Below are positions 1 through 64,000 of a stretch of DNA of 64,000 bases, piece by piece. Where the stretch lies: the NCBI RefSeq assembly GCF_003334355.1, contig NZ_QOWP01000008.1; one strand, written 5' to 3'. The position numbers were made by a program, and so were the translations under genes. Under the pieces are notes generated by a model. It was given only the letters and a program-made list of their open reading frames with translations. It had not been told where the DNA came from and did no database searches. Origin of the DNA: Escherichia coli (GTDB taxonomy: Bacteria > Pseudomonadota > Gammaproteobacteria > Enterobacterales > Enterobacteriaceae). The first letter of the stretch is position 1. Every line of letters starts with the position of its first letter.

Positions 1-1
1 G

Positions 2-1188
<1,187 letters not shown>

Positions 1189-1206
1189 TATTGCTGACAC
1201 GGTTTT

Positions 1207-1320
1207 CCCCTCACCCTAACCCTCTCCCCAGAGGGGCGAGGGGACCGACCGAGCGCCTTTTTGACTCTGTACACGGTTAACACTTTGCCGGATGCGGCGT
1301 GAACGCCTGATCCGGCCTAC
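1207..1320. repeat. GC-rich palindromic repeat cluster: boxC-like unit (about 1207-1244) plus a REP unit (about 1287-1320)
   Basis: Seen directly: cccctcaccctaaccctctccccagaggggcgagggga, then gccggatgcggcgtgaacgcctgatccggcctac, which matches the REP consensus family. Confidence 0.7.
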
Positions 1321-1331
1321 GGTAAGCCTGA

Positions 1332-2144
<813 letters not shown>

Positions 2145-2158
2145 TTCAGGAGTGCGTT

Positions 2159-2884
2159 ATGGACAGTCTCAATCTTAATAAACATATTTCCGGCCAGTTC
2201 AACGCCGAACTGGAAAGTATCCGCACGCAGGTGATGACCATGGGCGGCATGGTGGAGCAGCAGCTTTCTGATGCAATCACCGCGATGCATAACCAGGACA
2301 GCGATCTGGCGAAGCGCGTGATCGAAGGCGACAAGAACGTCAACATGATGGAAGTGGCGATCGATGAAGCCTGCGTGCGCATTATCGCCAAACGTCAGCC
2401 GACGGCGAGCGACCTGCGACTGGTTATGGTGATCAGTAAAACCATTGCCGAGCTGGAGCGTATTGGCGACGTGGCGGACAAAATCTGCCGTACTGCGCTG
2501 GAGAAATTCTCCCAGCAGCATCAGCCGTTGCTGGTAAGTCTGGAGTCGCTGGGCCGTCATACCATCCAGATGCTGCACGACGTGCTGGACGCGTTCGCGC
2601 GGATGGACATTGACGAAGCGGTACGTATTTATCGTGAAGATAAAAAAGTCGATCAGGAATACGAAGGTATTGTTCGTCAACTGATGACCTACATGATGGA
2701 AGATTCGCGTACCATTCCGAGCGTACTTACTGCGCTGTTCTGCGCGCGTTCTATCGAACGTATTGGCGACCGCTGCCAGAATATTTGTGAGTTTATCTTC
2801 TACTACGTGAAGGGGCAGGATTTCCGTCACGTCGGTGGCGATGAGCTGGATAAACTGCTGGCGGGGAAAGATAGCGACAAATAA
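2159..2884 (+). CDS. phoU: Phosphate signalling regulator PhoU
   Basis: 241 aa from [15 protein letters not shown] (the track ORF starts 6 codons upstream); synteny after pstB. Confidence 0.95.
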
Positions 2885-2893
2885 TTCACCAGA

Positions 2894-2930
2894 CAAATCC
2901 CAATAACTTAATTATTGGGATTTGTTATAT
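2894..2930 (+). terminator. Intrinsic terminator after phoU
   Basis: Perfect 12-13 bp stem caaatcccaataa / ttattgggatttg followed by a T-rich tract. Confidence 0.75.
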
Positions 2931-2967
2931 ATAACTTTATAAATTCCTAAAATTACACAAAGTTAAT

Positions 2968-2989
2968 AACTGCGAGCATGGTCATATTT
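2968..2989. promoter_or_regulatory. CRP-like site in the bgl promoter region (AT-rich, H-NS-silenced region about 2931-3078)
   Basis: aactgcgagcatggtcatattt resembles TGTGA-N6-TCACA; placement in the AT-rich phoU-bglG intergenic region matches the known bgl promoter layout. Confidence 0.55.
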
Positions 2990-3078
2990 TTATCAATAGC
3001 GCATTGCTATTTTCTCTGCACGCAATTAAATTAATTTCCGAACCTGGATGTTCGTTATAAAAACCATTAATAAATGAC

Positions 3079-11060
<7,982 letters not shown>

Positions 11061-11066
11061 AACATA

Positions 11067-11097
11067 AGGCCGGATGTATGAATTACGCTCCGGCCTG
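11067..11097. terminator. Hairpin between convergent yieK and cbrB
   Basis: aggccgga ... tccggcct stem. Confidence 0.5.
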
Positions 11098-11136
11098 TTC
11101 TCCAACGGTTAATTACAAATAGATAAAGTATCCCGC

Positions 11137-11610
11137 TTAACTTAAAGAGTCTGTTTCAGGACATGAAATATCCAATCCGGGCAGACGGGTAATGATTTTG
11201 CTCATCACCACACCTGCCAGCAATGCAGGAATGATGCGGACAACGAGACTGTCACCAGAAAGAATGTTTTCAAACAACTCCGAGGAAGCCATGCCCTTAA
11301 TATGTACAATAACTGCACAATAGATCTCGGTGATAACGACGCCACCTATGCCACCAGCCAGACAACGATAATTTTTCTGTGACCCGATCTTTTCCGGCAG
11401 ACAGGCGACCATCACGCCGGTTAACAATGCAGGAATAGCTCCCGTAGTAATCGACAATAAGAGAAACAATGGAAGTACCTGTATTATTACCAAAAGAACC
11501 AGCGGTTCTTTTGCGAAGAATATGTAGAGGACAAGAAACAGAACACCAATTAACGGTCCTAAAACCGCAAAATAAAGTCCGTGATGTATTACCCGACGTG
11601 AAACAGACAT
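11137..11610 (-). CDS. cbrB: Inner membrane protein CbrB (YieI)
   Basis: 157-aa strongly hydrophobic ORF immediately downstream of yieH on the same strand. Confidence 0.8.
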   Translation of the reverse strand: MSVSRRVIHHGLYFAVLGPLIGVLFLVLYIFFAKEPLVLLVIIQVLPLFLLLSITTGAIPALLTGVMVACLPEKIGSQKNYRCLAGGIGGVVITEIYCAVIVHIKGMASSELFENILSGDSLVVRIIPALLAGVVMSKIITRLPGLDISCPETDSLS

Positions 11611-11676
11611 ATCAAACTCCCTTTACTTACCTTTGAGCGCCAATTTAAGCGGGGTAAGTGAAGGGAGTGTGAAGAA

Positions 11677-12342
11677 CTATGCCGTAATATCCCAACCACG
11701 CGCTTTCCACAGTTCCGGTAACTGCGAAAGATGGGTAAAGGTGGTGACTTTCGGGTGAACGATCGGCTTATTGTGCGGGTCAGCGCAGAAGTAAAACACT
11801 TCCATTCCGGCATCTATCCCTGATTGAGCGCCGGCGCTGGAGTCATCGACCAGAATGCAGTTTTCAACGTTCACATTCATCGCTTTTGCCGCATGGAACA
11901 TTAATGCCGGATCGGGCTTCCAACGCTGGATATCGTAGCCGCTGAACAGTTTTTCCGGGAAGTAGTGCAGCATGTTGAGCTTACCCAGCGAATGCTGCAT
12001 TTTGCTGACCGGACCGTTAGAGACGACGCACATCGGCACGTTAATGCTCGCCAGCAATTCGTTCGCGCCTGCGATGTCCGCAAGTTCGGTATCAAACAGA
12101 CGTGCTACTTCTGCGCGGTAAACGTGCTCGGCATCGGCCTGGACCATCGTCACGCCCTGTTCTTTACTGATGATGTCGATGATTTCGTAGAGTTTTACGC
12201 CTTTAAAACGGGTAAAAATCTCCTCCAGGTCAACGTTAATGCCAAATTCCCTGAACATCGTGACATAGGCGCGAGAGCAAATGACCTCGCTATCGACCAG
12301 CGTACCGTCGCAGTCGAAAAATACCGCTTCTATCTGGGACAT
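11677..12342 (-). CDS. yieH: HAD-superfamily sugar-phosphate phosphatase YieH
   Basis: 221 aa; HAD motif I FFDCDGTLVDSE. Confidence 0.92.
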   Translation of the reverse strand: MSQIEAVFFDCDGTLVDSEVICSRAYVTMFREFGINVDLEEIFTRFKGVKLYEIIDIISKEQGVTMVQADAEHVYRAEVARLFDTELADIAGANELLASINVPMCVVSNGPVSKMQHSLGKLNMLHYFPEKLFSGYDIQRWKPDPALMFHAAKAMNVNVENCILVDDSSAGAQSGIDAGMEVFYFCADPHNKPIVHPKVTTFTHLSQLPELWKARGWDITA

Positions 12343-12508
12343 GTCTTTCCTTTATCGTTAGTTTAACGTTTTCGTCATGCCAATTCACATGACGCAATCG
12401 TTGCCGTATAAGCAAATACAATGAAAAAAAGTTATCTTCAGCCGTCCATATTGTCTCATTTTGGTATACGATAGCGACGGATTTTCCCTCCTTGTTCGGA
12501 AATAGATA

Positions 12509-13846
12509 ATGAGTCAACAACACACAACCCAGGCTTCTGGCCAGGGGATGCTGGAACGCGTGTTTAAACTGCGCGAACATGGCACGACGGCACGGACCGA
12601 AGTGATCGCCGGTTTTACCACCTTCCTGACGATGGTTTACATCGTTTTTGTTAACCCGCAAATTCTTGGCGTTGCTGGCATGGATACCAGCGCCGTCTTC
12701 GTTACTACCTGTCTGATTGCTGCATTCGGCAGTATTATGATGGGACTGTTTGCTAACCTGCCAGTTGCACTGGCACCCGCTATGGGCCTGAATGCGTTCT
12801 TCGCTTTTGTGGTTGTGCAGGCGATGGGCTTGCCGTGGCAAGTCGGGATGGGCGCAATCTTCTGGGGGGCGATTGGTCTGCTGTTACTGACGATTTTCCG
12901 CGTTCGCTACTGGATGATTGCCAACATTCCGGTAAGTCTGCGTGTGGGCATCACCAGCGGTATCGGTCTGTTCATTGGTATGATGGGACTGAAGAATGCA
13001 GGTGTGATTGTCGCTAACCCGGAAACGCTGGTCAGCATCGGTAACCTGACTTCTCACAGCGTGCTGCTGGGGATCCTCGGCTTCTTCATCATCGCTATTC
13101 TGGCCTCGCGCAACATTCACGCGGCGGTGCTGGTTTCTATCGTGGTGACGACGCTGCTGGGCTGGATGCTGGGTGATGTCCACTACAATGGCATCGTTTC
13201 TGCGCCGCCGAGCGTAATGACTGTCGTGGGCCATGTAGATTTAGCCGGGTCGTTTAACCTCGGGCTGGCAGGGGTGATTTTCTCTTTCATGCTGGTCAAC
13301 CTGTTTGACTCCTCCGGTACGCTGATTGGCGTGACCGATAAAGCAGGCCTGGCGGATGAGAAGGGTAAATTCCCGCGCATGAAGCAGGCGCTGTATGTCG
13401 ACAGTATCTCTTCCGTGACCGGTTCGTTTATCGGTACTTCTTCCGTTACGGCTTATATTGAGTCCTCTTCCGGCGTATCGGTTGGCGGTCGTACCGGTCT
13501 GACGGCAGTGGTTGTTGGTCTGCTGTTCCTGCTGGTTATCTTTCTGTCGCCGCTGGCGGGGATGGTGCCAGGCTACGCTGCAGCTGGTGCGCTGATTTAC
13601 GTTGGCGTGCTGATGACTTCCAGTCTGGCACGCGTGAACTGGCAGGATCTTACTGAATCTGTTCCGGCGTTTATTACCGCCGTGATGATGCCGTTCAGCT
13701 TCTCGATTACCGAAGGTATCGCGCTGGGCTTTATCTCCTACTGCGTGATGAAAATCGGTACCGGACGTCTGCGTGATCTAAGCCCGTGCGTAATCATCGT
13801 TGCGCTGCTGTTTATCCTGAAGATTGTCTTTATCGACGCTCACTAA
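12509..13846 (+). CDS. adeP: Adenine permease AdeP (YieG/PurP), NCS2 family
   Basis: 445-aa polytopic membrane protein; synteny. Confidence 0.92.
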   Translation: MSQQHTTQASGQGMLERVFKLREHGTTARTEVIAGFTTFLTMVYIVFVNPQILGVAGMDTSAVFVTTCLIAAFGSIMMGLFANLPVALAPAMGLNAFFAFVVVQAMGLPWQVGMGAIFWGAIGLLLLTIFRVRYWMIANIPVSLRVGITSGIGLFIGMMGLKNAGVIVANPETLVSIGNLTSHSVLLGILGFFIIAILASRNIHAAVLVSIVVTTLLGWMLGDVHYNGIVSAPPSVMTVVGHVDLAGSFNLGLAGVIFSFMLVNLFDSSGTLIGVTDKAGLADEKGKFPRMKQALYVDSISSVTGSFIGTSSVTAYIESSSGVSVGGRTGLTAVVVGLLFLLVIFLSPLAGMVPGYAAAGALIYVGVLMTSSLARVNWQDLTESVPAFITAVMMPFSFSITEGIALGFISYCVMKIGTGRLRDLSPCVIIVALLFILKIVFIDAH

Positions 13847-13861
13847 AATCGATAGCGCGTT

Positions 13862-13896
13862 AAAAACCCGCCATGCATGATTGCTGGCGGGTTTTT
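13862..13896. terminator. Bidirectional intrinsic terminator between adeP and chrR
   Basis: cccgcca...tggcggg hairpin flanked by an A-tract and a T-tract. Confidence 0.75.
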
Positions 13897-13899
13897 TAT

Positions 13900-14466
13900 T
13901 TAGATCTTAACTCGCTGAATAAACTCACCAAATGCGGTCAATTGCCCGGTCAGGTGGTCCAGCGTACCCTGATCAATCACTTCTCCGGTTTGCGGATCAA
14001 CTTTGTTCTGAATCACGCCGCCCATAAATTCCGGCTTGTTCATCACCATTGCATCGAGGAAAACCAGAATCTGGCGCAGGTGATACTGACAGCGCGCGCC
14101 GCCAATCACGCCCATTGAGCTGGTCTGAATCAATACCGGTTTACCGGCCAGCGGTTGATCCGGCAGGCGGGAAAGCCAGTCGATGGCATTTTTCAGCCCA
14201 CCCGGTATCGAGTAGTTATATTCCGGCGTGACGATCACCACACCGTCAGCCTGACGGATCTGTTCCGCCAGAGCTTCAACCGTTGCTGGAAAACCTTCTT
14301 CCTGCTGTACGTCAGCGTCATACAAGGGAATGTCGGCAATGGATGGTAACGCATTGACTTCCATGCTCGCCGGAGCAATTTTCGGCAGGGTACGTGCAAC
14401 CATGCCATTAAATGAGCCTTTGCGCAGGCTCCCCAGTAACGTAACCACCTGCAATTTTTCAGACAT
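13900..14466 (-). CDS. chrR: NAD(P)H-dependent FMN reductase / chromate reductase ChrR (YieF)
   Basis: 188 aa; flavodoxin-like fold signature LGSLRKGSFN. Confidence 0.92.
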   Translation of the reverse strand: MSEKLQVVTLLGSLRKGSFNGMVARTLPKIAPASMEVNALPSIADIPLYDADVQQEEGFPATVEALAEQIRQADGVVIVTPEYNYSIPGGLKNAIDWLSRLPDQPLAGKPVLIQTSSMGVIGGARCQYHLRQILVFLDAMVMNKPEFMGGVIQNKVDPQTGEVIDQGTLDHLTGQLTAFGEFIQRVKI

Positions 14467-14487
14467 AATGACTCCTGTGGTTGTCTA

Positions 14488-15249
14488 TCAATTTGGCGAA
14501 AAAGACTTCACGGTAGAGAGCTGGGCAAAACGCATCATCCGGCTGGTAGGATTGTTGGCGCGGCTGTGAATATCCGGCAGGCTTTTCCAGCTGTGTTTGC
14601 CATCTAACTCCCAGACACTGAGCTTTTCAATCGCGGGCGTGACCGCCACGGACCACACTAGCACGTCCTCCGCGTCGCATAACGCTTCTACATGATTTAC
14701 ATGAGCACAGTTCAGGCGTCCGGCAATGGGCAGCAGCTGCAGATCGCGCGGATCGTCATTCAAAACATCACCGGTTAGTTTTAGCACGCTTCGGCGCAGC
14801 GTGATGAGCTGCGCCCGCGCTTCGTTAGGATCGTTTTGTTTACTGATCCATAGCGATTCATTGCTGGAAAAGGTGTGGTTATCGGGCGCGTGTGGGCTAT
14901 GAAACCCGCGCGTCGCACGCTGTAGTTCCATATCGAGGCCACATTCACCTTCGGTTGTTAACGCCACGCCAACCATATTCCCGGCATAGGAAATAGAAAA
15001 CGAAGGCAAATTTTTATCACTGAAAACCGGTTTACCTTTCGGCAGGGTGACGATTTCCGGCAATTCGCCAATGCCATACAGCATGAACATCAGTTCTGCG
15101 AGTAAACCTCTGGACGCCAGAAAACGGCTTTGACGATGAGGGGGAATGTTTCGGGCTTCTTGATGACACTGGGAGGGGAGACGAACAGAAATCAGATGTC
15201 CTTCCGTTAAAATCCCTCGGGCAAAGTGAGTCGCCATTTTTCGCTCCAT
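14488..15249 (-). CDS. yieE: Putative phosphopantetheinyl-transferase-like protein YieE
   Basis: About 250-aa ORF (start codon uncertain by a few codons); synteny between chrR and yidZ. Confidence 0.8.
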   Translation of the reverse strand: MERKMATHFARGILTEGHLISVRLPSQCHQEARNIPPHRQSRFLASRGLLAELMFMLYGIGELPEIVTLPKGKPVFSDKNLPSFSISYAGNMVGVALTTEGECGLDMELQRATRGFHSPHAPDNHTFSSNESLWISKQNDPNEARAQLITLRRSVLKLTGDVLNDDPRDLQLLPIAGRLNCAHVNHVEALCDAEDVLVWSVAVTPAIEKLSVWELDGKHSWKSLPDIHSRANNPTSRMMRFAQLSTVKSFSPN

Positions 15250-15393
15250 GCTTAATGGTCCATTATGAATATAAGAGTAATCATTTACTGGAATGATGGA
15301 CAGACTAAAGCGGCTAAAAGTTCGATTCAGACAAGCTTATTACAACTTTTTTACATTTTATTGTGAAATTGGGTCGCGTTTCATACGATTCGG

Positions 15394-16353
15394 TTATGCC
15401 ATCGACGCGTAAAGGTTTTTAATGGTTTCCCGTAACCAGACGATCTTCGGATTATGGCTGTTCCGTTTATGCCACAGCAGGGTAAAAGGAACTTCCAGCT
15501 TTTTTTGCTGGCTTTCGTCAAACGGGAGAGGAAGAGCAACCAACGGCAGTTGATGGAGTTGATTGTAGTACTGACAGTAGCGCGGCGCGGTCGCCAGTAG
15601 CAGATTGTCGGGTTGCGCTGCCATAAACAGTGACTGCTCAAATTCCGGCAGGCTCATAGCAATCGTGCGTTCGCGCCCCAGCTCCTGTAACACATTGTCC
15701 AGCGCCCAGGTGTCGCTCTGTTCCCAGCAAATGCTGATATGCGGATAACGTAAAAAGGTGTCCAGATTCCACGTTTCATGCAGTGCCGGATGATCTTTGC
15801 GTAACCAGACGCAGGGTACATCACTAAACAGCACTTCATAATCAATGGCTAACGGTAGCGAGCTTAACAGCTCCCGCGAGCGAGGATGGCTTTCGCGACC
15901 GGAAAAACCAATATCCACTTCACCACGAGTAATGGCATCTAAGGAATCGTAATCCCAGTTACGTAGTTTGATGGTCGCCTGCGGGTAACGTTGGTAGATC
16001 CGTTTCGACAGCGCATTAAGCATGATCATCATCAGCGGCGATTCCGCCGCCAACTCAAACTTCAGGCCGCGCGGTGTCTGGTGGTGCGGTTTATCCAGCA
16101 GCAGATTGCTCATTTGCATCCATTCCGCCAGATTTTGCTCCATGCTGACCATTAGCGGTGTGGGCGACAGGCCCAGCGGTGAGTTCACAAAGAGCGGGTC
16201 GTCAAACCACGCTCTTAACTTTGCCAGCGACTTACTCACCGCTGAAGGGGTCACGTTCATCCGCTTCGCCGCTTTGGTCACGCTGCGCTCCTGCATCAGC
16301 AGTTGCAGACAGAGCAGCAGATTGAGATCAAGCGTGGTGATGGATTTCTTCAT
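15394..16353 (-). CDS. yidZ: LysR-family transcriptional regulator YidZ
   Basis: 319 aa from [13 protein letters not shown]; N-terminal LysR HTH; overlaps the 3' end of mdtL. Confidence 0.9.
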
Positions 16354-17503
16354 GAGCGGCAACGGGGCGTCCAGGCGCGACGAACATAATCAGCAACAGG
16401 CTCACTATGCTACAGGCAATCAGAATCCCGATCAGCATATTCCATGCGCCGATACCAACCACCGCTGCCAGCCAAATCCACAGTGACGAACCGCAAACCT
16501 GCGCAATACCTAAGGTCGAGCTGGCTACGCCCGCGCGTAATGAAAATGGTCCTAACGCCTGACTCATCGCTACGCCAAAACCTACCGAGAAACCGGCGCA
16601 AATCAGCGTGATACCAAACAGAGAAACCGCATGGGAAGGTGAAACGGCAAGGGTGATCCCCGCTGCAAGGAATAACACCTGCGAGGTGATCATCAACGTA
16701 CGTGGCTTAAAAATTCCCAGCGCAAATGGCGTGGAGAATGAAACGGTCATGCTGACGCCAGCGGTCAACGCCATAATGGTGGCGTATTCTCCGCGCTCAA
16801 AACCCATGATTTCCATCAGCAATACCGGCGATGTATTGACGAAAGTGAGGATCACCGAAACGCTGAGGGTGGTGATAACAACACGGCTGAGGAAAAACCG
16901 ATTAAGCAGCGACTCGCTATTTTCTCGTGGTTTGTCCGAAGCAGCGGGGGACGCTGGGCGCGTTTCTTTTAAAATAAACAAAGACAACATCAGTACCGCG
17001 ATGCCCATCATTGCCATCGCCCAGAACAGACTCTGCCACGGGAATTTAAGCATAATCAGATGTCCGAGCACTGGCGCTAACACCGGAATGATGCAGGTAA
17101 TACCGTTGAGTAATGACAGCACTTTAGCCCGACGTCGATCATCCAGCGTGTCGCGCAAAATGGCGAACGCCACTACGTAACAACAGCCTGCGCCCAACCC
17201 CTGTAGAAATCGGCCTGCAAGAAATAACGTGCTGGTTTCAGCCAGTGAACAGAACACCGAGGCAATAATAAATAGCGCCGCGCCGGGTATGGCGACCGGC
17301 TTTCTCCCTGAACGATCGGCCACTTTACCGGCAAATAACATCGCAGCTGCCATCCCCGCCAGATATACGGAGAACGCAATATGCAACTGCGCTTCGCTGG
17401 CATTGAGATCGGCGGTGATGCGCGGTAAACCAACGAGGTACATATCAATCCCGGCGGGATAAAGTAAAACCAGGGCAAAACTACAAATTAAAAAGCGGGA
17501 CAT
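16328..17503 (-). CDS. mdtL: MFS multidrug efflux transporter MdtL (YidY)
   Basis: 391-aa 12-TM MFS protein; synteny. Confidence 0.92.
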
Positions 17504-17635
17504 GGGCTAAAGCGTCCTGATAGTAAGGTGACGCAAAGCATACGTGGTGAAGGAGAATCAGGCGAGTTGCCATTTGGACAAAAGAGATTTCCTGACAGGC
17601 AAGAAGCCAGCGAAATGGCTGGCTTCTTGAAGGGA

Positions 17636-18883
17636 TCAGCCAAATTTAGGTAACACGTTAAAGACGTTACCGAACCAGCATAAAATTACGGTTATACCAA
17701 AGAGAATGACAATCGCCGGAATAAGATTGCCGCCCCAGACCGTGAACATCTGATTGGGAAACTTCTTGCGAGCTTTGATTGCAAGCACTGCGGGAATAAT
17801 GACCGCCCAGATGGTGGCGCACAGCCCGGCACCGCCGATCCCGTAAATAAAGCCGTTCGGGAAGATCAGATACAACAACGCAGGTGGCAGGAAGGTTAAC
17901 AGCACGGTTTTGAAACGCCCGCCGTGGGAGTTATCAATCTTAAACAGGTCCGCCAGATAATCGAACAACCCCAGCGTGACACCAAAGAACGAACTGGCAA
18001 CAGCTAAGTTAGAGAACACCAGCAGGCAAAACTCGATAATGCCGTGCTGTTTGGTGCCGAGGAACGATTTCACCAGCGAATCAACGTTGCCGCCTGAGGA
18101 GATTATCGCCTTAAAGCTTTCGCGCGGAATATTCCCCATCGTGCAATAGAGCCAGAAGAGATAAATCACCAGCGCCAGCAGCGAACCAAATACCACGCTT
18201 TTGATTAACTTATCTTTGCGTTTTCCATAGCAAATAATCAGGCTGGGAATATTGCCGTGGAAACCAAATGACGCCAGACACACCGGCAAAGCCATAAAAA
18301 TATACGGGAAGTAAGACGTTCCCGCAGTGGTGCTGGTGGCATCGCGCAGGATGGAGTAATCGACCTGGAAGAAGAAAGAACCAAACACGATCACAAAGGA
18401 GATAATCTTCAGCCCGAGGAACAATGAGGTAATGCGACTGGCGGCTAACGAACTTATCCACAATACGCTGGCAACGAAAATGGCTGTGCAGATCCCGACA
18501 ATACGTGGATTAGCGTGATAGCCCAAATTCATTGATATCGTTTCACTAATGATCGCACCATTAGCAGAGATATAGGCATAAGTGAGGATATAGAGAACGA
18601 AGGCAACGGTAATACCGCTGATAATGTTCCAGGTGTTACCGATTAAATCTTTGGTGATGGTGTTAAAACTGGAGCCGACAGGATAATTTAAATTTGCTTC
18701 TAATAACAATAACCCGGAATGAAGCATTGAAAACCAGGCAATGATAAGGATAAAGGCACCCCAGAAAAACCAGGCACCGGCAAGATCAACAGGTAAAGCA
18801 AACATACCTCCACCAATTACTGTACCTGCTATAACCATAACACCCCAAAATGCAGAGTGCTTTTTTTCAGCTTGATCAGTCAT
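17636..18883 (-). CDS. tnaB: Low-affinity tryptophan permease TnaB
   Basis: 415-aa membrane protein downstream of tnaA. Confidence 0.95.
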   Translation of the reverse strand: MTDQAEKKHSAFWGVMVIAGTVIGGGMFALPVDLAGAWFFWGAFILIIAWFSMLHSGLLLLEANLNYPVGSSFNTITKDLIGNTWNIISGITVAFVLYILTYAYISANGAIISETISMNLGYHANPRIVGICTAIFVASVLWISSLAASRITSLFLGLKIISFVIVFGSFFFQVDYSILRDATSTTAGTSYFPYIFMALPVCLASFGFHGNIPSLIICYGKRKDKLIKSVVFGSLLALVIYLFWLYCTMGNIPRESFKAIISSGGNVDSLVKSFLGTKQHGIIEFCLLVFSNLAVASSFFGVTLGLFDYLADLFKIDNSHGGRFKTVLLTFLPPALLYLIFPNGFIYGIGGAGLCATIWAVIIPAVLAIKARKKFPNQMFTVWGGNLIPAIVILFGITVILCWFGNVFNVLPKFG

Positions 18884-18973
18884 GATGCCACCTTTAGAGG
18901 AAGGCTATTTTTGTTATTGAGGATGTAGGGTAAGAGAGTGGCTAACATCCTTATAGCCACTCTGTAGTATTAA

Positions 18974-20389
18974 TTAAACTTCTTTCAGTTTTGCGGTGAA
19001 GTGACGCAATACTTTTGGTTCGTAGGTAAAGGTTAATCCTTTAATATTCGCCGCGTTCTCTTTCACATGTTTAAAGGCTTCAATAATGAAGTCCATATGT
19101 GTTTGAGTATATGTTGCGCGCGGAATGGTTAAACGCAGCAGTTCAGCCGGGCATGGCAGTTGTTTACCGGTTTTCGGATCGCGGCCTAACAGGAAAGAGC
19201 CAATTTCTACCGCACGGATACCGGCGACTTTATACAGCTCGCACGCCAGCGCCTGTGCCGGGAACTGGTCTGCCGGGATATGCGGCAGCAGTTTACCGGC
19301 ATCAACGAATGCCGCGTGACCGCCCGCCTGCTGGCAGACAACGCCAATCTCTTCCAGACCATCGACCAGATACTGTACCTGCGCGATACGATAAGCCAGC
19401 CAGTCGAGATTCATGCCGTCATACAGACCTACCGCCAGACGCTCCATCGCGCCGCCTTCCAGGCCGCCATATGTCGGGAAGCCTTCCTGCACCACGCAAA
19501 GGGTTCTGCACTCGGTGTACACATCAAAGAAGCTGTCGTCTTTCATGCACAGCAAGCCGCCCATCGGCACCATCGCATCTTTCTTGGCGGACATCGCCAG
19601 CATATCGGCATATTTGTAGGTTTCGCGGGTGATCTGCTCGATGGTCCAGTCTTTGTATTCTGCTTCACGCTGCTTGATGAAATAGGCGTTTTCAGCAAAG
19701 CGTGCGGAGTCCATTACCACCGGAATATCGTATTTCTTCGCGATGCTGTACATCGCTTTTAAGTTTGCCAGTGAAACCGGCTGACCACCTGCAGAGTTAC
19801 TGGTGATGGTTGCAACGATATACGGCACGTTATTCGGGCCAACTTCTTCAATACCGCGTTCTAATCCTTCGAGGTCAAAGTTGCCTTTAAAGTCGTAACG
19901 CACGCCCGTATCGAAGGCTTCTTTGATATAGACGTTACGCACGGTACAGCCGTTAATCTGGCTATGGCCCTGCGTGGTATCAAAGAAATAGTTAGAGAAT
20001 GCCACCATTTTGCTGCGATCCAGGCCTTTTTCCTGCTCGCGTTTTTTAATCAGTACCGGAATATAGATTTGCTCTGCGCCACGGCCCTGGTGAGTCGGAA
20101 TAGTGTATTGATAACCAAAGATATTTTTCACTGACTCGGCTAACGCATAGTAGCTGCGGCTGCCGCTGTAGGCTTCGTCGCCGCGCATCATCGCGGCCTG
20201 CATACTCTGCGTCACCGCCCCGGTGCCGCTGTCGGTCAGTAAATCGATAAACACATCTTCGCTATCCAGCAGGAACGGGTTCATACCGGATTTAATAATT
20301 GCTTCTTCACGATAAGCGCGAGTAGTACGTTTTACTGGCTCAATAACACGAATGCGGAACGGTTCAGGGAGATGTTTAAAGTTTTCCAT
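18974..20389 (-). CDS. tnaA: Tryptophanase TnaA (PLP-dependent)
   Basis: 471 aa from [18 protein letters not shown]; the track ORF starts 5 codons upstream. Confidence 0.97.
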
Positions 20390-20609
20390 TACATAATCCT
20401 TCATTTATTTTAATTACAGTGATCCCTGTGAATATTACATCTGCAATATCCATTAATTCGCCATGTATATATACAAGCACCATCATTTACTAAAATAAGT
20501 AAATAAACGAGAGATGGCCTTTGCAAAAGGCAAAATTAAGATATAGCAAACTAATCGTTCACATTGAATCTAATCGGTTTGGCTCTGGTGATGGCTACAG
20601 AAGGGTAAA

Positions 20610-20684
20610 TTAAGGGCGGTGATCGACAATCTTATTGTCGATATTGAACCATTTTGAGGTCACACATATATGTAAGATATTCAT
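20610..20684 (-). CDS. tnaC: tna operon leader peptide TnaC (24 aa), not in the ORF track
   Basis: Minus-strand translation gives MNILHICVTSKWFNIDNKIVDHRP followed by a stop; about 220-nt spacer (Rho-dependent termination region) before tnaA. Confidence 0.93.
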   Translation of the reverse strand: MNILHICVTSKWFNIDNKIVDHRP

Positions 20685-20758
20685 AATGCACTTATCCTCG
20701 AAAGACACGAGGCTACAGTATAATACTCAAGAATTTTGTCTATTCTAAAATTGTTTAA

Positions 20759-20774
20759 ATGTGAATCGAATCAC
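20759..20774. promoter_or_regulatory. CRP binding site of the tna promoter
   Basis: tgtgaatcgaatcaca, a perfect TGTGA-N6-TCACA, about 75 bp upstream of tnaC. Confidence 0.8.
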
Positions 20775-20926
20775 AATCGTTCGGGGAGCAATATTAAATG
20801 CTTTTTTTTAAGATTATAAATTACGTAAGAATTTTAATGTTTAAAAAAAGGGTTGAGGAATAATAGGAGTGCTAACAATGAAGCGAAGCCGCATCTGACA
20901 GTCAGAATACGGCTTCGTAAGCGCGG

Positions 20927-22291
20927 TTACTTACCAATACAGAAGCTGGAGAAAATCCGCCCCAGCAGGTCGTCTGAAGTAAATTCCCCGGTGATTTCGC
21001 TTAAGTTCTGCTGTGCCAGACGCAACTCTTCCGCCAGCAGTTCACCTGCCCAGGCTCCCAACAGTTGCGCTTTGCCCTGTTGTAGATGTTCCGCTGCCTG
21101 TTCCAGCGCCTGTAGGTGGCGACGACGCGCCAGGAAGCCGCCTTCCATGTTGGTGTCAAAGCCCATGCTCTGTTTGAGATGGTTACGCAGCACCTCCACG
21201 CCTTCACCTGTCCTTGCCGAGAGACGAATTAACGCGTGACCGTTCACTTCACTCATTCCCAGCGTTTCGCCGGTGATATCGGCTTTATTGCGCACCACGG
21301 TGATCGGCAGTTTCGCTGGCAGACGGGCGATAAATTCCGGCCAGATCTCTGCCGGATCCACGGCGTCTGTTGTGGTGCCATCGACCATAAACAGCACGCG
21401 GTCGGCCTGTTCAATTTCCTGCCACGCGCGCTCGATACCAATACGTTCCACTTCGTCACTGGCTTCACGTAGCCCAGCGGTATCGATGATATGCAGCGGC
21501 ATTCCGTCAATGTGGATATGCTCACGCAGCACGTCACGTGTGGTTCCGGCGATATCAGTTACGATTGCTGCTTCACGGCCCGCCAGCGCGTTTAACAGGC
21601 TCGATTTACCGGCGTTAGGACGTCCGGCAATCACCACCTTCATCCCTTCGCGCAACAAACTACCCTGACGTGCTTCAGCACGCACTGCATCGAGATCGGC
21701 AATCACGTCATTAAGCTGGGCTTCAATTTTGCCGTCGGAGAGGAAATCGATCTCTTCATCAGGGAAATCAATTGCCGCTTCGACGTAAATGCGCAAGTGG
21801 GTGAGGGCTTCTACCAGATGATTAACCCGTGCGGAGAATGCGCCTTGCAGCGAGTTAAGTGCCGAACGGGCCGCCTGTTCCGAACTGGCGTCGATAAGAT
21901 CGGCAATCGCCTCGGCCTGGGCTAAGTCAAGTTTATCGTTAAGAAACGCGCGTTCGGAAAACTCACCAGGGCGAGCAATCCGCAGGCCGGGAATGGTCAG
22001 AATGCGTTTTAACAGCAGGTCGAGGATCACCGGACCGCCATGACCTTGCAGTTCCAGCACATCTTCGCCGGTGAACGAGTTCGGGCCAGGGAACCATAGC
22101 GCAATCCCCTGATCGAGCACGCTGCCGTCGGCGTCTTTAAACGGAAGATAATCGGCGTAGCGCGGCTTAGGCAGTTTACCCAGCACGGTTTCGGCAACTT
22201 CACGGGCTTTGAAGCCGGAGATGCGCAGGATGCCAACGCCGCCACGTCCCGGAGGCGTGGCCTGGGCTACGATAGTGTCATTATCGCTCAT
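20927..22291 (-). CDS. mnmE: tRNA modification GTPase MnmE (TrmE)
   Basis: 454 aa; G-domain motifs [10 protein letters not shown] and DTAG; C-terminal CIGK. Confidence 0.96.
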
Positions 22292-22348
22292 GATGTTCCT
22301 GTTGCTTTGTGTGGCGGATGCGCGGTGCTTATCCGCCCTACGAAAAGA

Positions 22349-22382
22349 AAAAAGGCGGTCAACTGACCGCCCTTATTTTAGC
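22349..22382 (-). terminator. Intrinsic terminator after yidC
   Basis: ggcggtc...gaccgcc stem followed on the minus strand by a T-rich tract. Confidence 0.75.
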
Positions 22383-22396
22383 GAAAACTCACCGAA

Positions 22397-24043
22397 TCAG
22401 GATTTTTTCTTCTCGCGGCTATGCAGGCCACGTTTTTCCAGACCACGGTAAATCAGCTGCTGCTGAATAATGGTTACCAGGTTGCTGACGATATAGTACA
22501 GCACCAGACCTGACGGGAACCACAGGAAGAACACGGTGAAGATGACCGGCATAAAGGTCATGATCTTCTGCTGCATCGGGTCGGTCACTGTGGTCGGCGA
22601 CATCTTCTGAATGAAGAACATCGTTACGCCCATCAGGATCGGCAGGATGTAGTACGGGTCCTGTGCCGACAGGTCGTGGATCCATAGTGCAAACGGTGCC
22701 TGACGCAGTTCAACGGAACCCATCAGCATGTAGTACAACGCCAGGAAGATTGGCATCTGGATCAGCAGCGGGAAGCAGCCGCCCAGCGGGTTAACCTTCT
22801 CAGCTTTGTACAGCGCCATCATTTCCTGGCTGATACGCTGTTTGTCATCGCCCAGACGCTCACGCATTGCCTGAATCTTCGGCTGCAACATACGCATCTT
22901 CGCCATGGAGGTGTACTGCGCTTTGGTCAGCGGGTACATGATGCCACGAACGATAAAGGTGATGATGATAATGGAGAAGCCCCAGTTACCCACAAAGCTA
23001 TGGATCCATTTCAGCAGTTTGAACAGCGGCTGAGAGATGAACCACAACCAACCGTAATCAACGGTCAGATCCAGGTGCGGAGCAACAGCTGCCATTTTGT
23101 CCTGGATTTCCGGGCCAACCCACAGGGTGCTGTTCATCGCGCCAGTCTGACCAGGCTGAACCAGTACCGGCTGAGATTTATAGCCGATAGCGGCGATGCC
23201 GTTACCCAGATTAGCGGTATAGAAGTTGTTGGTACCGTCGTTATGCGGGATCCACGCCGTCGCGAAATACTGTTGCAGCATCGCCACCCAACCACCTTTC
23301 GAAGAGATGTTCAGGTTTTCGTTATCGGCAATGGTATCGAACTTGTATTTCTCATACTTCTCGTCAGGCGTGGAGTACGCCGCGCCACGGAAGGTGTGCA
23401 GTGCGAAGTTGCTGCTTCCGGTATCGAGATGCGGTGGCAGAGTGATGGATTGCTTCAACTGACCAAACGAGGAGATTTCCAGCGGTTTCTCGCCAGCGTT
23501 CTGCACGTTGTAGTTGACGTTGACAGCGTAATCACCACGTTTCAGGACAAACGTTTTGGTAAACGTGTTGCCTGCCGCGTCGGTATACGTCATCGGCACC
23601 TGCAGTTCGTTTTGACCTTCAGCCAGCACATAAGCGTCTTTTTCAACGTTATACAGCGGACGCGGGCCGTTAGCCGGGTTATCCGGGCCATCACGACCGG
23701 TCAGACCGCTCTGTGCCTGATAAATAAACTGCGGTGAAGTTTCCAACAGCTGGAACGGCTGGGTAGAGTTCAGCTCTTTCGGGTAAGCAGGCAGCAGAGC
23801 TTGCTCAACATCACCACCACGGGTGTTGATGGTCAGATCAAGCACGTCGGTCTTAACCGAGATCAGTTTCCCCTGGCCACTGGCCGGTACGCCCTGGTCG
23901 GCGGCGCTACCCGCTGCGGTGGTCGTTGTCTGCGTGGTCTGTTGGGCCTGAGGTTGCGGGTTTTTATCCTGCTCCCAGGCTTGCCAGATCATGAAAGACA
24001 CGAACAGCAAAGCGATGACTAAAAGATTGCGTTGCGAATCCAT
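22397..24043 (-). CDS. yidC: Membrane protein insertase YidC
   Basis: 548 aa; characteristic N- and C-terminal sequences. Confidence 0.97.
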
Positions 24044-24045
24044 CG

Positions 24046-24303
24046 TTAGTGTTCTCTGGTATCAAATGGTCCGGGCGGGACGGGATCGTCACCACCAGGG
24101 TGTAAAGGGTGGCATTTTAATACGCGTTTCACCGTCAACCAACTGCCTTTTATCACTCCAAACCTGCGCAATGCCTCAATTCCGTAGCTTGAACAGGTTG
24201 GAGTGAAACGGCAATGCGGCCCGAGTAGCGGACTAATCAGGCGTTGATAGACCCGAATGAGGGCTATCAGGACCCGCGAGCCAGGCGACAGTGGCGGCGC
24301 CAT
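24046..24303 (-). CDS. yidD: Membrane protein insertion efficiency factor YidD
   Basis: 85 aa, between rnpA and yidC. Confidence 0.92.
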
Positions 24304-24626
24304 AATTTTTCCAACGCTTCCGAGAGAGCACGGTTATCGAGGTCGGCAACCCCTTTTTTCGCCACCACCACGAAATCCATAGCCGGGAGTTCATGTTGGC
24401 GCAGACGGAAGCTTTCACGCGTCAGACGTTTAATCCGATTGCGTTCATGGGCGCGTCGAACGTTTTTCTTGGCGACTGTAAGACCGATACGGGGATGCCC
24501 CAGCGAATTCAGGCGGCCGAGAATGGTAATTTGCGGCGTGCCAGCCCGTTGTGGCTGCTGGAAGACGAATGTGAATTGACTGGGAGTTAACAAGCGTAAC
24601 TCCCTGGGAAATGCGAGCTTAACCAC
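24267..24626 (-). CDS. rnpA: RNase P protein component RnpA
   Basis: 119-aa basic protein; overlaps the yidD start. Confidence 0.95.
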
Positions 24627-24642
24627 TCAGGGGTTAGCTTTA

Positions 24643-24795
<153 letters not shown>

Positions 24796-25171
24796 CTAAA
24801 CTTGAATAAATTCAATGGCTTTATTGGATATCCGCCGAAAAATGAAACGATGGACACCGAAGCCATGGGTGATTAAAGAGGCCGGATTGTAATAATTGTA
24901 CACTCCGGAGTCAATTCTCTTTCCTTATTTACCGCGCTTTTCCGCACCTTTTCGCAGGGAAAATGTACGACCTCACACCAGTGGAAACCAGCATGGCGCG
25001 CCGGGTGGAGGATTATACGGGCTGATGGGTAAAGCGCAAGGATCGTCCTGGATCTTTATTAGATCGATTAAGCCAATTTTTGTCTATGGTCATTAAATTT
25101 TCCAATATGCGGCGTAAATCGTGCCCGCCTCGCGGCAGGATCGTTTACACTTAGCGAGTTCTGGAAAGTCC

Positions 25172-25266
25172 TGTGGATAAATCGGGAAAATCTGTGAGAA
25201 ACAGAAGATCTCTTGCGCAGTTTAGGCTATGATCCGCGGTCCCGATCGTTTTGCAGGATCTTGATC
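25172..25266. promoter_or_regulatory. dnaA promoter region: DnaA box plus dense GATC cluster
   Basis: tgtggataa (reverse complement TTATCCACA) at 25172-25180; GATC at 25207, 25231, 25244, 25257 and 25263, with three more at 25041-25065. Confidence 0.8.
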
Positions 25267-25389
25267 GGGCATATAACCGCAGACAGCGGTTCGTGCGTCA
25301 CCCTCAAGCAGGGTCTTTTCGACGTACGTCAACAATCATGAATGTTTCAGCCTTAGTCATTATCGACTTTTGTTCGAGTGGAGTCCGCC

Positions 25390-26793
25390 GTGTCACTTTC
25401 GCTTTGGCAGCAGTGTCTTGCCCGATTGCAGGATGAGTTACCAGCCACAGAATTCAGTATGTGGATACGCCCATTGCAGGCGGAACTGAGCGATAACACG
25501 CTGGCCCTGTACGCGCCAAACCGTTTTGTCCTCGATTGGGTACGGGACAAGTACCTTAATAATATCAATGGACTGCTAACCAGTTTCTGCGGAGCGGATG
25601 CCCCACAGCTACGTTTTGAAGTCGGCACCAAACCGGTGACGCAAACGCCACAAGCGGCAGTGACGAGCAACGTCGCGGCCCCTGCACAGGTGGCGCAAAC
25701 GCAGCCGCAACGTGCTGCGCCTTCTACGCGCTCAGGTTGGGATAACGTCCCGGCCCCGGCAGAACCGACCTATCGTTCTAACGTAAACGTCAAACACACG
25801 TTTGATAACTTCGTTGAAGGTAAATCTAACCAACTGGCGCGCGCGGCGGCTCGCCAGGTGGCGGATAACCCTGGCGGTGCCTATAACCCGTTGTTCCTTT
25901 ATGGCGGCACGGGTCTGGGTAAAACTCACCTGCTGCATGCGGTGGGTAACGGCATTATGGCGCGCAAGCCGAATGCCAAAGTGGTTTATATGCACTCCGA
26001 GCGCTTTGTTCAGGACATGGTTAAAGCCCTGCAAAACAACGCGATCGAAGAGTTTAAACGCTACTACCGTTCCGTAGATGCACTGCTGATCGACGATATT
26101 CAGTTTTTTGCTAATAAAGAACGATCTCAGGAAGAGTTTTTCCACACCTTCAACGCCCTGCTGGAAGGTAATCAACAGATCATTCTCACCTCGGATCGCT
26201 ATCCGAAAGAGATCAACGGCGTTGAGGATCGTTTGAAATCCCGCTTCGGTTGGGGACTGACTGTGGCGATCGAACCGCCAGAGCTGGAAACCCGTGTGGC
26301 GATCCTGATGAAAAAGGCCGACGAAAACGACATTCGTTTGCCGGGCGAAGTGGCGTTCTTTATCGCCAAGCGTCTACGATCTAACGTACGTGAGCTGGAA
26401 GGGGCGCTGAACCGCGTCATTGCCAATGCCAACTTTACTGGACGGGCGATCACCATCGACTTCGTGCGTGAGGCGCTGCGCGACTTGCTGGCATTGCAGG
26501 AAAAACTGGTCACCATCGACAATATTCAGAAGACGGTGGCGGAGTACTACAAGATCAAAGTCGCGGATCTCCTTTCCAAGCGTCGATCCCGCTCGGTGGC
26601 GCGTCCGCGCCAGATGGCGATGGCGCTGGCGAAAGAGCTGACTAACCACAGTCTGCCGGAGATTGGCGATGCGTTTGGTGGCCGTGACCACACGACGGTG
26701 CTTCATGCCTGCCGTAAGATCGAGCAGTTGCGTGAAGAGAGCCACGATATCAAAGAAGATTTTTCAAATTTAATCAGAACATTGTCATCGTAA
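25390..26793 (+). CDS. dnaA: Chromosomal replication initiator DnaA (GTG start)
   Basis: 467 aa from GTG ([17 protein letters not shown]); AAA+ Walker [11 protein letters not shown]; C-terminal DNA-binding domain. Confidence 0.97.
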
Positions 26794-26797
26794 ACCT

Positions 26798-27897
26798 ATG
26801 AAATTTACCGTAGAACGTGAGCATTTATTAAAACCGCTACAACAGGTGAGCGGTCCGTTAGGTGGTCGTCCTACGCTACCGATTCTCGGTAATCTGCTGT
26901 TACAGGTTGCTGACGGTACGTTGTCGCTGACCGGTACTGATCTCGAGATGGAAATGGTGGCACGTGTTGCGCTGGTTCAGCCACACGAGCCAGGAGCGAC
27001 GACCGTTCCGGCGCGCAAATTCTTTGATATCTGCCGTGGTCTGCCTGAAGGCGCGGAAATTGCCGTGCAGCTGGAAGGTGAACGGATGCTGGTACGCTCC
27101 GGGCGTAGCCGTTTTTCGCTGTCTACCCTGCCAGCGGCGGATTTCCCGAACCTCGATGACTGGCAGAGTGAAGTCGAATTTACCCTGCCGCAGGCAACGA
27201 TGAAGCGTCTGATTGAAGCGACCCAGTTTTCTATGGCGCATCAGGACGTTCGCTATTACTTAAATGGTATGCTGTTTGAAACCGAAGGTGAAGAACTGCG
27301 CACCGTGGCAACCGACGGCCACCGTCTGGCGGTCTGTTCAATGCCAATTGGTCAATCTTTGCCAAGCCATTCGGTGATCGTACCGCGTAAAGGCGTGATT
27401 GAACTGATGCGTATGCTCGACGGCGGCGACAATCCGCTGCGCGTACAGATTGGCAGCAACAACATTCGCGCCCACGTTGGCGACTTTATCTTCACCTCCA
27501 AACTGGTGGATGGTCGCTTCCCGGATTATCGCCGCGTTCTGCCGAAGAACCCGGACAAACATCTGGAAGCTGGCTGCGATCTGCTCAAGCAGGCGTTTGC
27601 TCGCGCGGCGATTCTCTCTAACGAGAAATTCCGCGGCGTACGTCTTTATGTCAGCGAAAACCAGCTGAAAATCACCGCCAACAACCCGGAACAGGAAGAA
27701 GCGGAAGAGATCCTCGACGTTACCTATAGCGGTGCGGAGATGGAAATCGGCTTCAACGTCAGTTATGTGCTGGATGTTCTGAACGCGCTGAAATGCGAAA
27801 ACGTCCGCATGATGCTGACCGATTCGGTTTCCAGCGTGCAGATTGAAGATGCGGCCAGCCAGAGCGCGGCTTATGTTGTCATGCCAATGAGACTGTA

Positions 27898-27898
<1 letters not shown>
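26798..27898 (+). CDS. dnaN: DNA polymerase III beta sliding clamp DnaN
   Basis: 366 aa from [17 protein letters not shown]. Confidence 0.97.
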
Positions 27899-31414
<3,516 letters not shown>

Positions 31415-31426
31415 TGGCGCTAACCA

Positions 31427-31535
31427 TGCGAGCGTGCCTGATGCGCTACGCTTATCAGGCCTACGAAAATCTTGCAATGTATTGAATTTTCATGATTTTG
31501 TAGGCCGGATAAGGCGTTCACGCCGCATCCGGCAA
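31427..31535. repeat. Two REP units in inverted orientation (BIME-like)
   Basis: gcctgatgcgctacgcttatcaggcctac and gtaggccggataaggcgttcacgccgcatccggc. Confidence 0.75.
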
Positions 31536-31550
31536 GAAGCTATAAGAAAA

Positions 31551-31580
31551 GGGCGGAGATCATCTCCGCCCTTTTTATTT
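31551..31580 (+). terminator. Intrinsic terminator downstream of gyrB
   Basis: gggcggagatcatctccgccc hairpin followed by tttttattt. Confidence 0.8.
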
Positions 31581-31653
31581 CTGCAATCCGCAATTATCAT
31601 CCCGCAAATCTATACTTTTTGGGTCAACACGTAACGCTTTACAGGTGATTATC

Positions 31654-32052
31654 ATGGGGCTTTTTGATGAAGTTGTCGGTGCCTTTCTGAAAGGCGATGC
31701 GGGGAAATATCAGGCTATTTTAAGTTGGGTTGAGGAGCAGGGCGGCATTCAGGTGCTGCTGGAAAAACTGCAAAGTGGCGGCTTAGGGGCCATTCTCTCA
31801 ACCTGGCTGAGTAATCAACAGGGCAATCAATCGGTTAGTGGCGAGCAACTGGAATCGGCGCTCGGCACAAATGCGGTGTCCGATCTCGGGCAAAAACTTG
31901 GCGTGGATACCAGTACGGCTTCCAGTTTACTGGCAGAGCAATTGCCGAAGATTATTGATGCGCTCTCACCGCAAGGTGAAGTGTCAGCACAAGCCAATAA
32001 CGATCTGCTTTCCGCAGGCATGGAACTGCTGAAAGGGAAACTCTTCCGCTAA
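31654..32052 (+). CDS. yidB: DUF937-family protein YidB
   Basis: 132 aa from MGLFDEVVGAF (alternative start 31645); synteny. Confidence 0.85.
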   Translation: MGLFDEVVGAFLKGDAGKYQAILSWVEEQGGIQVLLEKLQSGGLGAILSTWLSNQQGNQSVSGEQLESALGTNAVSDLGQKLGVDTSTASSLLAEQLPKIIDALSPQGEVSAQANNDLLSAGMELLKGKLFR

Positions 32053-32165
32053 GCAAATGGGGAGCATGCAACCCGCGTTGCATCCCCTTTTCCCTCGGGT
32101 GTTGTACTGATTTTTGAGCGGAATCGCGTTAGCATGGGTCAGGAACCAATCTACCTGGGGAACTC

Positions 32166-32978
32166 ATGGCTATCAAACTCATTGCTATCGATATGGATGG
32201 CACCCTTCTGCTGCCCGATCACACCATTTCACCCGCCGTTAAAAATGCGATTGCCGCAGCTCGCGCCCGTGGCGTGAATGTCGTGCTAACGACGGGTCGC
32301 CCGTATGCAGGTGTGCACAACTACCTGAAAGAGCTGCATATGGAACAGCCGGGCGACTACTGCATTACTTATAACGGCGCGCTAGTACAGAAGGCCGCTG
32401 ATGGTAGCACCGTGGCGCAAACTGCTCTCAGCTATGACGACTATCGTTTCCTGGAAAAACTCTCTCGCGAAGTCGGTTCTCATTTCCACGCCCTGGACCG
32501 CACCACGCTGTACACCGCCAACCGTGATATCAGCTACTACACGGTGCATGAATCCTTCGTTGCCACCATTCCGCTGGTGTTCTGCGAAGCGGAGAAAATG
32601 GACCCCAATACCCAGTTCCTGAAAGTGATGATGATTGATGAACCCGCCATCCTCGACCAGGCTATCGCGCGTATTCCGCAGGAAGTGAAAGAGAAATATA
32701 CCGTGCTGAAAAGTGCGCCGTACTTCCTCGAAATCCTCGATAAACGCGTTAACAAAGGTACGGGGGTGAAATCACTGGCCGACGTGTTAGGTATTAAACC
32801 GGAAGAAATCATGGCGATTGGCGATCAGGAAAACGATATCGCAATGATTGAATATGCAGGCGTCGGTGTGGCGATGGATAACGCTATTCCTTCAGTGAAA
32901 GAAGTGGCGAACTTTGTCACCAAATCTAACCTTGAAGATGGCGTGGCGTTTGCTATTGAGAAGTATGTGCTGAATTAA
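32166..32978 (+). CDS. yidA: HAD-family (Cof-like) sugar phosphatase YidA
   Basis: 270 aa; HAD motif I IAIDMDGTLL. Confidence 0.93.
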   Translation: MAIKLIAIDMDGTLLLPDHTISPAVKNAIAAARARGVNVVLTTGRPYAGVHNYLKELHMEQPGDYCITYNGALVQKAADGSTVAQTALSYDDYRFLEKLSREVGSHFHALDRTTLYTANRDISYYTVHESFVATIPLVFCEAEKMDPNTQFLKVMMIDEPAILDQAIARIPQEVKEKYTVLKSAPYFLEILDKRVNKGTGVKSLADVLGIKPEEIMAIGDQENDIAMIEYAGVGVAMDNAIPSVKEVANFVTKSNLEDGVAFAIEKYVLN

Positions 32979-32986
32979 TCTGTGGG

Positions 32987-33016
32987 CGGGCAAACAGCAT
33001 AAACGCGTTTGCCCGC
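32987..33016. terminator. Bidirectional terminator between yidA and yidX
   Basis: gcgggcaaac ... gtttgcccgc stem. Confidence 0.7.
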
Positions 33017-33023
33017 TTACTGA

Positions 33024-33680
33024 TTATTGGTTTACTGCATATACAACCAGAAATTGCAGCGGTGCAGTAATGATGTCCAGCGTAACAGTCACTGGCAGTA
33101 ATGCTGCGGAAACACCATCCGGAATGCCTCTGGGTGAATAGTATTCATAAAATCGCACTTTAAATGGATGGTAGAACGCCATCACCTTTGAGTAATCCAT
33201 GTTTTTATTTTTCTCATGGATTGTGCCTTTTAGGTTTTCCAGTGACCTGGTACAGTGTTGAACACCACAGGCAAAACCATAATGCGTTGCCAGTGCCTTT
33301 TCTTCTTCGTTATTCCAGTAGTAGTAAAGCGATATTGTGCCGGTAAATTTCTTTTTCCCCGCATTTAAAACAAATCTTGCGTCATCGGCAACCTGAATAT
33401 TGTGCCGGTTAAGTGCTGGATCATTGAGCATCTTAACGATGTCATCGGCACCATCAGTGATAAGGTAATCCAGCGATTCCCCTACAAAAACATAGCCTTT
33501 TGTTCCATTACTATCTTTTGCCTGCGATAGCCCAGTGATGGTGTCTGACTGCGATTGATACTTTCCTGAACTACCCTTTGCGGTATGGGAAACCAGAGCA
33601 TACGAGATACAGCCTGAAAGCATCAGCGCCAGTGGGAATAAACCGGCAGCCTTAAAAAATCCCTTAAAATTCAACTTCAT
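33024..33680 (-). CDS. yidX: Putative lipoprotein YidX
   Basis: 218 aa from [24 protein letters not shown] (lipobox LSGC); the track ORF extends 39 codons upstream. Confidence 0.85.
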
Positions 33681-33817
33681 GATTAATCCTTTAAACGAGT
33701 AGCTAAGCCGTTGAAAGCATACTCTTCTTTCCCTCCTGTTTAGCGCCTGATATCCCTTTTCAGATTTCTGCCCGACGCATGTCATTTTTTTATGCATTGT
33801 TCTTTTTGTGATCTAAA

Positions 33818-33889
33818 TTGTAGTACAACAATATAAGTTTGTACTACATTACGCACACGGCAAACGCGAACGTCATCACGCTGGTACTA
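33818..33889. promoter_or_regulatory. Putative DgoR operator palindromes in the dgo promoter
   Basis: Repeated TGTA-N-TACA palindromes: tgtagtaca, tgtactaca, and a gtactac half-site upstream of dgoR. Confidence 0.55.
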
Positions 33890-33957
33890 CAAAGTTGCCG
33901 CGTTATGCATCGATCGGGGTAAAGTAGAGAAGAACATACAGAGCACAAGGACTCTCC

Positions 33958-34647
33958 ATGACTCTCAATAAAACCGATCGCATTGTCATTACGCTGGGTA
34001 AACAGATCGTTCACGGCAAATACGTACCTGGCTCGCCACTTCCGGCTGAGGCGGAGCTCTGTGAAGAGTTTGCAACCTCGCGCAACATCATCCGTGAGGT
34101 GTTCCGTTCGTTGATGGCGAAACGGCTGATTGAAATGAAACGTTATCGCGGCGCGTTTGTGGCACCGCGTAACCAGTGGAATTACCTCGACACTGACGTA
34201 CTGCAATGGGTGCTGGAAAACGACTACGACCCACGGCTTATCAGTGCCATGAGCGAAGTGCGAAATCTGGTGGAACCGGCGATTGCCCGTTGGGCAGCAG
34301 AGCGCGCGACCTCCAGCGATCTGGCGCAGATTGAATCGGCGCTGAACGAGATGATTGCCAACAATCAGGACCGCGAAGCGTTTAACGAAGCGGATATTCG
34401 CTACCACGAGGCGGTGCTGCAGTCGGTGCATAACCCGGTGTTACAGCAACTTAGCATTGCGATCAGTTCGCTGCAGCGGGCGGTTTTTGAACGAACCTGG
34501 ATGGGCGATGAGGCCAACATGCCGCAAACGCTCCAGGAACATAAGGCGCTGTTCGATGCGATACGGCATCAGGACGGCGATGCGGCAGAGCAGGCGGCGC
34601 TTACCATGATCGCCAGCTCGACACGAAGGTTAAAGGAAATCACATGA
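33958..34647 (+). CDS. dgoR: Galactonate operon repressor DgoR (GntR/FadR family)
   Basis: 229 aa; N-terminal winged HTH; synteny with dgoKADT. Confidence 0.93.
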   Translation: MTLNKTDRIVITLGKQIVHGKYVPGSPLPAEAELCEEFATSRNIIREVFRSLMAKRLIEMKRYRGAFVAPRNQWNYLDTDVLQWVLENDYDPRLISAMSEVRNLVEPAIARWAAERATSSDLAQIESALNEMIANNQDREAFNEADIRYHEAVLQSVHNPVLQQLSIAISSLQRAVFERTWMGDEANMPQTLQEHKALFDAIRHQDGDAAEQAALTMIASSTRRLKEIT

Positions 34648-35522
34648 CAGCTCGCTACATCGCAATTGACTGGGGATCGACCAATCTGCGCGCCTGGCTT
34701 TATCAGGGCGACCACTGCCTGGAGAGCAGGCAATCAGAAGCAGGCGTCACGCGCCTGAACGGAAAATCTCCGGCTGCGGTGTTAGCAGAAGTCACGACCG
34801 ACTGGCGTGAAGAAAATACGCCAGTGGTGATGGCAGGAATGGTCGGCAGCAATGTCGGCTGGAAAGTTGCTCCGTATTTATCTGTTCCTGCCCGTTTTTC
34901 GTCTATTGGCGAACAATTAACGTCTGTTGGCGACAATATCTGGATTATTCCCGGATTATGCGTCTCTCATGACGATAACCACAATGTGATGCGCGGCGAA
35001 GAAACACAATTGATCGGCGCGCGAGCTCTGGCTCCTTCCTCTCTTTATGTTATGCCCGGTACGCATTGCAAATGGGTGCAGGCCGATAGCCAGCAAATCA
35101 ACGATTTTCGCACCGTGATGACCGGTGAATTACATCATTTACTGTTAAATCACTCATTGATTGGCGCAGGTTTGCCGCCGCAGGAAAACTCTGCCGATGC
35201 CTTCGCGGCTGGCCTTGAGCGCGGCCTTAATGCGCCCGCCATATTGCCGCAGCTTTTTGAAGTTCGCGCCTCGCATGTGCTGGGAACACTTCCCCGCGAA
35301 CAGGTCAGCGAATTTCTCTCTGGTTTGTTGATTGGCGCAGAGGTTGCCAGTATGCGCGACTATGTGACCCATCAACACGCCATCACCCTTGTCGCCGGAA
35401 CATCGCTGACCGCGCGCTACCAGCAAGCCTTTCAGGCGATGGGTTGCGACGTGACGGCGGTGGCGGGCGACACGGCATTTCAGGCTGGTATAAGGAGCAT
35501 CGCACATGCAGTGGCAAACTAA
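34644..35522 (+). CDS. dgoK: 2-dehydro-3-deoxygalactonokinase DgoK
   Basis: 292 aa; start overlaps the dgoR stop. Confidence 0.93.
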   Translation: MTARYIAIDWGSTNLRAWLYQGDHCLESRQSEAGVTRLNGKSPAAVLAEVTTDWREENTPVVMAGMVGSNVGWKVAPYLSVPARFSSIGEQLTSVGDNIWIIPGLCVSHDDNHNVMRGEETQLIGARALAPSSLYVMPGTHCKWVQADSQQINDFRTVMTGELHHLLLNHSLIGAGLPPQENSADAFAAGLERGLNAPAILPQLFEVRASHVLGTLPREQVSEFLSGLLIGAEVASMRDYVTHQHAITLVAGTSLTARYQQAFQAMGCDVTAVAGDTAFQAGIRSIAHAVAN

Positions 35523-36123
35523 ACTCCCGCTGATCGCCATTTTGCGCGGCATTAAGCCCGACGAGGCGCTGGCGCATGTTGGCGCGGTGATTGACGCCGG
35601 GTTCGACGCGGTTGAAATCCCGCTGAATTCCCCACAATGGGAGCAAAGCATTCCCGCCATCGTTGATGCGTATGGCGACAAGGCGTTGATTGGCGCAGGT
35701 ACGGTACTGAAACCTGAACAGGTCGATGCGCTCGCCAGGATGGGCTGTCAGCTCATCGTTACGCCCAATATCCATAGTGAAGTGATCCGCCGTGCGGTGG
35801 GCTACGGCATGACCGTCTGCCCCGGCTGCGCGACGGCGACCGAAGCCTTTACCGCGCTCGAAGCGGGCGCGCAGGCGCTGAAAATATTTCCGTCATCGGC
35901 TTTTGGTCCGCAATACATCAAAGCGTTAAAAGCGGTATTGCCATCGGACATCGCAGTCTTTGCCGTTGGCGGCGTGACGCCAGAAAACCTGGCGCAGTGG
36001 ATAGACGCAGGTTGTGCTGGGGCGGGCTTAGGCAGCGATCTCTATCGCGCCGGGCAGTCCGTAGAACGCACCGCGCAGCAGGCAGCAGCATTTGTTAAGG
36101 CGTATCGAGAGGCAGTGCAATGA
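35506..36123 (+). CDS. dgoA: 2-dehydro-3-deoxy-6-phosphogalactonate aldolase DgoA
   Basis: 205 aa, KDPG-aldolase family. Confidence 0.93.
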
Positions 36124-37268
36124 AAATCACCAAAATTACCACGTATCGTTTACCTCCCCGCTGGATGTTCCTGAAAATTGAAACCGATGAAGGCGTGGTC
36201 GGTTGGGGCGAGCCCGTGATCGAAGGCCGCGCCCGTACGGTGGAAGCGGCAGTTCACGAGCTGGGTGACTATTTGATTGGTCAGGATCCATCGCGCATCA
36301 ATGACTTATGGCAAGTGATGTATCGCGCCGGATTCTATCGCGGCGGTCCGATCCTGATGAGCGCCATCGCCGGGATTGACCAGGCGTTATGGGATATCAA
36401 AGGTAAAGTGCTGAATGCGCCGGTCTGGCAACTGATGGGCGGCCTGGTTCGCGACAAAATTAAAGCCTACAGTTGGGTTGGCGGCGATCGTCCGGCGGAT
36501 GTTATCGACGGCATTAAAACGCTACGCGAAATCGGCTTCGATACCTTCAAACTGAACGGTTGTGAAGAACTGGGGCTAATTGATAACTCCCGCGCGGTAG
36601 ATGCGGCGGTTAACACCGTGGCACAAATTCGTGAAGCTTTTGGCAATCAGATTGAGTTTGGTCTTGATTTCCACGGTCGCGTCAGCGCGCCGATGGCGAA
36701 AGTGCTGATTAAAGAACTGGAGCCGTATCGCCCGCTGTTTATTGAGGAGCCGGTGCTGGCGGAACAAGCCGAATACTACCCGAAACTGGCGGCACAAACG
36801 CATATTCCACTGGCGGCGGGTGAACGCATGTTCTCACGCTTCGATTTTAAACGCGTGCTGGAGGCAGGCGGTATTTCGATTCTGCAACCGGATCTCTCCC
36901 ACGCGGGCGGTATTACCGAATGCTACAAAATCGCCGGAATGGCAGAAGCCTATGACGTGACCCTTGCGCCGCACTGTCCGCTCGGACCGATTGCACTGGC
37001 GGCTTGCCTGCATATCGACTTTGTTTCCTATAACGCCGTACTTCAGGAACAAAGTATGGGAATTCATTACAACAAAGGCGCGGAGTTACTCGACTTTGTG
37101 AAAAACAAAGAAGACTTCAGCATGGTCGGCGGCTTCTTTAAACCGTTAACGAAACCGGGCTTAGGCGTGGAAATCGACGAAGCTAAAGTGATTGAGTTCA
37201 GTAAAAATGCCCCGGACTGGCGTAATCCGCTCTGGCGTCATGAAGATAACAGCGTAGCAGAGTGGTAA
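36120..37268 (+). CDS. dgoD: D-galactonate dehydratase DgoD (enolase superfamily)
   Basis: 382 aa from [25 protein letters not shown]. Confidence 0.95.
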
Positions 37269-37387
37269 TTCCTGCCACGTAAGCCCCTCATCGGGCACTA
37301 AAACAGCAATACAAAAATATAACCCTCTGTAAATTACAGGGCATGGTGAGCGGCTTCGCTATGCCCAAAATCTGGAGAAAGCTCGCT

Positions 37388-38680
37388 ATGGATATTCCCG
37401 TTAATGCAGCAAAGCCGGGGCGTCGGCGTTATCTGACGCTGGTGATGATCTTTATTACGGTAGTCATTTGTTATGTCGACCGCGCCAACCTGGCCGTGGC
37501 TTCCGCCCATATTCAGGAAGAGTTCGGTATTACCAAAGCGCAAATGGGCTATGTATTTTCGGTCTTCGCCTGGCTTTATACGCTATGTCAGATCCCCGGC
37601 GGTTGGTTTTTAGATCGCGTAGGTTCTCGCGTGACTTATTTTATTGCGATATTTGGCTGGTCAGTGGCGACTTTATTCCAGGGCTTTGCCTCGGGATTAA
37701 TGTCATTAATTGGTCTGCGCGCGATAACCGGTATTTTCGAAGCGCCCGCTTTCCCGACCAATAACCGGATGGTGACCAGCTGGTTCCCGGAACATGAACG
37801 CGCTTCTGCCGTTGGTTTTTATACGTCTGGTCAGTTTGTCGGTCTGGCGTTTCTGACTCCGCTGCTGATCTGGATTCAGGAGATGTTGAGCTGGCACTGG
37901 GTGTTCATTGTCACTGGTGGTATCGGCATTATCTGGTCGCTGATTTGGTTTAAGGTTTATCAGCCGCCGCGCCTGACCAAAGGTATCAGCAAAGCTGAAC
38001 TGGATTACATTCGTGATGGCGGCGGTCTGGTGGATGGTGATGCGCCGGTGAAGAAAGAGGCGCGTCAGCCGTTAACAGCCAAAGACTGGAAACTGGTGTT
38101 CCATCGGAAACTGATCGGCGTCTATCTTGGGCAATTTGCGGTGGCTTCTACACTGTGGTTTTTCTTAACCTGGTTCCCGAACTATTTAACCCAGGAAAAA
38201 GGAATCACGGCGCTGAAAGCAGGCTTTATGACCACGGTGCCATTCCTCGCGGCGTTTGTCGGCGTCCTGCTCTCTGGCTGGGTCGCGGATCTGCTGGTAC
38301 GTAAGGGCTTTTCACTGGGCTTTGCGCGTAAAACGCCGATTATCTGCGGCTTGCTGATCTCCACCTGCATTATGGGCGCTAACTACACTAACGATCCGAT
38401 GATGATTATGTGCCTGATGGCGCTGGCATTCTTCGGCAACGGTTTTGCTTCGATTACCTGGTCGCTGGTCTCTTCTCTGGCACCGATGCGCCTGATTGGT
38501 TTAACCGGTGGCGTGTTTAACTTCGCCGGTGGTCTGGGCGGCATCACCGTTCCGCTGGTGGTGGGGTACCTGGCGCAGGGTTACGGTTTCGCACCTGCAC
38601 TGGTTTATATCTCCGCCGTCGCGTTGATTGGCGCGCTCTCTTACATCCTGCTGGTGGGCGATGTGAAGCGCGTTGGCTAA
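37388..38680 (+). CDS. dgoT: D-galactonate:H+ symporter DgoT (MFS)
   Basis: 430 aa from [22 protein letters not shown]; the track ORF starts 15 codons upstream. Confidence 0.93.
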
Positions 38681-39741
38681 TCTTTCAACTGTGGAATATG
38701 CGCCACACCACTGCGCATAATCCACTTTCTTAAAGCCGGTGCGGTCAGGCATCGGCTTTTTACTATCTTGCCGAAGAGTTTTAAACGCAGTTTGCGGGTG
38801 GCGCGCCAGTAAGCGGTATTGAGCTTCTCTGGCTGCTTCAGTAACACCGAACGCAGAATGTCTGCGCTATCCAGCGCATAGCTAATCCCCTCCAGCGAAC
38901 TGGCGCTGATAAATCCTGCCGCTTCGCCAATCAGAAAGGCGTTGTCCTTACCGCAGACAAAATCCTGCCAGCGTGAGGGAAACAGCACCGTGCATTTTTC
39001 GCTTTTCACCGCCTTACCAAACTGGAACTGAAAGGCGCTCATTTTCTCTTTCAGCGTCGTGAAACGCGTCTGACCGTCTTTCATTGGATAAGCACCGCCA
39101 AAGATAAAATAACCGTCTTTGCTGATACTCCATGAATAACAGTTAGTTATCGAATTATCAAAGATGCAGGAGTAGAACGGCACCGGATGTTTCTCTGCGA
39201 ACCACTGCTGGATAGCGACATATTTACGGATTTGATGATCCGGGTAGAGATGTCGCCGCACCATCGAGTTTGCGCCATCGGCACCGACCAGATAGCGGGC
39301 AGTAATATGTTGCTCCCAGCCGTCTGCACGAAAAATGACATGCCATTTATCATCCTCACGCCAGATTTTTCGACACAGGCTGTCGTGATAAACCTCAACG
39401 CTGGCGGGGATCAGCGATTTCATCCACAAGTCGAAAGCATGGCGATTAATATTGATATAGCTTCGCTGGTAGTTACGCGTGAGCGATGCGGCGACGTCGA
39501 CGGTTTTGACGCTGAAAATCTGCGGATTAGCGATCACATCGACAGGAAGCGTCAGCCCATCGCGAATAAAAGATAGCTGCGCGTCCGGTGCCAGCAGACC
39601 GCCGCAGGGTTTGCTGAAACCTTCAGTACCACACTGGTGCTTTTTATCCAGCGCGATCACCTGCATTTTGCCTGCTAACTTTCGTGCCAACGCCGATCCT
39701 GCCGGGCCGAGGCCAATAATCGCCACGTCGAAATGTTCCAT
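38677..39741 (-). CDS. cbrA: FAD-dependent oxidoreductase CbrA (YidS)
   Basis: 354 aa from [19 protein letters not shown] (FAD-binding GxGxxG). Confidence 0.9.
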
Positions 39742-39805
39742 CTTTTCACTCACATTCATCACGATGGCAAAAGACTATTGTCTGAAAGTGAAGTCCTTGT
39801 GAAGT

Positions 39806-41056
39806 ATGATGGCGGGAACCGTTTTGTATCAGGACCACGCCATGAAACAGATAACCTTTGCTCCCCGTAATCACCTGCTCACCAATACCAATACCTGGAC
39901 GCCCGACAGCCAGTGGCTGGTATTTGACGTGCGTCCTTCTGGGGCGTCGTTTACCGGCGAGACCATTGAGCGTGTGAATATCCATACCGGCGAGGTCGAG
40001 GTTATCTATCGCGCGTCACAGGGCGCACATGTCGGCGTGGTGACCGTTCATCCGAAGTCAGATAAATATGTCTTTATTCACGGCCCTGAAAATCCTGATG
40101 AAACATGGCATTACGATTTCCATCATCGACGCGGAGTCATTGCTAAAGGCGGCAAGGTGAGCAATCTCGATGCAATGGATATTACTGCACCGTACACCCC
40201 AGGAGCGCTGCGCGGCGGCAGCCATGTACATGTCTTTAGCCCGGACGGTGAAAGGGTGAGCTTTACCTATAACGACCATGTAATGCATCAGCTCGATTCG
40301 GCGCTGGATTTGCGAAACGTCGGTGTTGCCGCACCGTTTGGTCCGGTGAATGTACAAAAGCAGCATCCGCGTGAATACAGCGGGAGCCACTGGTGTGTGC
40401 TGGTGAGCAAAACCACGCCCACGCCGCAGCCGGGCAGCGATGAAATCAATCGTGCTTATGAAGAAGGATGGGTAGGAAATCACGCGCTGGCGTTTATTGG
40501 CGACACACTTTCGCCAAAGGGCGAGAAAGTGCCGGAGCTGTTTATCGTTGAGTTACCGCAAGATGAAGCTGGCTGGAAAGCAGCAGGTGATGCGCCGTTA
40601 AGTGGAACGGAAACAACCCTGCCCGCGCCACCGCGTGGCGTCGTGCAGCGACGTTTAACCTTTACCCACCATCGGGCTTATCCGGGGTTAGTCAACGTCC
40701 CGCGCCACTGGGTGCGCTGTAATCCGCAGGGTACACAAATCGCGTTTTTAATGCGAGATGATAACGGCATTGTGCAACTGTGGCTTATCTCGCCACAGGG
40801 CGGCGAGCCGCGCCAGTTAACCCATAACAAAACGGATATTCAGTCTGCATTTAACTGGCATCCATCAGGAGAATGGTTGGGCTTTGTGCTGGATAATCGA
40901 ATTGCTTGTGCCCATGCGCAAAGCGGCGAGGTTGAGTATTTAACCGAAAACCACGCCAATCCACCTTCTGCGGACGCCGTGGTCTTCTCGCCGGATGGTC
41001 AATGGCTGGCGTGGATGGAAGGCGGCCAGCTGTGGATCACCGAAACTGATCGCTAA
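39806..41056 (+). CDS. yidR: Beta-propeller-like protein YidR (DUF3748)
   Basis: About 415-aa ORF; start uncertain (39806, 39809 or 39842); synteny. Confidence 0.85.
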   Translation: MMAGTVLYQDHAMKQITFAPRNHLLTNTNTWTPDSQWLVFDVRPSGASFTGETIERVNIHTGEVEVIYRASQGAHVGVVTVHPKSDKYVFIHGPENPDETWHYDFHHRRGVIAKGGKVSNLDAMDITAPYTPGALRGGSHVHVFSPDGERVSFTYNDHVMHQLDSALDLRNVGVAAPFGPVNVQKQHPREYSGSHWCVLVSKTTPTPQPGSDEINRAYEEGWVGNHALAFIGDTLSPKGEKVPELFIVELPQDEAGWKAAGDAPLSGTETTLPAPPRGVVQRRLTFTHHRAYPGLVNVPRHWVRCNPQGTQIAFLMRDDNGIVQLWLISPQGGEPRQLTHNKTDIQSAFNWHPSGEWLGFVLDNRIACAHAQSGEVEYLTENHANPPSADAVVFSPDGQWLAWMEGGQLWITETDR

Positions 41057-41057
41057 A

Positions 41058-41390
41058 TCAGTTATCAGGCATTCTGGCCGGTGGAATAACCGCATTGGTG
41101 GCTTGCGCGTTGGCTTCGCTTTTTTCAACGCGTGAGCGCACCGAGCTGTCTTTGCGGAACACATCCCACGGTAATAAAAGCGTGTCCATCACAGCGGTAA
41201 ACGGCATATCGAGAATCGCCAGCGACTTAGTGCCCCAGTTGGTTTCATCATCGCCAATCATGGTGGCGCTGGCGCGGGTGCCGGGATACGTTCCTTCTTT
41301 CCCTCCGGTATGGGACATCACGCTGGAGCATCCTCCGAGTAATGCCATTCCACTGCATATCATGAACGCTAACAACACATTTCTTATCAT
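41058..41390 (-). CDS. yidQ: Putative outer-membrane lipoprotein YidQ
   Basis: 110 aa from MIRNVLLAFMICSGMALLGGC (lipobox). Confidence 0.85.
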   Translation of the reverse strand: MIRNVLLAFMICSGMALLGGCSSVMSHTGGKEGTYPGTRASATMIGDDETNWGTKSLAILDMPFTAVMDTLLLPWDVFRKDSSVRSRVEKSEANAQATNAVIPPARMPDN

Positions 41391-41564
41391 AATAAATTCA
41401 TCTGTTGATCGTGGGTGTTGGCCTGATGAGTTATAGCGATCCCTTGCTGAAAATAACATCATCATTACGTCGCTCTGTGGCGGCAATCGCACTTTAACGT
41501 TTCGTGCTGCCCCCTCAGTCTATGCAATAGACCATAAACTGCAAAAAAAAGTCCGCTGATAAGG

Positions 41565-41593
41565 CTTGAAAAGTTCATTTTCAGACCCATTTT
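41565..41593 (+). promoter_or_regulatory. Sigma-32 heat-shock promoter of ibpA; the roughly 100-nt 5'UTR that follows is the known ROSE-like RNA-thermometer region
   Basis: CTTGAAA, 14-nt spacer, then CCCATTTT, matching the sigma-32 consensus. Confidence 0.8.
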
Positions 41594-41695
41594 TACATCG
41601 TAGCCGATGAGGACGCGCCTGATGGGTGTTCTGGCTACCTGACCTGTCCATTGTGGAAGGTCTTACATTCTCGCTGATTTCAGGAGCTATTGATT

Positions 41696-42109
41696 ATGCG
41701 TAACTTTGATTTATCCCCGCTTTACCGTTCTGCTATTGGATTTGACCGTTTGTTTAACCACTTAGAAAACAACCAGAGCCAGAGTAATGGCGGCTACCCT
41801 CCGTATAACGTTGAACTGGTAGACGAAAACCATTACCGCATTGCTATCGCTGTGGCTGGTTTTGCTGAGAGCGAACTGGAAATTACCGCCCAGGATAATC
41901 TGCTGGTGGTGAAAGGTGCTCACGCCGACGAACAAAAAGAGCGCACCTATCTGTACCAGGGCATCGCTGAACGCAACTTTGAACGCAAATTCCAGTTAGC
42001 TGAGAACATTCATGTTCGTGGCGCTAACCTGGTAAATGGTTTGCTGTATATCGATCTCGAACGCGTGATTCCGGAAGCGAAAAAACCGCGCCGTATCGAA
42101 ATCAACTAA
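41696..42109 (+). CDS. ibpA: Small heat-shock protein IbpA
   Basis: 137 aa from [19 protein letters not shown]; alpha-crystallin domain. Confidence 0.97.
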
Positions 42110-42220
42110 TTCCCTAAGGCCGCCTGGCGCGGCCTGACATCTCCATGCTCGCCGTCAGGGAGCATATGCGAATCTTCAGATTTGCAGGTACTTACTCGCT
42201 TCTTAGAAGGAGAAATGACT

Positions 42221-42649
42221 ATGCGTAACTTCGATTTATCCCCACTGATGCGTCAATGGATCGGTTTTGACAAACTGGCCAACGCACTGCAAAACGCCGG
42301 TGAAAGTCAGAGCTTCCCGCCGTACAACATTGAGAAAAGCGACGATAACCACTACCGCATTACCCTTGCGCTGGCAGGTTTCCGTCAGGAAGATTTAGAG
42401 ATTCAACTGGAAGGTACGCGCCTGAGCGTAAAAGGCACGCCGGAGCAGCCAAAAGAAGAGAAAAAATGGCTGCATCAAGGGCTTATGAATCAGCCATTTA
42501 GCCTGAGCTTTACGCTGGCTGAAAATATGGAAGTCTCTGGCGCAACCTTCGTAAACGGTTTACTGCATATTGATTTAATTCGTAATGAGCCTGAACCCAT
42601 CGCAGCGCAGCGTATCGCTATCAGCGAACGTCCCGCGTTAAATAGCTAA
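42221..42649 (+). CDS. ibpB: Small heat-shock protein IbpB
   Basis: 142 aa from [19 protein letters not shown]; paralogue of IbpA. Confidence 0.97.
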
Positions 42650-42664
42650 CTAGCTATTCTCTTT

Positions 42665-42695
42665 GCCCCGCCATTCTGGTGGGGCTTTTTTTGTC
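42665..42695 (+). terminator. Intrinsic terminator after ibpB
   Basis: gccccgcc...ggggc hairpin followed by a T7 tract. Confidence 0.75.
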
Positions 42696-42844
42696 TTTCT
42701 TCTTCAACAATGCGTTAAATTTCGCCTGTTTAAGATATTTCGGCACGTTCTTTCCCGTGATAATGTGCGCTATAAGGCAAATCTGCTTCACCGATTCAGC
42801 CATAATCCGTAGCAATTAAAATGTTATCTCAAGAGAAATGGACG

Positions 42845-44506
42845 ATGAGTGATATAGCATTAACGGTCAGTATTTTGGCTTTGGTGGCAGTCGTCGGTTT
42901 GTTTATCGGCAACGTCAAATTTCGCGGCATAGGATTAGGTATTGGCGGCGTGCTGTTTGGTGGGATCATCGTCGGCCATTTTGTTTCTCAGGCGGGGATG
43001 ACATTAAGTAGCGATATGCTGCATGTTATTCAGGAATTTGGCCTGATTCTGTTCGTTTATACTATCGGGATTCAGGTAGGGCCGGGCTTCTTTGCCTCAT
43101 TGCGCGTCTCCGGATTACGCCTCAACCTGTTTGCTGTTCTGATCGTCATCATCGGTGGTCTGGTTACCGCCATCCTGCATAAACTGTTTGATATTCCACT
43201 GCCGGTAGTGCTGGGGATTTTCTCCGGTGCGGTAACCAATACGCCAGCGCTGGGGGCAGGGCAGCAGATCTTGCGCGACTTGGGTACACCAATGGAAATG
43301 GTCGATCAGATGGGGATGAGTTACGCGATGGCGTATCCATTCGGCATTTGCGGGATATTGTTCACCATGTGGATGTTGCGGGTTATTTTCCGCGTCAATG
43401 TCGAGACAGAAGCCCAGCAGCACGAGTCTTCACGCACCAATGGCGGCGCGCTGATCAAGACTATCAATATTCGCGTTGAGAACCCTAACCTGCATGATTT
43501 AGCCATTAAAGATGTACCGATTCTCAACGGCGACAAAATTATCTGCTCGCGTCTGAAACGAGAAGAAACCCTAAAAGTACCTTCGCCAGATACCATTATC
43601 CAACTGGGCGATTTGCTGCATCTGGTGGGGCAGCCAGCGGATTTACATAATGCGCAACTGGTGATTGGTCAGGAGGTCGATACCTCGCTGTCCACGAAAG
43701 GCACTGATTTGCGCGTCGAGCGTGTGGTGGTCACCAATGAAAACGTGCTTGGTAAGCGTATTCGCGACCTGCATTTTAAAGAACGCTATGACGTTGTTAT
43801 CTCGCGCCTGAACCGTGCCGGGGTCGAACTGGTCGCCAGTGGCGATATCAGCCTGCAGTTCGGCGATATCCTCAATCTGGTGGGGCGTCCGTCCGCAATT
43901 GATGCCGTTGCCAATGTGCTGGGGAATGCGCAGCAAAAACTGCAACAGGTTCAGATGCTGCCAGTGTTTATTGGCATCGGGCTAGGCGTATTGTTAGGTT
44001 CTATTCCCGTCTTTGTGCCAGGATTCCCGGCCGCGTTGAAACTGGGGCTGGCGGGCGGACCGCTGATTATGGCGTTGATCCTCGGGCGTATCGGCAGTAT
44101 CGGCAAGCTGTACTGGTTTATGCCGCCAAGCGCCAACCTCGCGCTGCGGGAGCTGGGGATCGTGCTGTTCCTCTCGGTCGTTGGTCTGAAATCTGGTGGG
44201 GATTTTGTGAATACCCTGGTCAATGGCGAAGGGCTAAGCTGGATTGGTTATGGTGCCCTGATCACCGCCGTTCCGCTGATTACTGTTGGCATTCTGGCGC
44301 GGATGTTAGCCAAAATGAATTACCTGACCATGTGCGGGATGCTGGCAGGTTCCATGACCGATCCTCCGGCGCTGGCGTTTGCTAATAATCTTCATCCAAC
44401 CAGCGGTGCGGCGGCGCTCTCTTACGCCACTGTCTATCCGTTGGTAATGTTCCTGCGCATTATCACCCCCCAATTACTGGCGGTGCTCTTCTGGAGTATC
44501 GGTTAA
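42845..44506 (+). CDS. yidE: Putative transporter YidE (AAE family, two TrkA-C/RCK_C domains)
   Basis: 553 aa from [22 protein letters not shown]; membrane repeats flanking central soluble domains. Confidence 0.93.
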
Positions 44507-45140
44507 CTCTTTTCCGGGTGGAGTCGCCGTAAATGGTACTCCACCTGGTATTCGCTGGCATTTCTGAACATCACTGAATAATTCAAAAACTCCCCGCTCT
44601 CGCTATATGACAACGAGGTTATCCGCAGCAGTGGCGTGTGTTCCGCTACCTTCATTTGCCGCGCCAGCAGTCTATCGGCGAGCACTGGCGTCAGGCTTTC
44701 ATAATTACCGCCAATCAAAATCCCGCACTCTTGTTCAATATATTCAAACTTCGACCCTTCCAGATGTTGCAGCGAAAGATTACGGAACAGTTTTACCGGC
44801 ATATAGCTGTCTTCCAGCATCAGCGGTTTCCCTTCCACAAAACGAACGCGACGGGAGAAGTAGATCTGCTCGTTGATTTGAATCCGTAACTGGCTGGCAA
44901 TGGCCGGAGGCGCAGGCATGATTTCAAAAATCAGCACCTGGCTGGTGACCGTTTTTCCCTGCCGTGGCGGCGGACCACCAATCCCCACGCTACCAGCAGG
45001 TCAATGGCTTTACGGATGGTCATCCGCGATACCGCAAATTCTTCCGCCAACTTTTTTTCACCGGGAAGAAGGCTATTTAGCGTGAAATCTGCGGAATTAA
45101 GTCGAATTCTTAACCGCTCCGCAATGCTTTTGTAGATCAT
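44503..45140 (-). pseudogene. yidP: GntR/HutC-family regulator YidP, reading frame disrupted
   Basis: The N-terminal wHTH (MIYKSIAERL...VVRRHG) sits in one frame (track ORF 44931-45299) and the UTRA-like C-terminus (QGKTVTSQVLIF...HPEKS) in another (track ORF 44503-44988); the frames overlap by 58 nt. Confidence 0.7.
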
Positions 45141-45435
45141 CTCTAGATCTCTTTTTTGCCTGCAAGCCCGGGTAATGCGCCCACAAGTTCTGCTTAATCG
45201 ATTGAAAAAACATCTTTTTTTTAAACATGTGTTCGATGCTGTGTACCAGTGCTCACAGATGTCTACTTTTTCGCGAAAACGTAGATCTCTACCGCCCAAC
45301 GAAAAGCATGAAAGCGATCACGAATCCCATTGGGTCGTCATGTTCTGCCGATCGCATCTTCCTATCCTCGCTCCAGGCCTGCCGCATAACCAATCAGGCT
45401 TCCTACTTACAGAATTGAGAAAAGAGGATGTGGAA

Positions 45436-49264
<3,829 letters not shown>

Positions 49265-49430
49265 TTTAATATCCCTCCGGCGAATTATGCTCACAACCTG
49301 AACTTAACAGAAAACAATCCGTTCAGGGATACGACGTTTGTATTTTAAGAATCTGACTGCCTGACCCGACGCATTTTACCTCTCCCTATATTCATGCGTC
49401 CGGGACATAAACATAAATAAGGGCTATGAG

Positions 49431-51146
49431 ATGAATTCGTTACAAATCTTGAGTTTTGTCGGTTTTACGCTGCTGGTGGCGGTGATCACCTGGTGGAAGG
49501 TCCGCAAAACAGATACCGGATCGCAACAAGGCTATTTTCTTGCCGGACGTTCACTAAAAGCGCCGGTTATTGCCGCTTCGTTAATGCTAACCAACCTTTC
49601 CACGGAACAACTGGTCGGCCTTTCCGGGCAGGCCTACAAAAGCGGCATGTCGGTGATGGGCTGGGAAGTGACTTCAGCGGTGACGCTGATCTTCCTCGCG
49701 CTAATCTTTTTACCGCGCTATCTGAAGCGCGGCATTGCCACCATCCCCGATTTTCTGGAGGAACGTTATGATAAAACGACGCGTATTATCATCGACTTCT
49801 GCTTCCTAATTGCCACCGGCGTCTGCTTTCTGCCGATTGTTCTCTACTCCGGCGCGTTGGCGCTCAACAGCCTGTTTCACGTCGGGGAATCGCTACAGAT
49901 TTCTCACGGTGCGGCTATCTGGCTACTGGTAATTTTGCTTGGTCTGGCGGGAATTTTGTATGCGGTGATCGGCGGACTGCGCGCAATGGCAGTGGCGGAC
50001 TCCATCAACGGTATTGGGCTGGTTATCGGCGGGTTGATGGTGCCGGTATTTGGCCTGATCGCGATGGGCAAGGGCAGCTTTATGCAGGGCATTGAGCAAC
50101 TCACCACCGTTCACGCCGAGAAATTAAACTCAATCGGTGGCCCGACCGATCCCTTGCCGATTGGCGCGGCATTTACCGGTTTGATTCTGGTGAACACCTT
50201 TTACTGGTGTACAAATCAGGGCATCGTGCAACGCACGCTGGCGTCAAAAAGCCTGGCGGAAGGGCAAAAGGGGGCGCTGTTAACGGCGGTGCTGAAAATG
50301 CTCGACCCGCTGGTACTGGTGCTGCCAGGGTTGATTGCGTTTCATCTGTATCAGGATTTACCGAAAGCCGACATGGCCTACCCGACGCTGGTCAATAACG
50401 TTCTGCCAGTGCCAATGGTGGGTTTCTTCGGCGCGGTGTTATTTGGTGCGGTGATCAGTACCTTCAACGGCTTTCTGAATAGCGCCAGTACGTTATTCAG
50501 TATGGGTATTTACCGTCGCATCATTAACCAGAATGCCGAGCCGCAGCAGCTGGTCACCGTCGGGCGCAAATTTGGTTTCTTTATCGCTATCGTTTCGGTG
50601 CTGGTCGCGCCGTGGATCGCCAACGCGCCGCAGGGGCTGTATAGCTGGATGAAACAGCTCAACGGCATTTACAACGTGCCGCTGGTTACCATCATCATTA
50701 TGGGCTTTTTCTTCCCGCGCATCCCGGCGCTGGCGGCAAAAGTAGCGATGGGGATTGGCATAATCAGCTACATCACCATCAACTATCTGGTGAAGTTCGA
50801 CTTCCATTTCCTCTATGTGCTGGCCTGTACGTTCTGCATCAACGTGGTCGTGATGCTGGTGATCGGTTTTATCAAACCGCGCGCCACGCCGTTCACCTTC
50901 AAAGATGCGTTTGCGGTGGACATGAAACCGTGGAAAAACGTCAAGATCGCGTCAATTGGCATCCTGTTCGCGATGATTGGCGTCTATGCCGGGCTGGCTG
51001 AATTCGGCGGCTACGGTACGCGCTGGTTAGCGATGATCAGTTATTTCATTGCCGCCGTAGTGATTGTCTACCTGATTTTTGACAGCTGGCGGCATCGTCA
51101 CGACCCAGCCGTAACCTTTACTCCCGACGGGAAGGATAGCCTATGA
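49431..51146 (+). CDS. yidK: Sodium:solute symporter family transporter YidK
   Basis: 571-aa polytopic SSF-type membrane protein. Confidence 0.9.
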   Translation: MNSLQILSFVGFTLLVAVITWWKVRKTDTGSQQGYFLAGRSLKAPVIAASLMLTNLSTEQLVGLSGQAYKSGMSVMGWEVTSAVTLIFLALIFLPRYLKRGIATIPDFLEERYDKTTRIIIDFCFLIATGVCFLPIVLYSGALALNSLFHVGESLQISHGAAIWLLVILLGLAGILYAVIGGLRAMAVADSINGIGLVIGGLMVPVFGLIAMGKGSFMQGIEQLTTVHAEKLNSIGGPTDPLPIGAAFTGLILVNTFYWCTNQGIVQRTLASKSLAEGQKGALLTAVLKMLDPLVLVLPGLIAFHLYQDLPKADMAYPTLVNNVLPVPMVGFFGAVLFGAVISTFNGFLNSASTLFSMGIYRRIINQNAEPQQLVTVGRKFGFFIAIVSVLVAPWIANAPQGLYSWMKQLNGIYNVPLVTIIIMGFFFPRIPALAAKVAMGIGIISYITINYLVKFDFHFLYVLACTFCINVVVMLVIGFIKPRATPFTFKDAFAVDMKPWKNVKIASIGILFAMIGVYAGLAEFGGYGTRWLAMISYFIAAVVIVYLIFDSWRHRHDPAVTFTPDGKDSL

Positions 51147-52636
51147 AACGCCCCAATTTTCTGTTCGTCATGACCGATACCCAGGCCACCAATATGGTCG
51201 GTTGCTATAGCGGTAAACCGCTGAATACGCAAAATATTGATAGTCTGGCGGCGGAAGGTATTCGCTTTAATTCCGCCTACACCTGTTCACCGGTTTGTAC
51301 GCCTGCACGGGCCGGACTATTTACCGGTATCTACGCTAACCAGTCCGGCCCGTGGACCAACAACGTCGCGCCAGGCAAAAACATCTCCACTATGGGGCGC
51401 TACTTTAAGGATGCCGGCTATCACACCTGTTACATCGGCAAATGGCATCTCGACGGTCATGACTATTTCGGCACTGGCGAGTGTCCGCCGGAGTGGGACG
51501 CTGATTACTGGTTCGATGGGGCGAACTATCTTAGCGAACTGACGGAAAAAGAGATTAGCCTGTGGCGCAATGGCCTAAACAGCGTCGAAGATTTACAGGC
51601 GAACCATATCGACGAAACCTTCACCTGGGCGCATCGTATCAGCAATCGGGCGGTGGATTTTCTGCAACAGCCTGCGCGCGCAGACGAGCCTTTCCTGATG
51701 GTGGTTTCGTATGATGAGCCGCATCACCCGTTCACCTGTCCGGTGGAGTATTTAGAGAAATACGCTGATTTTTACTACGAGCTGGGCGAGAAAGCACAGG
51801 ATGACCTGGCTAACAAACCGGAACATCACCGCTTATGGGCGCAGGCGATGCCATCGCCAGTCGGTGATGACGGGCTTTATCACCATCCGCTCTATTTTGC
51901 CTGTAATGACTTTGTTGATGACCAAATCGGACGGGTCATCAATGCCTTAACGCCAGAGCAACGTGAAAATACGTGGGTTATTTATACCTCCGATCACGGC
52001 GAAATGATGGGCGCACATAAGCTGATCAGTAAAGGGGCGGCGATGTATGACGACATCACCCGCATTCCGCTGATCATCCGTTCGCCGCAAGGGGAGCGGC
52101 GACAGGTCGATACGCCAGTCAGTCATATCGATTTACTGCCGACAATGATGGCGCTGGCAGATATTGAAAAACCAGAGATTCTGCCGGGGGAAAATATCCT
52201 TGCCGTGAAAGAGCCACGCGGCGTGATGGTGGAATTTAACCGCTACGAGATTGAGCATGACAGCTTTGGCGGTTTTATTCCGGTGCGTTGCTGGGTGACG
52301 GATGACTTTAAACTGGTACTCAACCTCTTCACCAGTGATGAACTTTACGATCGCCGTAATGACCCAAATGAAATGCATAACCTGATCGATGATATCCGTT
52401 TTGCAGACGTTCGCAGCAAAATGCATGACGCCTTATTGGATTACATGGACAAAATTCGCGATCCGTTCCGCAGTTACCAATGGAGTCTGCGTCCGTGGCG
52501 TAAAGATGCACGGCCGCGCTGGATGGGGGCGTTTCGTCCACGTCCACAAGATGGCTATTCGCCAGTTGTACGCGACTATGACACCGGCCTACCGACACAA
52601 GGGGTGAAGGTGGAGGAGAAAAAACAGAAGTTCTGA
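51143..52636 (+). CDS. yidJ: Putative sulfatase YidJ
   Basis: 497 aa; sulfatase signature CSPVCTPARAGLFTG (Cys-type FGly motif); translationally coupled to yidK. Confidence 0.92.
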   Translation: MKRPNFLFVMTDTQATNMVGCYSGKPLNTQNIDSLAAEGIRFNSAYTCSPVCTPARAGLFTGIYANQSGPWTNNVAPGKNISTMGRYFKDAGYHTCYIGKWHLDGHDYFGTGECPPEWDADYWFDGANYLSELTEKEISLWRNGLNSVEDLQANHIDETFTWAHRISNRAVDFLQQPARADEPFLMVVSYDEPHHPFTCPVEYLEKYADFYYELGEKAQDDLANKPEHHRLWAQAMPSPVGDDGLYHHPLYFACNDFVDDQIGRVINALTPEQRENTWVIYTSDHGEMMGAHKLISKGAAMYDDITRIPLIIRSPQGERRQVDTPVSHIDLLPTMMALADIEKPEILPGENILAVKEPRGVMVEFNRYEIEHDSFGGFIPVRCWVTDDFKLVLNLFTSDELYDRRNDPNEMHNLIDDIRFADVRSKMHDALLDYMDKIRDPFRSYQWSLRPWRKDARPRWMGAFRPRPQDGYSPVVRDYDTGLPTQGVKVEEKKQKF

Positions 52637-52640
52637 CGAT

Positions 52641-52671
52641 AATGCCCGCTGATGATCACCCGGCGGGCATT
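52641..52671. terminator. Bidirectional terminator between yidJ and yidI
   Basis: atgcccgc ... gcgggcat stem. Confidence 0.7.
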
Positions 52672-52682
52672 ATTCAGGCTGC

Positions 52683-53132
52683 TTAAACCAGTGAACCGCC
52701 GGTCAGGAAGGAAAAGATAAGGAATATCAGCAAAATGCTGCACACGATGCCGATACCAAAAAGCAAGGTATGGAAAGCCAGCGTCCCGCCGCCAAAAACC
52801 AGCGCGCCGCGAATGCCCCAGCGATTTTCCTTACGCATACCGCCAATAAATGCGCAAAGTAGCGCAGCAATGGCCAGTGCGATACCGCTTTGATTGAGGA
52901 TTTTATCGACATCTACGTCCTCTTTTTTCTCCACGGTGGTAATTTTTTCGCCTTTTATTCCGGCGAGAAGACCTCTTTTAATTTCAGCCGTTTTGTCCGC
53001 CACGATGCTTTCAAACGTTGGCGGTGGTGCGGAGAAAGGGCCGAATGAAAAGTGGATAATCCCCATCATTAAAGCGATGGCACCGAACAGCATGCCCAAT
53101 GAACTGATTTTATTTTGAGCTATGATACCCAT
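52683..53132 (-). CDS. yidI: Inner membrane protein YidI
   Basis: 149 aa from MGIIAQNKISSLGMLFG; the track ORF extends 36 codons upstream. Confidence 0.8.
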   Translation of the reverse strand: MGIIAQNKISSLGMLFGAIALMMGIIHFSFGPFSAPPPTFESIVADKTAEIKRGLLAGIKGEKITTVEKKEDVDVDKILNQSGIALAIAALLCAFIGGMRKENRWGIRGALVFGGGTLAFHTLLFGIGIVCSILLIFLIFSFLTGGSLV

Positions 53133-53239
53133 CTGACCTCCTTGTAGCGGATGGCAAAAGCATATCAGGAAACGGGCGGACGAAATTCTTAAAAAAACCG
53201 CTAAAGGTAGAGCGTTAGTGAAATTGCAAAGGAGCAACA

Positions 53240-53587
53240 ATGAAAATTTCCCGCCTCGGAGAAGCGCCTGATTACCGCTTCTCGCTGGCTAATGAGCGTA
53301 CTTTTCTGGCGTGGATCCGTACTGCACTAGGATTTCTGGCGGCGGGGGTTGGGCTTGATCAACTTGCGCCAGATTTCGCCACGCCCGTCATTCGCGAACT
53401 GCTGGCGTTGTTGTTGTGTCTGTTTTCCGGCGGGTTAGCGATGTATGGCTACTTGCGCTGGTTACGCAATGAAAAAGCGATGCGTCTGAAAGAGGACCTG
53501 CCCTACACCAACAGCTTATTAATCATTAGCTTAATATTGATGGTCGTGGCGGTGATCGTTATGGGACTGGTGTTGTATGCCGGATAG
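53240..53587 (+). CDS. yidH: Inner membrane protein YidH (DUF202)
   Basis: 115 aa. Confidence 0.88.
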   Translation: MKISRLGEAPDYRFSLANERTFLAWIRTALGFLAAGVGLDQLAPDFATPVIRELLALLLCLFSGGLAMYGYLRWLRNEKAMRLKEDLPYTNSLLIISLILMVVAVIVMGLVLYAG

Positions 53588-53939
53588 CCGCAAAGCCAGA
53601 CGCATTGCCGACCCAGGACTGCAGCCGGAGCGCACATCACTGGCGTGGTTTCGTACCATGCTGGGCTACGGCGCGTTGATGGCGTTGGCTATCAAACACA
53701 ACTGGCACCAGGCGGGCATGTTATTCTGGATTTCGATTGGCATTCTCGCCATCGTGGCGCTGATCCTCTGGCACTACACCCGTAATCGCAATTTAATGGA
53801 TGTCACGAATAGCGATTTTTCCCAATTTCACGTAGTCCGTGACAAATTTTTGATCTCCCTCGCGGTGTTATCTCTCGCAATACTGTTTGCTGTAACGCAT
53901 ATACATCAACTTATCGTATTTATTGAGAGAGTCGCATGA
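53577..53939 (+). CDS. yidG: Inner membrane protein YidG (DUF202)
   Basis: 120 aa; overlaps yidH; paralogous fold. Confidence 0.88.
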   Translation: MPDSRKARRIADPGLQPERTSLAWFRTMLGYGALMALAIKHNWHQAGMLFWISIGILAIVALILWHYTRNRNLMDVTNSDFSQFHVVRDKFLISLAVLSLAILFAVTHIHQLIVFIERVA

Positions 53940-54433
53940 CAGGAAGTCAGGTCATTGATGCTGAAGAGGACAGGCATAAACTGGTTGTAGAGTACAAGGA
54001 TGCTCTGCAACCTGCCGATTTTTATCACAATTTCAAACAGCGGGGCATCCGCTCCGTACAGCTCATTCCCTATCTTGAATTTGATGACCGGGGCGATCTG
54101 ACGGCCGCTTCGGTGACAGCAGAGCTGTGGGGGAAATTTTTAATTGCCCTGTTCGAGTGTTGGGTGCGGGCAGATATCAGTCGTATCTCGATTGAGCTTT
54201 TTGACGCCACCTTACAAAAATGGTGTGGCAGCGAAAACCCGCAACCGCGCTGTGACTGCCAGGCGTGCGACTGGCATCGCCTGTGCCCGCACGCTCGGCA
54301 GGAGACGCCAGACAGCGTGCTTTGTGCGGGCTATCAGGCGTTTTATTCTTACTCCGCACCGCATATGCGGGTGATGCGTGATCTGATAAAGCAGCATCGT
54401 TCTCCCATGGAGCTGATGACGATGCTGCGGTGA
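53936..54433 (+). CDS. yidF: Cysteine-rich protein YidF (anaerobic sulfatase maturase-like C-terminal fragment)
   Basis: 165 aa; cysteine cluster CDCQACDWHRLCPH. Confidence 0.85.
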   Translation: MTGSQVIDAEEDRHKLVVEYKDALQPADFYHNFKQRGIRSVQLIPYLEFDDRGDLTAASVTAELWGKFLIALFECWVRADISRISIELFDATLQKWCGSENPQPRCDCQACDWHRLCPHARQETPDSVLCAGYQAFYSYSAPHMRVMRDLIKQHRSPMELMTMLR

Positions 54434-54440
54434 CGTGCGC

Positions 54441-55625
54441 TTAAACGGGCTGCCCCTGATGCGACATCCGCGTCGCCAGCGGCAGCCAGCACAGCACGAT
54501 CAACAATCCCATTAAGGTCATCAACAACCCCAGGCTGCCCTGACCGGTTTGCGGCAACATCGCAGAGAGCGACGCCAGCACGCCGGAACCAATGTTTTGC
54601 AGACCGCCGACCAGCGCGCCAGCCGTGCCCGCCAGGAAGGGGAACGGCTCCATCGCGCCGCTGGTCGCCAGCGGAAACAGCATCCCGGCACCGAAAAAGA
54701 ACAGCGCGGCGGGAACGAGCAGCGTCCAGACATTCATCACGCCAAACCAGTCGGGGATCCACATCAGCAAGCCAGCCAGCAGGCAGCAGATAACCGACTG
54801 CCACATTAACGTGGAGAAGCGTTTATTGGGACGTCCGGCAAACCATGCGCCAAAAAACGCTGCCGGAATCGGCAGAATAAACAAAATACTGACCGTCATA
54901 CTGCTCAGCCCTAACACCGCGCCCATCAGCACGCCGGAGCAGGCTTCAAAGGCGGCAATCCCGGCCAGACCGCCAATCAGCATCAGCAAATAACAGTTAA
55001 AACCGCTGTTACCGAAAAGCGTTTTATAACTGGTAAGCAGGCGCGTGCGCGGTGCATCGACCGGACGCGTTTCCGGCATCCAGCGGGCCATACTGAAGGT
55101 CACACCAGCACAAAGAACCAACAAAAAGAGATAACAGGCGCGCCAGTTCCACATCGTATCCAGCAGACCGCCGATTAGCGGTGCGAGCAACGGACTGACG
55201 AGAATCCCCATGTTTAACAGGCTGTTAGCATGGCGCAACTGTGTCCGTTCATATAAATCTCGCGGCAAAGTACGCGCCATTACGCCGCCAACGCCGGTGC
55301 CCATCCCCTGCATCGCGCTGGCGGCAATCAACACCGTCAAACTGGAGGTCGTGACCGCGACCAGCGTTGCCAGCATAAAAATGGACATTCCGACGAGGAT
55401 CACCGGTCGGCGGCCCACGCGGTCGGAAATCGGGCCATAAAACAGCTGTGAGACACCGTAAGTCAGCAGATAAGCGCCCATTACGCTCTGCACCGCCCCT
55501 TCACGGACGTTGAGATCGCGCGCCATATCGGCAATAGCTGGAATATAAATGGTTTGCGCCATCTGACCGACGGCCACGAGTAATACCAACATCAATAACA
55601 AATTGACGTTTCTTTGCCTTTTCAT
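54441..55625 (-). CDS. emrD: MFS multidrug efflux pump EmrD
   Basis: 394 aa from MKRQRNVNLLLMLVLLVAVGQMAQTIYIP. Confidence 0.95.
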   Translation of the reverse strand: MKRQRNVNLLLMLVLLVAVGQMAQTIYIPAIADMARDLNVREGAVQSVMGAYLLTYGVSQLFYGPISDRVGRRPVILVGMSIFMLATLVAVTTSSLTVLIAASAMQGMGTGVGGVMARTLPRDLYERTQLRHANSLLNMGILVSPLLAPLIGGLLDTMWNWRACYLFLLVLCAGVTFSMARWMPETRPVDAPRTRLLTSYKTLFGNSGFNCYLLMLIGGLAGIAAFEACSGVLMGAVLGLSSMTVSILFILPIPAAFFGAWFAGRPNKRFSTLMWQSVICCLLAGLLMWIPDWFGVMNVWTLLVPAALFFFGAGMLFPLATSGAMEPFPFLAGTAGALVGGLQNIGSGVLASLSAMLPQTGQGSLGLLMTLMGLLIVLCWLPLATRMSHQGQPV

Positions 55626-55798
55626 TATCACGGATGCTTTTATAAAAATAATTAGAATAAGTCACTACGCATTCCCATAAATGCGGGAGAGGAATCTATC
55701 ACATTGATGAATGTTAGCCAGATATACGCCAGGAATGGGGAATTGTTTAGCGGCAGAATATGTAAACAAAAGCGGCAATAAATGTTGCCGGGAGAGAT

Positions 55799-55838
55799 GG
55801 TAGGGCGGATAAGATGCGTCAGCATCGCATCCGACACC
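55799..55838. repeat. REP element upstream of emrD
   Basis: ggtagggcggataagatgcgtcagcatcgcatccgacacc. Confidence 0.65.
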
Positions 55839-55860
55839 AACCCGCACGCTAAATATAAAA

Positions 55861-55882
55861 GGGGAGCGGTTTCCCGCTCCCC
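55861..55882 (-). terminator. Intrinsic terminator of the tisAB transcript
   Basis: Perfect hairpin ggggagcgg-tttc-ccgctcccc with a T-rich tract on the minus strand. Confidence 0.85.
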
Positions 55883-55904
55883 TTTGGTGCGACTTGAATC
55901 TGAA

Positions 55905-55994
55905 TTACTTCAGGTATTTCAGAACAGCATCAAGCAGTTGCAGTGCTGCAACAATGAGTTTGAGGATAAGAATGGCGATATCCACCAGGCTCAT
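55905..55994 (-). CDS. tisB: Type I toxin TisB (29-aa membrane peptide), not in the ORF track
   Basis: Minus-strand translation gives MSLVDIAILILKLIVAALQLLDAVLKYLK; start overlaps the tisA stop (ATGA); SD aggag. Confidence 0.93.
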   Translation of the reverse strand: MSLVDIAILILKLIVAALQLLDAVLKYLK

Positions 55995-56104
55995 ACGCGT
56001 CTCCTGTGGTTCAGGAGCACTGCCAGCTGACGTACCTTTCCGCTGCCTGTTGCCAGCTGTTGTGCACGCGGTATCTCAAGGAGAAACGTTGTGCTTGTTG
56101 ACAT
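55991..56104 (-). other. tisA: tisA upstream ORF (37 codons; reported in the literature as not translated)
   Basis: Minus-strand ORF MSTSTTFLLEIPRAQQLATGSGKVRQLAVLLNHRRRV; its 5' end overlaps the IstR-1 target segment. Confidence 0.75.
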
Positions 56105-56228
56105 AACACAGTGTGCTCACGCGGGGTTAAGGCGCTGACGGCACCACCCGTTTCAGCCAGGACTTAGTGCGCCGGGTAACGATGCGGCCCCCGCATAACA
56201 CATTGCGTACAGTGATATTATAGAAGTT

Positions 56229-56248
56229 TACTGTATAAATAAACAGTA
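56229..56248. promoter_or_regulatory. LexA (SOS) box between the divergent tisAB and istR promoters
   Basis: tactgtataaataaacagta, a near-perfect CTGT-N8-ACAG palindrome; minus-strand TATAAT at 56209-56214 for tisAB. Confidence 0.9.
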
Positions 56249-56288
56249 ATATTTGGACAAAACGCAAACTGTGATCGATACTCAACTA

Positions 56289-56430
56289 TGCACTAAATAC
56301 GTCAAAATTCGTGCCGAAATTGCGCGTTCTGCGCGGAACACGTATACTTTCAGTGTTGACATAATACAGTGTGCTTTGCGGTTACCAGCCGCAGGCGACT
56401 GACGAAACCTCGCTCCGGCGGGGTTTTTTG
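56289..56430 (+). ncRNA. istR: IstR antitoxin sRNAs (IstR-2 about 140 nt; IstR-1 about 56355-56430)
   Basis: Plus-strand promoters (TTGGAC...GATACT; then TATACT at 56343-56348); shared terminator cctcgctccggcgggg + T6 (56408-56429); IstR-1 segment complementary to the tisA 5' region. Ends are approximate. Confidence 0.75.
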
Positions 56431-56558
56431 TTATCTGCAATTCAGTACAAAACGTGATCAACCCCTCAATTTTCCCTTGCTGAAAAATTTTCCATTGTCT
56501 CCCCTGTAAAGCTGTGCTTGTATAAATATTGTTAAACACAAAACCAACAAGGTCCCCA

Positions 56559-56657
56559 ATGACTACTTCCATGTTCAACGCAAAACTACTACCAACTGCG
56601 CCATCCGCCGCAGTGGTCGTCGTGCGTGTGGTGGTGGTCGTCGGCAATGCGCCGTAG
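56559..56657 (+). CDS. ivbL: ilvB operon leader peptide IvbL (32 aa), not in the ORF track
   Basis: Translates to MTTSMFNAKLLPTAPSAAVVVVRVVVVVGNAP, a Val/Leu-rich attenuation leader. Confidence 0.93.
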   Translation: MTTSMFNAKLLPTAPSAAVVVVRVVVVVGNAP

Positions 56658-56680
56658 GGACTGGAACAACACACGATTCC

Positions 56681-56715
56681 AAAACCCCGCCGGCGCAAAC
56701 CGGGCGGGGTTTTTC
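56681..56715 (+). terminator. ilvB attenuator terminator
   Basis: ccccgcc...ggcgggg hairpin followed by T5, between ivbL and ilvB. Confidence 0.8.
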
Positions 56716-56762
56716 GTTTAAGCACCTCCCGGAAAGTCGGCCCAGAAGAAAAGGACTGGAGC

Positions 56763-58451
56763 ATGGCAAGTTCGGGCACAACATCGACGCGTAAGCGCTT
56801 TACCGGCGCAGAATTTATCGTTCATTTCCTGGAACAGCAGGGCATTAAGATTGTGACGGGCATTCCGGGCGGTTCTATCCTGCCTGTTTACGATGCCTTA
56901 AGCCAAAGTACGCAAATCCGCCATATTCTGGCTCGCCATGAACAGGGCGCGGGATTTATCGCTCAGGGAATGGCGCGCACCGACGGTAAACCGGCGGTCT
57001 GTATGGCCTGTAGCGGACCGGGTGCGACTAACCTGGTGACCGCCATTGCCGATGCGCGGCTGGACTCCATCCCGCTGATTTGCATCACTGGTCAGGTTCC
57101 CGCCTCGATGATCGGCACCGACGCCTTCCAGGAAGTCGACACCTACGGCATCTCTATCCCCATCACCAAACACAACTATCTGGTCAGACATATCGAAGAA
57201 CTCCCGCAGGTCATGAGCGATGCCTTCCGCATTGCGCAATCAGGCCGCCCAGGCCCGGTGTGGATAGACATTCCTAAGGATGTGCAAACGGCGGTTTTTG
57301 AGATTGAAGCTCAGCCCGCGGTGGCAGAAAAAGCCGCTGCACCCGCCTTTAGCGAAGAAAGCATTCGTGACGCAGCTACAATGATTAACGCTGCCAAACG
57401 CCCGGTGCTTTATCTGGGTGGTGGTGTGATCAATGCGCCTGCGCGGGTGCGTGAACTGGCGGAGAAAGCGCAACTGCCTACCACCATGACTTTAATGGCG
57501 CTGGGCATGCTGCCAAAAGCGCATCCGTTGTCGCTGGGTATGCTGGGGATGCACGGCGTGCGCAGCACTAACTATATCTTGCAGGAGGCGGATTTACTGA
57601 TTGTGCTCGGTGCGCGTTTTGATGACCGGGCGATTGGCAAAACCGAGCAGTTCTGTCCGAATGCCAAAATCATTCATGTCGATATCGACCGTGCAGAGCT
57701 GGGTAAAATCAAGCAGCCGCATGTGGCGATTCAGGCGGATGTTGATGACGTGCTGGCGCAGTTGATCCCGCTGGTGGAAGCGCAACCGCGTGCAGAGTGG
57801 CACCAGTTGGTAGCGGATTTGCAGCGTGAGTTTCCGTGTCCAATCCCGAAAGCGTGCGATCCATTAAGCCATTACGGCCTGATCAACGCCGTTGCCGCCT
57901 GTGTCGATGACAATGCGATTATCACCACCGATGTGGGGCAGCATCAGATGTGGACCGCGCAAGCTTATCCGCTCAATCGCCCACGCCAGTGGCTGACCTC
58001 CGGTGGGCTGGGCACGATGGGTTTTGGCCTGCCTGCGGCGATTGGCGCGGCGCTGGCGAACCCGGATCGCAAAGTGTTGTGTTTCTCCGGCGACGGCAGC
58101 CTGATGATGAATATTCAGGAGATGGCGACCGCCAGTGAAAATCAGCTGGATGTCAAAATCATTCTGATGAACAACGAAGCGCTGGGGCTGGTGCATCAGC
58201 AACAGAGTCTGTTCTACGAGCAAGGCGTTTTTGCCGCCACCTATCCGGGCAAAATCAACTTTATGCAGATTGCCGCCGGATTCGGCCTCGAAACCTGTGA
58301 TTTGAATAACGAAGCCGATCCGCAGGCTGCATTGCAGGAAATCATCAATCGCCCTGGCCCGGCGCTGATCCATGTGCGCATTGATGCCGAAGAAAAAGTT
58401 TACCCGATGGTGCCGCTAGGTGCGGCGAATACTGAAATGGTGGGGGAATAA
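56763..58451 (+). CDS. ilvB: Acetolactate synthase I large subunit IlvB
   Basis: 562 aa; ThDP-binding motif (GDGS...MNN). Confidence 0.97.
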   Translation: MASSGTTSTRKRFTGAEFIVHFLEQQGIKIVTGIPGGSILPVYDALSQSTQIRHILARHEQGAGFIAQGMARTDGKPAVCMACSGPGATNLVTAIADARLDSIPLICITGQVPASMIGTDAFQEVDTYGISIPITKHNYLVRHIEELPQVMSDAFRIAQSGRPGPVWIDIPKDVQTAVFEIEAQPAVAEKAAAPAFSEESIRDAATMINAAKRPVLYLGGGVINAPARVRELAEKAQLPTTMTLMALGMLPKAHPLSLGMLGMHGVRSTNYILQEADLLIVLGARFDDRAIGKTEQFCPNAKIIHVDIDRAELGKIKQPHVAIQADVDDVLAQLIPLVEAQPRAEWHQLVADLQREFPCPIPKACDPLSHYGLINAVAACVDDNAIITTDVGQHQMWTAQAYPLNRPRQWLTSGGLGTMGFGLPAAIGAALANPDRKVLCFSGDGSLMMNIQEMATASENQLDVKIILMNNEALGLVHQQQSLFYEQGVFAATYPGKINFMQIAAGFGLETCDLNNEADPQAALQEIINRPGPALIHVRIDAEEKVYPMVPLGAANTEMVGE

Positions 58452-58454
58452 GCC

Positions 58455-58745
58455 ATGCAAAACACAACTCATGACAACGTAATTCTGGAGCTCACCGTTC
58501 GCAACCATCCGGGCGTAATGACCCACGTTTGTGGCCTTTTTGCCCGCCGCGCTTTTAACGTTGAAGGCATTCTTTGTCTGCCGATTCAGGACAGCGACAA
58601 AAGCCATATCTGGCTACTGGTCAATGACGACCAGCGTCTGGAGCAGATGATAAGCCAAATCGATAAGCTGGAAGATGTCGTGAAAGTGCAGCGTAATCAG
58701 TCCGATCCGACGATGTTTAACAAGATCGCGGTGTTTTTTCAGTAA
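58455..58745 (+). CDS. ilvN: Acetolactate synthase I small (regulatory) subunit IlvN
   Basis: 96 aa, ACT domain. Confidence 0.95.
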
Positions 58746-58767
58746 CCGCTCAAGGCTTGAACAACAT

Positions 58768-58800
58768 CGCGCTTATCGTTAAGGTAAGCGCGTTTTTTTT
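58768..58800 (+). terminator. Intrinsic terminator after ilvN, 18 nt before the uhpA start
   Basis: cgcgctta...taagcgcg stem followed by a T8 tract. Confidence 0.8.
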
Positions 58801-58818
58801 ACCCGCCAGGACAAGACC

Positions 58819-59409
58819 ATGATCACCGTTGCCCTTATAGACGATCACCTCATCGTCCGCTCCGGCTTTGCGCAGCTGCTGGGGCTGGAACCTGATTTGC
58901 AGGTAGTTGCCGAGTTTGGTTCGGGGCGCGAGGCGCTGGCGGGGCTGCCGGGGCGCGGTGTGCAGGTGTGTATTTGCGATATCTCCATGCCCGATATCTC
59001 CGGTCTGGAGCTGCTAAGCCAGCTGCCGAAAGGTATGGCGACGATTATGCTCTCCGTTCACGACAGTCCTGCGCTGGTTGAGCAGGCGCTTAACGCGGGG
59101 GCACGCGGCTTTCTTTCCAAACGCTGTAGCCCGGATGAACTCATTGCTGCGGTGCATACGGTTGCCACGGGCGGCTGTTATCTGACGCCGGATATTGCCA
59201 TTAAACTGGCATCCGGTCGTCAGGACCCGCTAACCAAACGTGAACGCCAGGTGGCGGAAAAACTGGCGCAAGGAATGGCGGTGAAAGAGATTGCCGCCGA
59301 ACTGGGCTTGTCACCGAAAACGGTACACGTCCATCGCGCCAATCTGATGGAAAAACTGGGCGTCAGTAACGACGTAGAGCTGGCGCGCCGCATGTTTGAT
59401 GGCTGGTGA
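58819..59409 (+). CDS. uhpA: Response regulator UhpA (NarL/FixJ family)
   Basis: 196 aa; receiver domain plus LuxR-type HTH. Confidence 0.96.
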
Positions 59410-60911
59410 TGAAGACGTTGTTCTCCCGCTTAATTACCGTTATTGCCTGCTTTTTTATCTTCTCTGCCGCATGGTTTTGCCTGTGGAGTATCAGCCTGCA
59501 TCTGGTTGAGCGCCCTGATATGGCGGTGCTGTTATTTCCGTTTGGTCTGCGTCTGGGGCTAATGCTGCAATGCCCGCGCGGATACTGGCCGGTGCTGCTG
59601 GGCGCGGAGTGGCTGCTGATTTACTGGCTAACGCAGGCGGTCGGTTTAACCCATTTTCCGTTATTGATGATCGGTAGTTTACTGACGTTACTGCCCGTAG
59701 CGCTGATCTCGCGCTATCGCCATCAGCGTGACTGGCGCACCTTGCTGTTACAGGGGGCGGCGTTAACGGCGGCGGCGTTGTTGCAGTCGCTGCCCTGGCT
59801 TTGGCACGGCAAAGAGTCGTGGAATGCGCTGTTGCTGACTTTAACTGGCGGCCTGACGCTGGCCCCGATATGTCTGGTGTTCTGGCACTATCTCGCCAAT
59901 AACACCTGGCTGCCGCTCGGCCCGTCACTGGTTTCTCAGCCAATCAACTGGCGCGGGCGACATCTGGTCTGGTACTTGCTGCTGTTTGTTATCAGTCTCT
60001 GGCTCCAGTTGGGATTGCCGGACGAACTGTCGCGCTTTACGCCATTCTGTCTGGCGCTGCCGATTATCGCGCTGGCCTGGCACTATGGTTGGCAAGGGGC
60101 GCTGATTGCGACGTTGATGAACGCCATCGCGCTGATCGCCAGTCAAACCTGGCGCGATCATCCGGTGGATTTATTGCTCTCGCTGCTGGTGCAAAGTCTG
60201 ACAGGGTTGTTGCTTGGCGCTGGCATCCAGCGGTTGCGTGAACTTAACCAGTCGCTGCAAAAGGAACTGGCGCGCAATCAGCATCTGGCTGAACGGTTGC
60301 TGGAAACCGAAGAGAGTGTGCGCCGTGATGTGGCGCGTGAGCTGCATGATGATATCGGTCAGACCATCACTGCTATTCGTACTCAGGCGGGCATTGTTCA
60401 GCGGCTGGCGGCAGATAACGCCAGCGTGAAGCAGAGCGGGCAGCTCATCGAACAACTATCGCTGGGCGTTTACGACGCGGTGCGCCGTTTGTTGGGTCGG
60501 TTACGTCCGCGCCAGTTGGATGATCTCACCCTGGAGCAGGCCATCCGCTCACTGATGCGGGAAATGGAGCTGGAAGGGCGCGGTATTGTCAGCCATCTCG
60601 AATGGCGAATCGATGAATCAGCGTTAAGCGAAAACCAGCGCGTGACGCTGTTTCGTGTCTGCCAGGAAGGGCTGAACAACATTGTGAAACATGCTGATGC
60701 CAGCGCGGTCACCCTGCAAGGCTGGCAGCAGGATGAACGGTTGATGCTGGTTATTGAAGACGATGGCAGCGGTTTGCCGCCGGGTTCCGGGCAACAAGGT
60801 TTTGGCCTCACCGGAATGCGCGAGCGCGTAACGGCGCTGGGTGGCACATTACACATTTCCTGTCTGCACGGCACGCGTGTCAGCGTTTCTCTACCTCAAC
60901 GTTATGTCTAA
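59409..60911 (+). CDS. uhpB: Sensor histidine kinase UhpB
   Basis: 500 aa from [13 protein letters not shown]; membrane N-terminal half, H-box ([10 protein letters not shown]), HATPase_c. Confidence 0.95.
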
Positions 60912-60920
60912 GGTTCGATG

Positions 60921-64000: not shown

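Follow-up and report, generated by a model that had tools for sequence, protein, structure and literature searches.

The window, by which we mean the whole 64,000-nucleotide stretch of Escherichia coli DNA that was analysed, carries the bgl cluster at the phoU-yieH locus (the genes checked were bglH, yieL, and yieK). yieK is the final gene of the bgl-yieL-yieK cluster, and convergent with it lies an intact cbrB gene that adjoins yieH, as judged by the list of open reading frames and by NCBIfam. The features around the junction are the following.

7517-9133, bglH, upstream of yieK
9127-10329, yieL, upstream of yieK
10344-11060, plus strand, yieK (bglK), 238 aa, glucosamine-6-phosphate deaminase family (NCBIfam NF009022, 436.7 bits, E=2e-131)
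11061-11136, no strand, the spacer under study, 76 bp separating the stop codons of the convergent genes yieK and cbrB
11067-11096, no strand, stem-loop AGGCCGGATG...CTCCGGCCT, GC-rich and conserved, 12 pairs with one bulge
11103-11120, no strand, 18-bp filler CAACGGTTAATTACAAAT, the sole sequence unique to the cbrC-less allele
11137-11610, minus strand, cbrB (yieI), an intact 157-aa inner-membrane protein (NCBIfam NF007334, 254.9 bits, E=3.5e-76)
11658-11673, minus strand, cre tag TTCAC-N6-TTCAC (CreB recognition motif), a regular-expression match in the yieH-cbrB intergenic region
11677-12342, minus strand, yieH, beyond cbrB

A preliminary description of this DNA stated that cbrC is missing between cbrB and yieK, and the coordinates that it gave for the two stop codons, 76 bp apart, are exact. 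The gene order of K-12 that it gave is also correct, with yieK followed by cbrC, cbrB, and yieH on the opposite strand and with a cbrC of 195 codons expected at this point. The call of yieK is supported by the RefSeq annotation of strain 720632, which is identical to the window here, and no open reading frame was found in the spacer (11061-11136) in the list of open reading frames. The tblastn search that had been proposed, with the 195-aa K-12-type CbrC against all six frames of the whole 64-kb window, did not find a CbrC homologue, the best match (25 bits, E=0.07) being noise, so cbrC has not been relocated elsewhere in the window, which nowhere encodes a PF03691 (UPF0167) homologue. At the site itself, blastn with the cbrC segment matches the two flanks only, revealing neither an IS element nor a cbrC fragment, and the statement that no recognisable remnant persists therefore stands. 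An Rfam search of 10900-11700 at E<=1 returned no matches, and thus a structured RNA or sRNA was not found in the spacer.

We compared the junction in nine haplotypes, including the cbrC+ strains 33-6, K-12, YPE3, and FDAARGOS_1266. The blastn breakpoints and this comparison showed that cbrC+ strains have 633 bp where the window has 18 bp, and that the 633-bp segment consists of the 588-bp cbrC open reading frame with a 3' flank of 13 bp and a 5' leader of 32 bp. Homology to cbrC+ strains on the left spans the yieK stop codon and the stem-loop and ends at 11102 (…CCGGCCTGTTCTC), and homology on the right restarts at 11121 (AGATAAAGTATCCCGCTTAA…), at a distance of 16 bp from the stop codon of cbrB, so that the left breakpoint falls between 11102 and 11103 and the right breakpoint between 11120 and 11121. 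Several origins of the filler were considered and rejected. A diverged remnant of the cbrC 3' flank or 5' leader was suggested by the resemblance of ATTTAATGAC to ATTTAAATAAC, which holds by eye only, and local alignment of the filler to the segment ends and the outgroup flanks was no better than that of shuffled filler (p about 0.3-0.95). Copying from elsewhere in the window was discarded because no other site matches with <=3 mismatches, and slippage between CCTGTTCT and CCTGTCTG, a short direct repeat (CCTGTYYK) near both ends of the segment, predicts a product that mismatches the filler in both length and sequence.

The preliminary description stated that only a 76-bp spacer with a hairpin is left at the site. 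The hairpin is present, but it is not what remains of cbrC, being near-identical in cbrC+ genomes: in K-12, 33-6, YPE3, and FDAARGOS_1266 it lies at the same position and differs at 1-2 bases. It is therefore a pre-existing element between yieK and cbrBC rather than a scar of deletion, and in the window 41 bp separate the cbrB stop codon from this downstream element. The predicted fold has a free energy of -18.8 to -20 kcal/mol on the plus strand and about -23 kcal/mol on the minus strand, with a centroid at -18.8 kcal/mol and a z score of about -2.2 to -2.3 against shuffled sequences. Placed between the convergent yieK and cbrBC units, the stem-loop probably serves as a bidirectional terminator or represents a REP-like element. 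The bases that come after it are UUAUGUUUU on the minus strand and only UGUUCUCC on the plus strand, and the minus-strand tract is consistent with a putative role as the cbrB terminator; a simple scan for consensus terminators did not call the stem-loop on either strand. Its termini match the REP consensus termini GCCGGATG ... TCCGGCCT, and a regular-expression search of the window for both termini yielded a single further copy, at 1287-1316. A canonical REP has a longer interior, and the stem-loop has no match in Rfam; we treat the resemblance as no more than a lead.

To score the junction in other strains, we searched 5,426 complete E. coli genomes with a 201-bp query, too short to bridge the cbrC insertion. 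The junction is uninterrupted in 731 of these genomes (~13%, about 1 in 7), among them CFT073, E2348/69, and NC101. About 125 of the 731 have the window-type junction, 54 of them at >=99% identity. cbrC itself was found in about 3,550 of the 5,426 genomes, and the whole bgl-cbrB block, the loss of which was scored with a 7.7-kb query, is absent from about 1,190 further genomes (~22%), O157:H7 included, in which matches start only at yieH. The absence had been put down to strain-level variation or a clean deletion, and this is borne out, most complete genomes having the 633 bp with cbrC and the window and 730 others having the 18-bp filler. The preliminary description would have taken an identical junction in reference genomes as a sign that the gene order it gave was wrong; the junction does occur in CFT073 and E2348/69, but the K-12 order stands, and what the shared junction shows is that the polymorphism is common and documented.

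The absence of cbrC is indeed an ordinary, common, and already published polymorphism of gene content. Sankar, Neelakanta, Sangal, Plum, Achtman, and Schnetz (Sankar et al. 2009, PLoS Genet 5:e1000405, PMC2646131) typed the bgl/Z locus in 174 strains. In their types Ia and Ib (K-12-like; phylogroups A, B1, and hybrids) yieI and yieJ, that is cbrB and cbrC, lie downstream of bgl, and in type II (CFT073-like; B2, the ST73/ST95/ST12 complexes) only yieI is present; in type III Z5211-5214 replaces bgl, in type IV bgl and the Z locus are both missing, and in type V (E. albertii) yieJ adjoins phoU. Table S1 of that paper lists seven type Ib ΔyieJ strains (ECOR4, ECOR31, ECOR58, ECOR69, V9343, U2183, and E10086), all of A, B1, or A/B1 hybrid background, and we had therefore to abandon the idea that a non-B2 ΔcbrC strain is new with respect to the 2009 work. 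These strains and the window are alike in having the bgl operon, yieL, yieK, and yieI, in the clean absence of yieJ without an IS, and in their A/B1-type background, and from structure and background, not base by base, we infer that the window carries the type Ib ΔyieJ allele. Type II shares with the window the order yieK-stem-loop-cbrB, the same breakpoints, and a homologous 18-bp filler; it differs in its flanks, which are 3-6% diverged, and at 3 of the 18 filler positions. The K-12 gene order is thus not universal at the cbrC locus, and the cbrC-less junction is a handy typing marker for the bgl/Z locus.

cbrC is also recurrently struck by mobile elements. ISEc22 (IS66 family) splits the gene in EC-129 (L005:6429-9479) and related genomes, strain 3359 (H71) has an IS1 insertion in the gene, and EC2641 (L006:4288-5151) has an IS1-bounded deletion that removes bgl through mid-cbrB. 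A genome (H28) with a match ending exactly at the left breakpoint was considered as a third allele but turned out to be a cbrC+ genome with ISEc22 in cbrC. Many yieJ::IS alleles are likewise recorded in Table S1 of Sankar et al. (yieJ::IS629, ::ISEc8, ::IS1; Δ(yieJ-yieI)::IS629; PMC2646131). Such IS-disrupted alleles similarly inactivate cbrC in natural isolates, but they leave an IS or partial cbrC fragments behind, neither of which is present in the window allele. Genes of the bgl cluster are pseudogenised in several strains, namely yieK in E2348/69 (L003:1145-1867), bglH and yieL in EC-129 (L005:2819-5630), and yieL in ECL27977 (L007:1-830); yieK and bglH have an internal stop and yieL has a frameshift, in line with the erosion already published for this cryptic locus.

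Six cbrC-less haplotypes (the window, 720632, ETEC-2264, ECL27977, CFT073, and E2348/69) agree exactly in their left breakpoint, and all have a filler of 18 bp. In 720632, ETEC-2264, and ECL27977 the filler is that of the window, and in the B2 strains CFT073 and E2348/69 it is CAACATTTAATGACAAAT, identical to the window's at 15 of 18 positions. Since the breakpoints are the same and the non-templated filler is homologous, these haplotypes carry one allele by descent. The flanking sequences follow a different pattern. Only 4 SNPs across 700 bp of yieK and 3 across 500 bp of cbrB separate the window from the cbrC+ strain 33-6; against the cbrC-less B2 strains there are 22-32 SNPs in the same stretches, and against K-12 there are 14-15 in yieK and cbrB. 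In the neighbouring core genes (~30 kb), identity to the window is 99.0% for both K-12 (phylogroup A) and W (B1), 98.0% for O157:H7 (E), and 96.6% for E2348/69 (B2). Both the flanking SNPs and the core identity are thus A/B1-like, placing the cbrC-less allele of the window in an A/B1-type strain. Flanking SNPs track genomic background, not cbrC state, and either recombination or long persistence has broken the association between the indel and its flanks. As a separate observation, the 3' end of yieK has a 12-bp deletion between 11056 and 11057 relative to K-12 and CFT073 (GAATTAGC[GCTCGGTTAAGC]TTAA), which shortens YieK from 240 to 238 aa (…ELALG* to …ELA*). This deletion is limited to the A/B1-type cbrC-less haplotypes (the window, 720632, ETEC-2264, and ECL27977) and is absent from cbrC+ strains and from the B2 cbrC-less strains, so that type II B2 strains keep the 240-aa end.

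The polarity of the change can be judged from relatives outside E. coli. The closest non-E. coli CbrC (79% identity) is encoded on a 2.4-Mb NCBI contig (GCA_026341455.1) with a YieH that clusters at >=90% with those of Enterobacter and Kluyvera, and hence from an Enterobacter/Kluyvera-like organism. The gene order there is yieH, cbrC, and convergent phoU, both the bgl genes and cbrB being absent. The leader of the outgroup cbrC runs into AAGATAAAGTATCCAGCTTAACTTTAAGAGTCTGTTTTCAGACAT, the very sequence (AAGATAAAGTATCC.GCTTAACTT) that adjoins the window junction on its right side and makes up the final 28 bp of cbrB in E. coli. In E. albertii, yieJ adjoins phoU, and YieJ is 89% identical to that of K-12 (PMC2646131). 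The presence of cbrC beside this flank therefore appears to be the older state, and a deletion is the best reading of the window allele; this one distant outgroup and the published E. albertii structure favour deletion over insertion. The outgroup is of interest in its own right, because it keeps sequence resembling the last ~28 bp of cbrB in spite of having no cbrB (L013:4840-5010). This remnant is followed by CAGACAT plus 8 bp and then by ATCAAACTCCCTT, which resembles the cbrB 5' leader, and it looks as if cbrB had been cleanly deleted between CAG(G)ACAT repeats; from this apparent loss, the locus seems liable to lose whole genes by clean deletion. Homologues of CbrC with 60-79% identity are also encoded in Klebsiella, Kosakonia, Superficieibacter, Franconibacter, Providencia, Xenorhabdus, and others, so that the 2009 statement that yieJ has no enterobacterial orthologues outside E. 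coli and Shigella (PMC2646131) is outdated.

We consider it highly likely that the allele arose in a single deletion event from an ancestor with yieK, the stem-loop, cbrC, and cbrB and was then kept or transferred. The opposite history, in which the bgl-yieI island had the cbrC-less junction from the start and K-12-like lineages gained cbrC by a later insertion, after which it spread by recombination, has some observations on its side. Most B2 strains, often considered early-branching, lack cbrC, the filler has no detectable homology to the cbrC segment, and cbrC has a low GC content (43.6%, against 51.6% for the window) and has been proposed to be of horizontal origin (PMC2646131). cbrC is, besides, slightly less diverged than its flanks between backgrounds: the B2-like and K-12-like cbrC segments differ at 12 of 633 positions and the flanks at about 3.5%, a difference that would also fit some horizontal spread of the cbrC+ state. 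Composition does not set cbrC apart, however, cbrB being equally low in GC (43.9%), and an insertion would have had to recreate exactly the ancestral contiguity seen in a distant outgroup that has cbrC at the same yieH-phoU locus, with its leader contiguous with the right flank of the window junction. In E. albertii, too, yieJ adjoins phoU. An ancestral absence of cbrC is accordingly improbable.

More improbable still is that cbrC was deleted independently and recurrently, in B2 and in A/B1 lineages, at a deletion-prone site. Other events at cbrC are certainly known (the ISEc22 and IS1 insertions, the IS1-bounded deletion, and the many yieJ::IS alleles of Table S1), and the cbrC-less allele is found in backgrounds about 3-6% diverged. 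All cbrC-less haplotypes nevertheless have in common the exact left breakpoint, the 18-bp length, and 15 of 18 filler bases, and independent events would not be expected to yield the same non-templated filler, which effectively refutes this explanation. That cbrC merely collapsed out of the assembly, or was lost through a sequencing error, has next to no probability: we counted nothing in favour of such an artefact, the identical junction (100% over 201 bp) is present in at least 49 independently sequenced complete genomes and a homologous junction in 731, and evidence from PCR and sequencing was published in 2009 (PMC2646131).

In the single deletion that we favour, one event would have removed 633 bp (the 13-bp 3' flank, the 588-bp cbrC open reading frame, and the 32-bp leader with its ribosome-binding site) and left 18 bp of filler, sparing the yieK/cbrC stem-loop and the cbrB stop codon. 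The allele would then have persisted, or been moved by homologous recombination, in B2 (CFT073-type) and A/B1-type strains. The window retains from the K-12 cbrB-cbrC (yieI-yieJ) pair the locus, cbrB, the upstream cre tag, and the downstream stem-loop, and it lacks the distal cbrC with its leader. The cre tag, a motif defined in work on CreBC that 10.1101/615310 cites, precedes the start codon of cbrB by 48 bp. cbrB, formerly the promoter-proximal gene of cbrB-cbrC, would thus remain intact behind the cre-tag promoter region and would read straight into the shared stem-loop. The window has one more perfect cre tag, TTCAC-N6-TTCAC, at 39788-39803 (minus strand), which coordinate transfer from K-12 places ~50-60 bp upstream of the start codon of cbrA, a further colicin-tolerance gene under CreBC control that the window contains.

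CbrC is described as a CreBC-dependent colicin E2 tolerance protein that is co-induced with cbrB (Cariss et al. 2010, J Bacteriol 192:3329, as relayed in PMC3599342 and 10.1101/615310). The expected effect of the deletion would be loss of the CbrC-dependent, CreBC-induced tolerance to colicin E2, with CreBC control of cbrB unaffected. Strains with the cbrC-less allele would, by the same reasoning, have no CbrC tolerance pathway and would keep a CreBC-regulated cbrB. CreBC-dependent colicin E2 tolerance, as defined in K-12, should not be assumed for roughly one third of strains. The coexistence of one old ΔcbrC allele with cbrC+ in at least two deeply separated backgrounds, with adjacent SNPs that fit the local background in each, might point to balancing selection, although we regard this as unlikely. 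The coexisting pairs are, in B2, ST73/95/12 against cbrC+ B2-like strains such as FDAARGOS_1266 and, in A/B1, the window against 33-6. Under selection of this kind, the four-gamete pattern would reflect a long-lived polymorphism in which a cost of CbrC is weighed against its benefit under colicin E2 attack, but recombination and drift account for the coexistence of the alleles equally well.

Further variation was observed in the neighbourhood of the junction. yieH is strongly dimorphic over a ~700-bp block (window ~11790-12480) that covers the 5' two-thirds of the gene and the yieH-adeP intergenic region; K-12, 33-6, and ETEC-2264 have one form, and the window, CFT073, and FDAARGOS_1266 have the other, with up to 32 mismatches per 100 bp between them. 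The YieH proteins of the two groups share 192 of 222 residues, the distance between the two alleles is almost that of either one to the Enterobacter/Kluyvera-like outgroup (77-79% identity in DNA), and the block is unlinked to cbrC state. Compared with the window, O157:H7 strain 2-6-2 is without the dgoRKADT galactonate operon between yidX and cbrA (window 33810-38575), and its tnaC and mnmE are separated by an inserted ShET2/EspL2 effector gene that is frameshifted (window 20775-20927).

Follow-up and report, generated by a model that had tools for sequence, protein, structure and literature searches.

What does the DNA between mnmE and tnaA encode in this Escherichia coli, and would it control the tryptophanase genes in the way known from strain K-12? 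An earlier note on the window (the whole stretch of 64,000 nucleotides analysed here) had placed a tna regulatory module at this site, made up of a perfect CRP site, a 24-codon tnaC leader with Trp12, and a spacer of about 220 nt before tnaA, and had judged that its attenuation should be functional.

Identity of the locus

There is very little doubt in our minds that the control region at 20390-20775 is the leader through which the tnaCAB (tryptophanase, indole-producing) operon of Escherichia coli is regulated, and nothing in the sequence speaks against this reading. This is a textbook system, annotated in RefSeq and structurally characterised, and as such it is already known and ordinary. 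All tna features in the window are on the minus strand, and the coding parts are as follows.

tnaC Shine-Dalgarno: 20695-20699, minus strand, GAGGA, 10 nt before the ATG, read from the sequence
tnaC: 20610-20684, minus strand, 24 codons plus a TAA stop, encoding MNILHICVTSKWFNIDNKIVDHRP, with W12, D16, I19 and P24
tnaA: 18974-20389, minus strand, tryptophanase of 471 aa (TIGR02617, 1010 bits versus 825.8)
tnaB: 17636-18883, minus strand, low-affinity tryptophan permease of 415 aa (NF007235, 926.7 bits versus 497)

A segment of 481 bp (20860-20380) finds matches in 5406 of the 5426 complete E. coli genomes, 1659 of them at 99% identity or more, and several of the sampled E. coli genomes carry it at 100% identity. 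The RefSeq labels beneath this match read 'tnaC: tryptophanase leader peptide' and 'tnaA'. The tnaC annotated in strain E2865 falls exactly on 20684-20610 and its tnaA on 20389 onwards, and the annotation of the same strain gives the gene order rpmH-rnpA-yidD-yidC-mnmE-tnaC-tnaA-tnaB-mdtL. In the window, tnaA and tnaB follow the leader directly and in its own orientation. On identical DNA, RefSeq lists tnaC as WP_001364348.1. An Rfam search of 20200-21000 at E<=1 returned zero matches, the tna leader having no curated RNA family of its own.

Both structural genes are intact. TnaA shows zero amino-acid differences from its K-12 counterpart, and TnaB is of full length (aligned over 1-415 of 415) with two conservative substitutions. 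Transfer from identical RefSeq DNA and HMM alignment both put the tnaA ATG at 20389, with the Shine-Dalgarno sequence GAAGGA at 20402-20397. Mechanical ORF calls over-extend both tnaA and tnaC. For tnaA, the longest-ORF call begins at an ATG at 20404, five codons upstream, and yields 476 aa.

For tnaC, it had been claimed that the gene is invisible to the ORF track. That is so at the default 60-aa cut-off, but not at a minimum of 20 aa, where an ORF of 32 aa (20610..20708) is called. This call begins at an in-frame GTG (20708) that is not the real start, the annotated start being 20684.

The TnaC leader peptide

Translation of the minus strand over 20684-20607 gives MNILHICVTSKWFNIDNKIVDHRP, a stop and then F, with neither a frameshift nor an internal stop within the 24 codons, so that the 24-codon reading with Trp12 and a DHRP-stop ending stands as first described (20684-20610). 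The ATG is at 20684-20682, the Trp12 codon TGG at 20651-20649, the Pro24 codon CCT at 20615-20613, and TAA at 20612-20610. The peptide scores 44.3 bits against the NCBIfam model TIGR02616 (tnaC_leader, an equivalog model with a curated cut-off of 23.55), with residues 3-24 aligned to model positions 1-22 of 22. It also matches the TnaC chains of two stalled-ribosome structures in the PDB (6i0y_7 and 4uy8_7), and is identical to chain 7 of 6i0y over residues 1-24. The residues reported as critical for TnaC (W12, D16, I19 and P24; PMC10941005) are all found in MNILHICVTSKWFNIDNKIVDHRP at the right spacing. The stop directly follows Pro24 (CCT TAA, 20615-20610), which is the position of a termination-type arrest.

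These results bear on the opposite reading, namely that we are looking at a fortuitous short ORF near a palindrome, or at a relic leader before inactive genes. It is true that 24-codon ORFs are common in general, with 109 ORFs of at least 20 aa listed within 8 kb. Nevertheless, chance or decay would have to account for a peptide that is the same as the characterised TnaC and passes both the HMM and the PDB comparisons, for the synteny mnmE-tnaC-tnaA-tnaB-mdtL, for two intact downstream genes, and for functional elements that are invariant while the surrounding DNA has diverged from K-12 at a neutral rate. Peptide identity, synteny, intact tnaA and tnaB, and invariant elements refute it, and we give it practically no weight. 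The tna module of the earlier note is supported by 100% DNA identity to chromosomes annotated with tnaC and tnaA, by the TIGR02616 score and by the PDB match.

Upstream of the start codon, a short hairpin of 5 bp in the 5'-UTR has GAGGA as its 3' arm (CCUCG...CGAGG, -7.1 kcal/mol). As a special structure over the Shine-Dalgarno sequence this hairpin was discarded, as it folds no better than shuffled sequences (z = -0.44).

A natural variant of the peptide is found in E. coli NCTC86, where tnaC carries R23H (…DHHP, CGC to CAC) and the boxA core CGCCCT is altered as well. Residue 23 of TnaC is known to tune tryptophan sensitivity (R23F, PMC8429421).

CRP site and promoter

Two elements upstream of tnaC belong to transcription initiation.

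CRP-type palindrome: 20760-20775, strandless, TGTGATTCGATTCACA (TGTGA-N6-TCACA), perfect core
Core promoter, sigma-70-like: 20720-20749, minus strand, TTTAGA, 18-nt spacer, TATTAT, found by promoter scan as a consensus match only

The perfect palindrome reported earlier is present, but its coordinates (20759-20774) were one base low. The motif TGTGANNNNNNTCACA occurs once in the 64-kb window, where 0.06 occurrences are expected by chance, and is present in 6 of 100 shuffles. K-12 and the 12 further Escherichia leader sequences examined all carry it unchanged. From the centre of the site to the tnaC ATG downstream is 83.5 bp, exactly the K-12 distance. In class I CRP activation the site is centred at about -60. 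With a leader of 319 nt, as in K-12, the centre of the window's site would be near -60. CRP-cAMP binding to the tna promoter, and the promoter's dependence on it, have been published for K-12 and EPEC (PMC5748587, PMC8429421).

The core promoter has the CRP site on one side and the tnaC Shine-Dalgarno sequence on the other. It differs from K-12 at 8 of 30 positions; over 20718-20747 the window reads GAGTATTATACTGTAGCC and K-12 GAGTGTAATAATGTAGCC. The window's promoter haplotype is common to E. albertii, Nissle 1917 and O157-like strains, K-12 being the minority type.

Further upstream (about 20777-20860), the similarity of some genomes to the window ends a few bases above the CRP core (ATATCTAATTGTGA versus CCGAACGATTGTGA; loci L014, L015 and L005). 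This break is found in O157-like and some other genomes and corresponds to the matches whose coverage is 82-83%. The upstream half of the mnmE-tnaC intergenic region thus exists in alternative forms.

Just past the mnmE stop, at 20885-20916 on the minus strand, there is an imperfect inverted repeat of 15-16 bp (GAAGCCGTATTCTGAC / GTCAGATGCGGCTTC) without a T-run. One of its stem positions is polymorphic, being U-G in the window and C-G in K-12. The repeat may be REP-like or may form a hairpin at the 3' end of mnmE.

Comparison with K-12

The closest reference is the tnaC-tnaA leader of K-12 MG1655 (b3707, NC_000913.3 3888435-3888509 plus flanks). The alignment of 561 nt, from the end of mnmE into tnaA, is gap-free, and all spacings are therefore those of the characterised system. 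Alignment with annotated tnaC, proposed earlier as a check, thus gives exact coincidence with the RefSeq gene at 20684-20610 and zero indels relative to K-12. Shared between the two are the 24-aa peptide, the CRP core, GAGGA, CGCCCT at codons 23-24, the spacer length of 220 nt, all but one of the first 51 nt of the spacer, and its final ~45 nt ahead of tnaA. All tna leader elements are present and intact in the window, with their identity and spacing read directly from the DNA.

The differences are the stop codon (TAA in the window, TGA in K-12), three synonymous changes at tnaC codons 15, 17 and 18, and 12 substitutions in the spacer, nearly all of which are mid-spacer. Overall the regulatory region diverges by 5.3-5.5%, versus 1.2-1.4% in the flanking genes. 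Four-fold degenerate sites, on the other hand, differ from K-12 by 5.3% in mnmE, 6.0% in tnaA and 3.6% in tnaB. The leader as a whole diverges from K-12 about as neutral sites do, and its functional elements are constant.

Selection or recombination was considered as the cause of the 5.4% leader divergence and rejected, because four-fold sites in the flanking genes diverge to a similar extent (3.6-6.0%).

The tnaC-tnaA spacer

The stretch from the end of tnaC to tnaA carries the elements that are thought to interact with Rho.

BoxA-like element: 20611-20618, minus strand, CGCCCTTA, sharing bases with tnaC codons 23-24 and with the stop
C-rich, G-poor tract: 20559-20620, minus strand, presumed rut (Rho utilisation) site, adjoining the stop codon
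tnaC-tnaA spacer: 20390-20609, minus strand, 220 nt, region of Rho-dependent termination (role taken from K-12 literature)
Spot 42-complementary tract: 20571-20584, minus strand, AGCCAAACCGATTA, 14 nt, complementary to the reported 15-nt Spot 42 tract

The spacer, first put at about 220 nt, measures exactly 220 nt (20390-20609). No intrinsic terminator (hairpin plus T-run) was predicted by the scan of this interval, and Rho dependence itself is presumed. A search for boxA and rut features, likewise suggested earlier, finds the boxA-like CGCCCTTA at 20618-20611 and a C-rich tract peaking at 20620-20581, where 40 nt hold 16 C and 5 G. From the lambda boxA consensus CGCTCTTA, CGCCCTTA differs by one mismatch and the K-12 sequence CGCCCTTG by two. 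Konan and Yanofsky reportedly described, in 2000, a boxA-like CGCCCT overlapping tnaC codons 23-24. The C-rich tract by the tnaC stop is mostly unpaired in the minimum free energy (MFE) fold, and the first 51 spacer nucleotides are invariant across 11 haplotypes except at nt 4. Published work (PMC10941005) likewise puts the rut site right next to the stop of tnaC.

At the distal edge of the rut tract sits AGCCAAACCGATTA, invariant in the 11 haplotypes, for which a duplex with Spot 42 of -18.6 kcal/mol is predicted. Pairing between a segment of Spot 42 and the tnaC-tnaA spacer has been reported for EPEC (PMC5748587), and the tract used here was derived from the mut4 primer of that study.

Could the spacer hold an additional layer of RNA structure? 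In the predicted fold, an imperfect hairpin comprises spacer nt 40-189, and CCUUC (20604-20600), just after the tnaC stop, pairs with the GAAGG of the tnaA Shine-Dalgarno sequence. Such a structure would couple the position of the ribosome on tnaC to the translation of tnaA. The fold has an energy of -50.2 kcal/mol (z = -2.62), a value reached by 4 of 200 shuffles, and 11 haplotypes preserve its consensus, showing one compensatory change of a pair from GC to AU and several changes compatible with G-U pairing. However, the covariation measures are not above those of shuffled controls (143/500 and 49/500), all compared sequences are E. coli and 97% alike, and the 5-bp long-range helix never varies and is thus uninformative. 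Moreover, 12 of the 30 variable columns fall in paired positions, which is no significant depletion against the ~15.5 expected, and the sequence is AT-rich. Among the 11 haplotypes, polymorphisms are concentrated mid-spacer. We consider such an additional layer of structure, with its coupling role, unlikely.

The stop codon as a common polymorphism

A functional nuance relative to K-12 lies in the codon at which arrest would take place.

tnaC stop: 20610-20612, minus strand, TAA, where the ribosome arrests holding Pro24-tRNA in its P site (role from the literature)

A census of the tnaC stop in 5426 complete E. coli genomes, made with allele-specific 47-mers that are unable to seed across the diagnostic bases, counted 1790 genomes with TAA (1754 + 36) and 3606 with TGA (3605 + 1), that is 33% and 67% of those typed. 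TGA is the stop in K-12, Nissle and O157-like strains and also in E. albertii, which makes TAA the probable derived state. One complete genome has seven places matching the TAA-allele 47-mer (the median being one), which may mean that the tna leader is locally amplified there or that the assembly is at fault.

Both RF1 and RF2 recognise UAA. The earlier note's 'functional' attenuation needs a qualifier, as RF1 also reads the window's stop. Nearly all the mechanistic and structural literature on TnaC deals with arrest at UGA, which is read by RF2, and reports that RF1 releases TnaC efficiently (PMC8450073). TnaC arrest is described as RF2 > RF1 (PMC12407103), and its preferential inhibition of RF2 is cited elsewhere as well (PMC10314930). 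In a full-text literature search on tnaC and UAA, none of the papers searched described a natural UAA allele.

The window may hold the same module with a quantitatively different attenuator. RF1, which TnaC and Trp inhibit only poorly, would compete with RF2 at UAA, so that stalling would be weaker or demand more tryptophan than in UGA strains such as K-12, and the induction of tnaA and the output of indole along with it; termination at UAA is also more efficient and would lower basal read-through. We entertain this only tentatively, with our belief falling somewhat short of even. In its support stand the TAA confirmed in the window, the preference of TnaC for inhibiting RF2, and an engineered UAA stop that Konan and Yanofsky (1999) are said to have found to roughly halve both basal and induced expression, with induction retained. 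This last result would fit a leader that is functional with a different amplitude. Against it, TAA in 1790 of 5426 genomes is clearly compatible with a maintained operon, the remainder of the module is constrained as in UGA strains, and RF2 reads UAA too and is more active in non-K-12 strains.

The UAA leader would be expected to keep its inducibility, possibly with a different amplitude; its response may differ in size, not in kind. Put more broadly, about one third of E. coli lineages, the window's among them, end tnaC at UAA, which brings the overlapping boxA nearer to its consensus and, with the same reserve as for the altered attenuator, would open the arrest site to a poorly inhibited RF1.

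Proposed mechanism and related systems

In the published mechanism, CRP activates transcription, tryptophan makes the ribosome stall at the tnaC stop, and the stalled ribosome masks rut from Rho (PMC8429421, PMC8450073, PMC10941005, PMC12360218). Carried over from this work on K-12, attenuation at the window's tna leader would proceed as follows. Transcription would start downstream of the CRP site, placing the operon under catabolite repression, and after initiation the 24 codons of tnaC would be translated. When tryptophan is low, a release factor would free TnaC at the stop codon and the ribosome would depart; Rho could then load on the exposed boxA and C-rich rut tract by the stop and terminate transcription within the 220-nt spacer. 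When tryptophan is high, free L-Trp would bind alongside nascent TnaC (W12, D16, I19, P24) in the exit tunnel and block the hydrolysis of TnaC-tRNAPro. The stalled ribosome would cover the rut site, and RNA polymerase would read on into tnaA and tnaB.

Two other known systems help to place this leader. The tnaC of Proteus vulgaris is likewise a tryptophan-sensing leader before tnaA; it has the conserved Trp, Asp and Pro residues and attenuates through Rho, but carries two extra codons past the critical Pro, leading to elongation arrest, whereas in the window, as in E. coli, the stop directly follows Pro24 (PMC3082878). The SpeFL/speF leader is also a short uORF in which the nascent peptide and a small metabolite block a release factor at the stop, with the stalled ribosome shielding rut from Rho, as proposed for tnaC (PMC8429421, PMC12360218). 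It differs in its ligand (ornithine), its unrelated peptide and the inhibited factor, which is RF1 (PMC8429421).

The wider locus and other genomes

Outside the operon, the window is colinear with strain E2865 over 1271-39580 at 98.5-99% identity, apart from a cbrC gap and IS621. At 11100-11121 the window is without ~633 bp of E2865 that contain cbrC (colicin E2 tolerance), the gap being flanked by yieK (10344-11060, plus strand) and a 157-aa ORF (11137-11610, minus strand). At ~31461, E2865 has a ~1.3-kb insertion of IS621 (IS110-like) between yidB and gyrB, which the window does not carry.

A scan of genome contigs for the C-terminal coding pattern of TnaC returned three loci only (E. albertii, one E. 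coli and a 'Collinsella' metagenome-assembled genome, MAG), too few for reconstructing history, with the E. albertii locus cut inside the spacer. The third of these (L005, JAIJJM010000386.1, 'Collinsella sp.' MAG) is a contig of 3.1 kb whose E. coli tna leader has the same sequence as the window's, and is almost certainly a binning contaminant.

Significance

The tna leader of the window serves mainly as a control, being a regulatory ORF of 24 codons that is lost to a 60-aa ORF filter and yet recognisable by reading the sequence. Its use as a positive control for the reading of short ORFs, put forward in the earlier note, is valid. The only new point is a descriptive one, namely that a UAA/UGA polymorphism is common in E. 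coli at the exact site of release-factor inhibition.

The module governs the production of indole, which is an inter-bacterial and host-directed signal. If UAA shifts the tryptophan threshold or the amplitude of tnaA induction, there would be heritable differences in indole output between E. coli lineages, and K-12 would stand only for the majority allele.

Follow-up and report, generated by a model that had tools for sequence, protein, structure and literature searches.

Singh et al. 2019 (J Bacteriol 201:e00281-18) is reportedly the primary paper on the DgoR operators IR1 and IR2 of Escherichia coli K-12, and Arya et al. 2021 is said to treat them as well. The DgoR model as published through 2025, a supplementary figure legend included, comprises two inverted repeats only, the second of which (IR2) carries one mismatch (PMC11705089, PMC12288454). 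The published IR1 duplex oligonucleotide, from the Chaba laboratory, is 5'-CTAAATTGTAGTACAACAATAT-3' (PMC11705089, PMC12288454), and EMSA of DgoR binding to its operator and of release by D-galactonate is also in the literature (PMC11705089). Sort-Seq revealed a mutational footprint of the repressor type at -140..-110 relative to the dgoR ATG (Belliveau et al. 2018, PNAS; PMC6003448). This footprint disappears when dgoR is deleted or D-galactonate is present, and DgoR was enriched on the corresponding DNA by DNA-affinity mass spectrometry (Belliveau; PMC6003448). The same work described class II activation by CRP, with a TGTGA logo at -160..-140 from the dgoR ATG, and a RNAP site at -30..-70 that is active in glucose (Belliveau; PMC6003448). 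In Reg-Seq, relative to a presumed transcription start site (TSS), a repressor site for DgoR was assigned to -37..-28 and CRP to -50..-30. In Salmonella, a single hemimethylated GATC at -147 of dgoR has been tied to bistable, Dam-dependent dgoR expression (PMC7708049). More generally, operators of the FadR subfamily of GntR regulators follow the consensus TKGT-N3-ACMA, and DgoR belongs to the class with a 3-nt spacer (Suvorova et al. 2015, PMC4494728).

The DNA that we analyzed, a stretch of 64 kb hereafter called the window, is part of the E. coli chromosome and contains the yidX / dgoRKADT locus. Its segment 33600-34100 is 100% identical to several E. coli genomes, which are annotated there as yidX (minus strand) and dgoR, and its open reading frames agree with the K-12 gene order in the RefSeq annotation, gyrB-yidB-yidA-yidX, then dgoR-dgoK-dgoA-dgoD-dgoT. 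The original prediction, made by reading the sequence, had placed repeated palindromes upstream of dgoR. The gene assignment holds, since the ORF 3' of the palindromes (33958..34647, plus strand, ATG at 33958) is dgoR by RefSeq annotation, by its Pfam domains (GntR, a wHTH, at residues 7-68 and FCD at residues 98-218), and by a match of residues 1-229 to PDB 7C7E, the DgoR structure, with E = 3.7e-149. This GntR/FadR-family repressor gene is the first of the dgoRKADT operon. The regulated structural genes dgoK, dgoA, dgoD and dgoT follow at 34644..38680 on the plus strand, as indicated by the ORFs and by the RefSeq annotation of the identical K-12 locus. The two palindromes thus lie 5' of an operon whose first gene encodes a protein with GntR and FCD domains.

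Direct reading of the sequence places tgtagtaca at 33819-33827 and tgtactaca at 33840-33848, precisely where they had been predicted. Each is the reverse complement of the other and is also palindromic about its own central base. In their full extent they correspond to IR1, TTGTAGTACAA (33818..33828), a perfect inverted repeat centered on G, and to IR2, TTGTACTACAT (33839..33849), which has one mismatch as in the published model and lies 21 bp from IR1, center to center. Window positions 33813-33834 read ctaaattgtagtacaacaatat, in exact identity with the published IR1 oligonucleotide. Together, IR1 and IR2 span -140..-109 relative to the dgoR ATG, and the Sort-Seq footprint converts to window positions 33818-33848. 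The proposal that these palindromes are operators for DgoR is therefore corroborated both by the identity with the IR1 oligonucleotide and by the Sort-Seq/mass-spectrometry footprint at the same interval. In other words, IR1 and IR2 are the already published DgoR operators, rediscovered here from the sequence. The K-12 allele is identical to the window at IR1, at IR2 and at the third box that is described below.

The prediction had left conservation in orthologous dgo promoters to be checked, with its lack as grounds for abandoning the palindromes. We retrieved the dgoR loci of 80 different Enterobacterales species, ranging from Escherichia whittamii to Pantoea, Tatumella and Affinibrenneria, whose DgoR proteins are 79-99% identical to E. 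coli DgoR. One locus was left out because its contig ends inside dgoR (L073), so the analyzed set consists of 79 upstream regions plus the window, i.e., 80 sequences. IR1 is the perfect TTGTAGTACAA in 74/80 sequences, IR2 has at most one mismatch in 74/80, and the spacing of 21 bp is kept in all 80. Across the alignment of 79 sequences, the commonest base of a column has a mean frequency of 0.99 in IR1 and 0.95 in IR2, against 0.59 in the 10-bp spacer between them. Both operators and their spacing are therefore maintained across the 80 sequences.

Could the repeated motif nevertheless be an effect of chance or of base composition, with no regulatory meaning? Look-alike copies elsewhere in the window speak for this. 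The sequence GTACTACA occurs seven times (0.55 expected), four of these outside the dgo region (at 15564, 22648, 22729 and 26544), and a box matching TTGTANTACAA at 10/11 positions, ATGTAGTACAA, lies at 22728-22738 within the ORF in the position of yidC (22397-24043, minus strand). That box encodes Leu-Tyr-Tyr-Met and its score with the weight matrix described below equals that of IR2. The GTACTACA copies at 22648 (22648-22655) and 22729, which are 81 bp apart, both encode Tyr-Tyr (TAC TAC). We accordingly treated the four outside copies as coding or chance occurrences rather than regulatory sites, those at 22648 and 22729 being put down to a codon effect. Against chance stand the numbers for the motif as a whole. 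There are four occurrences of TTGTANTACA in the 64-kb window when 0.33 are expected, a count reached by none of 100 shuffles, and three of the four matches to TTGTANTACAA with at most one mismatch fall inside 75 bp of the dgo promoter, the fourth being ATGTAGTACAA. Moreover, position and sequence are kept in 80 species, and published experiments have shown binding of DgoR to IR1 and IR2 (PMC11705089, PMC6003448). Chance is a negligible explanation of the repeated motif, and for IR1 and IR2 it is refuted by the published binding and by the conservation.

The operators are embedded in P1, the galactonate-inducible, CRP-dependent promoter, and overlap its CRP site, -35 region and -10. A scan of 33680-33980 for consensus sigma-70 promoters returned no match; P1 and the downstream promoter P2 are weak and activator-dependent, and their positions are therefore based on the literature and on conservation. 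The CRP class II activator site lies at 33807..33822 on the plus strand, supported by the logo and class II activation in Belliveau 2018 and by Reg-Seq. Its left half is TGTGA (33807-33811), and its degenerate right half, TTGTA (33818-33822), is located within IR1. This site, TTTTTGTGATCTAAA, is nearly invariant among the 79 aligned sequences. The hexamer TACATT (33845..33850, plus strand), named as the wild-type -10 by Belliveau (PMC6003448), is overlapped by IR2, while IR1 overlaps the -35 region and the right half of the CRP site. When the center of the CRP site (33814.5) is set at -41.5 and the Reg-Seq coordinates are taken into account, the TSS of P1 would be near 33856, which would place IR1 at -38..-28 and IR2 at -17..-7, over TACATT. 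The overlap of operators and promoter is published; the TSS coordinate is one that we infer here.

A Dam site, GATC (33810..33813), is included in the CRP half-site TGTGATC and adjoins IR1. Its adenine (33811) is at -147 from the dgoR ATG, the position of the hemimethylated GATC of Salmonella (PMC7708049), and it is invariant in the 79 aligned species. Some 60-90 bp further upstream than the CRP site, the yidX-proximal sequence of E. coli is replaced in the loci of Salmonella, Citrobacter and Klebsiella (L012, L018 and L019) by a terminator-like element, a GC-rich hairpin with a T-run after it (CCCGCG...CGCGGGTTTTTTT). Since this yidX-proximal part is replaced in these genera, the conserved regulatory module appears to start only at about 33798 (ATTGT.CTTTTTGTGATC). 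We also noticed an ATGCAT direct repeat flanking the operators (TTATGCATTGTTC and TTATGCATCGATC, 33790-33802 and 33903-33915), which we set aside as probably due to chance because neither E. coli ST131 nor other genera preserve it.

A third element, gtactac, had been described as a half-site at 33883-33889. The element is present, but it is located at 33884-33890 and is not a half-site, since it is part of a full DgoR-like box, TGGTACTACAA (33882..33892, hereafter site 3), which would occupy approximately +27..+37 of the P1 transcript. Site 3 matches TTGTANTACAA at 10/11 positions, the same as IR2, and its center is 43 bp from that of IR2 and 64 bp from that of IR1. With center-to-center distances of 21, 43 and 64 bp, all three boxes would be on one helical face. 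A weight matrix built from the IR1 and IR2 sequences of the 80 species gives 19.9 bits for IR1, 17.9 for IR2 and 14.8 for site 3. Within the window these rank first, joint second (a tie with the box at 22728) and fourth, respectively.

Site 3 is conserved far beyond E. coli. In 79/80 species, it is the best matrix match between IR2 and the ATG, and the leader match exceeds the 99th percentile of shuffled leaders in 69/80. The frequency of its commonest base is 0.91, compared with 0.56 in the 32 bp upstream and 0.70 in the 25 bp downstream. Although the spacer sequence is variable, the distance between IR2 and site 3 is 43 bp in 71/80 sequences and deviates by a single base pair (42 or 44 bp) in nine. 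Because of the kinship among the 80 species, such counts represent fewer independent observations. Within E. coli, five divergent alleles have nine substitutions in 33798-33963, none of them within IR1, IR2 or site 3. We found no mention of a third box in the literature examined, the 2025 papers included, although an earlier notice, e.g., in Singh et al. 2019, is possible. A literature search with the literal sequence of site 3 returned unrelated primers only.

Because the P1 transcript includes site 3, the conserved leader segment might work as RNA, through a structure in the 5'-UTR or as the target of a small RNA in the dgoR leader of about 100 nt, and the E. coli sequence, taken alone, does contain inverted repeats there. 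Three observations oppose this. RNAalifold predicted no base pairs for 33 diverse leaders, the fold of the E. coli leader is no better than that of shuffled sequence (z = +0.26), and the partner arm, at 33855-33863, is not conserved. We consider a function at the RNA level very improbable and rejected it on the first two of these results.

A more serious alternative is that site 3 is not a site for DgoR at all, but has been kept for the sake of P2, of which it would be an upstream element or one close to the -35, or for another factor, its likeness to the operators being a leftover of an ancient duplication or a coincidence. P2 itself would be a second, basal promoter downstream of P1, corresponding to the RNAP site at -30..-70 that Belliveau saw active in glucose. 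A block, GGTAAAGTAG (33918..33927, plus strand), has a conservation of 0.93 and contains TAAAGT (33920-33925), which is likely the -10 of P2. The candidate -35, TTGCCG (33895-33900), is weak and the -35 region poorly conserved. If these putative hexamers are correct, site 3 would be centered near -45 of P2 and would abut its weak -35. Measured start to start, site 3 is located 37 bp upstream of GTAAAGT in 67/69 sequences that match the search pattern, the other 11 sequences showing ATAAAGT or something close to it there, mostly GATAAAGT, and site 3 borders the RNAP site reported by Belliveau at -30..-70. Although that scan covers site 3, it reported an RNAP site there and no repressor-like signal (PMC6003448); in Reg-Seq, the dgoR values are NA for 0..+44, i.e., downstream of the TSS.

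The imperfection of site 3 bears on the same question in two ways. Its perfect-palindrome form would read TTGTACTACAA, and this is found in 0/79 sequences. The core AC is what the defect hits in most genera (TGCAA or TTCAA), so binding is expected to be considerably weakened, which fits an element that is not an operator. The way in which the defects are distributed points in the opposite direction. The left half is perfect and the right half defective (TTGTACTGCAA, the variant of an Enterobacter species, or TTGTACTTCAA) in 60 sequences, the right half is perfect and the left defective (T[A/G]GTACTACAA) in 16, as in Escherichia, Salmonella, Klebsiella and Citrobacter, both halves are defective in three, and there is no sequence in which neither is. 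The association has a Fisher p of 4e-14, a value that is uncorrected for shared ancestry, so the distribution may stem from just a few events. Defects in one half at a time are the pattern to be expected if one good half-site and a partial one must be kept. Two further findings argue against P2 or another factor as the reason for conservation. The positions conserved in site 3 are those of the DgoR motif (T.GTA[C/G]T.CAA), with its symmetric GTA...CAA and C or G in the center, and the phasing of site 3 with IR1 and IR2 is constant within 1 bp.

Complete dgoR-dgoK-dgoA-dgoD clusters are also found on IncF and MOBH plasmids, with DgoR proteins 86-88% identical to the chromosomal one, namely on the E. 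coli plasmid pRHB31-C01_3 (L085) and the K. pneumoniae plasmid P1 (L086). In these two plasmid operons, IR1, IR2 and the TAAAGT block are kept, and site 3 is a remnant with 2-3 mismatches. Its decay next to a retained TAAAGT has been counted in favor of a role unrelated to DgoR. Since it is degraded in two operons that retain IR1 and IR2, site 3 is at least dispensable on plasmids. Weighing these points, we regard conservation of site 3 for P2 or another factor as possible but doubtful. The reading that we prefer is that site 3 is probably a weak auxiliary DgoR operator, as its motif, phasing and conservation suggest, and we lean, with some reserve, towards DgoR binding to it in vivo. What is new here is a single detail, a conserved and always imperfect third DgoR-like box that is absent from the two-site model.

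Together, these findings make us highly confident that the regulatory region of dgoRKADT, with the DgoR operators IR1 and IR2 and a putative third box, is the overall explanation for the repeated motif. According to published work, DgoR binds with one dimer per palindrome and one monomer per TTGTA half-site. The dimers on IR1 and IR2 sit on the same face of the DNA, since the centers of the two repeats are two helical turns (21 bp) apart. With IR1 lying over the -35 region plus the right CRP half-site, and IR2 over the -10, bound DgoR excludes both RNA polymerase and CRP from P1. Induction follows when D-galactonate binds the C-terminal FCD domain and DgoR is released, allowing cAMP-CRP to activate transcription, as has been published.

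Site 3 would add to this scheme a third operator, deliberately sub-optimal, 4.1 helical turns from IR2 and 6.1 from IR1. A DgoR dimer on it would abut the weak -35 region of the basal promoter P2. From there, it could tune dgoR autoregulation by limiting P2, or it could strengthen the repression of P1, either as a roadblock or through cooperative contacts. On the sequence evidence, our preference, by a modest margin, is for a third dimer that would bind weakly and have one or the other of these effects. Whether the dgo control region has three DgoR operators rather than two, with the third, always imperfect, setting the basal level of DgoR or sharpening induction, we see as an even call.

Since the DgoR operator had already been mapped by mutational and biochemical means, IR1 and IR2 hold little discovery value in themselves. 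What is now at hand is the comparative test, in which IR1, IR2 and their 21-bp spacing prove essentially invariant in 80 Enterobacterales species. Selection in the mouse gut acts on dgoR repeatedly, and in Salmonella the gene is expressed heterogeneously (PMC7708049). For these two reasons, an auxiliary operator that tunes basal DgoR or the induction threshold would be of interest to the field. A third operator, if real, would enlarge the two-dimer model and could be relevant to the expression of dgoR in Salmonella, which is bistable and Dam-sensitive, although even then it would alter no general principle.

The closest known system is the dgo promoter of E. coli K-12 itself, which agrees with the window in the locus, in the sequence of IR1, in the single mismatch of IR2 and in the distance from the dgoR ATG. 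The K-12 model has two repeats, and in the texts examined the box at 33882-33892 is not part of it. DgoR is reported to be a dimer, not a tetramer (PMC11705089). The expectation that the palindromes would follow the style of GntR/FadR operators is confirmed, since the motif agrees with the FadR-subfamily consensus TKGT-N3-ACMA, with 3 nt from GT to AC. Like other operators of this subfamily, all three dgo boxes are A/T-rich palindromes with this spacing, reading TTGT-AGT-ACAA for IR1, TTGT-ACT-ACAT for IR2 and TGGT-ACT-ACAA for site 3, the last of which, in its E. coli form, has no mismatch to the consensus. The specificity of DgoR, TTGTA-N-TACAA, differs from the TGGT...ACCA of FadR, PdhR and LldR. 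LldR, a repressor of the FadR subfamily, is among the repressors that have an auxiliary operator downstream of the transcription start. At lldPRD, Aguilera et al. 2008 (J Bacteriol) reportedly described two LldR operators, O1 and O2, one near the promoter and the second at about +22..+38, and are said to have proposed that they cooperate. Unlike the LldR case, site 3 of dgo is a candidate only, and its distances of 43-64 bp from the other boxes leave no room for a simple loop between dimers. In position, the candidate site 3 (approximately +27..+37) and O2 of LldR are comparable.

Follow-up and report, generated by a model that had tools for sequence, protein, structure and literature searches.

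The ibpAB operon of Escherichia coli is under sigma-32 control, and a hairpin in its mRNA limits access to the Shine-Dalgarno (SD) sequence (PMC8155344). The thermometer in the ibpA leader is among the best-studied ROSE-like elements (PMC3669281). ROSE elements are defined by a U(U/C)GCU motif with a bulged G (PMC11342760). The published thermometer has a length of 102 nt, and its temperature-labile part starts about 72 nt in (PMC3981793). When the ibpA leader was fused to bgaB and transcribed from a temperature-independent promoter, a 4-fold induction was obtained from 25 to 42 C (PMC3669281). The ibpA and ibpB leaders are also targets of IbpA protein: once bound, it represses translation of both genes, and aggregates relieve the repression by titrating it. 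This repression is abolished by stem-loop mutations and is also observed in a reconstituted cell-free system (PMC10410725, PMC10474464). Sigma-32 dependence, heat-induced translation and IbpA binding are taken here from this literature. What our own analysis provided is described below: where the motifs lie, which RNA family the leader matches, which structures are predicted and how stable they are relative to one another, and how far they are conserved and covary across species.

The DNA analysed (the window) is a stretch of 64,000 nucleotides from E. coli. Positions 41300-42900 have 100% identity with many E. coli chromosomes, and 5420 of 5426 complete genomes contain the locus. A 171-nt control region is single-copy and chromosomal in 5418 of the 5426 complete genomes, with at least 97% identity in the records sampled across the ranking. 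RefSeq annotates yidQ on the minus strand (41058-41390), ibpA on the plus strand (41696-42109; WP_001243437.1, small heat shock chaperone IbpA, a small heat-shock protein of 137 aa), ibpB on the plus strand (42221-42649; WP_001243431.1) and yidE downstream of ibpB. A preliminary description made from the letters of the window had named the two genes ibpA and ibpB; the identity to E. coli chromosomes and the annotation there bear this out. RefSeq also carries a "ROSE" sequence feature, whose equivalent position in the window is 41630-41702. The operon ends in an intrinsic terminator at 42665-42692 (+), with a 9-bp stem (7 GC pairs) followed by T7. Two minus-strand open reading frames over the leader (41465-41590 and 41520-41651) were rejected as genes because conservation in this region takes the form of compensatory pairing and is not codon-like, and because RefSeq annotates nothing there. 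We conclude, with a probability of about 0.93, that the DNA in question is the native region by which E. coli controls its small heat-shock operon ibpAB, comprising a sigma-32 promoter, a ROSE leader, a gate at ibpB and IbpA feedback.

The promoter has the -35 element CTTGAAA at 41565-41571 (+) and the -10 element ACCCATTTT at 41585-41593 (+). PMC6687850, citing Nonaka 2006, gives TTGAAA (-35) and CCCCATWT/CCCCATNT (-10) as the consensus of sigma-32 promoters in E. coli. The -35 element agrees with TTGAAA at 6 of 6 positions and the -10 element with CCCCATWT at 7 of 8; the -10 8-mer here is ACCCATTT, in which the first C of the consensus C-run is replaced by A. The spacer (41572-41585) is 14 nt when measured to CCCATTTT (41586-41593) and 13 nt when measured to the 8-mer. 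The preliminary description had given CTTGAAA-14 nt-CCCATTTT at 41565-41593 as a near-consensus sigma-32 promoter. These coordinates are exact on reading the sequence, and the match to the consensus and its conservation in other species agree with that assignment.

The conservation was examined in a set of one genome per species, which was scanned for the CDS start ATGCGNAAYTTYGAYYTNTCNCC, so that the leader itself was left unconstrained. The scan gave 120 loci, 67 of which are Enterobacterales ibpA and 51 other small heat-shock protein (sHSP) genes of alpha-, beta- and gamma-proteobacteria. Of the 67 Enterobacterales species, 58 had CTTGAAA-N14-CCCATNT upstream of ibpA with two mismatches at most, and the spacer was always 14 nt. 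The distance from the end of the promoter motif to the ATG was 102-116 nt in most Enterobacterales ibpA loci, and a conserved TGTAGCC lies 3' of the -10 element in other species. An A8 tract at 41544-41551 (+) lies 14-21 nt upstream of the -35 element. Of 57 distinct ibpA promoters from Enterobacterales, 48 have a run of at least five A, and the aligned A-tract columns are 70-90% identical. The position of the tract suits an UP element, and it may serve as a contact site for the alpha subunit.

Could the promoter be a chance match, or belong to another sigma factor such as sigma-70 or sigma-54, with a leader structure that has no function? The one mismatch to CCCCATWT and a core sigma-54-like TGG-N9-TGC at 42030-42045, inside ibpA, may be cited for this explanation. 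Against it, CTTGAAA-N13-15-CCCATNT has a single match on both strands of the 64-kb window, while 0.02 are expected by chance as estimated from dinucleotide-preserving shuffles (2 of 100 shuffles contained a match). The invariant spacer in the 58 species argues in the same direction, and a sigma-70 scan of 41000-43000 found no sigma-70-like site. The leader moreover shows strong covariation and an Rfam score far over the threshold, both given below. The Rfam match, the rarity of the motif, its conservation and the covariation together effectively refute this explanation, and the sigma-32 promoter is retained. Two sigma-54 candidates were also considered and set aside. The sigma-54 promoter reported for ibpB, searched as TGGCAC-N5-TTGCA with 3 mismatches, gave 189 matches as compared to 220 expected, and the scan was therefore uninformative. 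For the core GG/GC site at 42030-42045, the observed count was reached in 8 of 200 shuffles, which we do not take as above chance, and the site lies in conserved coding sequence.

From the promoter geometry we infer a probable transcription start at 41599-41600 (+), 6-7 nt past the -10 element. The end of the -10 element is 102 nt from the ibpA ATG (41696), and the leader would therefore be about 96 nt long (about 41600-41695), close to the roughly 100 nt suggested in the preliminary description. The labile part of the published thermometer, at about 72 nt into its 102 nt, would fall near 41670 in the window. This is where the third leader hairpin starts, in agreement with the inferred transcription start.

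The Rfam model ROSE_2 (RF01832) matched 41630-41702 (+) with 100.4 bits (E = 4.5e-23; gathering score 65), over its full length (model positions 1-73 of 73). The model spans only the 3' arm of hairpin I and the sequence beyond it, the start codon included; the whole leader begins near 41600. The ROSE_3 model gave a weak score of 20.8 bits in the window, as compared to its gathering score of 43. The leader adjoins the 5' side of an sHSP gene and contains three hairpins, in line with the location of ROSE elements and with their two to four hairpins. The match and the RefSeq feature support the ROSE-like thermometer that had been proposed for the leader.

Hairpin I (41600-41638, +) has a nearly invariant apex, GCC-N4-GGG, and is predicted in the minimum free energy (MFE) fold; its energy at 37 C is -18.5 kcal/mol. 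Hairpin II (41641-41662, +) pairs GACCU-G-UCCA with UGGAAGGUC at -9.0 kcal/mol at 37 C. It has a bulged G of its own (41646) and a purine-rich, SD-like 3' arm, and its CCTGTCC is nearly invariant. Both hairpins were present in the MFE fold of 41600-41715 at all temperatures tested. Hairpin III (41670-41686, +), which is given by the Rfam consensus and by the local MFE fold, pairs CUC-G-CUG (41670-41676) with CAGGAG (41681-41686). Its UCGCU (41671-41675) lies opposite the SD sequence AGGAG (41682-41686), the end of which is 9 nt before the ATG. Both the Rfam consensus and the MFE prediction for the local segment at 25-45 C leave G41673 bulged. With predicted energies of -4.6 kcal/mol at 37 C and -3.8 kcal/mol at 42 C, hairpin III is the weakest of the three. 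As modelled, hairpin III with UCGCU and a bulged G41673 is the defining signature of a ROSE element. The folding check recommended in the preliminary description, a search for an SD-sequestering hairpin with a bulged G, thus recovered such a hairpin.

When the local segment is folded by itself, hairpin III is the MFE structure at 25-45 C; in the full leader it belongs to the MFE fold at 20, 25, 42, 45 and 50 C. The full-leader MFE fold at 30 and 37 C has in its place an alternative of similar energy, which pairs 41672-41674 with 41698-41700 and 41680-41683 with 41690-41693 and so covers part of the SD sequence together with the start-codon G. We did not accept the absence of hairpin III from the 37 C full-leader MFE fold as a refutation, because the hairpin is optimal locally and its competitor in the full leader likewise covers part of the SD sequence, along with the start codon. 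In the full-leader ensemble, the probability that the SD sequence is paired stays at 0.61-0.73 over 20-50 C, with no switch in the nearest-neighbour model. Because this probability is nearly constant, the computation shows the existence of hairpin III, not its switching; the nearest-neighbour model is inadequate to prove or disprove thermosensing. The fold of the whole leader is modestly better than that of shuffled sequences (z = -1.8).

Covariation gave a separate view of these structures. We aligned 65 distinct Enterobacterales leaders with MAFFT and counted pairs on the three-hairpin structure. Of the alignment cells, 84.1% were paired, compared to 36-53% when the 3' partners were slid by 1-3 columns. 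Both-side changes were found in 206 cells versus 78 in shuffles, and the covariation score was 0.282 versus 0.156, a value reached by none of 500 shuffles. The upper stem of hairpin I was 90% paired, with both-side changes in 6 of 9 pairs. The basal 6 pairs of hairpin I were only 46-53% paired in the alignment, probably owing to misalignment of a region of variable length. Hairpin II was 89.7% paired and had both-side changes in 5 of 9 pairs. For the core of hairpin III the paired share was 99%, and its sequence was almost invariant within Enterobacterales. Outer CA/UG pairs that Rfam includes in hairpin III (41666-41667/41691-41692) were only 60% paired and were excluded from the core.

Since hairpin III is nearly invariant in Enterobacterales, its covariation support comes solely from more distant leaders. 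The motif UYGCU was found in 113 of 116 distinct sHSP leaders of alpha-, beta- and gamma-proteobacteria. We used strict UYGCU; the looser UYG[CA]U also matched spurious TTGAT sites beside the ATG. The third pair outside the bulged G was CG in 62, AU in 38, GC in 7 and GU in 4 leaders (98% paired, as compared to 9% when slid). The loop-side pair was GC in 53, CG in 27, UG in 12, UA in 12 and GU in 7 (98% versus 21%), and it played no part in the choice of anchor, while anchoring on the motif is otherwise partly fitted to the stem.

The leader may also be viewed mainly as an operator for IbpA, that is, as a sensor of aggregation, in which direct melting of hairpin III by heat would play a minor role in vivo. 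The published repression of ibpA and ibpB by IbpA through the 5' UTR, which stem-loop mutants lose (PMC10410725, PMC10474464), fits this explanation, as do the near-invariance of hairpins I and II beyond what pairing needs (GCC-N4-GGG; CCUGUCC/GGAAGG) and the lack of a sharp thermal switch in the folding model. However, the bgaB fusion of the ibpA leader was induced 4-fold by heat from a promoter that does not respond to temperature (PMC3669281), and a related ROSE element is induced less by heat when its bulged G is deleted (PMC11342760). The U(U/C)GCU hairpin with its bulged G is also kept in the sHSP leaders of very distant proteobacteria. We consider it unlikely that the leader is chiefly an operator. 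An IbpA operator and a thermometer are compatible and not exclusive.

The ibpA-ibpB spacer (42110-42220) was folded as 42107-42240, and four hairpins were predicted in it. The preliminary description had proposed two spacer hairpins that might modulate ibpB expression. It was right as to the kind of control; the number was too low, and the ROSE-like nature of the last one, which lies over the ibpB SD sequence, was overlooked. Hairpin 1 (42117-42135, +), a GC-rich hairpin of 7 bp without a T-run, directly follows the ibpA stop codon and has -13.9 kcal/mol at 37 C. Hairpin 2 (42145-42165, +) pairs AUGCUC-G-CC with GGGAGCAU at -10.1 kcal/mol at 37 C, and its bulged G42151 faces an SD-like GGGAG. 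Hairpin 3 (42167-42186, +) has 8 bp and -7.5 kcal/mol at 37 C. The ibpB SD hairpin (42195-42212, +) pairs CUC-G-CUUC with GAAGGAG and contains UCGCU with a bulged G42198 (-5.1 kcal/mol at 37 C).

Over the spacers of 37 other species, 90.2% of the cells were paired overall, versus 43-55% when slid. Across the 37 species, hairpin 1 was 89% paired with both-side changes in 3 of 7 pairs, and hairpin 2 was 86% paired with GCUYGCCG..A.GG nearly invariant. Hairpin 3 showed both-side changes in 6 of 7 pairs and is absent from the listed Citrobacter, Kluyvera and Serratia oryzae loci. The ibpB SD hairpin was 100% paired with 5 of 7 pairs invariant, and four species had a CUUGCU variant. The ROSE, ROSE_2 and ROSE_3 models gave no match at E <= 1 to 42110-42230. 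With the ibpB SD sequence hidden and G42198 bulged in the predicted structure, this hairpin would form a second ROSE-like gate; as modelled, it is ROSE-like in design and lies outside the curated Rfam families.

The other hairpins of the two leaders might act mainly in mRNA stability or processing. Leader hairpins I and II and spacer hairpins 1-3 would then protect 5' ends or provide RNase E signals that separate the ibpA and ibpB transcripts, outside the thermosensor. These five hairpins covary and stay stable over the temperatures tested (-7.5 to -18.5 kcal/mol), and spacer hairpin 1 adjoins the ibpA stop codon as a 3' stabiliser would. Gaubig et al. reportedly found in 2011 that the bicistronic ibpAB transcript is processed by RNase E. 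This explanation concerns the accessory hairpins only, however, and hairpin III stays the gate under it. Deletion of the upstream hairpins of ROSE1 also cut the temperature responsiveness, which implies a role of such hairpins in folding (PMC3669281). A role mainly in stability or processing seems to us quite improbable, and we prefer to see hairpins I and II as part of the thermometer.

Some parts of the two leaders are conserved in sequence beyond structural need, namely the apex of hairpin I, hairpin II and spacer hairpin 2. In hairpin II (CCU-G-UCC/GGAAGG) and in spacer hairpin 2 (CUC-G-CC/GGGAG), the purine-rich 3' arm mimics a Shine-Dalgarno sequence. Because a bulged G faces these SD-like purines, each leader would have two hairpins of ROSE-like design. 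Judged from sequence, hairpin II and spacer hairpin 2 might be "pseudo-ROSE" hairpins that serve as specific determinants for IbpA oligomers, or as standby or decoy sites for the ribosome. We offer this as a tentative idea that is doubtful at present. If it is true, hairpin II and spacer hairpin 2 are not passive scaffolds.

The best-supported account of the locus has three layers: transcription by sigma-32, translation of ibpA and ibpB gated by thermometers, and feedback by IbpA, which acts on these same RNA structures. RNA polymerase with sigma-32 (RpoH) would start at about 41599-41600 from CTTGAAA and ACCCATTTT, possibly aided by the A-tract, so that transcription would go up when sigma-32 accumulates after heat or protein-misfolding stress. 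In the transcript, the stable 5' hairpins I and II would act as a scaffold for the short and weak 3' hairpin III. At low temperature, UCGCU would be imperfectly paired with AGGAG around the bulged G41673 and the ribosome-binding site would be hidden. Upon heating, hairpin III would melt first and 30S subunits could bind. Translation of ibpB would be gated by the second hairpin of like design at 42195-42212. As the third layer, known from published work, IbpA protein binds the structured leaders and keeps ibpA and ibpB translation repressed as long as aggregates do not titrate it.

The promoter, both thermometers (ibpA and ibpB) and the IbpA autoregulation have all been published, and the ROSE element is already in RefSeq. 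The preliminary description was correct, except for the number of spacer hairpins, and its subject is ordinary, the well-known ibpA control region. The value of this analysis is confirmatory, in that a textbook heat-shock control region with several layers was correctly recognised from raw sequence. The 116 leaders and 37 spacers provide an independent structural check, and the parts conserved beyond structural need are candidate protein-contact sites.

Compared with known systems, the promoter shares with the sigma-32 promoters of E. coli the -35 element (6/6), the -10 element (7/8) and the 13-nt spacer to the 8-mer. The sigma-32 consensus as stated does not include the conserved upstream A-tract that is present at ibpA. 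The ibpB leader thermometer (Gaubig et al. 2011, cited in PMC10410725 and PMC8155344) matches the hairpin at 42195-42212, with UCGCU, a bulged G and stable hairpins upstream. The upstream hairpins of ibpB are unrelated in sequence to those of ibpA, and the two leaders have been called "not identical" (PMC10410725). ROSE1 of Bradyrhizobium japonicum hspA and the short ROSE-like thermometers of Pseudomonas ibpA also have imperfect pairing of U(U/C)GCU with the SD sequence, a bulged G, a 3'-proximal hairpin and a position in an sHSP leader (PMC3669281). They differ in the number of hairpins, which is four in ROSE1 and two in Pseudomonas (PMC3669281) and three in the leader analysed here. The closest system is the E. 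coli ibpA ROSE-like thermometer itself (RF01832; Waldminghaus et al. 2009, cited in PMC3669281). The title of that work, as cited there, speaks of "stable and unstable elements", the same arrangement as in this leader. The two are the same element with no difference: the locus is identical, and stable 5' hairpins precede an unstable SD hairpin with UCGCU and a bulged G.

The ROSE design, in which a U(U/C)GCU (UYGCU) motif pairs with the Shine-Dalgarno sequence around a bulged G, recurs in the ibpAB control regions away from the hairpins that cover the Shine-Dalgarno sequences themselves. In the predicted fold of the ibpA leader, hairpin II (41641-41662, plus strand) places the bulged G41646 opposite a Shine-Dalgarno-like purine run, GGAAGG. 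Hairpin 2 of the ibpA-ibpB spacer (42145-42165, plus strand) is likewise predicted to place the bulged G42151 opposite the purine run GGGAG. Because both hairpins set a bulged G against such a run, each leader would contain two hairpins of ROSE-like design. Hairpin II and spacer hairpin 2 are both nearly invariant among the species compared.

Comparison of Enterobacter-type with Citrobacter-type sequences indicates that the ibpA-ibpB spacer is modular. The spacers of Enterobacter and its relatives (sHSP gene loci L009, L019, L076, L086, L109 and L114, from one genome per species) carry an additional insert of about 25-30 nt with the inverted repeat GTGCACA...TGTGC, located 5' of the Shine-Dalgarno hairpin, whereas spacer hairpin 3 is wholly absent from the Citrobacter-type spacers (L003, L012, L052, L078 and L117). 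At the end of the spacer, an in-frame ATG (42215-42217, plus strand) lies two codons 5' of the annotated ibpB start (ATG ACT ATG CGT). This ATG is unlikely to serve as the ibpB start because it is only 2 nt past the Shine-Dalgarno sequence GAAGGAG; the annotated ATG at 42221 has an 8-nt spacing.

The strict UYGCU motif was absent from 3 of the 116 sHSP leaders (L017, L096 and L103), and these may use a variant anti-Shine-Dalgarno sequence; L096, from the Enterobacterales, carries CUCGAUA...GGAGGA. In the ibpA leader of Cedecea neteri NBRC 105707 (L070:3595-3706), AUGAG stands in place of AGGAG, the Shine-Dalgarno sequence that is invariant otherwise (CTCGCTGATTTCATGAGC), a change predicted to remove one pair of hairpin III and to weaken the Shine-Dalgarno sequence. 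Either an error in sequencing or a down-mutation specific to this strain may account for the change. Within E. coli, the 171-nt ibpA control region had no match in 8 of 5426 complete genomes and the wider 1.6 kb stretch (41300-42900) had none in 6 of the 5426; deletions or assembly gaps may account for these cases.

Upstream of the sigma-32 promoter, an A8 tract (41544-41551, plus strand) lies 14-21 nt 5' of the -35 element, a position that fits a candidate UP element. Of 57 distinct ibpA promoters from the Enterobacterales, 48 keep the tract, and its alignment columns are 70-90% identical. A sigma-54 promoter has reportedly been described for ibpB (Kuczynska-Wisnik 2001). A sigma-54-like core, GG-N10-GC (TGGTAAATGGTTTGCT; 42030-42045, plus strand), is found within ibpA about 180 nt upstream of ibpB; it is not above chance and sits in conserved coding sequence.

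Three known RNA families were also matched in the window. The ES036/CssrF sRNA (Rfam RF02751; 31457-31499, minus strand) scored 44.8 bits, slightly over the gathering score of 37.6. The istR match (RF01400; 56300-56429, plus strand) is full-length and scores 150.1 bits, where the gathering score is 45; istR is an antitoxin RNA that binds Hfq and belongs to the tisB/istR locus. AsdA, an RNA antisense to dnaA mRNA, was also matched at full length (RF02674; 25900-25980, minus strand; 101.9 bits, gathering score 52), which places the window in the dnaA-to-ibpAB region of the E. coli chromosome.

Follow-up and report, generated by a model that had tools for sequence, protein, structure and literature searches.

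Gene content of the yidP locus

In the window (the whole 64,000-nt stretch of Escherichia coli DNA that was analysed, from contig NZ_QOWP01000008.1), a yidP pseudogene of the GntR/HutC regulator family lies on the minus strand (44503–45140; 638 nt compared with 717 nt in the intact gene). Divergent from it, on the plus strand, is an aglA/glvC-type gene for a PTS EIICB component (45436–47052), inactivated by an amber stop in place of codon 170 and followed directly by an aglB/glvA-type gene for a GH4 6-phospho-alpha-glucosidase (47052–48374), an intact ORF of 440 codons with the length of the protein annotated in relatives (WP_000160104.1). Two features were identified between yidP and the EIICB gene: a CRP-like site, read on the minus strand (GTGATCGCTTTCAT; 45308–45321, about 115 nt ahead of the EIICB start codon; conserved block GTGA-N6-TCA[TCA]), and, by repeat search, the inverted repeat GTCTAC-N14-GTAGAT (45257–45290), a candidate YidP operator.

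From the yidP start codon (ATG at 45140) through the stop (44503) there are 638 nt, a number not divisible by 3, and two minus-strand ORFs (44503–44988 and 44931–45299) overlap here at 44931–44988, so that the split across two frames first suggested by a sequence-only reading is borne out, together with the other facts given in that reading. The frame with the native start codon (44931–45140) encodes 69 aa, consisting of 60 native residues (MIYKSIAERL...LLVAWGLVVRRHG, ending VVRRHG) and nine out-of-frame residues (REKRSPARC) ahead of a TGA at 44931–44933. It retains the helix-turn-helix and the first wing strand and is matched by Pfam GntR at residues 3–61 (model positions 2–60 of 64), the last wing strand being absent. 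The UTRA domain is stranded out of frame with the start (44503–44961): the second frame (QGKTVTSQVLIFEIMPAPP (QGKTVTSQVL)...HPEKS, ending in TAA at 44503–44505) translates to a sequence identical to residues 87–238 of intact YidP, and Pfam recognises a complete UTRA in this ORF (model positions 2–140 of 141). In intact YidP, GntR (PF00392) covers residues 3–64 (E = 7e-21) and UTRA (PF07702) residues 87–224 (E = 2e-30); the window allele has remnants of both domains, not carried on one polypeptide. Judged by these matches, the window yidP is a member of the GntR superfamily and HutC subfamily by descent, yet a pseudogene. UTRA is the dimerisation and effector-binding domain of the HutC family. 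A 69-aa fragment lacking the second wing strand, the linker and UTRA would presumably be unable to dimerise and so could not act as a HutC-type regulator.

A 79-bp deletion between short direct repeats

Alignment of the window (44400–45300) with the intact allele of strain WGI31CT (717 nt, 238 aa, annotated as yidP) and with strain 720632 revealed, relative to intact yidP, one gap of exactly 79 bp at ACGGCAG and no other indels, a deterministic difference in sequence that owes nothing to statistics. The earlier reading had called for an out-of-frame internal deletion of about 80 bp, not a single-base indel, joined at the end of the HTH wing and the linker of a protein that should have 238 aa when intact, and the alignment agrees on each of these points. 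In the intact allele the missing segment opens with ACGGCAG and a second ACGGCAG follows directly after it, placing the two copies 79 bp apart; the window has lost one 7-bp copy together with the 72 bases that separate the two, and a single ACGGCAG is kept at the junction (44959–44965, minus strand). The deletion takes out codons 61–86 (SGTYLVRKDVLHQTASLTGLVEVLKR) plus one base, shifting the frame after Gly60 into nine further codons and a stop at codon 70. The deleted stretch comprises the last strand of the GntR wing and all of the linker that precedes UTRA (residue 87). The product is without the conserved G-x-G-T-[FY]-V strand of the wing; in alignment, the deleted SGTYLV faces the conserved RGTFVS wing strand of NagR/YvoA (PDB 2wv0).

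The segment is missing here and present in outgroups and most conspecifics, with flanking repeats of which one copy is kept. Deletions with this short-direct-repeat signature usually come from slipped-strand or microhomology-mediated events, and on this signature the yidP deletion would have arisen by RecA-independent slipped-strand mispairing, or another microhomology-mediated deletion, between the ACGGCAG copies. Folding of the deleted segment was compared with that of shuffled sequences: the coding strand gave a weak signal (z = -2.4; small hairpins possible) and the other strand was not significant, and hairpin-assisted slippage was dropped as evidence.

Distribution of the deletion allele

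When 44400–45300 was compared by megablast with 5,426 complete E. coli genomes, most aligned over 980 bp, versus 901 bp in the window. The central part of yidP was present in about 4,279 genomes and the extra 79 bp in about 4,000, while in UTI89 and similar genomes only the yidE end of the query was matched. A 44-bp junction query was used to find carriers; intact genomes share at most 26 contiguous bases with it and megablast requires 28, so intact genomes cannot seed a match. The identical junction was found in 252 of the 5,426 genomes (~5%; ~6% of those bearing yidP), in one copy each and always in the chromosome. Carriers include BL21(DE3), BL21, C43(DE3) and other derivatives of E. coli B, as well as NCTC10444, NCTC10537, AW1.7, Symbioflor G3/10, O157:H16 isolates and isolates labelled ST361. 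The 638-nt allele of the window is identical in 720632 and NCTC10444, and over 20 kb the nearest genomes to the window are NCTC10444, KV7 and PSS-12, none of them identical to it. In all nine carriers examined, including 720632, NCTC10444 and BL21(DE3), PGAP labels the locus ‘GntR family transcriptional regulator, frameshifted’.

A short repeat-flanked deletion can in principle come from mis-assembly, with the 79 bp present in the real genome and dropped from the assembly. However, the exact 44-bp junction recurs in 252 independently sequenced complete genomes, and the closest relatives of the window over 20 kb all carry the deletion. Together with the RefSeq frameshift flag, this number of matching genomes excludes an assembly error in practice.

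Orthologues of YidP align over essentially all 238 residues in E. albertii, Citrobacter, Klebsiella, Raoultella, Kluyvera, Kosakonia, Buttiauxella, Proteus and others (53–97% identity), among them Cedecea and Mangrovibacter. This makes the long form ancestral and the 79-bp deletion derived; all outgroup orthologues being full length, the short allele was ruled out as the ancestral form. The deletion allele is already known, being annotated as a pseudogene in RefSeq genomes that include BL21(DE3), and is an ordinary, widespread polymorphism: the presence of the same allele in ~5% of complete genomes and the prior annotation mean that the deletion is real but ordinary, and it represents no new kind of element or mechanism.

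Haplotype backgrounds of the deletion

Haplotypes tabulated from 89 informative SNPs across 4.4 kb placed the deletion on two deep local backgrounds, differing from each other at about 40 sites. The window, 720632, NCTC10444, an O157:H16 isolate, A29 and OkiPb01676 belong to hapA, BL21(DE3) and D2 to hapB, and PEC408 is a recombinant. The hapA/hapB difference nearest to the junction lies 17 bp upstream of it (44982; synonymous GGA/GGG). A further, divergent carrier, Ec-U10, is hapA-like around the junction but differs at a base 9 bp downstream of it (44950) and has foreign flanking sequence.

These backgrounds raise the question of whether the 79-bp deletion arose at least twice by slippage at ACGGCAG, as expected of a recurrent hotspot, or once and then spread. 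Recurrence is favoured by the depth of the two haplotypes and the divergence of Ec-U10, by the share of each major haplotype (about half each when the 252 carriers are sampled at even intervals) and by the intact parents available: WGI31CT, identical through yidP, is the intact counterpart of hapA, while the genome search returned no intact match above 99.5% to the reconstructed intact hapB ancestor. However, genomes with either yidP allele include both carriers and non-carriers of the EIICB amber codon 1 kb away, so that all four combinations occur; this implies recombination or recurrence within 1 kb, and recombination is clearly active at this locus. The pattern expected from recurrence would also result from import of a short patch of <270 bp or from a synonymous transition occurring in parallel at 44982, and the named carrier strains, which we take to be largely phylogroup A, would fit a single origin. 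Recurrence is accordingly given slightly less than an even chance; on the haplotype data, recurrent slippage appears about as likely as one event carried to other backgrounds in short recombination tracts.

Mosaic decay of the divergent genes

The amber codon in the window EIICB gene results from CAG>TAG at 45943–45945 (alignment with strain 720632, and translation). This allele is common to only 14 genomes; 720632, NCTC10444 and BL21(DE3) have an intact homologue of 1617 nt. With the amber codon in place the pathway is dead, and loss of yidP is without metabolic consequence in the window.

A comparison of the locus in the window and 18 sampled genomes revealed several combinations of lesions. 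In the window yidP has the deletion, EIICB has the amber codon and the glucosidase gene is intact. In 720632, NCTC10444, BL21(DE3), D2, the O157:H16 isolate, A29 and OkiPb01676 the yidP deletion is accompanied by intact EIICB and glucosidase genes, and in PEC408 and Ec-U10 by an intact EIICB gene and an 815-nt frameshifted glucosidase remnant, about 508 bp short of the intact 1,323-nt gene. Among genomes with intact yidP, the same 815-nt remnant is found next to an EIICB gene with an internal stop in K-12 (DH1) and next to an intact EIICB gene in 8479, Z142-3, MRSN346595, Ecol_224 and WGI31CT; 504239 has the EIICB amber codon and a frameshifted glucosidase gene, and 10671 (O157:H7) and MS6198 have all three genes intact. 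From these sequences the locus appears to decay mosaically in E. coli by independent lesions, the yidP deletion being one among them. The glv homologues of K-12 (glvCBG) have been described as cryptic or truncated (PMC5309279).

The best overall explanation, held with high confidence, is that the window carries a yidP null allele, created by the 79-bp deletion at ACGGCAG, that is a widespread polymorphism in a decaying locus. Two other readings of the allele were considered. In the first, the loss would be adaptive, turning on a silent alpha-glucoside PTS operon where the structural genes are intact, as in E. coli B. Most characterised HutC-family members (NagR, DasR, TreR, MngR, PhnF) are repressors, and among sampled carriers the glucosidase gene is intact in 8/10 and the EIICB gene in 9/10, compared with both intact in 2/9 sampled non-carriers. 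However, this association vanishes when genomes are collapsed to independent haplotypes (glv genes intact in two of the four carrier haplotypes), and it was rejected as evidence of selection. The carriers PEC408 and Ec-U10 have the 508-bp glvA deletion, the EIICB gene of the window itself has the amber codon, and comparisons of B and K-12 in the literature searched report no alpha-glucoside phenotype. The BL21-type allele has, in addition, a Gly>Val change at 44711 in the dead UTRA part, as expected under neutral decay. Adaptive loss is thus considered unlikely, and neutral decay is the better-supported reading. The stronger version, in which a recurrent 79-bp hotspot has independently switched off YidP in several lineages, E. 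coli B among them, and selection has favoured the ensuing constitutive expression of the operon where the aglA/aglB-like genes are intact, is judged very unlikely.

In the second reading the gene would be split but functional, with the DNA-binding and UTRA fragments reassembling or acting alone. Pfam still recognises both domain remnants, and the UTRA part is covered by an ORF that starts at a GTG (44988), but no Shine-Dalgarno-like sequence could be read ahead of this GTG and the deletion has physically removed the conserved second strand of the wing. The Gly>Val change in the UTRA remnant of the BL21-type allele and the handling of the locus as a pseudogene by PGAP also speak against a working split gene, which we regard as hardly credible.

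YidP as a probable local regulator

A one-genome-per-species collection yielded 69 orthologous loci, 65 of them with enough upstream sequence to be evaluated. In all 65, ranging from relatives of Escherichia to Proteus, the YidP orthologue is divergent from EIICB and the GH4 6-phospho-alpha-glucosidase gene is directly next. Genes of this type, aglA/aglB in Klebsiella and glvC/glvA in Bacillus, serve to take up alpha-glucosides through the PTS and to hydrolyse them. Spacing between yidP and EIICB is 220–340 bp across the orthologous loci, and protein identity to E. coli is 69–85% for EIICB and 80–92% for the glucosidase.

A CRP-like GTGA-N6-TCAT is present in 65/65 loci at a fixed distance, about 113–118 nt upstream of the EIICB start (2.5% of shuffles). 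The strict palindrome GTCTAC-N14-GTAGAC is found in 44 of the 65 (2% of shuffles), with near-variants in the remaining aligned loci; its half-sites are kept across Enterobacteriaceae and Proteus while the surrounding intergenic sequence varies. The half-sites, GTCTA/TAGAC, resemble the GGTCTAGACC core of the dre sites of NagR/DasR, and this likeness to HutC-type operators makes the palindrome a reasonable candidate for the YidP operator. Scanning the intergenic region for promoters and terminators gave no hits and no sigma-70 consensus.

Invariant synteny and conserved intergenic motifs support YidP as a local regulator, and we infer that the divergent alpha-glucoside PTS operon (aglA/aglB-like) is under its control, probably by way of the conserved GTCTAC-N14-GTAGAC palindrome. 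Entries for YidP in the literature searched are list entries only, naming a putative or uncharacterised GntR-family regulator, with no experiment tying it to the glv genes, and a search for aglR/GntR control of alpha-glucosidase operons found nothing relevant. The proposal that YidP is the likely regulator of the glv genes has gained in support from the 65/65 synteny and the conserved motifs, as a link still drawn by inference.

The sign of this regulation may be either. The centre of the palindrome is an estimated ~41 bp farther from EIICB than the CRP-like site. The candidate operator thus lies upstream of that site relative to glv and, by our estimate, at about -100 as counted from the likely promoter of glv, no classical position for a repressor. 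The palindrome could serve autoregulation of yidP only, interference with CRP, or activation, and YidP might be a repressor or an activator alike. Whatever the bearing of yidP loss on repression of the operon, derepression in the window would have no metabolic effect because of the EIICB amber codon.

In derivatives of E. coli B yidP is naturally null and the structural genes are intact; K-12 is the reverse. The conserved palindrome provides a concrete operator candidate for YidP, and the locus clearly exemplifies how genes in E. coli decay in a mosaic fashion, with recombination. The wider importance of the allele is small, as the pseudogene is flagged in the public annotation of hundreds of genomes, including BL21(DE3).

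Comparison with known systems

The closest known counterpart is the yidP pseudogene of BL21(DE3) (ECD_RS18625, NC_012971.2), with the same 638 nt, the same junction and the same neighbours (yidE on one side, the EIICB and 6-phospho-alpha-glucosidase genes on the other). The BL21-type yidP differs from that of the window at three sites (45075, 44982 and 44711, window coordinates), and the EIICB gene, with an amber codon in the window, is intact in BL21(DE3). K-12 YidP (b3684, WP_001300779.1) is encoded at the same locus and is the same protein outside the 26 deleted codons. K-12 keeps all 238 yidP codons, unlike the window, and has an internal stop in EIICB and a frameshifted glucosidase gene.

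Among solved structures the best homologue is NagR/YvoA of Bacillus subtilis (PDB 2wv0, 4u0v, 4wwc; YidP residues 2–233, E = 3e-24), the structural archetype of HutC-type repressors. Like YidP it consists of a winged HTH and a UTRA domain, but the two are only distantly related and differ in effector and targets. The half-sites in the yidP region are ~14 A/T-rich bases apart, whereas those of the NagR/DasR dre sites abut.

GlvR of B. subtilis belongs to the RpiR family, not to GntR/HutC, and, as a different protein from YidP, is uninformative on the sign of YidP action. The glv operon of B. subtilis has the same enzyme/transporter pair, GlvA and GlvC (PMC5309279), and GlvR (YfiA) is given as a positive regulator in the reference list of the same source.

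The EIICB and GH4 genes of the window are the E. coli counterparts of Klebsiella aglA and aglB. In Klebsiella-group loci, protein identity is 80% and 89%, respectively, and the two genes are likewise divergent from a YidP orthologue. According to PMC5309279 (citing Pikis 2006), aglA/aglB of Klebsiella pneumoniae are functional, supporting growth on isomaltose and sucrose isomers. In contrast to this functional system, the transporter gene of the window is truncated and its regulator gene has the 79-bp deletion.

Conserved elements between yidP and the EIICB gene

Comparison of the window with the corresponding intergenic regions of orthologous loci from other species (L006-L073) revealed two phylogenetically conserved elements between yidP and the divergent EIICB gene. 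The first, a palindrome (GTCTAC-N14-GTAGAC; window 45,257–45,290) conserved across species, is a candidate YidP operator. In most of these species GTCTAC occurs a third time, overlapping the ribosome-binding site of yidP. The second, also conserved across species, is a CRP-like site (GTGA-N6-TCAT; 45,308–45,321) with a fixed spacing to the start of the EIICB gene. At its other end yidP (ending at 44,503) is convergent with yidE (ending at 44,506), and at their stop codons the two genes share a 4-bp overlap (44,503–44,506) that is also present in reference annotations.

Distribution of yidP and haplotypes carrying the deletion

In ~1,150 of the 5,426 complete E. coli genomes searched (e.g. UTI89), the query is matched at its yidE end alone and yidP is wholly absent; the yidP-glv block is therefore accessory in E. 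coli. The identical 79-bp deletion of yidP is shared by two or more deep local haplotypes, which differ 17 bp from the junction (flanking SNPs at window positions 44,982, 44,950 and 44,711, compared in loci L004, L085 and L087), and the stranded UTRA part of the BL21-type allele carries an additional Gly>Val change. This distribution is compatible with either recurrent deletion or short-patch recombination. No genome identical to the window over 36,000–56,000 was found in the collection. In its closest relative, NCTC10444, yidK contains an internal stop (13,432–15,147 of that locus, L003); yidK of the window (49,431–51,146) is an intact orf of 571 codons.

Mosaic decay of the yidP-glv locus

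Across E. coli the yidP-glv locus is in mosaic decay: when 18 genomes were sampled together with the window, only two of these 19 sequences had all three genes intact. In the window, the aglA/glvC-type PTS EIICB gene (45,436–47,052) is truncated by an amber codon (CAG>TAG at codon 170; 45,943–45,945), an allele common to only 14 of the 5,426 complete genomes. Strain 504239 is among these 14 and has an intact yidP, so that the yidP deletion and the EIICB amber codon are present in all four combinations. The internal stops of EIICB differ between K-12 and 504239 (loci L088 and L095). The 6-phospho-alpha-glucosidase gene is commonly reduced to an 815-nt remnant (L002 and L086-L092, among the compared loci), found alongside both intact and deleted yidP, which falls ~508 bp short of the full gene length and corresponds to the glvG type of K-12.

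Follow-up and report, generated by a model that had tools for sequence, protein, structure and literature searches.

The known systems closest to the locus analysed here, tisB/istR-1 of Escherichia coli K-12 MG1655 foremost, are type I toxin–antitoxin systems. In dinQ/agrB, shoB/ohsC and zor/orz, as in tisB/istR-1, a small hydrophobic toxin is paired with a divergent, non-overlapping antitoxin sRNA and the toxin mRNA needs 5′ processing for activity; dinQ is, like tisB, also LexA-regulated (PMC3567139, PMC11264685). The hok/sok system of plasmid R1 and its chromosomal homologues is likewise of type I: the toxin is a small membrane protein, and RNase III cuts the duplex that the mRNA forms with an antisense RNA. 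Sok, however, is a cis-encoded RNA that overlaps the mRNA; it prevents translation of a leader ORF, mok, and translation of hok is coupled to that of mok (PMC4147584). The tisB/istR-1 system is unlike hok/sok in three respects: (i) there is no overlap between the sRNA and toxin genes, (ii) the upstream reading frame, tisA, is unconserved and (iii) control is exerted through a distant standby site (PMC6690012).

The mechanism published for E. coli K-12 turns on processing of the tisAB transcript. In the primary (+1) mRNA, structure at the ribosome-binding site and sequestration of the upstream single-stranded region by the 5′ end prevent translation (PMC6690012, PMC4147584). Once the first 41 nt have been removed, the resulting +42 mRNA exposes that region as a standby site ~100 nt upstream of the structured ribosome-binding site; 30S binds this site through protein S1 and then reaches the tisB ribosome-binding site. 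IstR-1 pairs across the standby site and blocks 30S loading, and RNase III cleavage yields an inert +106 mRNA (PMC6690012, PMC4147584). Without DNA damage, LexA holds tisAB transcription low (PMC2826370). According to published experiments, tisB mRNA exceeds IstR-1 after SOS induction, and TisB then enters the inner membrane, collapses the proton motive force and the ATP level, and favours dormant, drug-tolerant persisters; depolarization of the inner membrane by TisB and its promotion of persisters have been described (PMC2826370).

Here we examine a 64,000-nt stretch of E. coli DNA (the window) and conclude, with a probability of about 0.97, that it carries the chromosomal tisB/istR-1 type I toxin–antitoxin module of E. 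coli in a complete and apparently functional form. All of the parts are intact, and what the locus displays, including the S2 allele of the toxin and the presence/absence polymorphism described below, is already known.

Identity and chromosomal context of the locus

Both strands of the region were read, and a list was made of ORFs of 20 aa or more. Positions 55700–56600 are 100% identical to E. coli ATCC 8739 (window coordinates are the ATCC 8739 locus coordinates plus 52699), and the annotation of that identical region sets the locus between emrD and ivbL-ilvBN, a synteny that recurs in nine other genera. K-12 MG1655 shares with the window the chromosomal site, the parts and their order, and over positions 55561–56730 only two nucleotides differ between them, one of which lies inside the locus. 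All of the promoter and Shine-Dalgarno hexamers listed for MG1655 (PMC11264685) are found in the window. The dinQ, shoB and zor systems differ in having unrelated toxin families and sRNA sequences, whereas the ORF and sRNA of the window match the TisB and istR models specifically. A preliminary description of this DNA had read the region as a tisAB/istR SOS-induced type I toxin–antitoxin locus, and the identity and synteny, the Rfam and NCBIfam matches, the LexA box and the promoter and Shine-Dalgarno hexamers all back that reading. A 29-aa toxin, two sRNAs and a LexA box lie below ORF-length cut-offs but are worth recognizing in annotation. The coordinates are collected in Table 1, where transcript ends were placed from promoter and terminator positions together with published lengths.

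Table 1. Features of the tisB/istR-1 locus and its neighbours, in window coordinates
Feature	Position	Strand	Description and basis
emrD	54441-55625	-	RefSeq annotation, ATCC 8739
ysdE	55707-55781	+	RefSeq annotation, ATCC 8739
tisAB terminator	55858-55885	-	Perfect 12-bp G+C-rich stem, 4-nt loop, then T-run; inverted-repeat and terminator scan
tisB	55905-55994	-	29-aa hydrophobic inner-membrane toxin, S2 allele, WP_000060506.1, MSLVDIAILILKLIVAALQLLDAVLKYLK; ORF list, RefSeq annotation (ATCC 8739)
tisA	55991-56104	-	37-codon ORF between IstR-1 target and tisB; ORF list
tisB Shine-Dalgarno	56000-56005	-	AGGAGA; same hexamer is the tisB ribosome-binding site in PMC11264685
IstR-1 target	56096-56117	-	Standby region of tisB 5′ UTR, first repeat copy; ~112 nt upstream of tisB AUG
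5′ part of tisAB primary transcript	56124-56211	-	First ~41 nt removed to give active +42 mRNA; +1 placed from the -10 box
tisAB transcript	~56211 to ~55853	-	~358 nt; start placed from the -10 box (56210/56211)
tisAB -10	56222-56217	-	TATAAT; same as in PMC11264685
LexA operator (SOS box)	56229-56248		TACTGTATAAATAAACAGTA; between the divergent tisAB and istR-2 promoters, overlaps -35/spacer of PtisAB
istR-2 promoter	56254-56282	+	-35 TGGACA 56254-56259, 17-nt spacer, -10 GATACT 56277-56282; hexamers as in PMC11264685
IstR-2	56290-56429	+	Longer LexA-controlled sRNA, ~140 nt, contains IstR-1; 5′ end placed 7-8 nt past the -10 box
istR-1 -10	56343-56348	+	TATACT, constitutive, LexA-independent; PMC11264685
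IstR-1	56355-56429	+	Antitoxin sRNA, 75 nt; antisense 5′ 22 nt (repeat copy 56354-56375), then two hairpins, the second being the terminator
istR terminator	Stem 56404-56427, T-run 56424-56429	+	Terminator scan
ivbL	56559-56657	+	RefSeq annotation, ATCC 8739
ilvB / ilvN	3′ of ivbL	+	RefSeq annotation, ATCC 8739

Several features of the neighbourhood may be noted in passing. The ysdE reading frame (24 aa, MNVSQIYARNGELFSGRICKQKRQ; RefSeq) sits between emrD and tisB and is retained also in genomes that have no tis/istR; its peptide has no NCBIfam match. Between ysdE and the tisAB terminator lies a REP-like palindrome (55804–55836), which agrees with the single REP sequence known from the same intergenic region (PMC2577331). 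The palindrome gave a sub-threshold match to Rfam naRNA4 (22 bits, gathering score 59.5), and both this candidate and Pseudomonas P6, found in the ivbL attenuator region, were dropped with scores far under gathering. On the identical ATCC 8739 chromosome, a gene for an InsQ/TnpB-family RNA-guided endonuclease is located directly upstream of yidH-yidG-yidF-emrD (L001 1–370; ~52700–53070).

Promoters, LexA operator and transcripts

The LexA operator differs from the consensus TACTGTATATATATACAGTA at two positions and is the sole match in 64 kb; none of 100 dinucleotide shuffles produced one. It is located directly upstream of the tisAB -10, a CTG-N10-CAG box occupies the equivalent place in 10/10 genera, and TATAAT or TATACT is found at a fixed offset from the box across these 10 genera. 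Judged by its sequence, the toxin promoter would thus be LexA-controlled and belong to the SOS regulon, and LexA binding and SOS induction have been published for K-12 (PMC2826370). Promoter hexamers for tisAB on the minus strand and for istR on the plus strand lie on either side of the box, such that the near-perfect LexA box and the divergent promoters of the preliminary description both stand. The istR-2 promoter is the only sigma-70-like match of a promoter scan, and the istR-1 -10 is reported to be 100% conserved (PMC11264685).

The tisAB transcript delimited by the -10 box and the terminator matches the published length of 359 nt (PMC2577331). The 5′ ends predicted for tisAB (~56211) and IstR-2 (~56290) are ~80 nt apart, and the two units diverge without overlap.

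The TisB toxin and its S2 allele

The ORF assigned to tisB, which had been noted as a 29-aa hydrophobic toxin ORF, passes two NCBIfam equivalog models over residues 1–29 of 29: NF011340 with 69.9 bits (cut-off 53) and TIGR04459 with 61.5 bits (cut-off 38). It is also annotated as tisB in RefSeq. Folding predicts that the Shine-Dalgarno hexamer is largely paired, with a mean probability of being unpaired of ~0.16 in three mRNA forms; for the hexamer together with the AUG, the values in these forms are 0.09–0.16.

The single nucleotide that separates K-12 from the window inside the locus is position 55990, which on the plus strand is C here and T in K-12, so that TisB codon 2 reads AGC (Ser) in the window and AAC (Asn) in K-12. 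The preliminary description had noted a protein beginning MSL, had given MNL for K-12 and had suggested that this may be an allelic variant. The MNL of K-12 is correct, because the change at 55990 gives N2, but the roles of the two alleles need to be reversed: S2 is the majority allele of E. coli and K-12 carries the minority form. S2 has been described as the consensus TisB allele, present in 85% of loci, and S2 TisB is toxic, somewhat more so than N2 at low induction, with ciprofloxacin and persister survival unchanged (PMC11264685). In the collection that we searched, the locus is present in 4359/5426 complete genomes, and a megablast with the 50 nt around TisB codon 2 found the identical sequence in at least 3292 of these 4359; the count is a lower bound because a central mismatch destroys the 28-nt megablast seed, leaving K-12-type genomes unreported. 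The remark on S2 was thus accurate, but it describes the common form of the E. coli toxin rather than a variant of interest.

The IstR sRNAs

The full Rfam istR model (RF01400, 1–130) matches positions 56300–56429 of the plus strand with 150.1 bits (gathering score 45, E 2e-32). Together with the terminator stem and T-run of Table 1, this match substantiates the plus-strand sRNA region, closing with an intrinsic terminator, that had been proposed for this DNA. IstR-1 is reportedly 75 nt long, the length attributed to the work of Vogel et al. in 2004. In its predicted minimum free energy structure as a monomer, the first 12 nt are unpaired.

The longer IstR-2, described previously (PMC2826370, PMC11264685), contains the same antisense segment and is reported not to repress tisB (PMC11264685). 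The Rfam consensus structure pairs the GUUGAC at the start of the antisense segment with the IstR-2-specific 5′ end. We infer that IstR-2 may be inactive on tisB because its GUUGAC is sequestered in this way, which would offer a simple reason for the difference between the two sRNAs.

A direct repeat creates the IstR-1/target duplex

The antisense segment of IstR-1 and its target are two copies of a direct repeat (56096–56117 and 56354–56375) with 21 of 22 nt identical. With divergent, non-overlapping genes, a direct repeat in the DNA yields complementary RNA segments, here the 5′ end of IstR-1 and part of the tisAB 5′ UTR; for want of any overlap between the two transcription units, the repeat is the only source of this complementarity. 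The lone difference between the copies (C56107 and T56365) becomes a G·U wobble in the RNA duplex, and therefore the 22-bp helix is uninterrupted. The preliminary description had placed the repeat at 56095–56124 and 56355–56383 and had deduced ~20 nt of complementarity between transcripts from opposite strands. The repeat is real and the deduction accords with the 22-bp helix, one G·U included; the boundaries require adjustment, since the first 'gttgac' starts at 56097 rather than 56095 and the end at 56383 lies 2 nt too far for the string that was quoted. The published description is the same: IstR-1 is complementary to the tisB 5′ UTR over 21 nt (PMC4147584) and pairs with the standby site (PMC6690012).

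Duplex prediction (RNAduplex/duplexfold) between the 5′-terminal 30 nt of IstR-1 and the complete tisAB transcript finds its best site exactly at the repeat, with an energy of -45.2 kcal/mol. For 500 dinucleotide shuffles of the sRNA segment the energy is -22.0 ± 2.4 kcal/mol (best, -32.4), corresponding to z = -9.6. When IstR-1 is cofolded with a 51-nt target, the energy is -64.7 kcal/mol, compared with -32.5 and -6.5 for the monomers, a gain of about -26 kcal/mol. The stable duplex by which the preliminary description had proposed to check the pairing is thus predicted, and at the repeat itself.

Predicted structure of the tisB 5′ UTR

A core of ~56 nt in the tisB 5′ UTR, consisting of GUCCUGGCUGAAACGGGUGGUGCCGUCAG, two variable positions and then GCCUUAACCCC (~56124–56162, minus strand), has three variable positions across ten genera and is more conserved than the TisB N-terminus. 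This core is probably the 5′ structure element that an earlier study assigned to the standby site (PMC6690012).

An RNAalifold consensus for the 10 genera pairs the extreme 5′ end of the transcript with GAGCACACUGUG of the IstR-1 target. The minimum free energy structure of the +1 form agrees, with the extreme 5′ end paired to part of the target. The mean probability that the target is unpaired is 0.39 in the +1 form versus 0.48 in the +42 form, so that folding reproduces the accessibility switch weakly. The predicted structures agree with the published mechanism, though weakly.

A third, partial copy of the repeat, the 12-nt CATAACACATTG at 56194–56205, lies in the ~41 nt that open the tisAB primary transcript and shares positions with the 5′ segment for which pairing to the standby region is predicted in the +1 form. 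We considered it as a decoy or second IstR-1 site and set it aside because its conservation is confined to Escherichia, Salmonella and Citrobacter.

Conservation of the pairing across Enterobacteriaceae

Orthologous loci were reached through a search for EmrD homologues followed by exact-protein contig look-ups. Syntenic tisB and istR are found in Salmonella, Citrobacter, Enterobacter, Intestinirhabdus, Trabulsiella, Raoultella, Kosakonia, Klebsiella and Pseudenterobacter, with istR Rfam scores of 76–132 bits in these nine genera. The emrD contigs of Kluyvera, Yokenella and Pluralibacter contained neither istR nor tisB, and these contigs are accordingly not informative on the pairing. Pattern scans were less productive: an IUPAC pattern for IstR-1 orthologues, too strict in design, returned E. 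coli alone from genome contigs, and a looser pattern, run on metagenome contigs with E. coli sequence excluded, gave a single chance match in a G+C-rich coding region that had no istR.

Both copies of the repeat are present in every locus that has the system, at a spacing of 241–258 nt. When the two copies are aligned as the intermolecular 22-bp helix, 98.5% of 198 cells (9 distinct sequences from 10 genera, a small sample for covariation) are standard pairs, and sliding the register by 1–3 columns lowers pairing to 22–49%. Fourteen of the 22 pairs are invariant, and in four the variation is confined to one side and keeps to wobble-compatible changes. Two pairs are changed on both sides between A-U and G-C: at position 7, Escherichia, Salmonella and Citrobacter have A-U and five other rows have G-C, and at position 12 Kosakonia has G-C and all others have A-U. 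The three mismatched cells are at position 7 in Intestinirhabdus, position 5 in Kosakonia and position 19 in Raoultella/Klebsiella. The G-C state at position 7 probably reflects one or a few events.

The A-to-G change at repeat position 7 also touches tisA. The tisA ATG (56104–56102) falls within the IstR-1 target, and the change converts it to ACG in 7/10 genera, leaving ATG in Escherichia, Salmonella and Citrobacter. Frames read from the tisA start position in the 10 genera run for 26–72 codons and encode unrelated sequences, and the tisA peptide has no NCBIfam match. The preliminary description was right that a 37-codon ORF precedes tisB, its end overlapping the tisB start by ATGA, but this ORF should not be counted among the coding parts: its start is unconserved and tisA is reported to be untranslated (PMC2826370). 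It is probably not a real coding gene, and annotation should not treat it as one.

Alternative explanations

Two other accounts of the repeat and of tisA bear on how the locus works. The geometry of tisA and tisB resembles that of mok and hok (PMC4147584): with the tisA start codon inside the IstR-1 target and its stop overlapping the tisB start, tisA could be a translated leader coupled to tisB via the ATGA, in which case IstR-1 would cover the tisA start and not a standby site. However, the ACG found in most of the genera occurs where tisB, istR and the pairing are all retained, and direct experiments have shown that 30S and S1 bind the standby site in the target region without a need for initiator tRNA (PMC6690012). 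The unconserved start and frame and the reported lack of tisA translation therefore argue against a leader peptide of the mok/hok kind as well as against listing tisA as coding, and we regard this account as very improbable. Still harder to sustain is the notion that the 22-nt repeat has no regulatory meaning, being a chance match or the remnant of a local duplication, with the sRNA acting elsewhere. Short two-copy repeats are commonly chance matches, and the partial third copy might be counted in favour of this notion, but that copy has the narrow distribution noted above, whereas the two full copies are kept at nearly constant spacing in 10 genera with changes that are compensatory or wobble-compatible. 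The duplex energy lies 9.6 standard deviations beyond the shuffles, and published genetics and biochemistry place IstR-1 action at the 56096–56117 site (PMC4147584, PMC6690012), so that the chance of this notion being right is close to nil.

A different question is how the two copies have stayed matched. Concerted change of direct-repeat copies could reflect gene conversion instead of independent compensatory mutation, since the same pattern would be expected from either. In the full form of this proposal, the copies are matched by gene conversion (concerted evolution) and not by selected compensatory mutations, and the loss of the tisA ATG in most genera through the same A-to-G change would mark 'tisA' as a mere by-product of the antisense target. 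We consider this full form unlikely, if decidedly less so than the two accounts above; were it true, neither the nature nor the working of the locus would be altered.

Variation of the module among genomes

The 690-nt segment 55792–56481, which comprises the REP element, tisAB and istR, shows presence/absence polymorphism within E. coli. In 1060 of the 5426 complete genomes, including the type strain ATCC 11775, an unrelated stretch of 157 nt lies between the same flanks (L004 1593–1749), and this stretch has no similarity to any other locus that we fetched. Copy-number variation of tis/istR has been described before (PMC11264685).

Three further observations concern other genera. In an Intestinirhabdus-like metagenome contig (L014 1952–3292), an IS transposase gene (DDE_Tnp_1) ends ~24 nt from the istR 3′ end; the descending arm of the istR terminator and the T-run are missing (…CCTCGCTTCGGCGCT), and IstR may therefore be mis-terminated in this organism. 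In Pseudenterobacter timonensis (L022 2389–3119), a higB/HTH_3 type II toxin–antitoxin pair of the higBA type is inserted between ivbL and istR, such that two toxin–antitoxin modules adjoin. Finally, the gene calls for a Citrobacter genome (L011) and for Klebsiella sp. I138 (L021) lack tisB, an annotation gap typical for such short genes; both genomes have istR and the IstR-1 target, and an intact 29-aa TisB ORF was confirmed in the Klebsiella genome.

Follow-up and report, generated by a model that had tools for sequence, protein, structure and literature searches.

The 32-codon reading frame that precedes ilvB in this Escherichia coli sequence is almost certainly the leader of the ivbL-ilvBN transcription attenuator, a switch operated by the translating ribosome. 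Throughout, "the window" denotes the whole 64,000-nt stretch of contig NZ_QOWP01000008.1 (assembly GCF_003334355.1) that was analyzed. The attenuator itself is already known, and the only departure from the known system here is Leu6Phe, a common allele that affects a codon of the leader not conserved between species. The coordinates of the features discussed below are collected in Table 1.

Identity of the leader and its operon

The leader peptide matches the NCBIfam IvbL equivalog model NF007579 along its entire length (residues 1-32 on profile positions 1-32) with a score of 80.1 bits and E = 8.1e-23, the curated cut-off being a whole-protein score of 60 bits. IlvB and IlvN both score above their own NCBIfam equivalog cut-offs. 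Of 5426 complete E. coli genomes, 5419 carry the RefSeq label "ivbL: ilvB operon leader peptide IvbL" at this site, with ilvB next in line. The ivbL-ilvB region is an E. coli locus whose 351 nt between 56430 and 56780 are 100% identical to strain 720632 and agree with K-12 at 350 of 351 positions (99.7%). The neighboring genes are also those of K-12 (yidF, emrD, ysdE, tisB, ivbL, ilvB, ilvN, uhpA, and uhpB); the K-12 attenuator lies in the same gene order as in the window (emrD, tisB/istR, ivbL, ilvB, ilvN, uhpA), and its terminator and antiterminator sequences are identical to those found here.

The original prediction placed a 32-codon ivbL with a run of valine codons at this site, and the sequence bears this out: the frame extends from the ATG at 56559 to a TAG that ends at 56657, and nine of the ten codons from 19 to 28 specify Val, the tenth specifying Arg. 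That the gene had been missed by the open reading frame track also fits, since the mechanical list starts the frame at a TTG farther upstream (56529-56657), and the resulting 42 amino acids fall below the default cut-off of 60. The run quoted in the prediction, AAVVVVRVVVVVG (codons 17-29), is present and contains the Val codons as claimed, but not the Leu codons attributed to it, which lie seven codons upstream. The Shine-Dalgarno sequence of ivbL is conserved as AGG in the leader alignment described below.

The sole difference from K-12 within the 351 nt is T56574 in place of C, which changes codon 6 to TTC and Leu6 to Phe. K-12 ivbL therefore has Leu6 and three Leu codons while the window allele has Phe6 and two, and the total of Val and Leu codons is 11 here versus 12 in K-12 because codon 6 reads TTC (Phe) rather than CTC (Leu). 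The 60 nt around T56574 are identical in 2045 of the 5419 complete E. coli genomes, among them the type strain ATCC 11775 and ATCC 8739, so Phe6 is a common allele. We considered whether it might be a rare or disabling variant and ruled this out on the strength of that count and of the variation of codon 6 between species. This variable position is distinct from the conserved CUA-CUA Leu pair.

Table 1 Features of the ivbL-ilvBN attenuator region in window coordinates.
Feature	Coordinates	Strand	Details
Possible cAMP-CRP site	56441..56462	+	CGTGA-N6-CCTCA; left half AAYGTGATC conserved in 21 Enterobacteriaceae
Promoter-like blocks	56494-56499; 56512-56527	+	ATTGTC; CTGTGYTTGTATAAAT; conserved in 21 Enterobacteriaceae
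CA-rich 5' UTR of ivbL	56533-56550	+	AAACACAAAACCAACAAGG; Shine-Dalgarno AAGG at 56549-56552
ivbL leader ORF	56559..56657	+	32 sense codons and TAG (56655-56657); translation MTTSMFNAKLLPTAPSAAVVVVRVVVVVGNAP
Leu control codons 10-11	56586..56591	+	CUA CUA; CTACTA invariant in 38/38 aligned leaders
Hairpin A:B	56595..56614	+	56595-56600 with 56609-56614; -8.0 kcal/mol; RNAalifold consensus
Val control codons 19-22 and 24-28	56613..56642	+	Arg at codon 23; read from sequence and translation
Region C, candidate protector C:D 5' arm	56621..56629	+	Within Val/Arg codons; pairs with 56647-56654; -10.3 kcal/mol
Region D, protector 3' arm and antiterminator 5' arm	56647..56659	+	Overlaps codons 30-32 and the stop codon
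Antiterminator D:E	56648-56659 / 56686-56697	+	-21.6 kcal/mol; from folding of RNA truncated at 56699
Small hairpin in antiterminator loop (predicted)	56662..56681	+	GGAA/UUCC core, 56663-56666 with 56677-56680
Region E	56685..56697	+	Antiterminator 3' arm 56686-56697; terminator 5' arm 56685-56693
Terminator (attenuator) E:F	56685..56714	+	9-bp bulged stem, 6-nt loop, U5; -17.7 kcal/mol
ilvB, acetolactate synthase I large subunit (regulated gene)	56763..58451	+	NF006016, 1082 bits
ilvN, acetolactate synthase I small subunit	58455..58745	+	NF006036, 185.8 bits

Terminator and antiterminator share one arm

The G+C-rich hairpin with a T5 tract that had been predicted after the leader is present (-17.7 kcal/mol). 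Its stem is formed by CCCCGCCGG (56685-56693) and CCGGGCGGGG (56700-56709), with G56702 bulged, around the loop CGCAAA, and is followed by TTTTT at 56710-56714; the stability rises to -19.3 kcal/mol once the flanking A-U pairs are counted. The T5 tract ends 48 nt before the start of ilvB at 56763. A consensus terminator scan of the region, which reports no bulged stems, missed this hairpin, but folding shows it clearly. Across the 191-nt leader, the minimum free energy (MFE) is -71.8 kcal/mol, compared with -58.4 +/- 4.4 kcal/mol for dinucleotide shuffles (z = -3.06), none of 200 shuffles being as stable.

In the antiterminator, U56648-G56654 pair with C56691-A56697 and G56657-G56659 pair with C56686-C56688, enclosing the small hairpin listed in Table 1. 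Terminator and antiterminator are mutually exclusive because both use 56686-56693, which are 8 nt of the 5' arm of the terminator. The check proposed with the original prediction, a search of the folds of 56640-56720 for alternative structures, thus returned the helices that an attenuator calls for, the antiterminator at 56648-56659/56686-56697 excluding the terminator. This segment folds at -30.6 kcal/mol in the terminator state and at -21.9 kcal/mol in the antiterminator state, the latter with 56700-56709 withheld. When the upstream part of the antiterminator segment was dinucleotide-shuffled 500 times, 493 of the shuffles were less stable than the native segment; by a looser measure, the probability that the E arm pairs upstream, 54 of 500 shuffles reach the same level. 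Together with the NF007579 match, the RefSeq annotation, and the presence of ilvB and ilvN downstream, these exclusive helices sustain the assignment of an attenuator architecture to ilvBN.

An Rfam cmscan of 55500-57000 with E values up to 1 gave no plus-strand match in the leader (56530-56720), the leader families considered being Leu_leader, His_leader, Thr_leader, Trp_leader, and others. It appears, then, that no model in Rfam 15 recognizes this leader. On the minus strand, 56672-56733 gave matches to P6 (E = 0.0013) and STnc310 (E = 0.39). Both lie far below the gathering scores and were rejected as identities; they reflect a generic terminator resemblance of the attenuator hairpin read backwards. 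With four A residues before the stem and five T residues after it, the hairpin looks bidirectional, and no convergent gene uses it.

Ribosome position and the folding of the nascent leader

We modeled the translating ribosome as a 28-nt footprint placed at each codon of the leader. At equilibrium, the full leader contains the terminator in every ribosome state, with a probability of about 0.8-0.9. Full-length equilibrium folding under ribosome masks was rejected as a test of the switch, because the regulatory decision precedes synthesis of the 3' arm of the terminator, and was replaced by folding of RNA truncated at 56699. Since the equilibrium outcome is always the terminator, the modeled switch would have to be kinetic, with the choice made co-transcriptionally.

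In the truncated RNA, the antiterminator is the MFE structure when the A site is at any of codons 1-26. At codons 27-28 part of it disappears, and at codons 29-33 it no longer forms, although at codon 32 the arm finds another partner upstream. A ribosome that reaches the stop codon has a footprint covering 56640-56667. The predicted geometry is that of the classical logic, in which a stall at the control codons leads to read-through and completion of the peptide leads to termination. When the ribosome stalls at the Leu codons, its footprint extends to about 56598-56601, short of region C. The RNA that lies 3' of this footprint folds into a strong hairpin of 56600-15 with 56623-38 (B:C, -18.5 kcal/mol), which occupies region C and so leaves region D available to the antiterminator.

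Untranslated RNA truncated anywhere between 56694 and 56706 also has the antiterminator as its MFE structure, and the terminator wins only at full length; since this is so, termination in the absence of translation would, in these models, have to rest on kinetic trapping. There are two candidates for the protector helix. One is the C:D helix from RNAalifold (-10.3 kcal/mol). The other, from the single-sequence MFE, combines a CGGC/GCCG pairing of 56642-45 with 56651-54 and a pairing of the ribosome-binding region 56551-56 with 56657-62. The folding path of the untranslated E. coli leader likewise has the leader start region paired with the Val codons. The 56551-56/56657-62 pairing is kept at about 80-81% across species and its shuffle controls are weak. 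Both candidates stand, and we did not adopt the pairing of the ribosome-binding region as the protector.

Conservation across the Enterobacterales

Related leaders were retrieved by one scan of GTDB species genomes for the codon pattern VVVVRVVVVV, which matched at least 120 loci. Among the 120 matches listed, 36 have an IlvB ortholog (64-98% identity) directly downstream; these come from other Enterobacterales, including Escherichia, Citrobacter, Enterobacter, Klebsiella, Kluyvera, Leclercia, Kosakonia, Cedecea, Serratia, Yersinia, Dickeya, Pectobacterium, Brenneria, and Morganella. The other 84 of the 120 listed have no IlvB start directly downstream in the sequence available, and most belong to unrelated genomes, the majority of them rich in G+C. 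Retrieval by this pattern biases the comparison set, leaders with other Val runs being missing from it, and the first two positions of the pattern codons are fixed by construction; CTACTA and the switch arms lie outside the pattern.

The leader peptides differ in their first half, but all keep LL 7-8 codons before the Val run, and all those listed end in G-(N/S/I/K)-A-P. Mean column identity in the alignment is 58%. Against this background, GCGCCGTA..GGG is invariant or nearly so in the 38 aligned leaders, AACCCCGCCGGCG (56685-56695) is invariant in 38 of 38, position 56696 is C in 36 of 38 while 56697 varies, and CCG.GCGGGGTTT varies at the bulge position only. The third positions of Val codons 21 and 22 (C56621 and G56624) are free in the pattern yet invariant or nearly so, which points to a constraint at the RNA level.

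The terminator, the C:D helix, and hairpin A:B all appear in the RNAalifold consensus. In the alignment, 97.9% of cells are paired in the terminator (37 distinct sequences), 97.6% in the C:D helix, 94.6% and 95.5% in the two helices of the antiterminator, 99-100% in hairpin A:B, and 88.8% in the B:C relay helix; when the partners are slid by 1-3 columns as a control, only 30-55% of cells pair. Hairpin A:B contains a compensatory exchange, the 56597/56612 pair being C-G in 25 sequences, U-A in about 11-12, and broken in one, through synonymous changes in Thr and Ala codons. It is possibly a polymerase pause hairpin. The small hairpin in the antiterminator loop shows an A-U to U-A exchange in four sequences and has 69% of cells paired, a value that is lowered partly by gaps in the MAFFT alignment. 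No compensatory changes occur in this alignment for the terminator and antiterminator, because their arms hardly vary, nor for the B:C relay. Strictly, the invariance of the switch arms neither proves nor disproves pairing. It is nevertheless expected, since these bases pair with two alternative partners and region D also encodes peptide.

Some leaders diverge in detail. In those of Yersinia, Brenneria, Pectobacterium, Dickeya, and Morganella (L016, L020, L059, L081, L084, and L042), GTG occupies the aligned start position, TAA followed by C-GGG takes the place of TAGGG at the stop, and some Val runs are longer. The terminator in these five genera lies only 77-85 nt from the IlvB match (110 nt in Morganella), and the core sequences of antiterminator and terminator are unchanged. 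The leader of Kluyvera genomosp. 1 (L040, about 2990-3050) carries a 57-nt insertion between terminator and ilvB (columns 239-295 of alignment A1), which has hairpin potential and is absent from the other 37 leaders.

The region upstream of the leader

The conserved blocks upstream of ivbL, AAYGTGATC, ATTGTC, and CTGTGYTTGTATAAAT, probably mark a cAMP-dependent ilvB promoter. A consensus promoter scan made no call at 56494-56527. The assignment of 56441-56462 to CRP is possible and draws on the title of Friden et al. 1982, which, as cited in a review, also names cyclic AMP control (PMC6123439).

Farther upstream, the small RNA istR occupies 56300-56429 on the plus strand (Rfam RF01400, 150 bits, full length) and is the only element in 55500-57000 to pass an Rfam gathering score; its own terminator lies at 56404-56427. 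The open reading frame of the type I toxin tisB (55905-55994) is on the minus strand, opposite to istR, and its product begins MSLVD where that of K-12 begins MNLVD (Asn2Ser). A small open reading frame at 55704-55781 on the plus strand is annotated in K-12 as ysdE and encodes 24 amino acids from ATG 55707 or 25 from TTG 55704. After tisB, near the emrD intergenic region, the minus-strand segments 55804-55836 and 55858-55885 include a strong 12-bp terminator-like hairpin and a REP-like hairpin whose resemblance to naRNA4 (E = 0.32) is far below threshold.

Discussion

Attenuation at ivbL would proceed as follows. Transcription putatively starts some 25-30 nt upstream of the ATG at 56559, and the ribosome would translate the 32-codon leader while the polymerase transcribes the next ~60 nt. 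When Val and Leu are plentiful, a ribosome with its A site at codons 29-31 or at the UAG would cover region D (56647-59), allowing region E (56685-97) to pair with region F (56700-09), so that the hairpin and U5 tract would release the polymerase and ilvBN would be off. When charged Val-tRNA is short, a stall within 56613-56642 would cover region C, which is otherwise the partner of D. Region D, left free, would pair with E once E emerges, forming the antiterminator; F would then be without a partner and the polymerase would read through into ilvBN. A shortage of Leu-tRNA would stall the ribosome at CUA CUA, where it would cover arm A (56595-600). For this case we infer a relay like that of the his leader, in which the freed C-rich segment 56600-15 would pair with the Val-codon stretch 56623-38 (B:C) and so release D. 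Leu may be sensed through this relay, and the Phe6 allele may slightly lower the sensitivity to Leu.

This reading agrees with what has been published on the K-12 system. A fusion of the K-12 ivbL attenuator to gfp is repressed upon feeding of Val and Leu, and is not repressed by six other amino acids that have codons in the leader (PMC11187965); by analogy, the same in vivo response would be expected of the nearly identical sequence studied here. A Term-seq study lists a 3' end designated "ivbL_t" (PMC9023263), and the review mentioned above describes ilvBN as attenuated through a 32-amino-acid leader, citing Friden et al. 1982; for such leaders in other Gram-negative species it refers to Vitreschak et al. 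2004 (PMC6123439). A further study attributes to Hauser et al. 1985 the pausing of polymerase in the ilvB attenuator (PMC11347164). The ilvGMEDA and leu leaders are summarized in the same review (PMC6123439), and the Corynebacterium ilvBNC leader, or ilvB-II uORF, also places a leader peptide upstream of ilvB within a three-hairpin attenuator model (PMC11857589, PMC10272879); that system is unrelated to ivbL in sequence and lineage, and its operon includes ilvC.

The trp operon leader, trpL, is the textbook 1:2/2:3/3:4 attenuator. The ivbL leader resembles it in having a peptide with control codons, in its logic of protector, antiterminator, and terminator, and in the coverage of the 5' arm of the antiterminator by a ribosome at the stop codon. 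It differs in being multivalent, with nine Val and two Leu control codons here versus two Trp codons in trpL, and in that one arm of the candidate protector is supplied by the Val codons themselves. Like hisL, leuL, and ilvL, the ivbL leader has extended runs of control codons, and its rare CUA Leu codons recall leuL. A chain of the hisL kind (A:B, C:D, and E:F versus B:C and D:E) is possible for ivbL. The K-12 ivbL-ilvBN attenuator was reportedly described by Friden, Newman and Freundlich in 1982 (PNAS 79:6156) and by Hauser et al. in 1985 (JBC 260:1765).

Other explanations account less well for these features. Short open reading frames and G+C-rich hairpins are common, and the hairpin gave weak terminator-like Rfam matches on the minus strand, so that the two elements could be thought a chance association, for example the upstream istR terminator next to a random short frame. 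But istR already stops at a terminator of its own (56404-56427), 36 other species among the matches listed keep the leader frame, the Leu codons, and the hairpins ahead of ilvB, and the peptide passes a curated equivalog model; we regard this account as already refuted and hardly worth crediting. Were the small frame instead to control translation of ilvB, as a uORF or by coupling, with the hairpin merely stabilizing or processing the RNA, weak termination out of context might be cited in its favor, but that is what is expected of an attenuator. The leader stop codon lies 105 nt from the ATG of ilvB, a gene served by a conserved AAGGA ribosome-binding site of its own, and the hairpin is a complete intrinsic terminator in form, with a U5 tract, and is mutually exclusive with a conserved antiterminator. 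Translational control of this kind is thus very improbable.

A different proposal, which supplements the attenuator and does not compete with it, concerns the small RNA GcvB: the terminated leader RNA of ~180 nt, being abundant, might sequester GcvB by means of the CA-rich 5' UTR, or GcvB might pair close to the AUG and tune the loading of ribosomes on ivbL, and with it the set-point of attenuation. The 5' UTR at 56533-56550 is CA-rich, the kind of sequence with which GcvB pairs, and the ribosome-binding region and start codon of the untranslated leader are predicted to be paired, with 80-88% conservation. Moreover, a published study includes ivbL among the targets of GcvB, predicts a binding site adjoining the AUG, and places RNase E sites between ivbL and ilvB, although its authors themselves call the mechanism unproven (PMC11347164). 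We consider this additional layer improbable. That the set-point of the attenuator is itself under small-RNA control, through GcvB at the CA-rich 5' UTR, we judge unlikely on the modeled structures, if somewhat less so. If it were true, GcvB would open the structure around the start codon (paired with the Val stretch and 56657-62) and set ribosome loading, and thereby the frequency with which Val and Leu are sensed.

The preferred reading remains that of a ribosome-mediated attenuator of ilvBN. Known since 1982, ivbL already serves as a Val/Leu biosensor in metabolic engineering (PMC11187965). Our check shows that a leader-peptide attenuator can be recognized from raw sequence, and it supplies window coordinates for the helices of the switch. 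It also shows that hardly any change has occurred across the Enterobacterales in the cores of the switch arms or in the rare CUA-CUA Leu codons.
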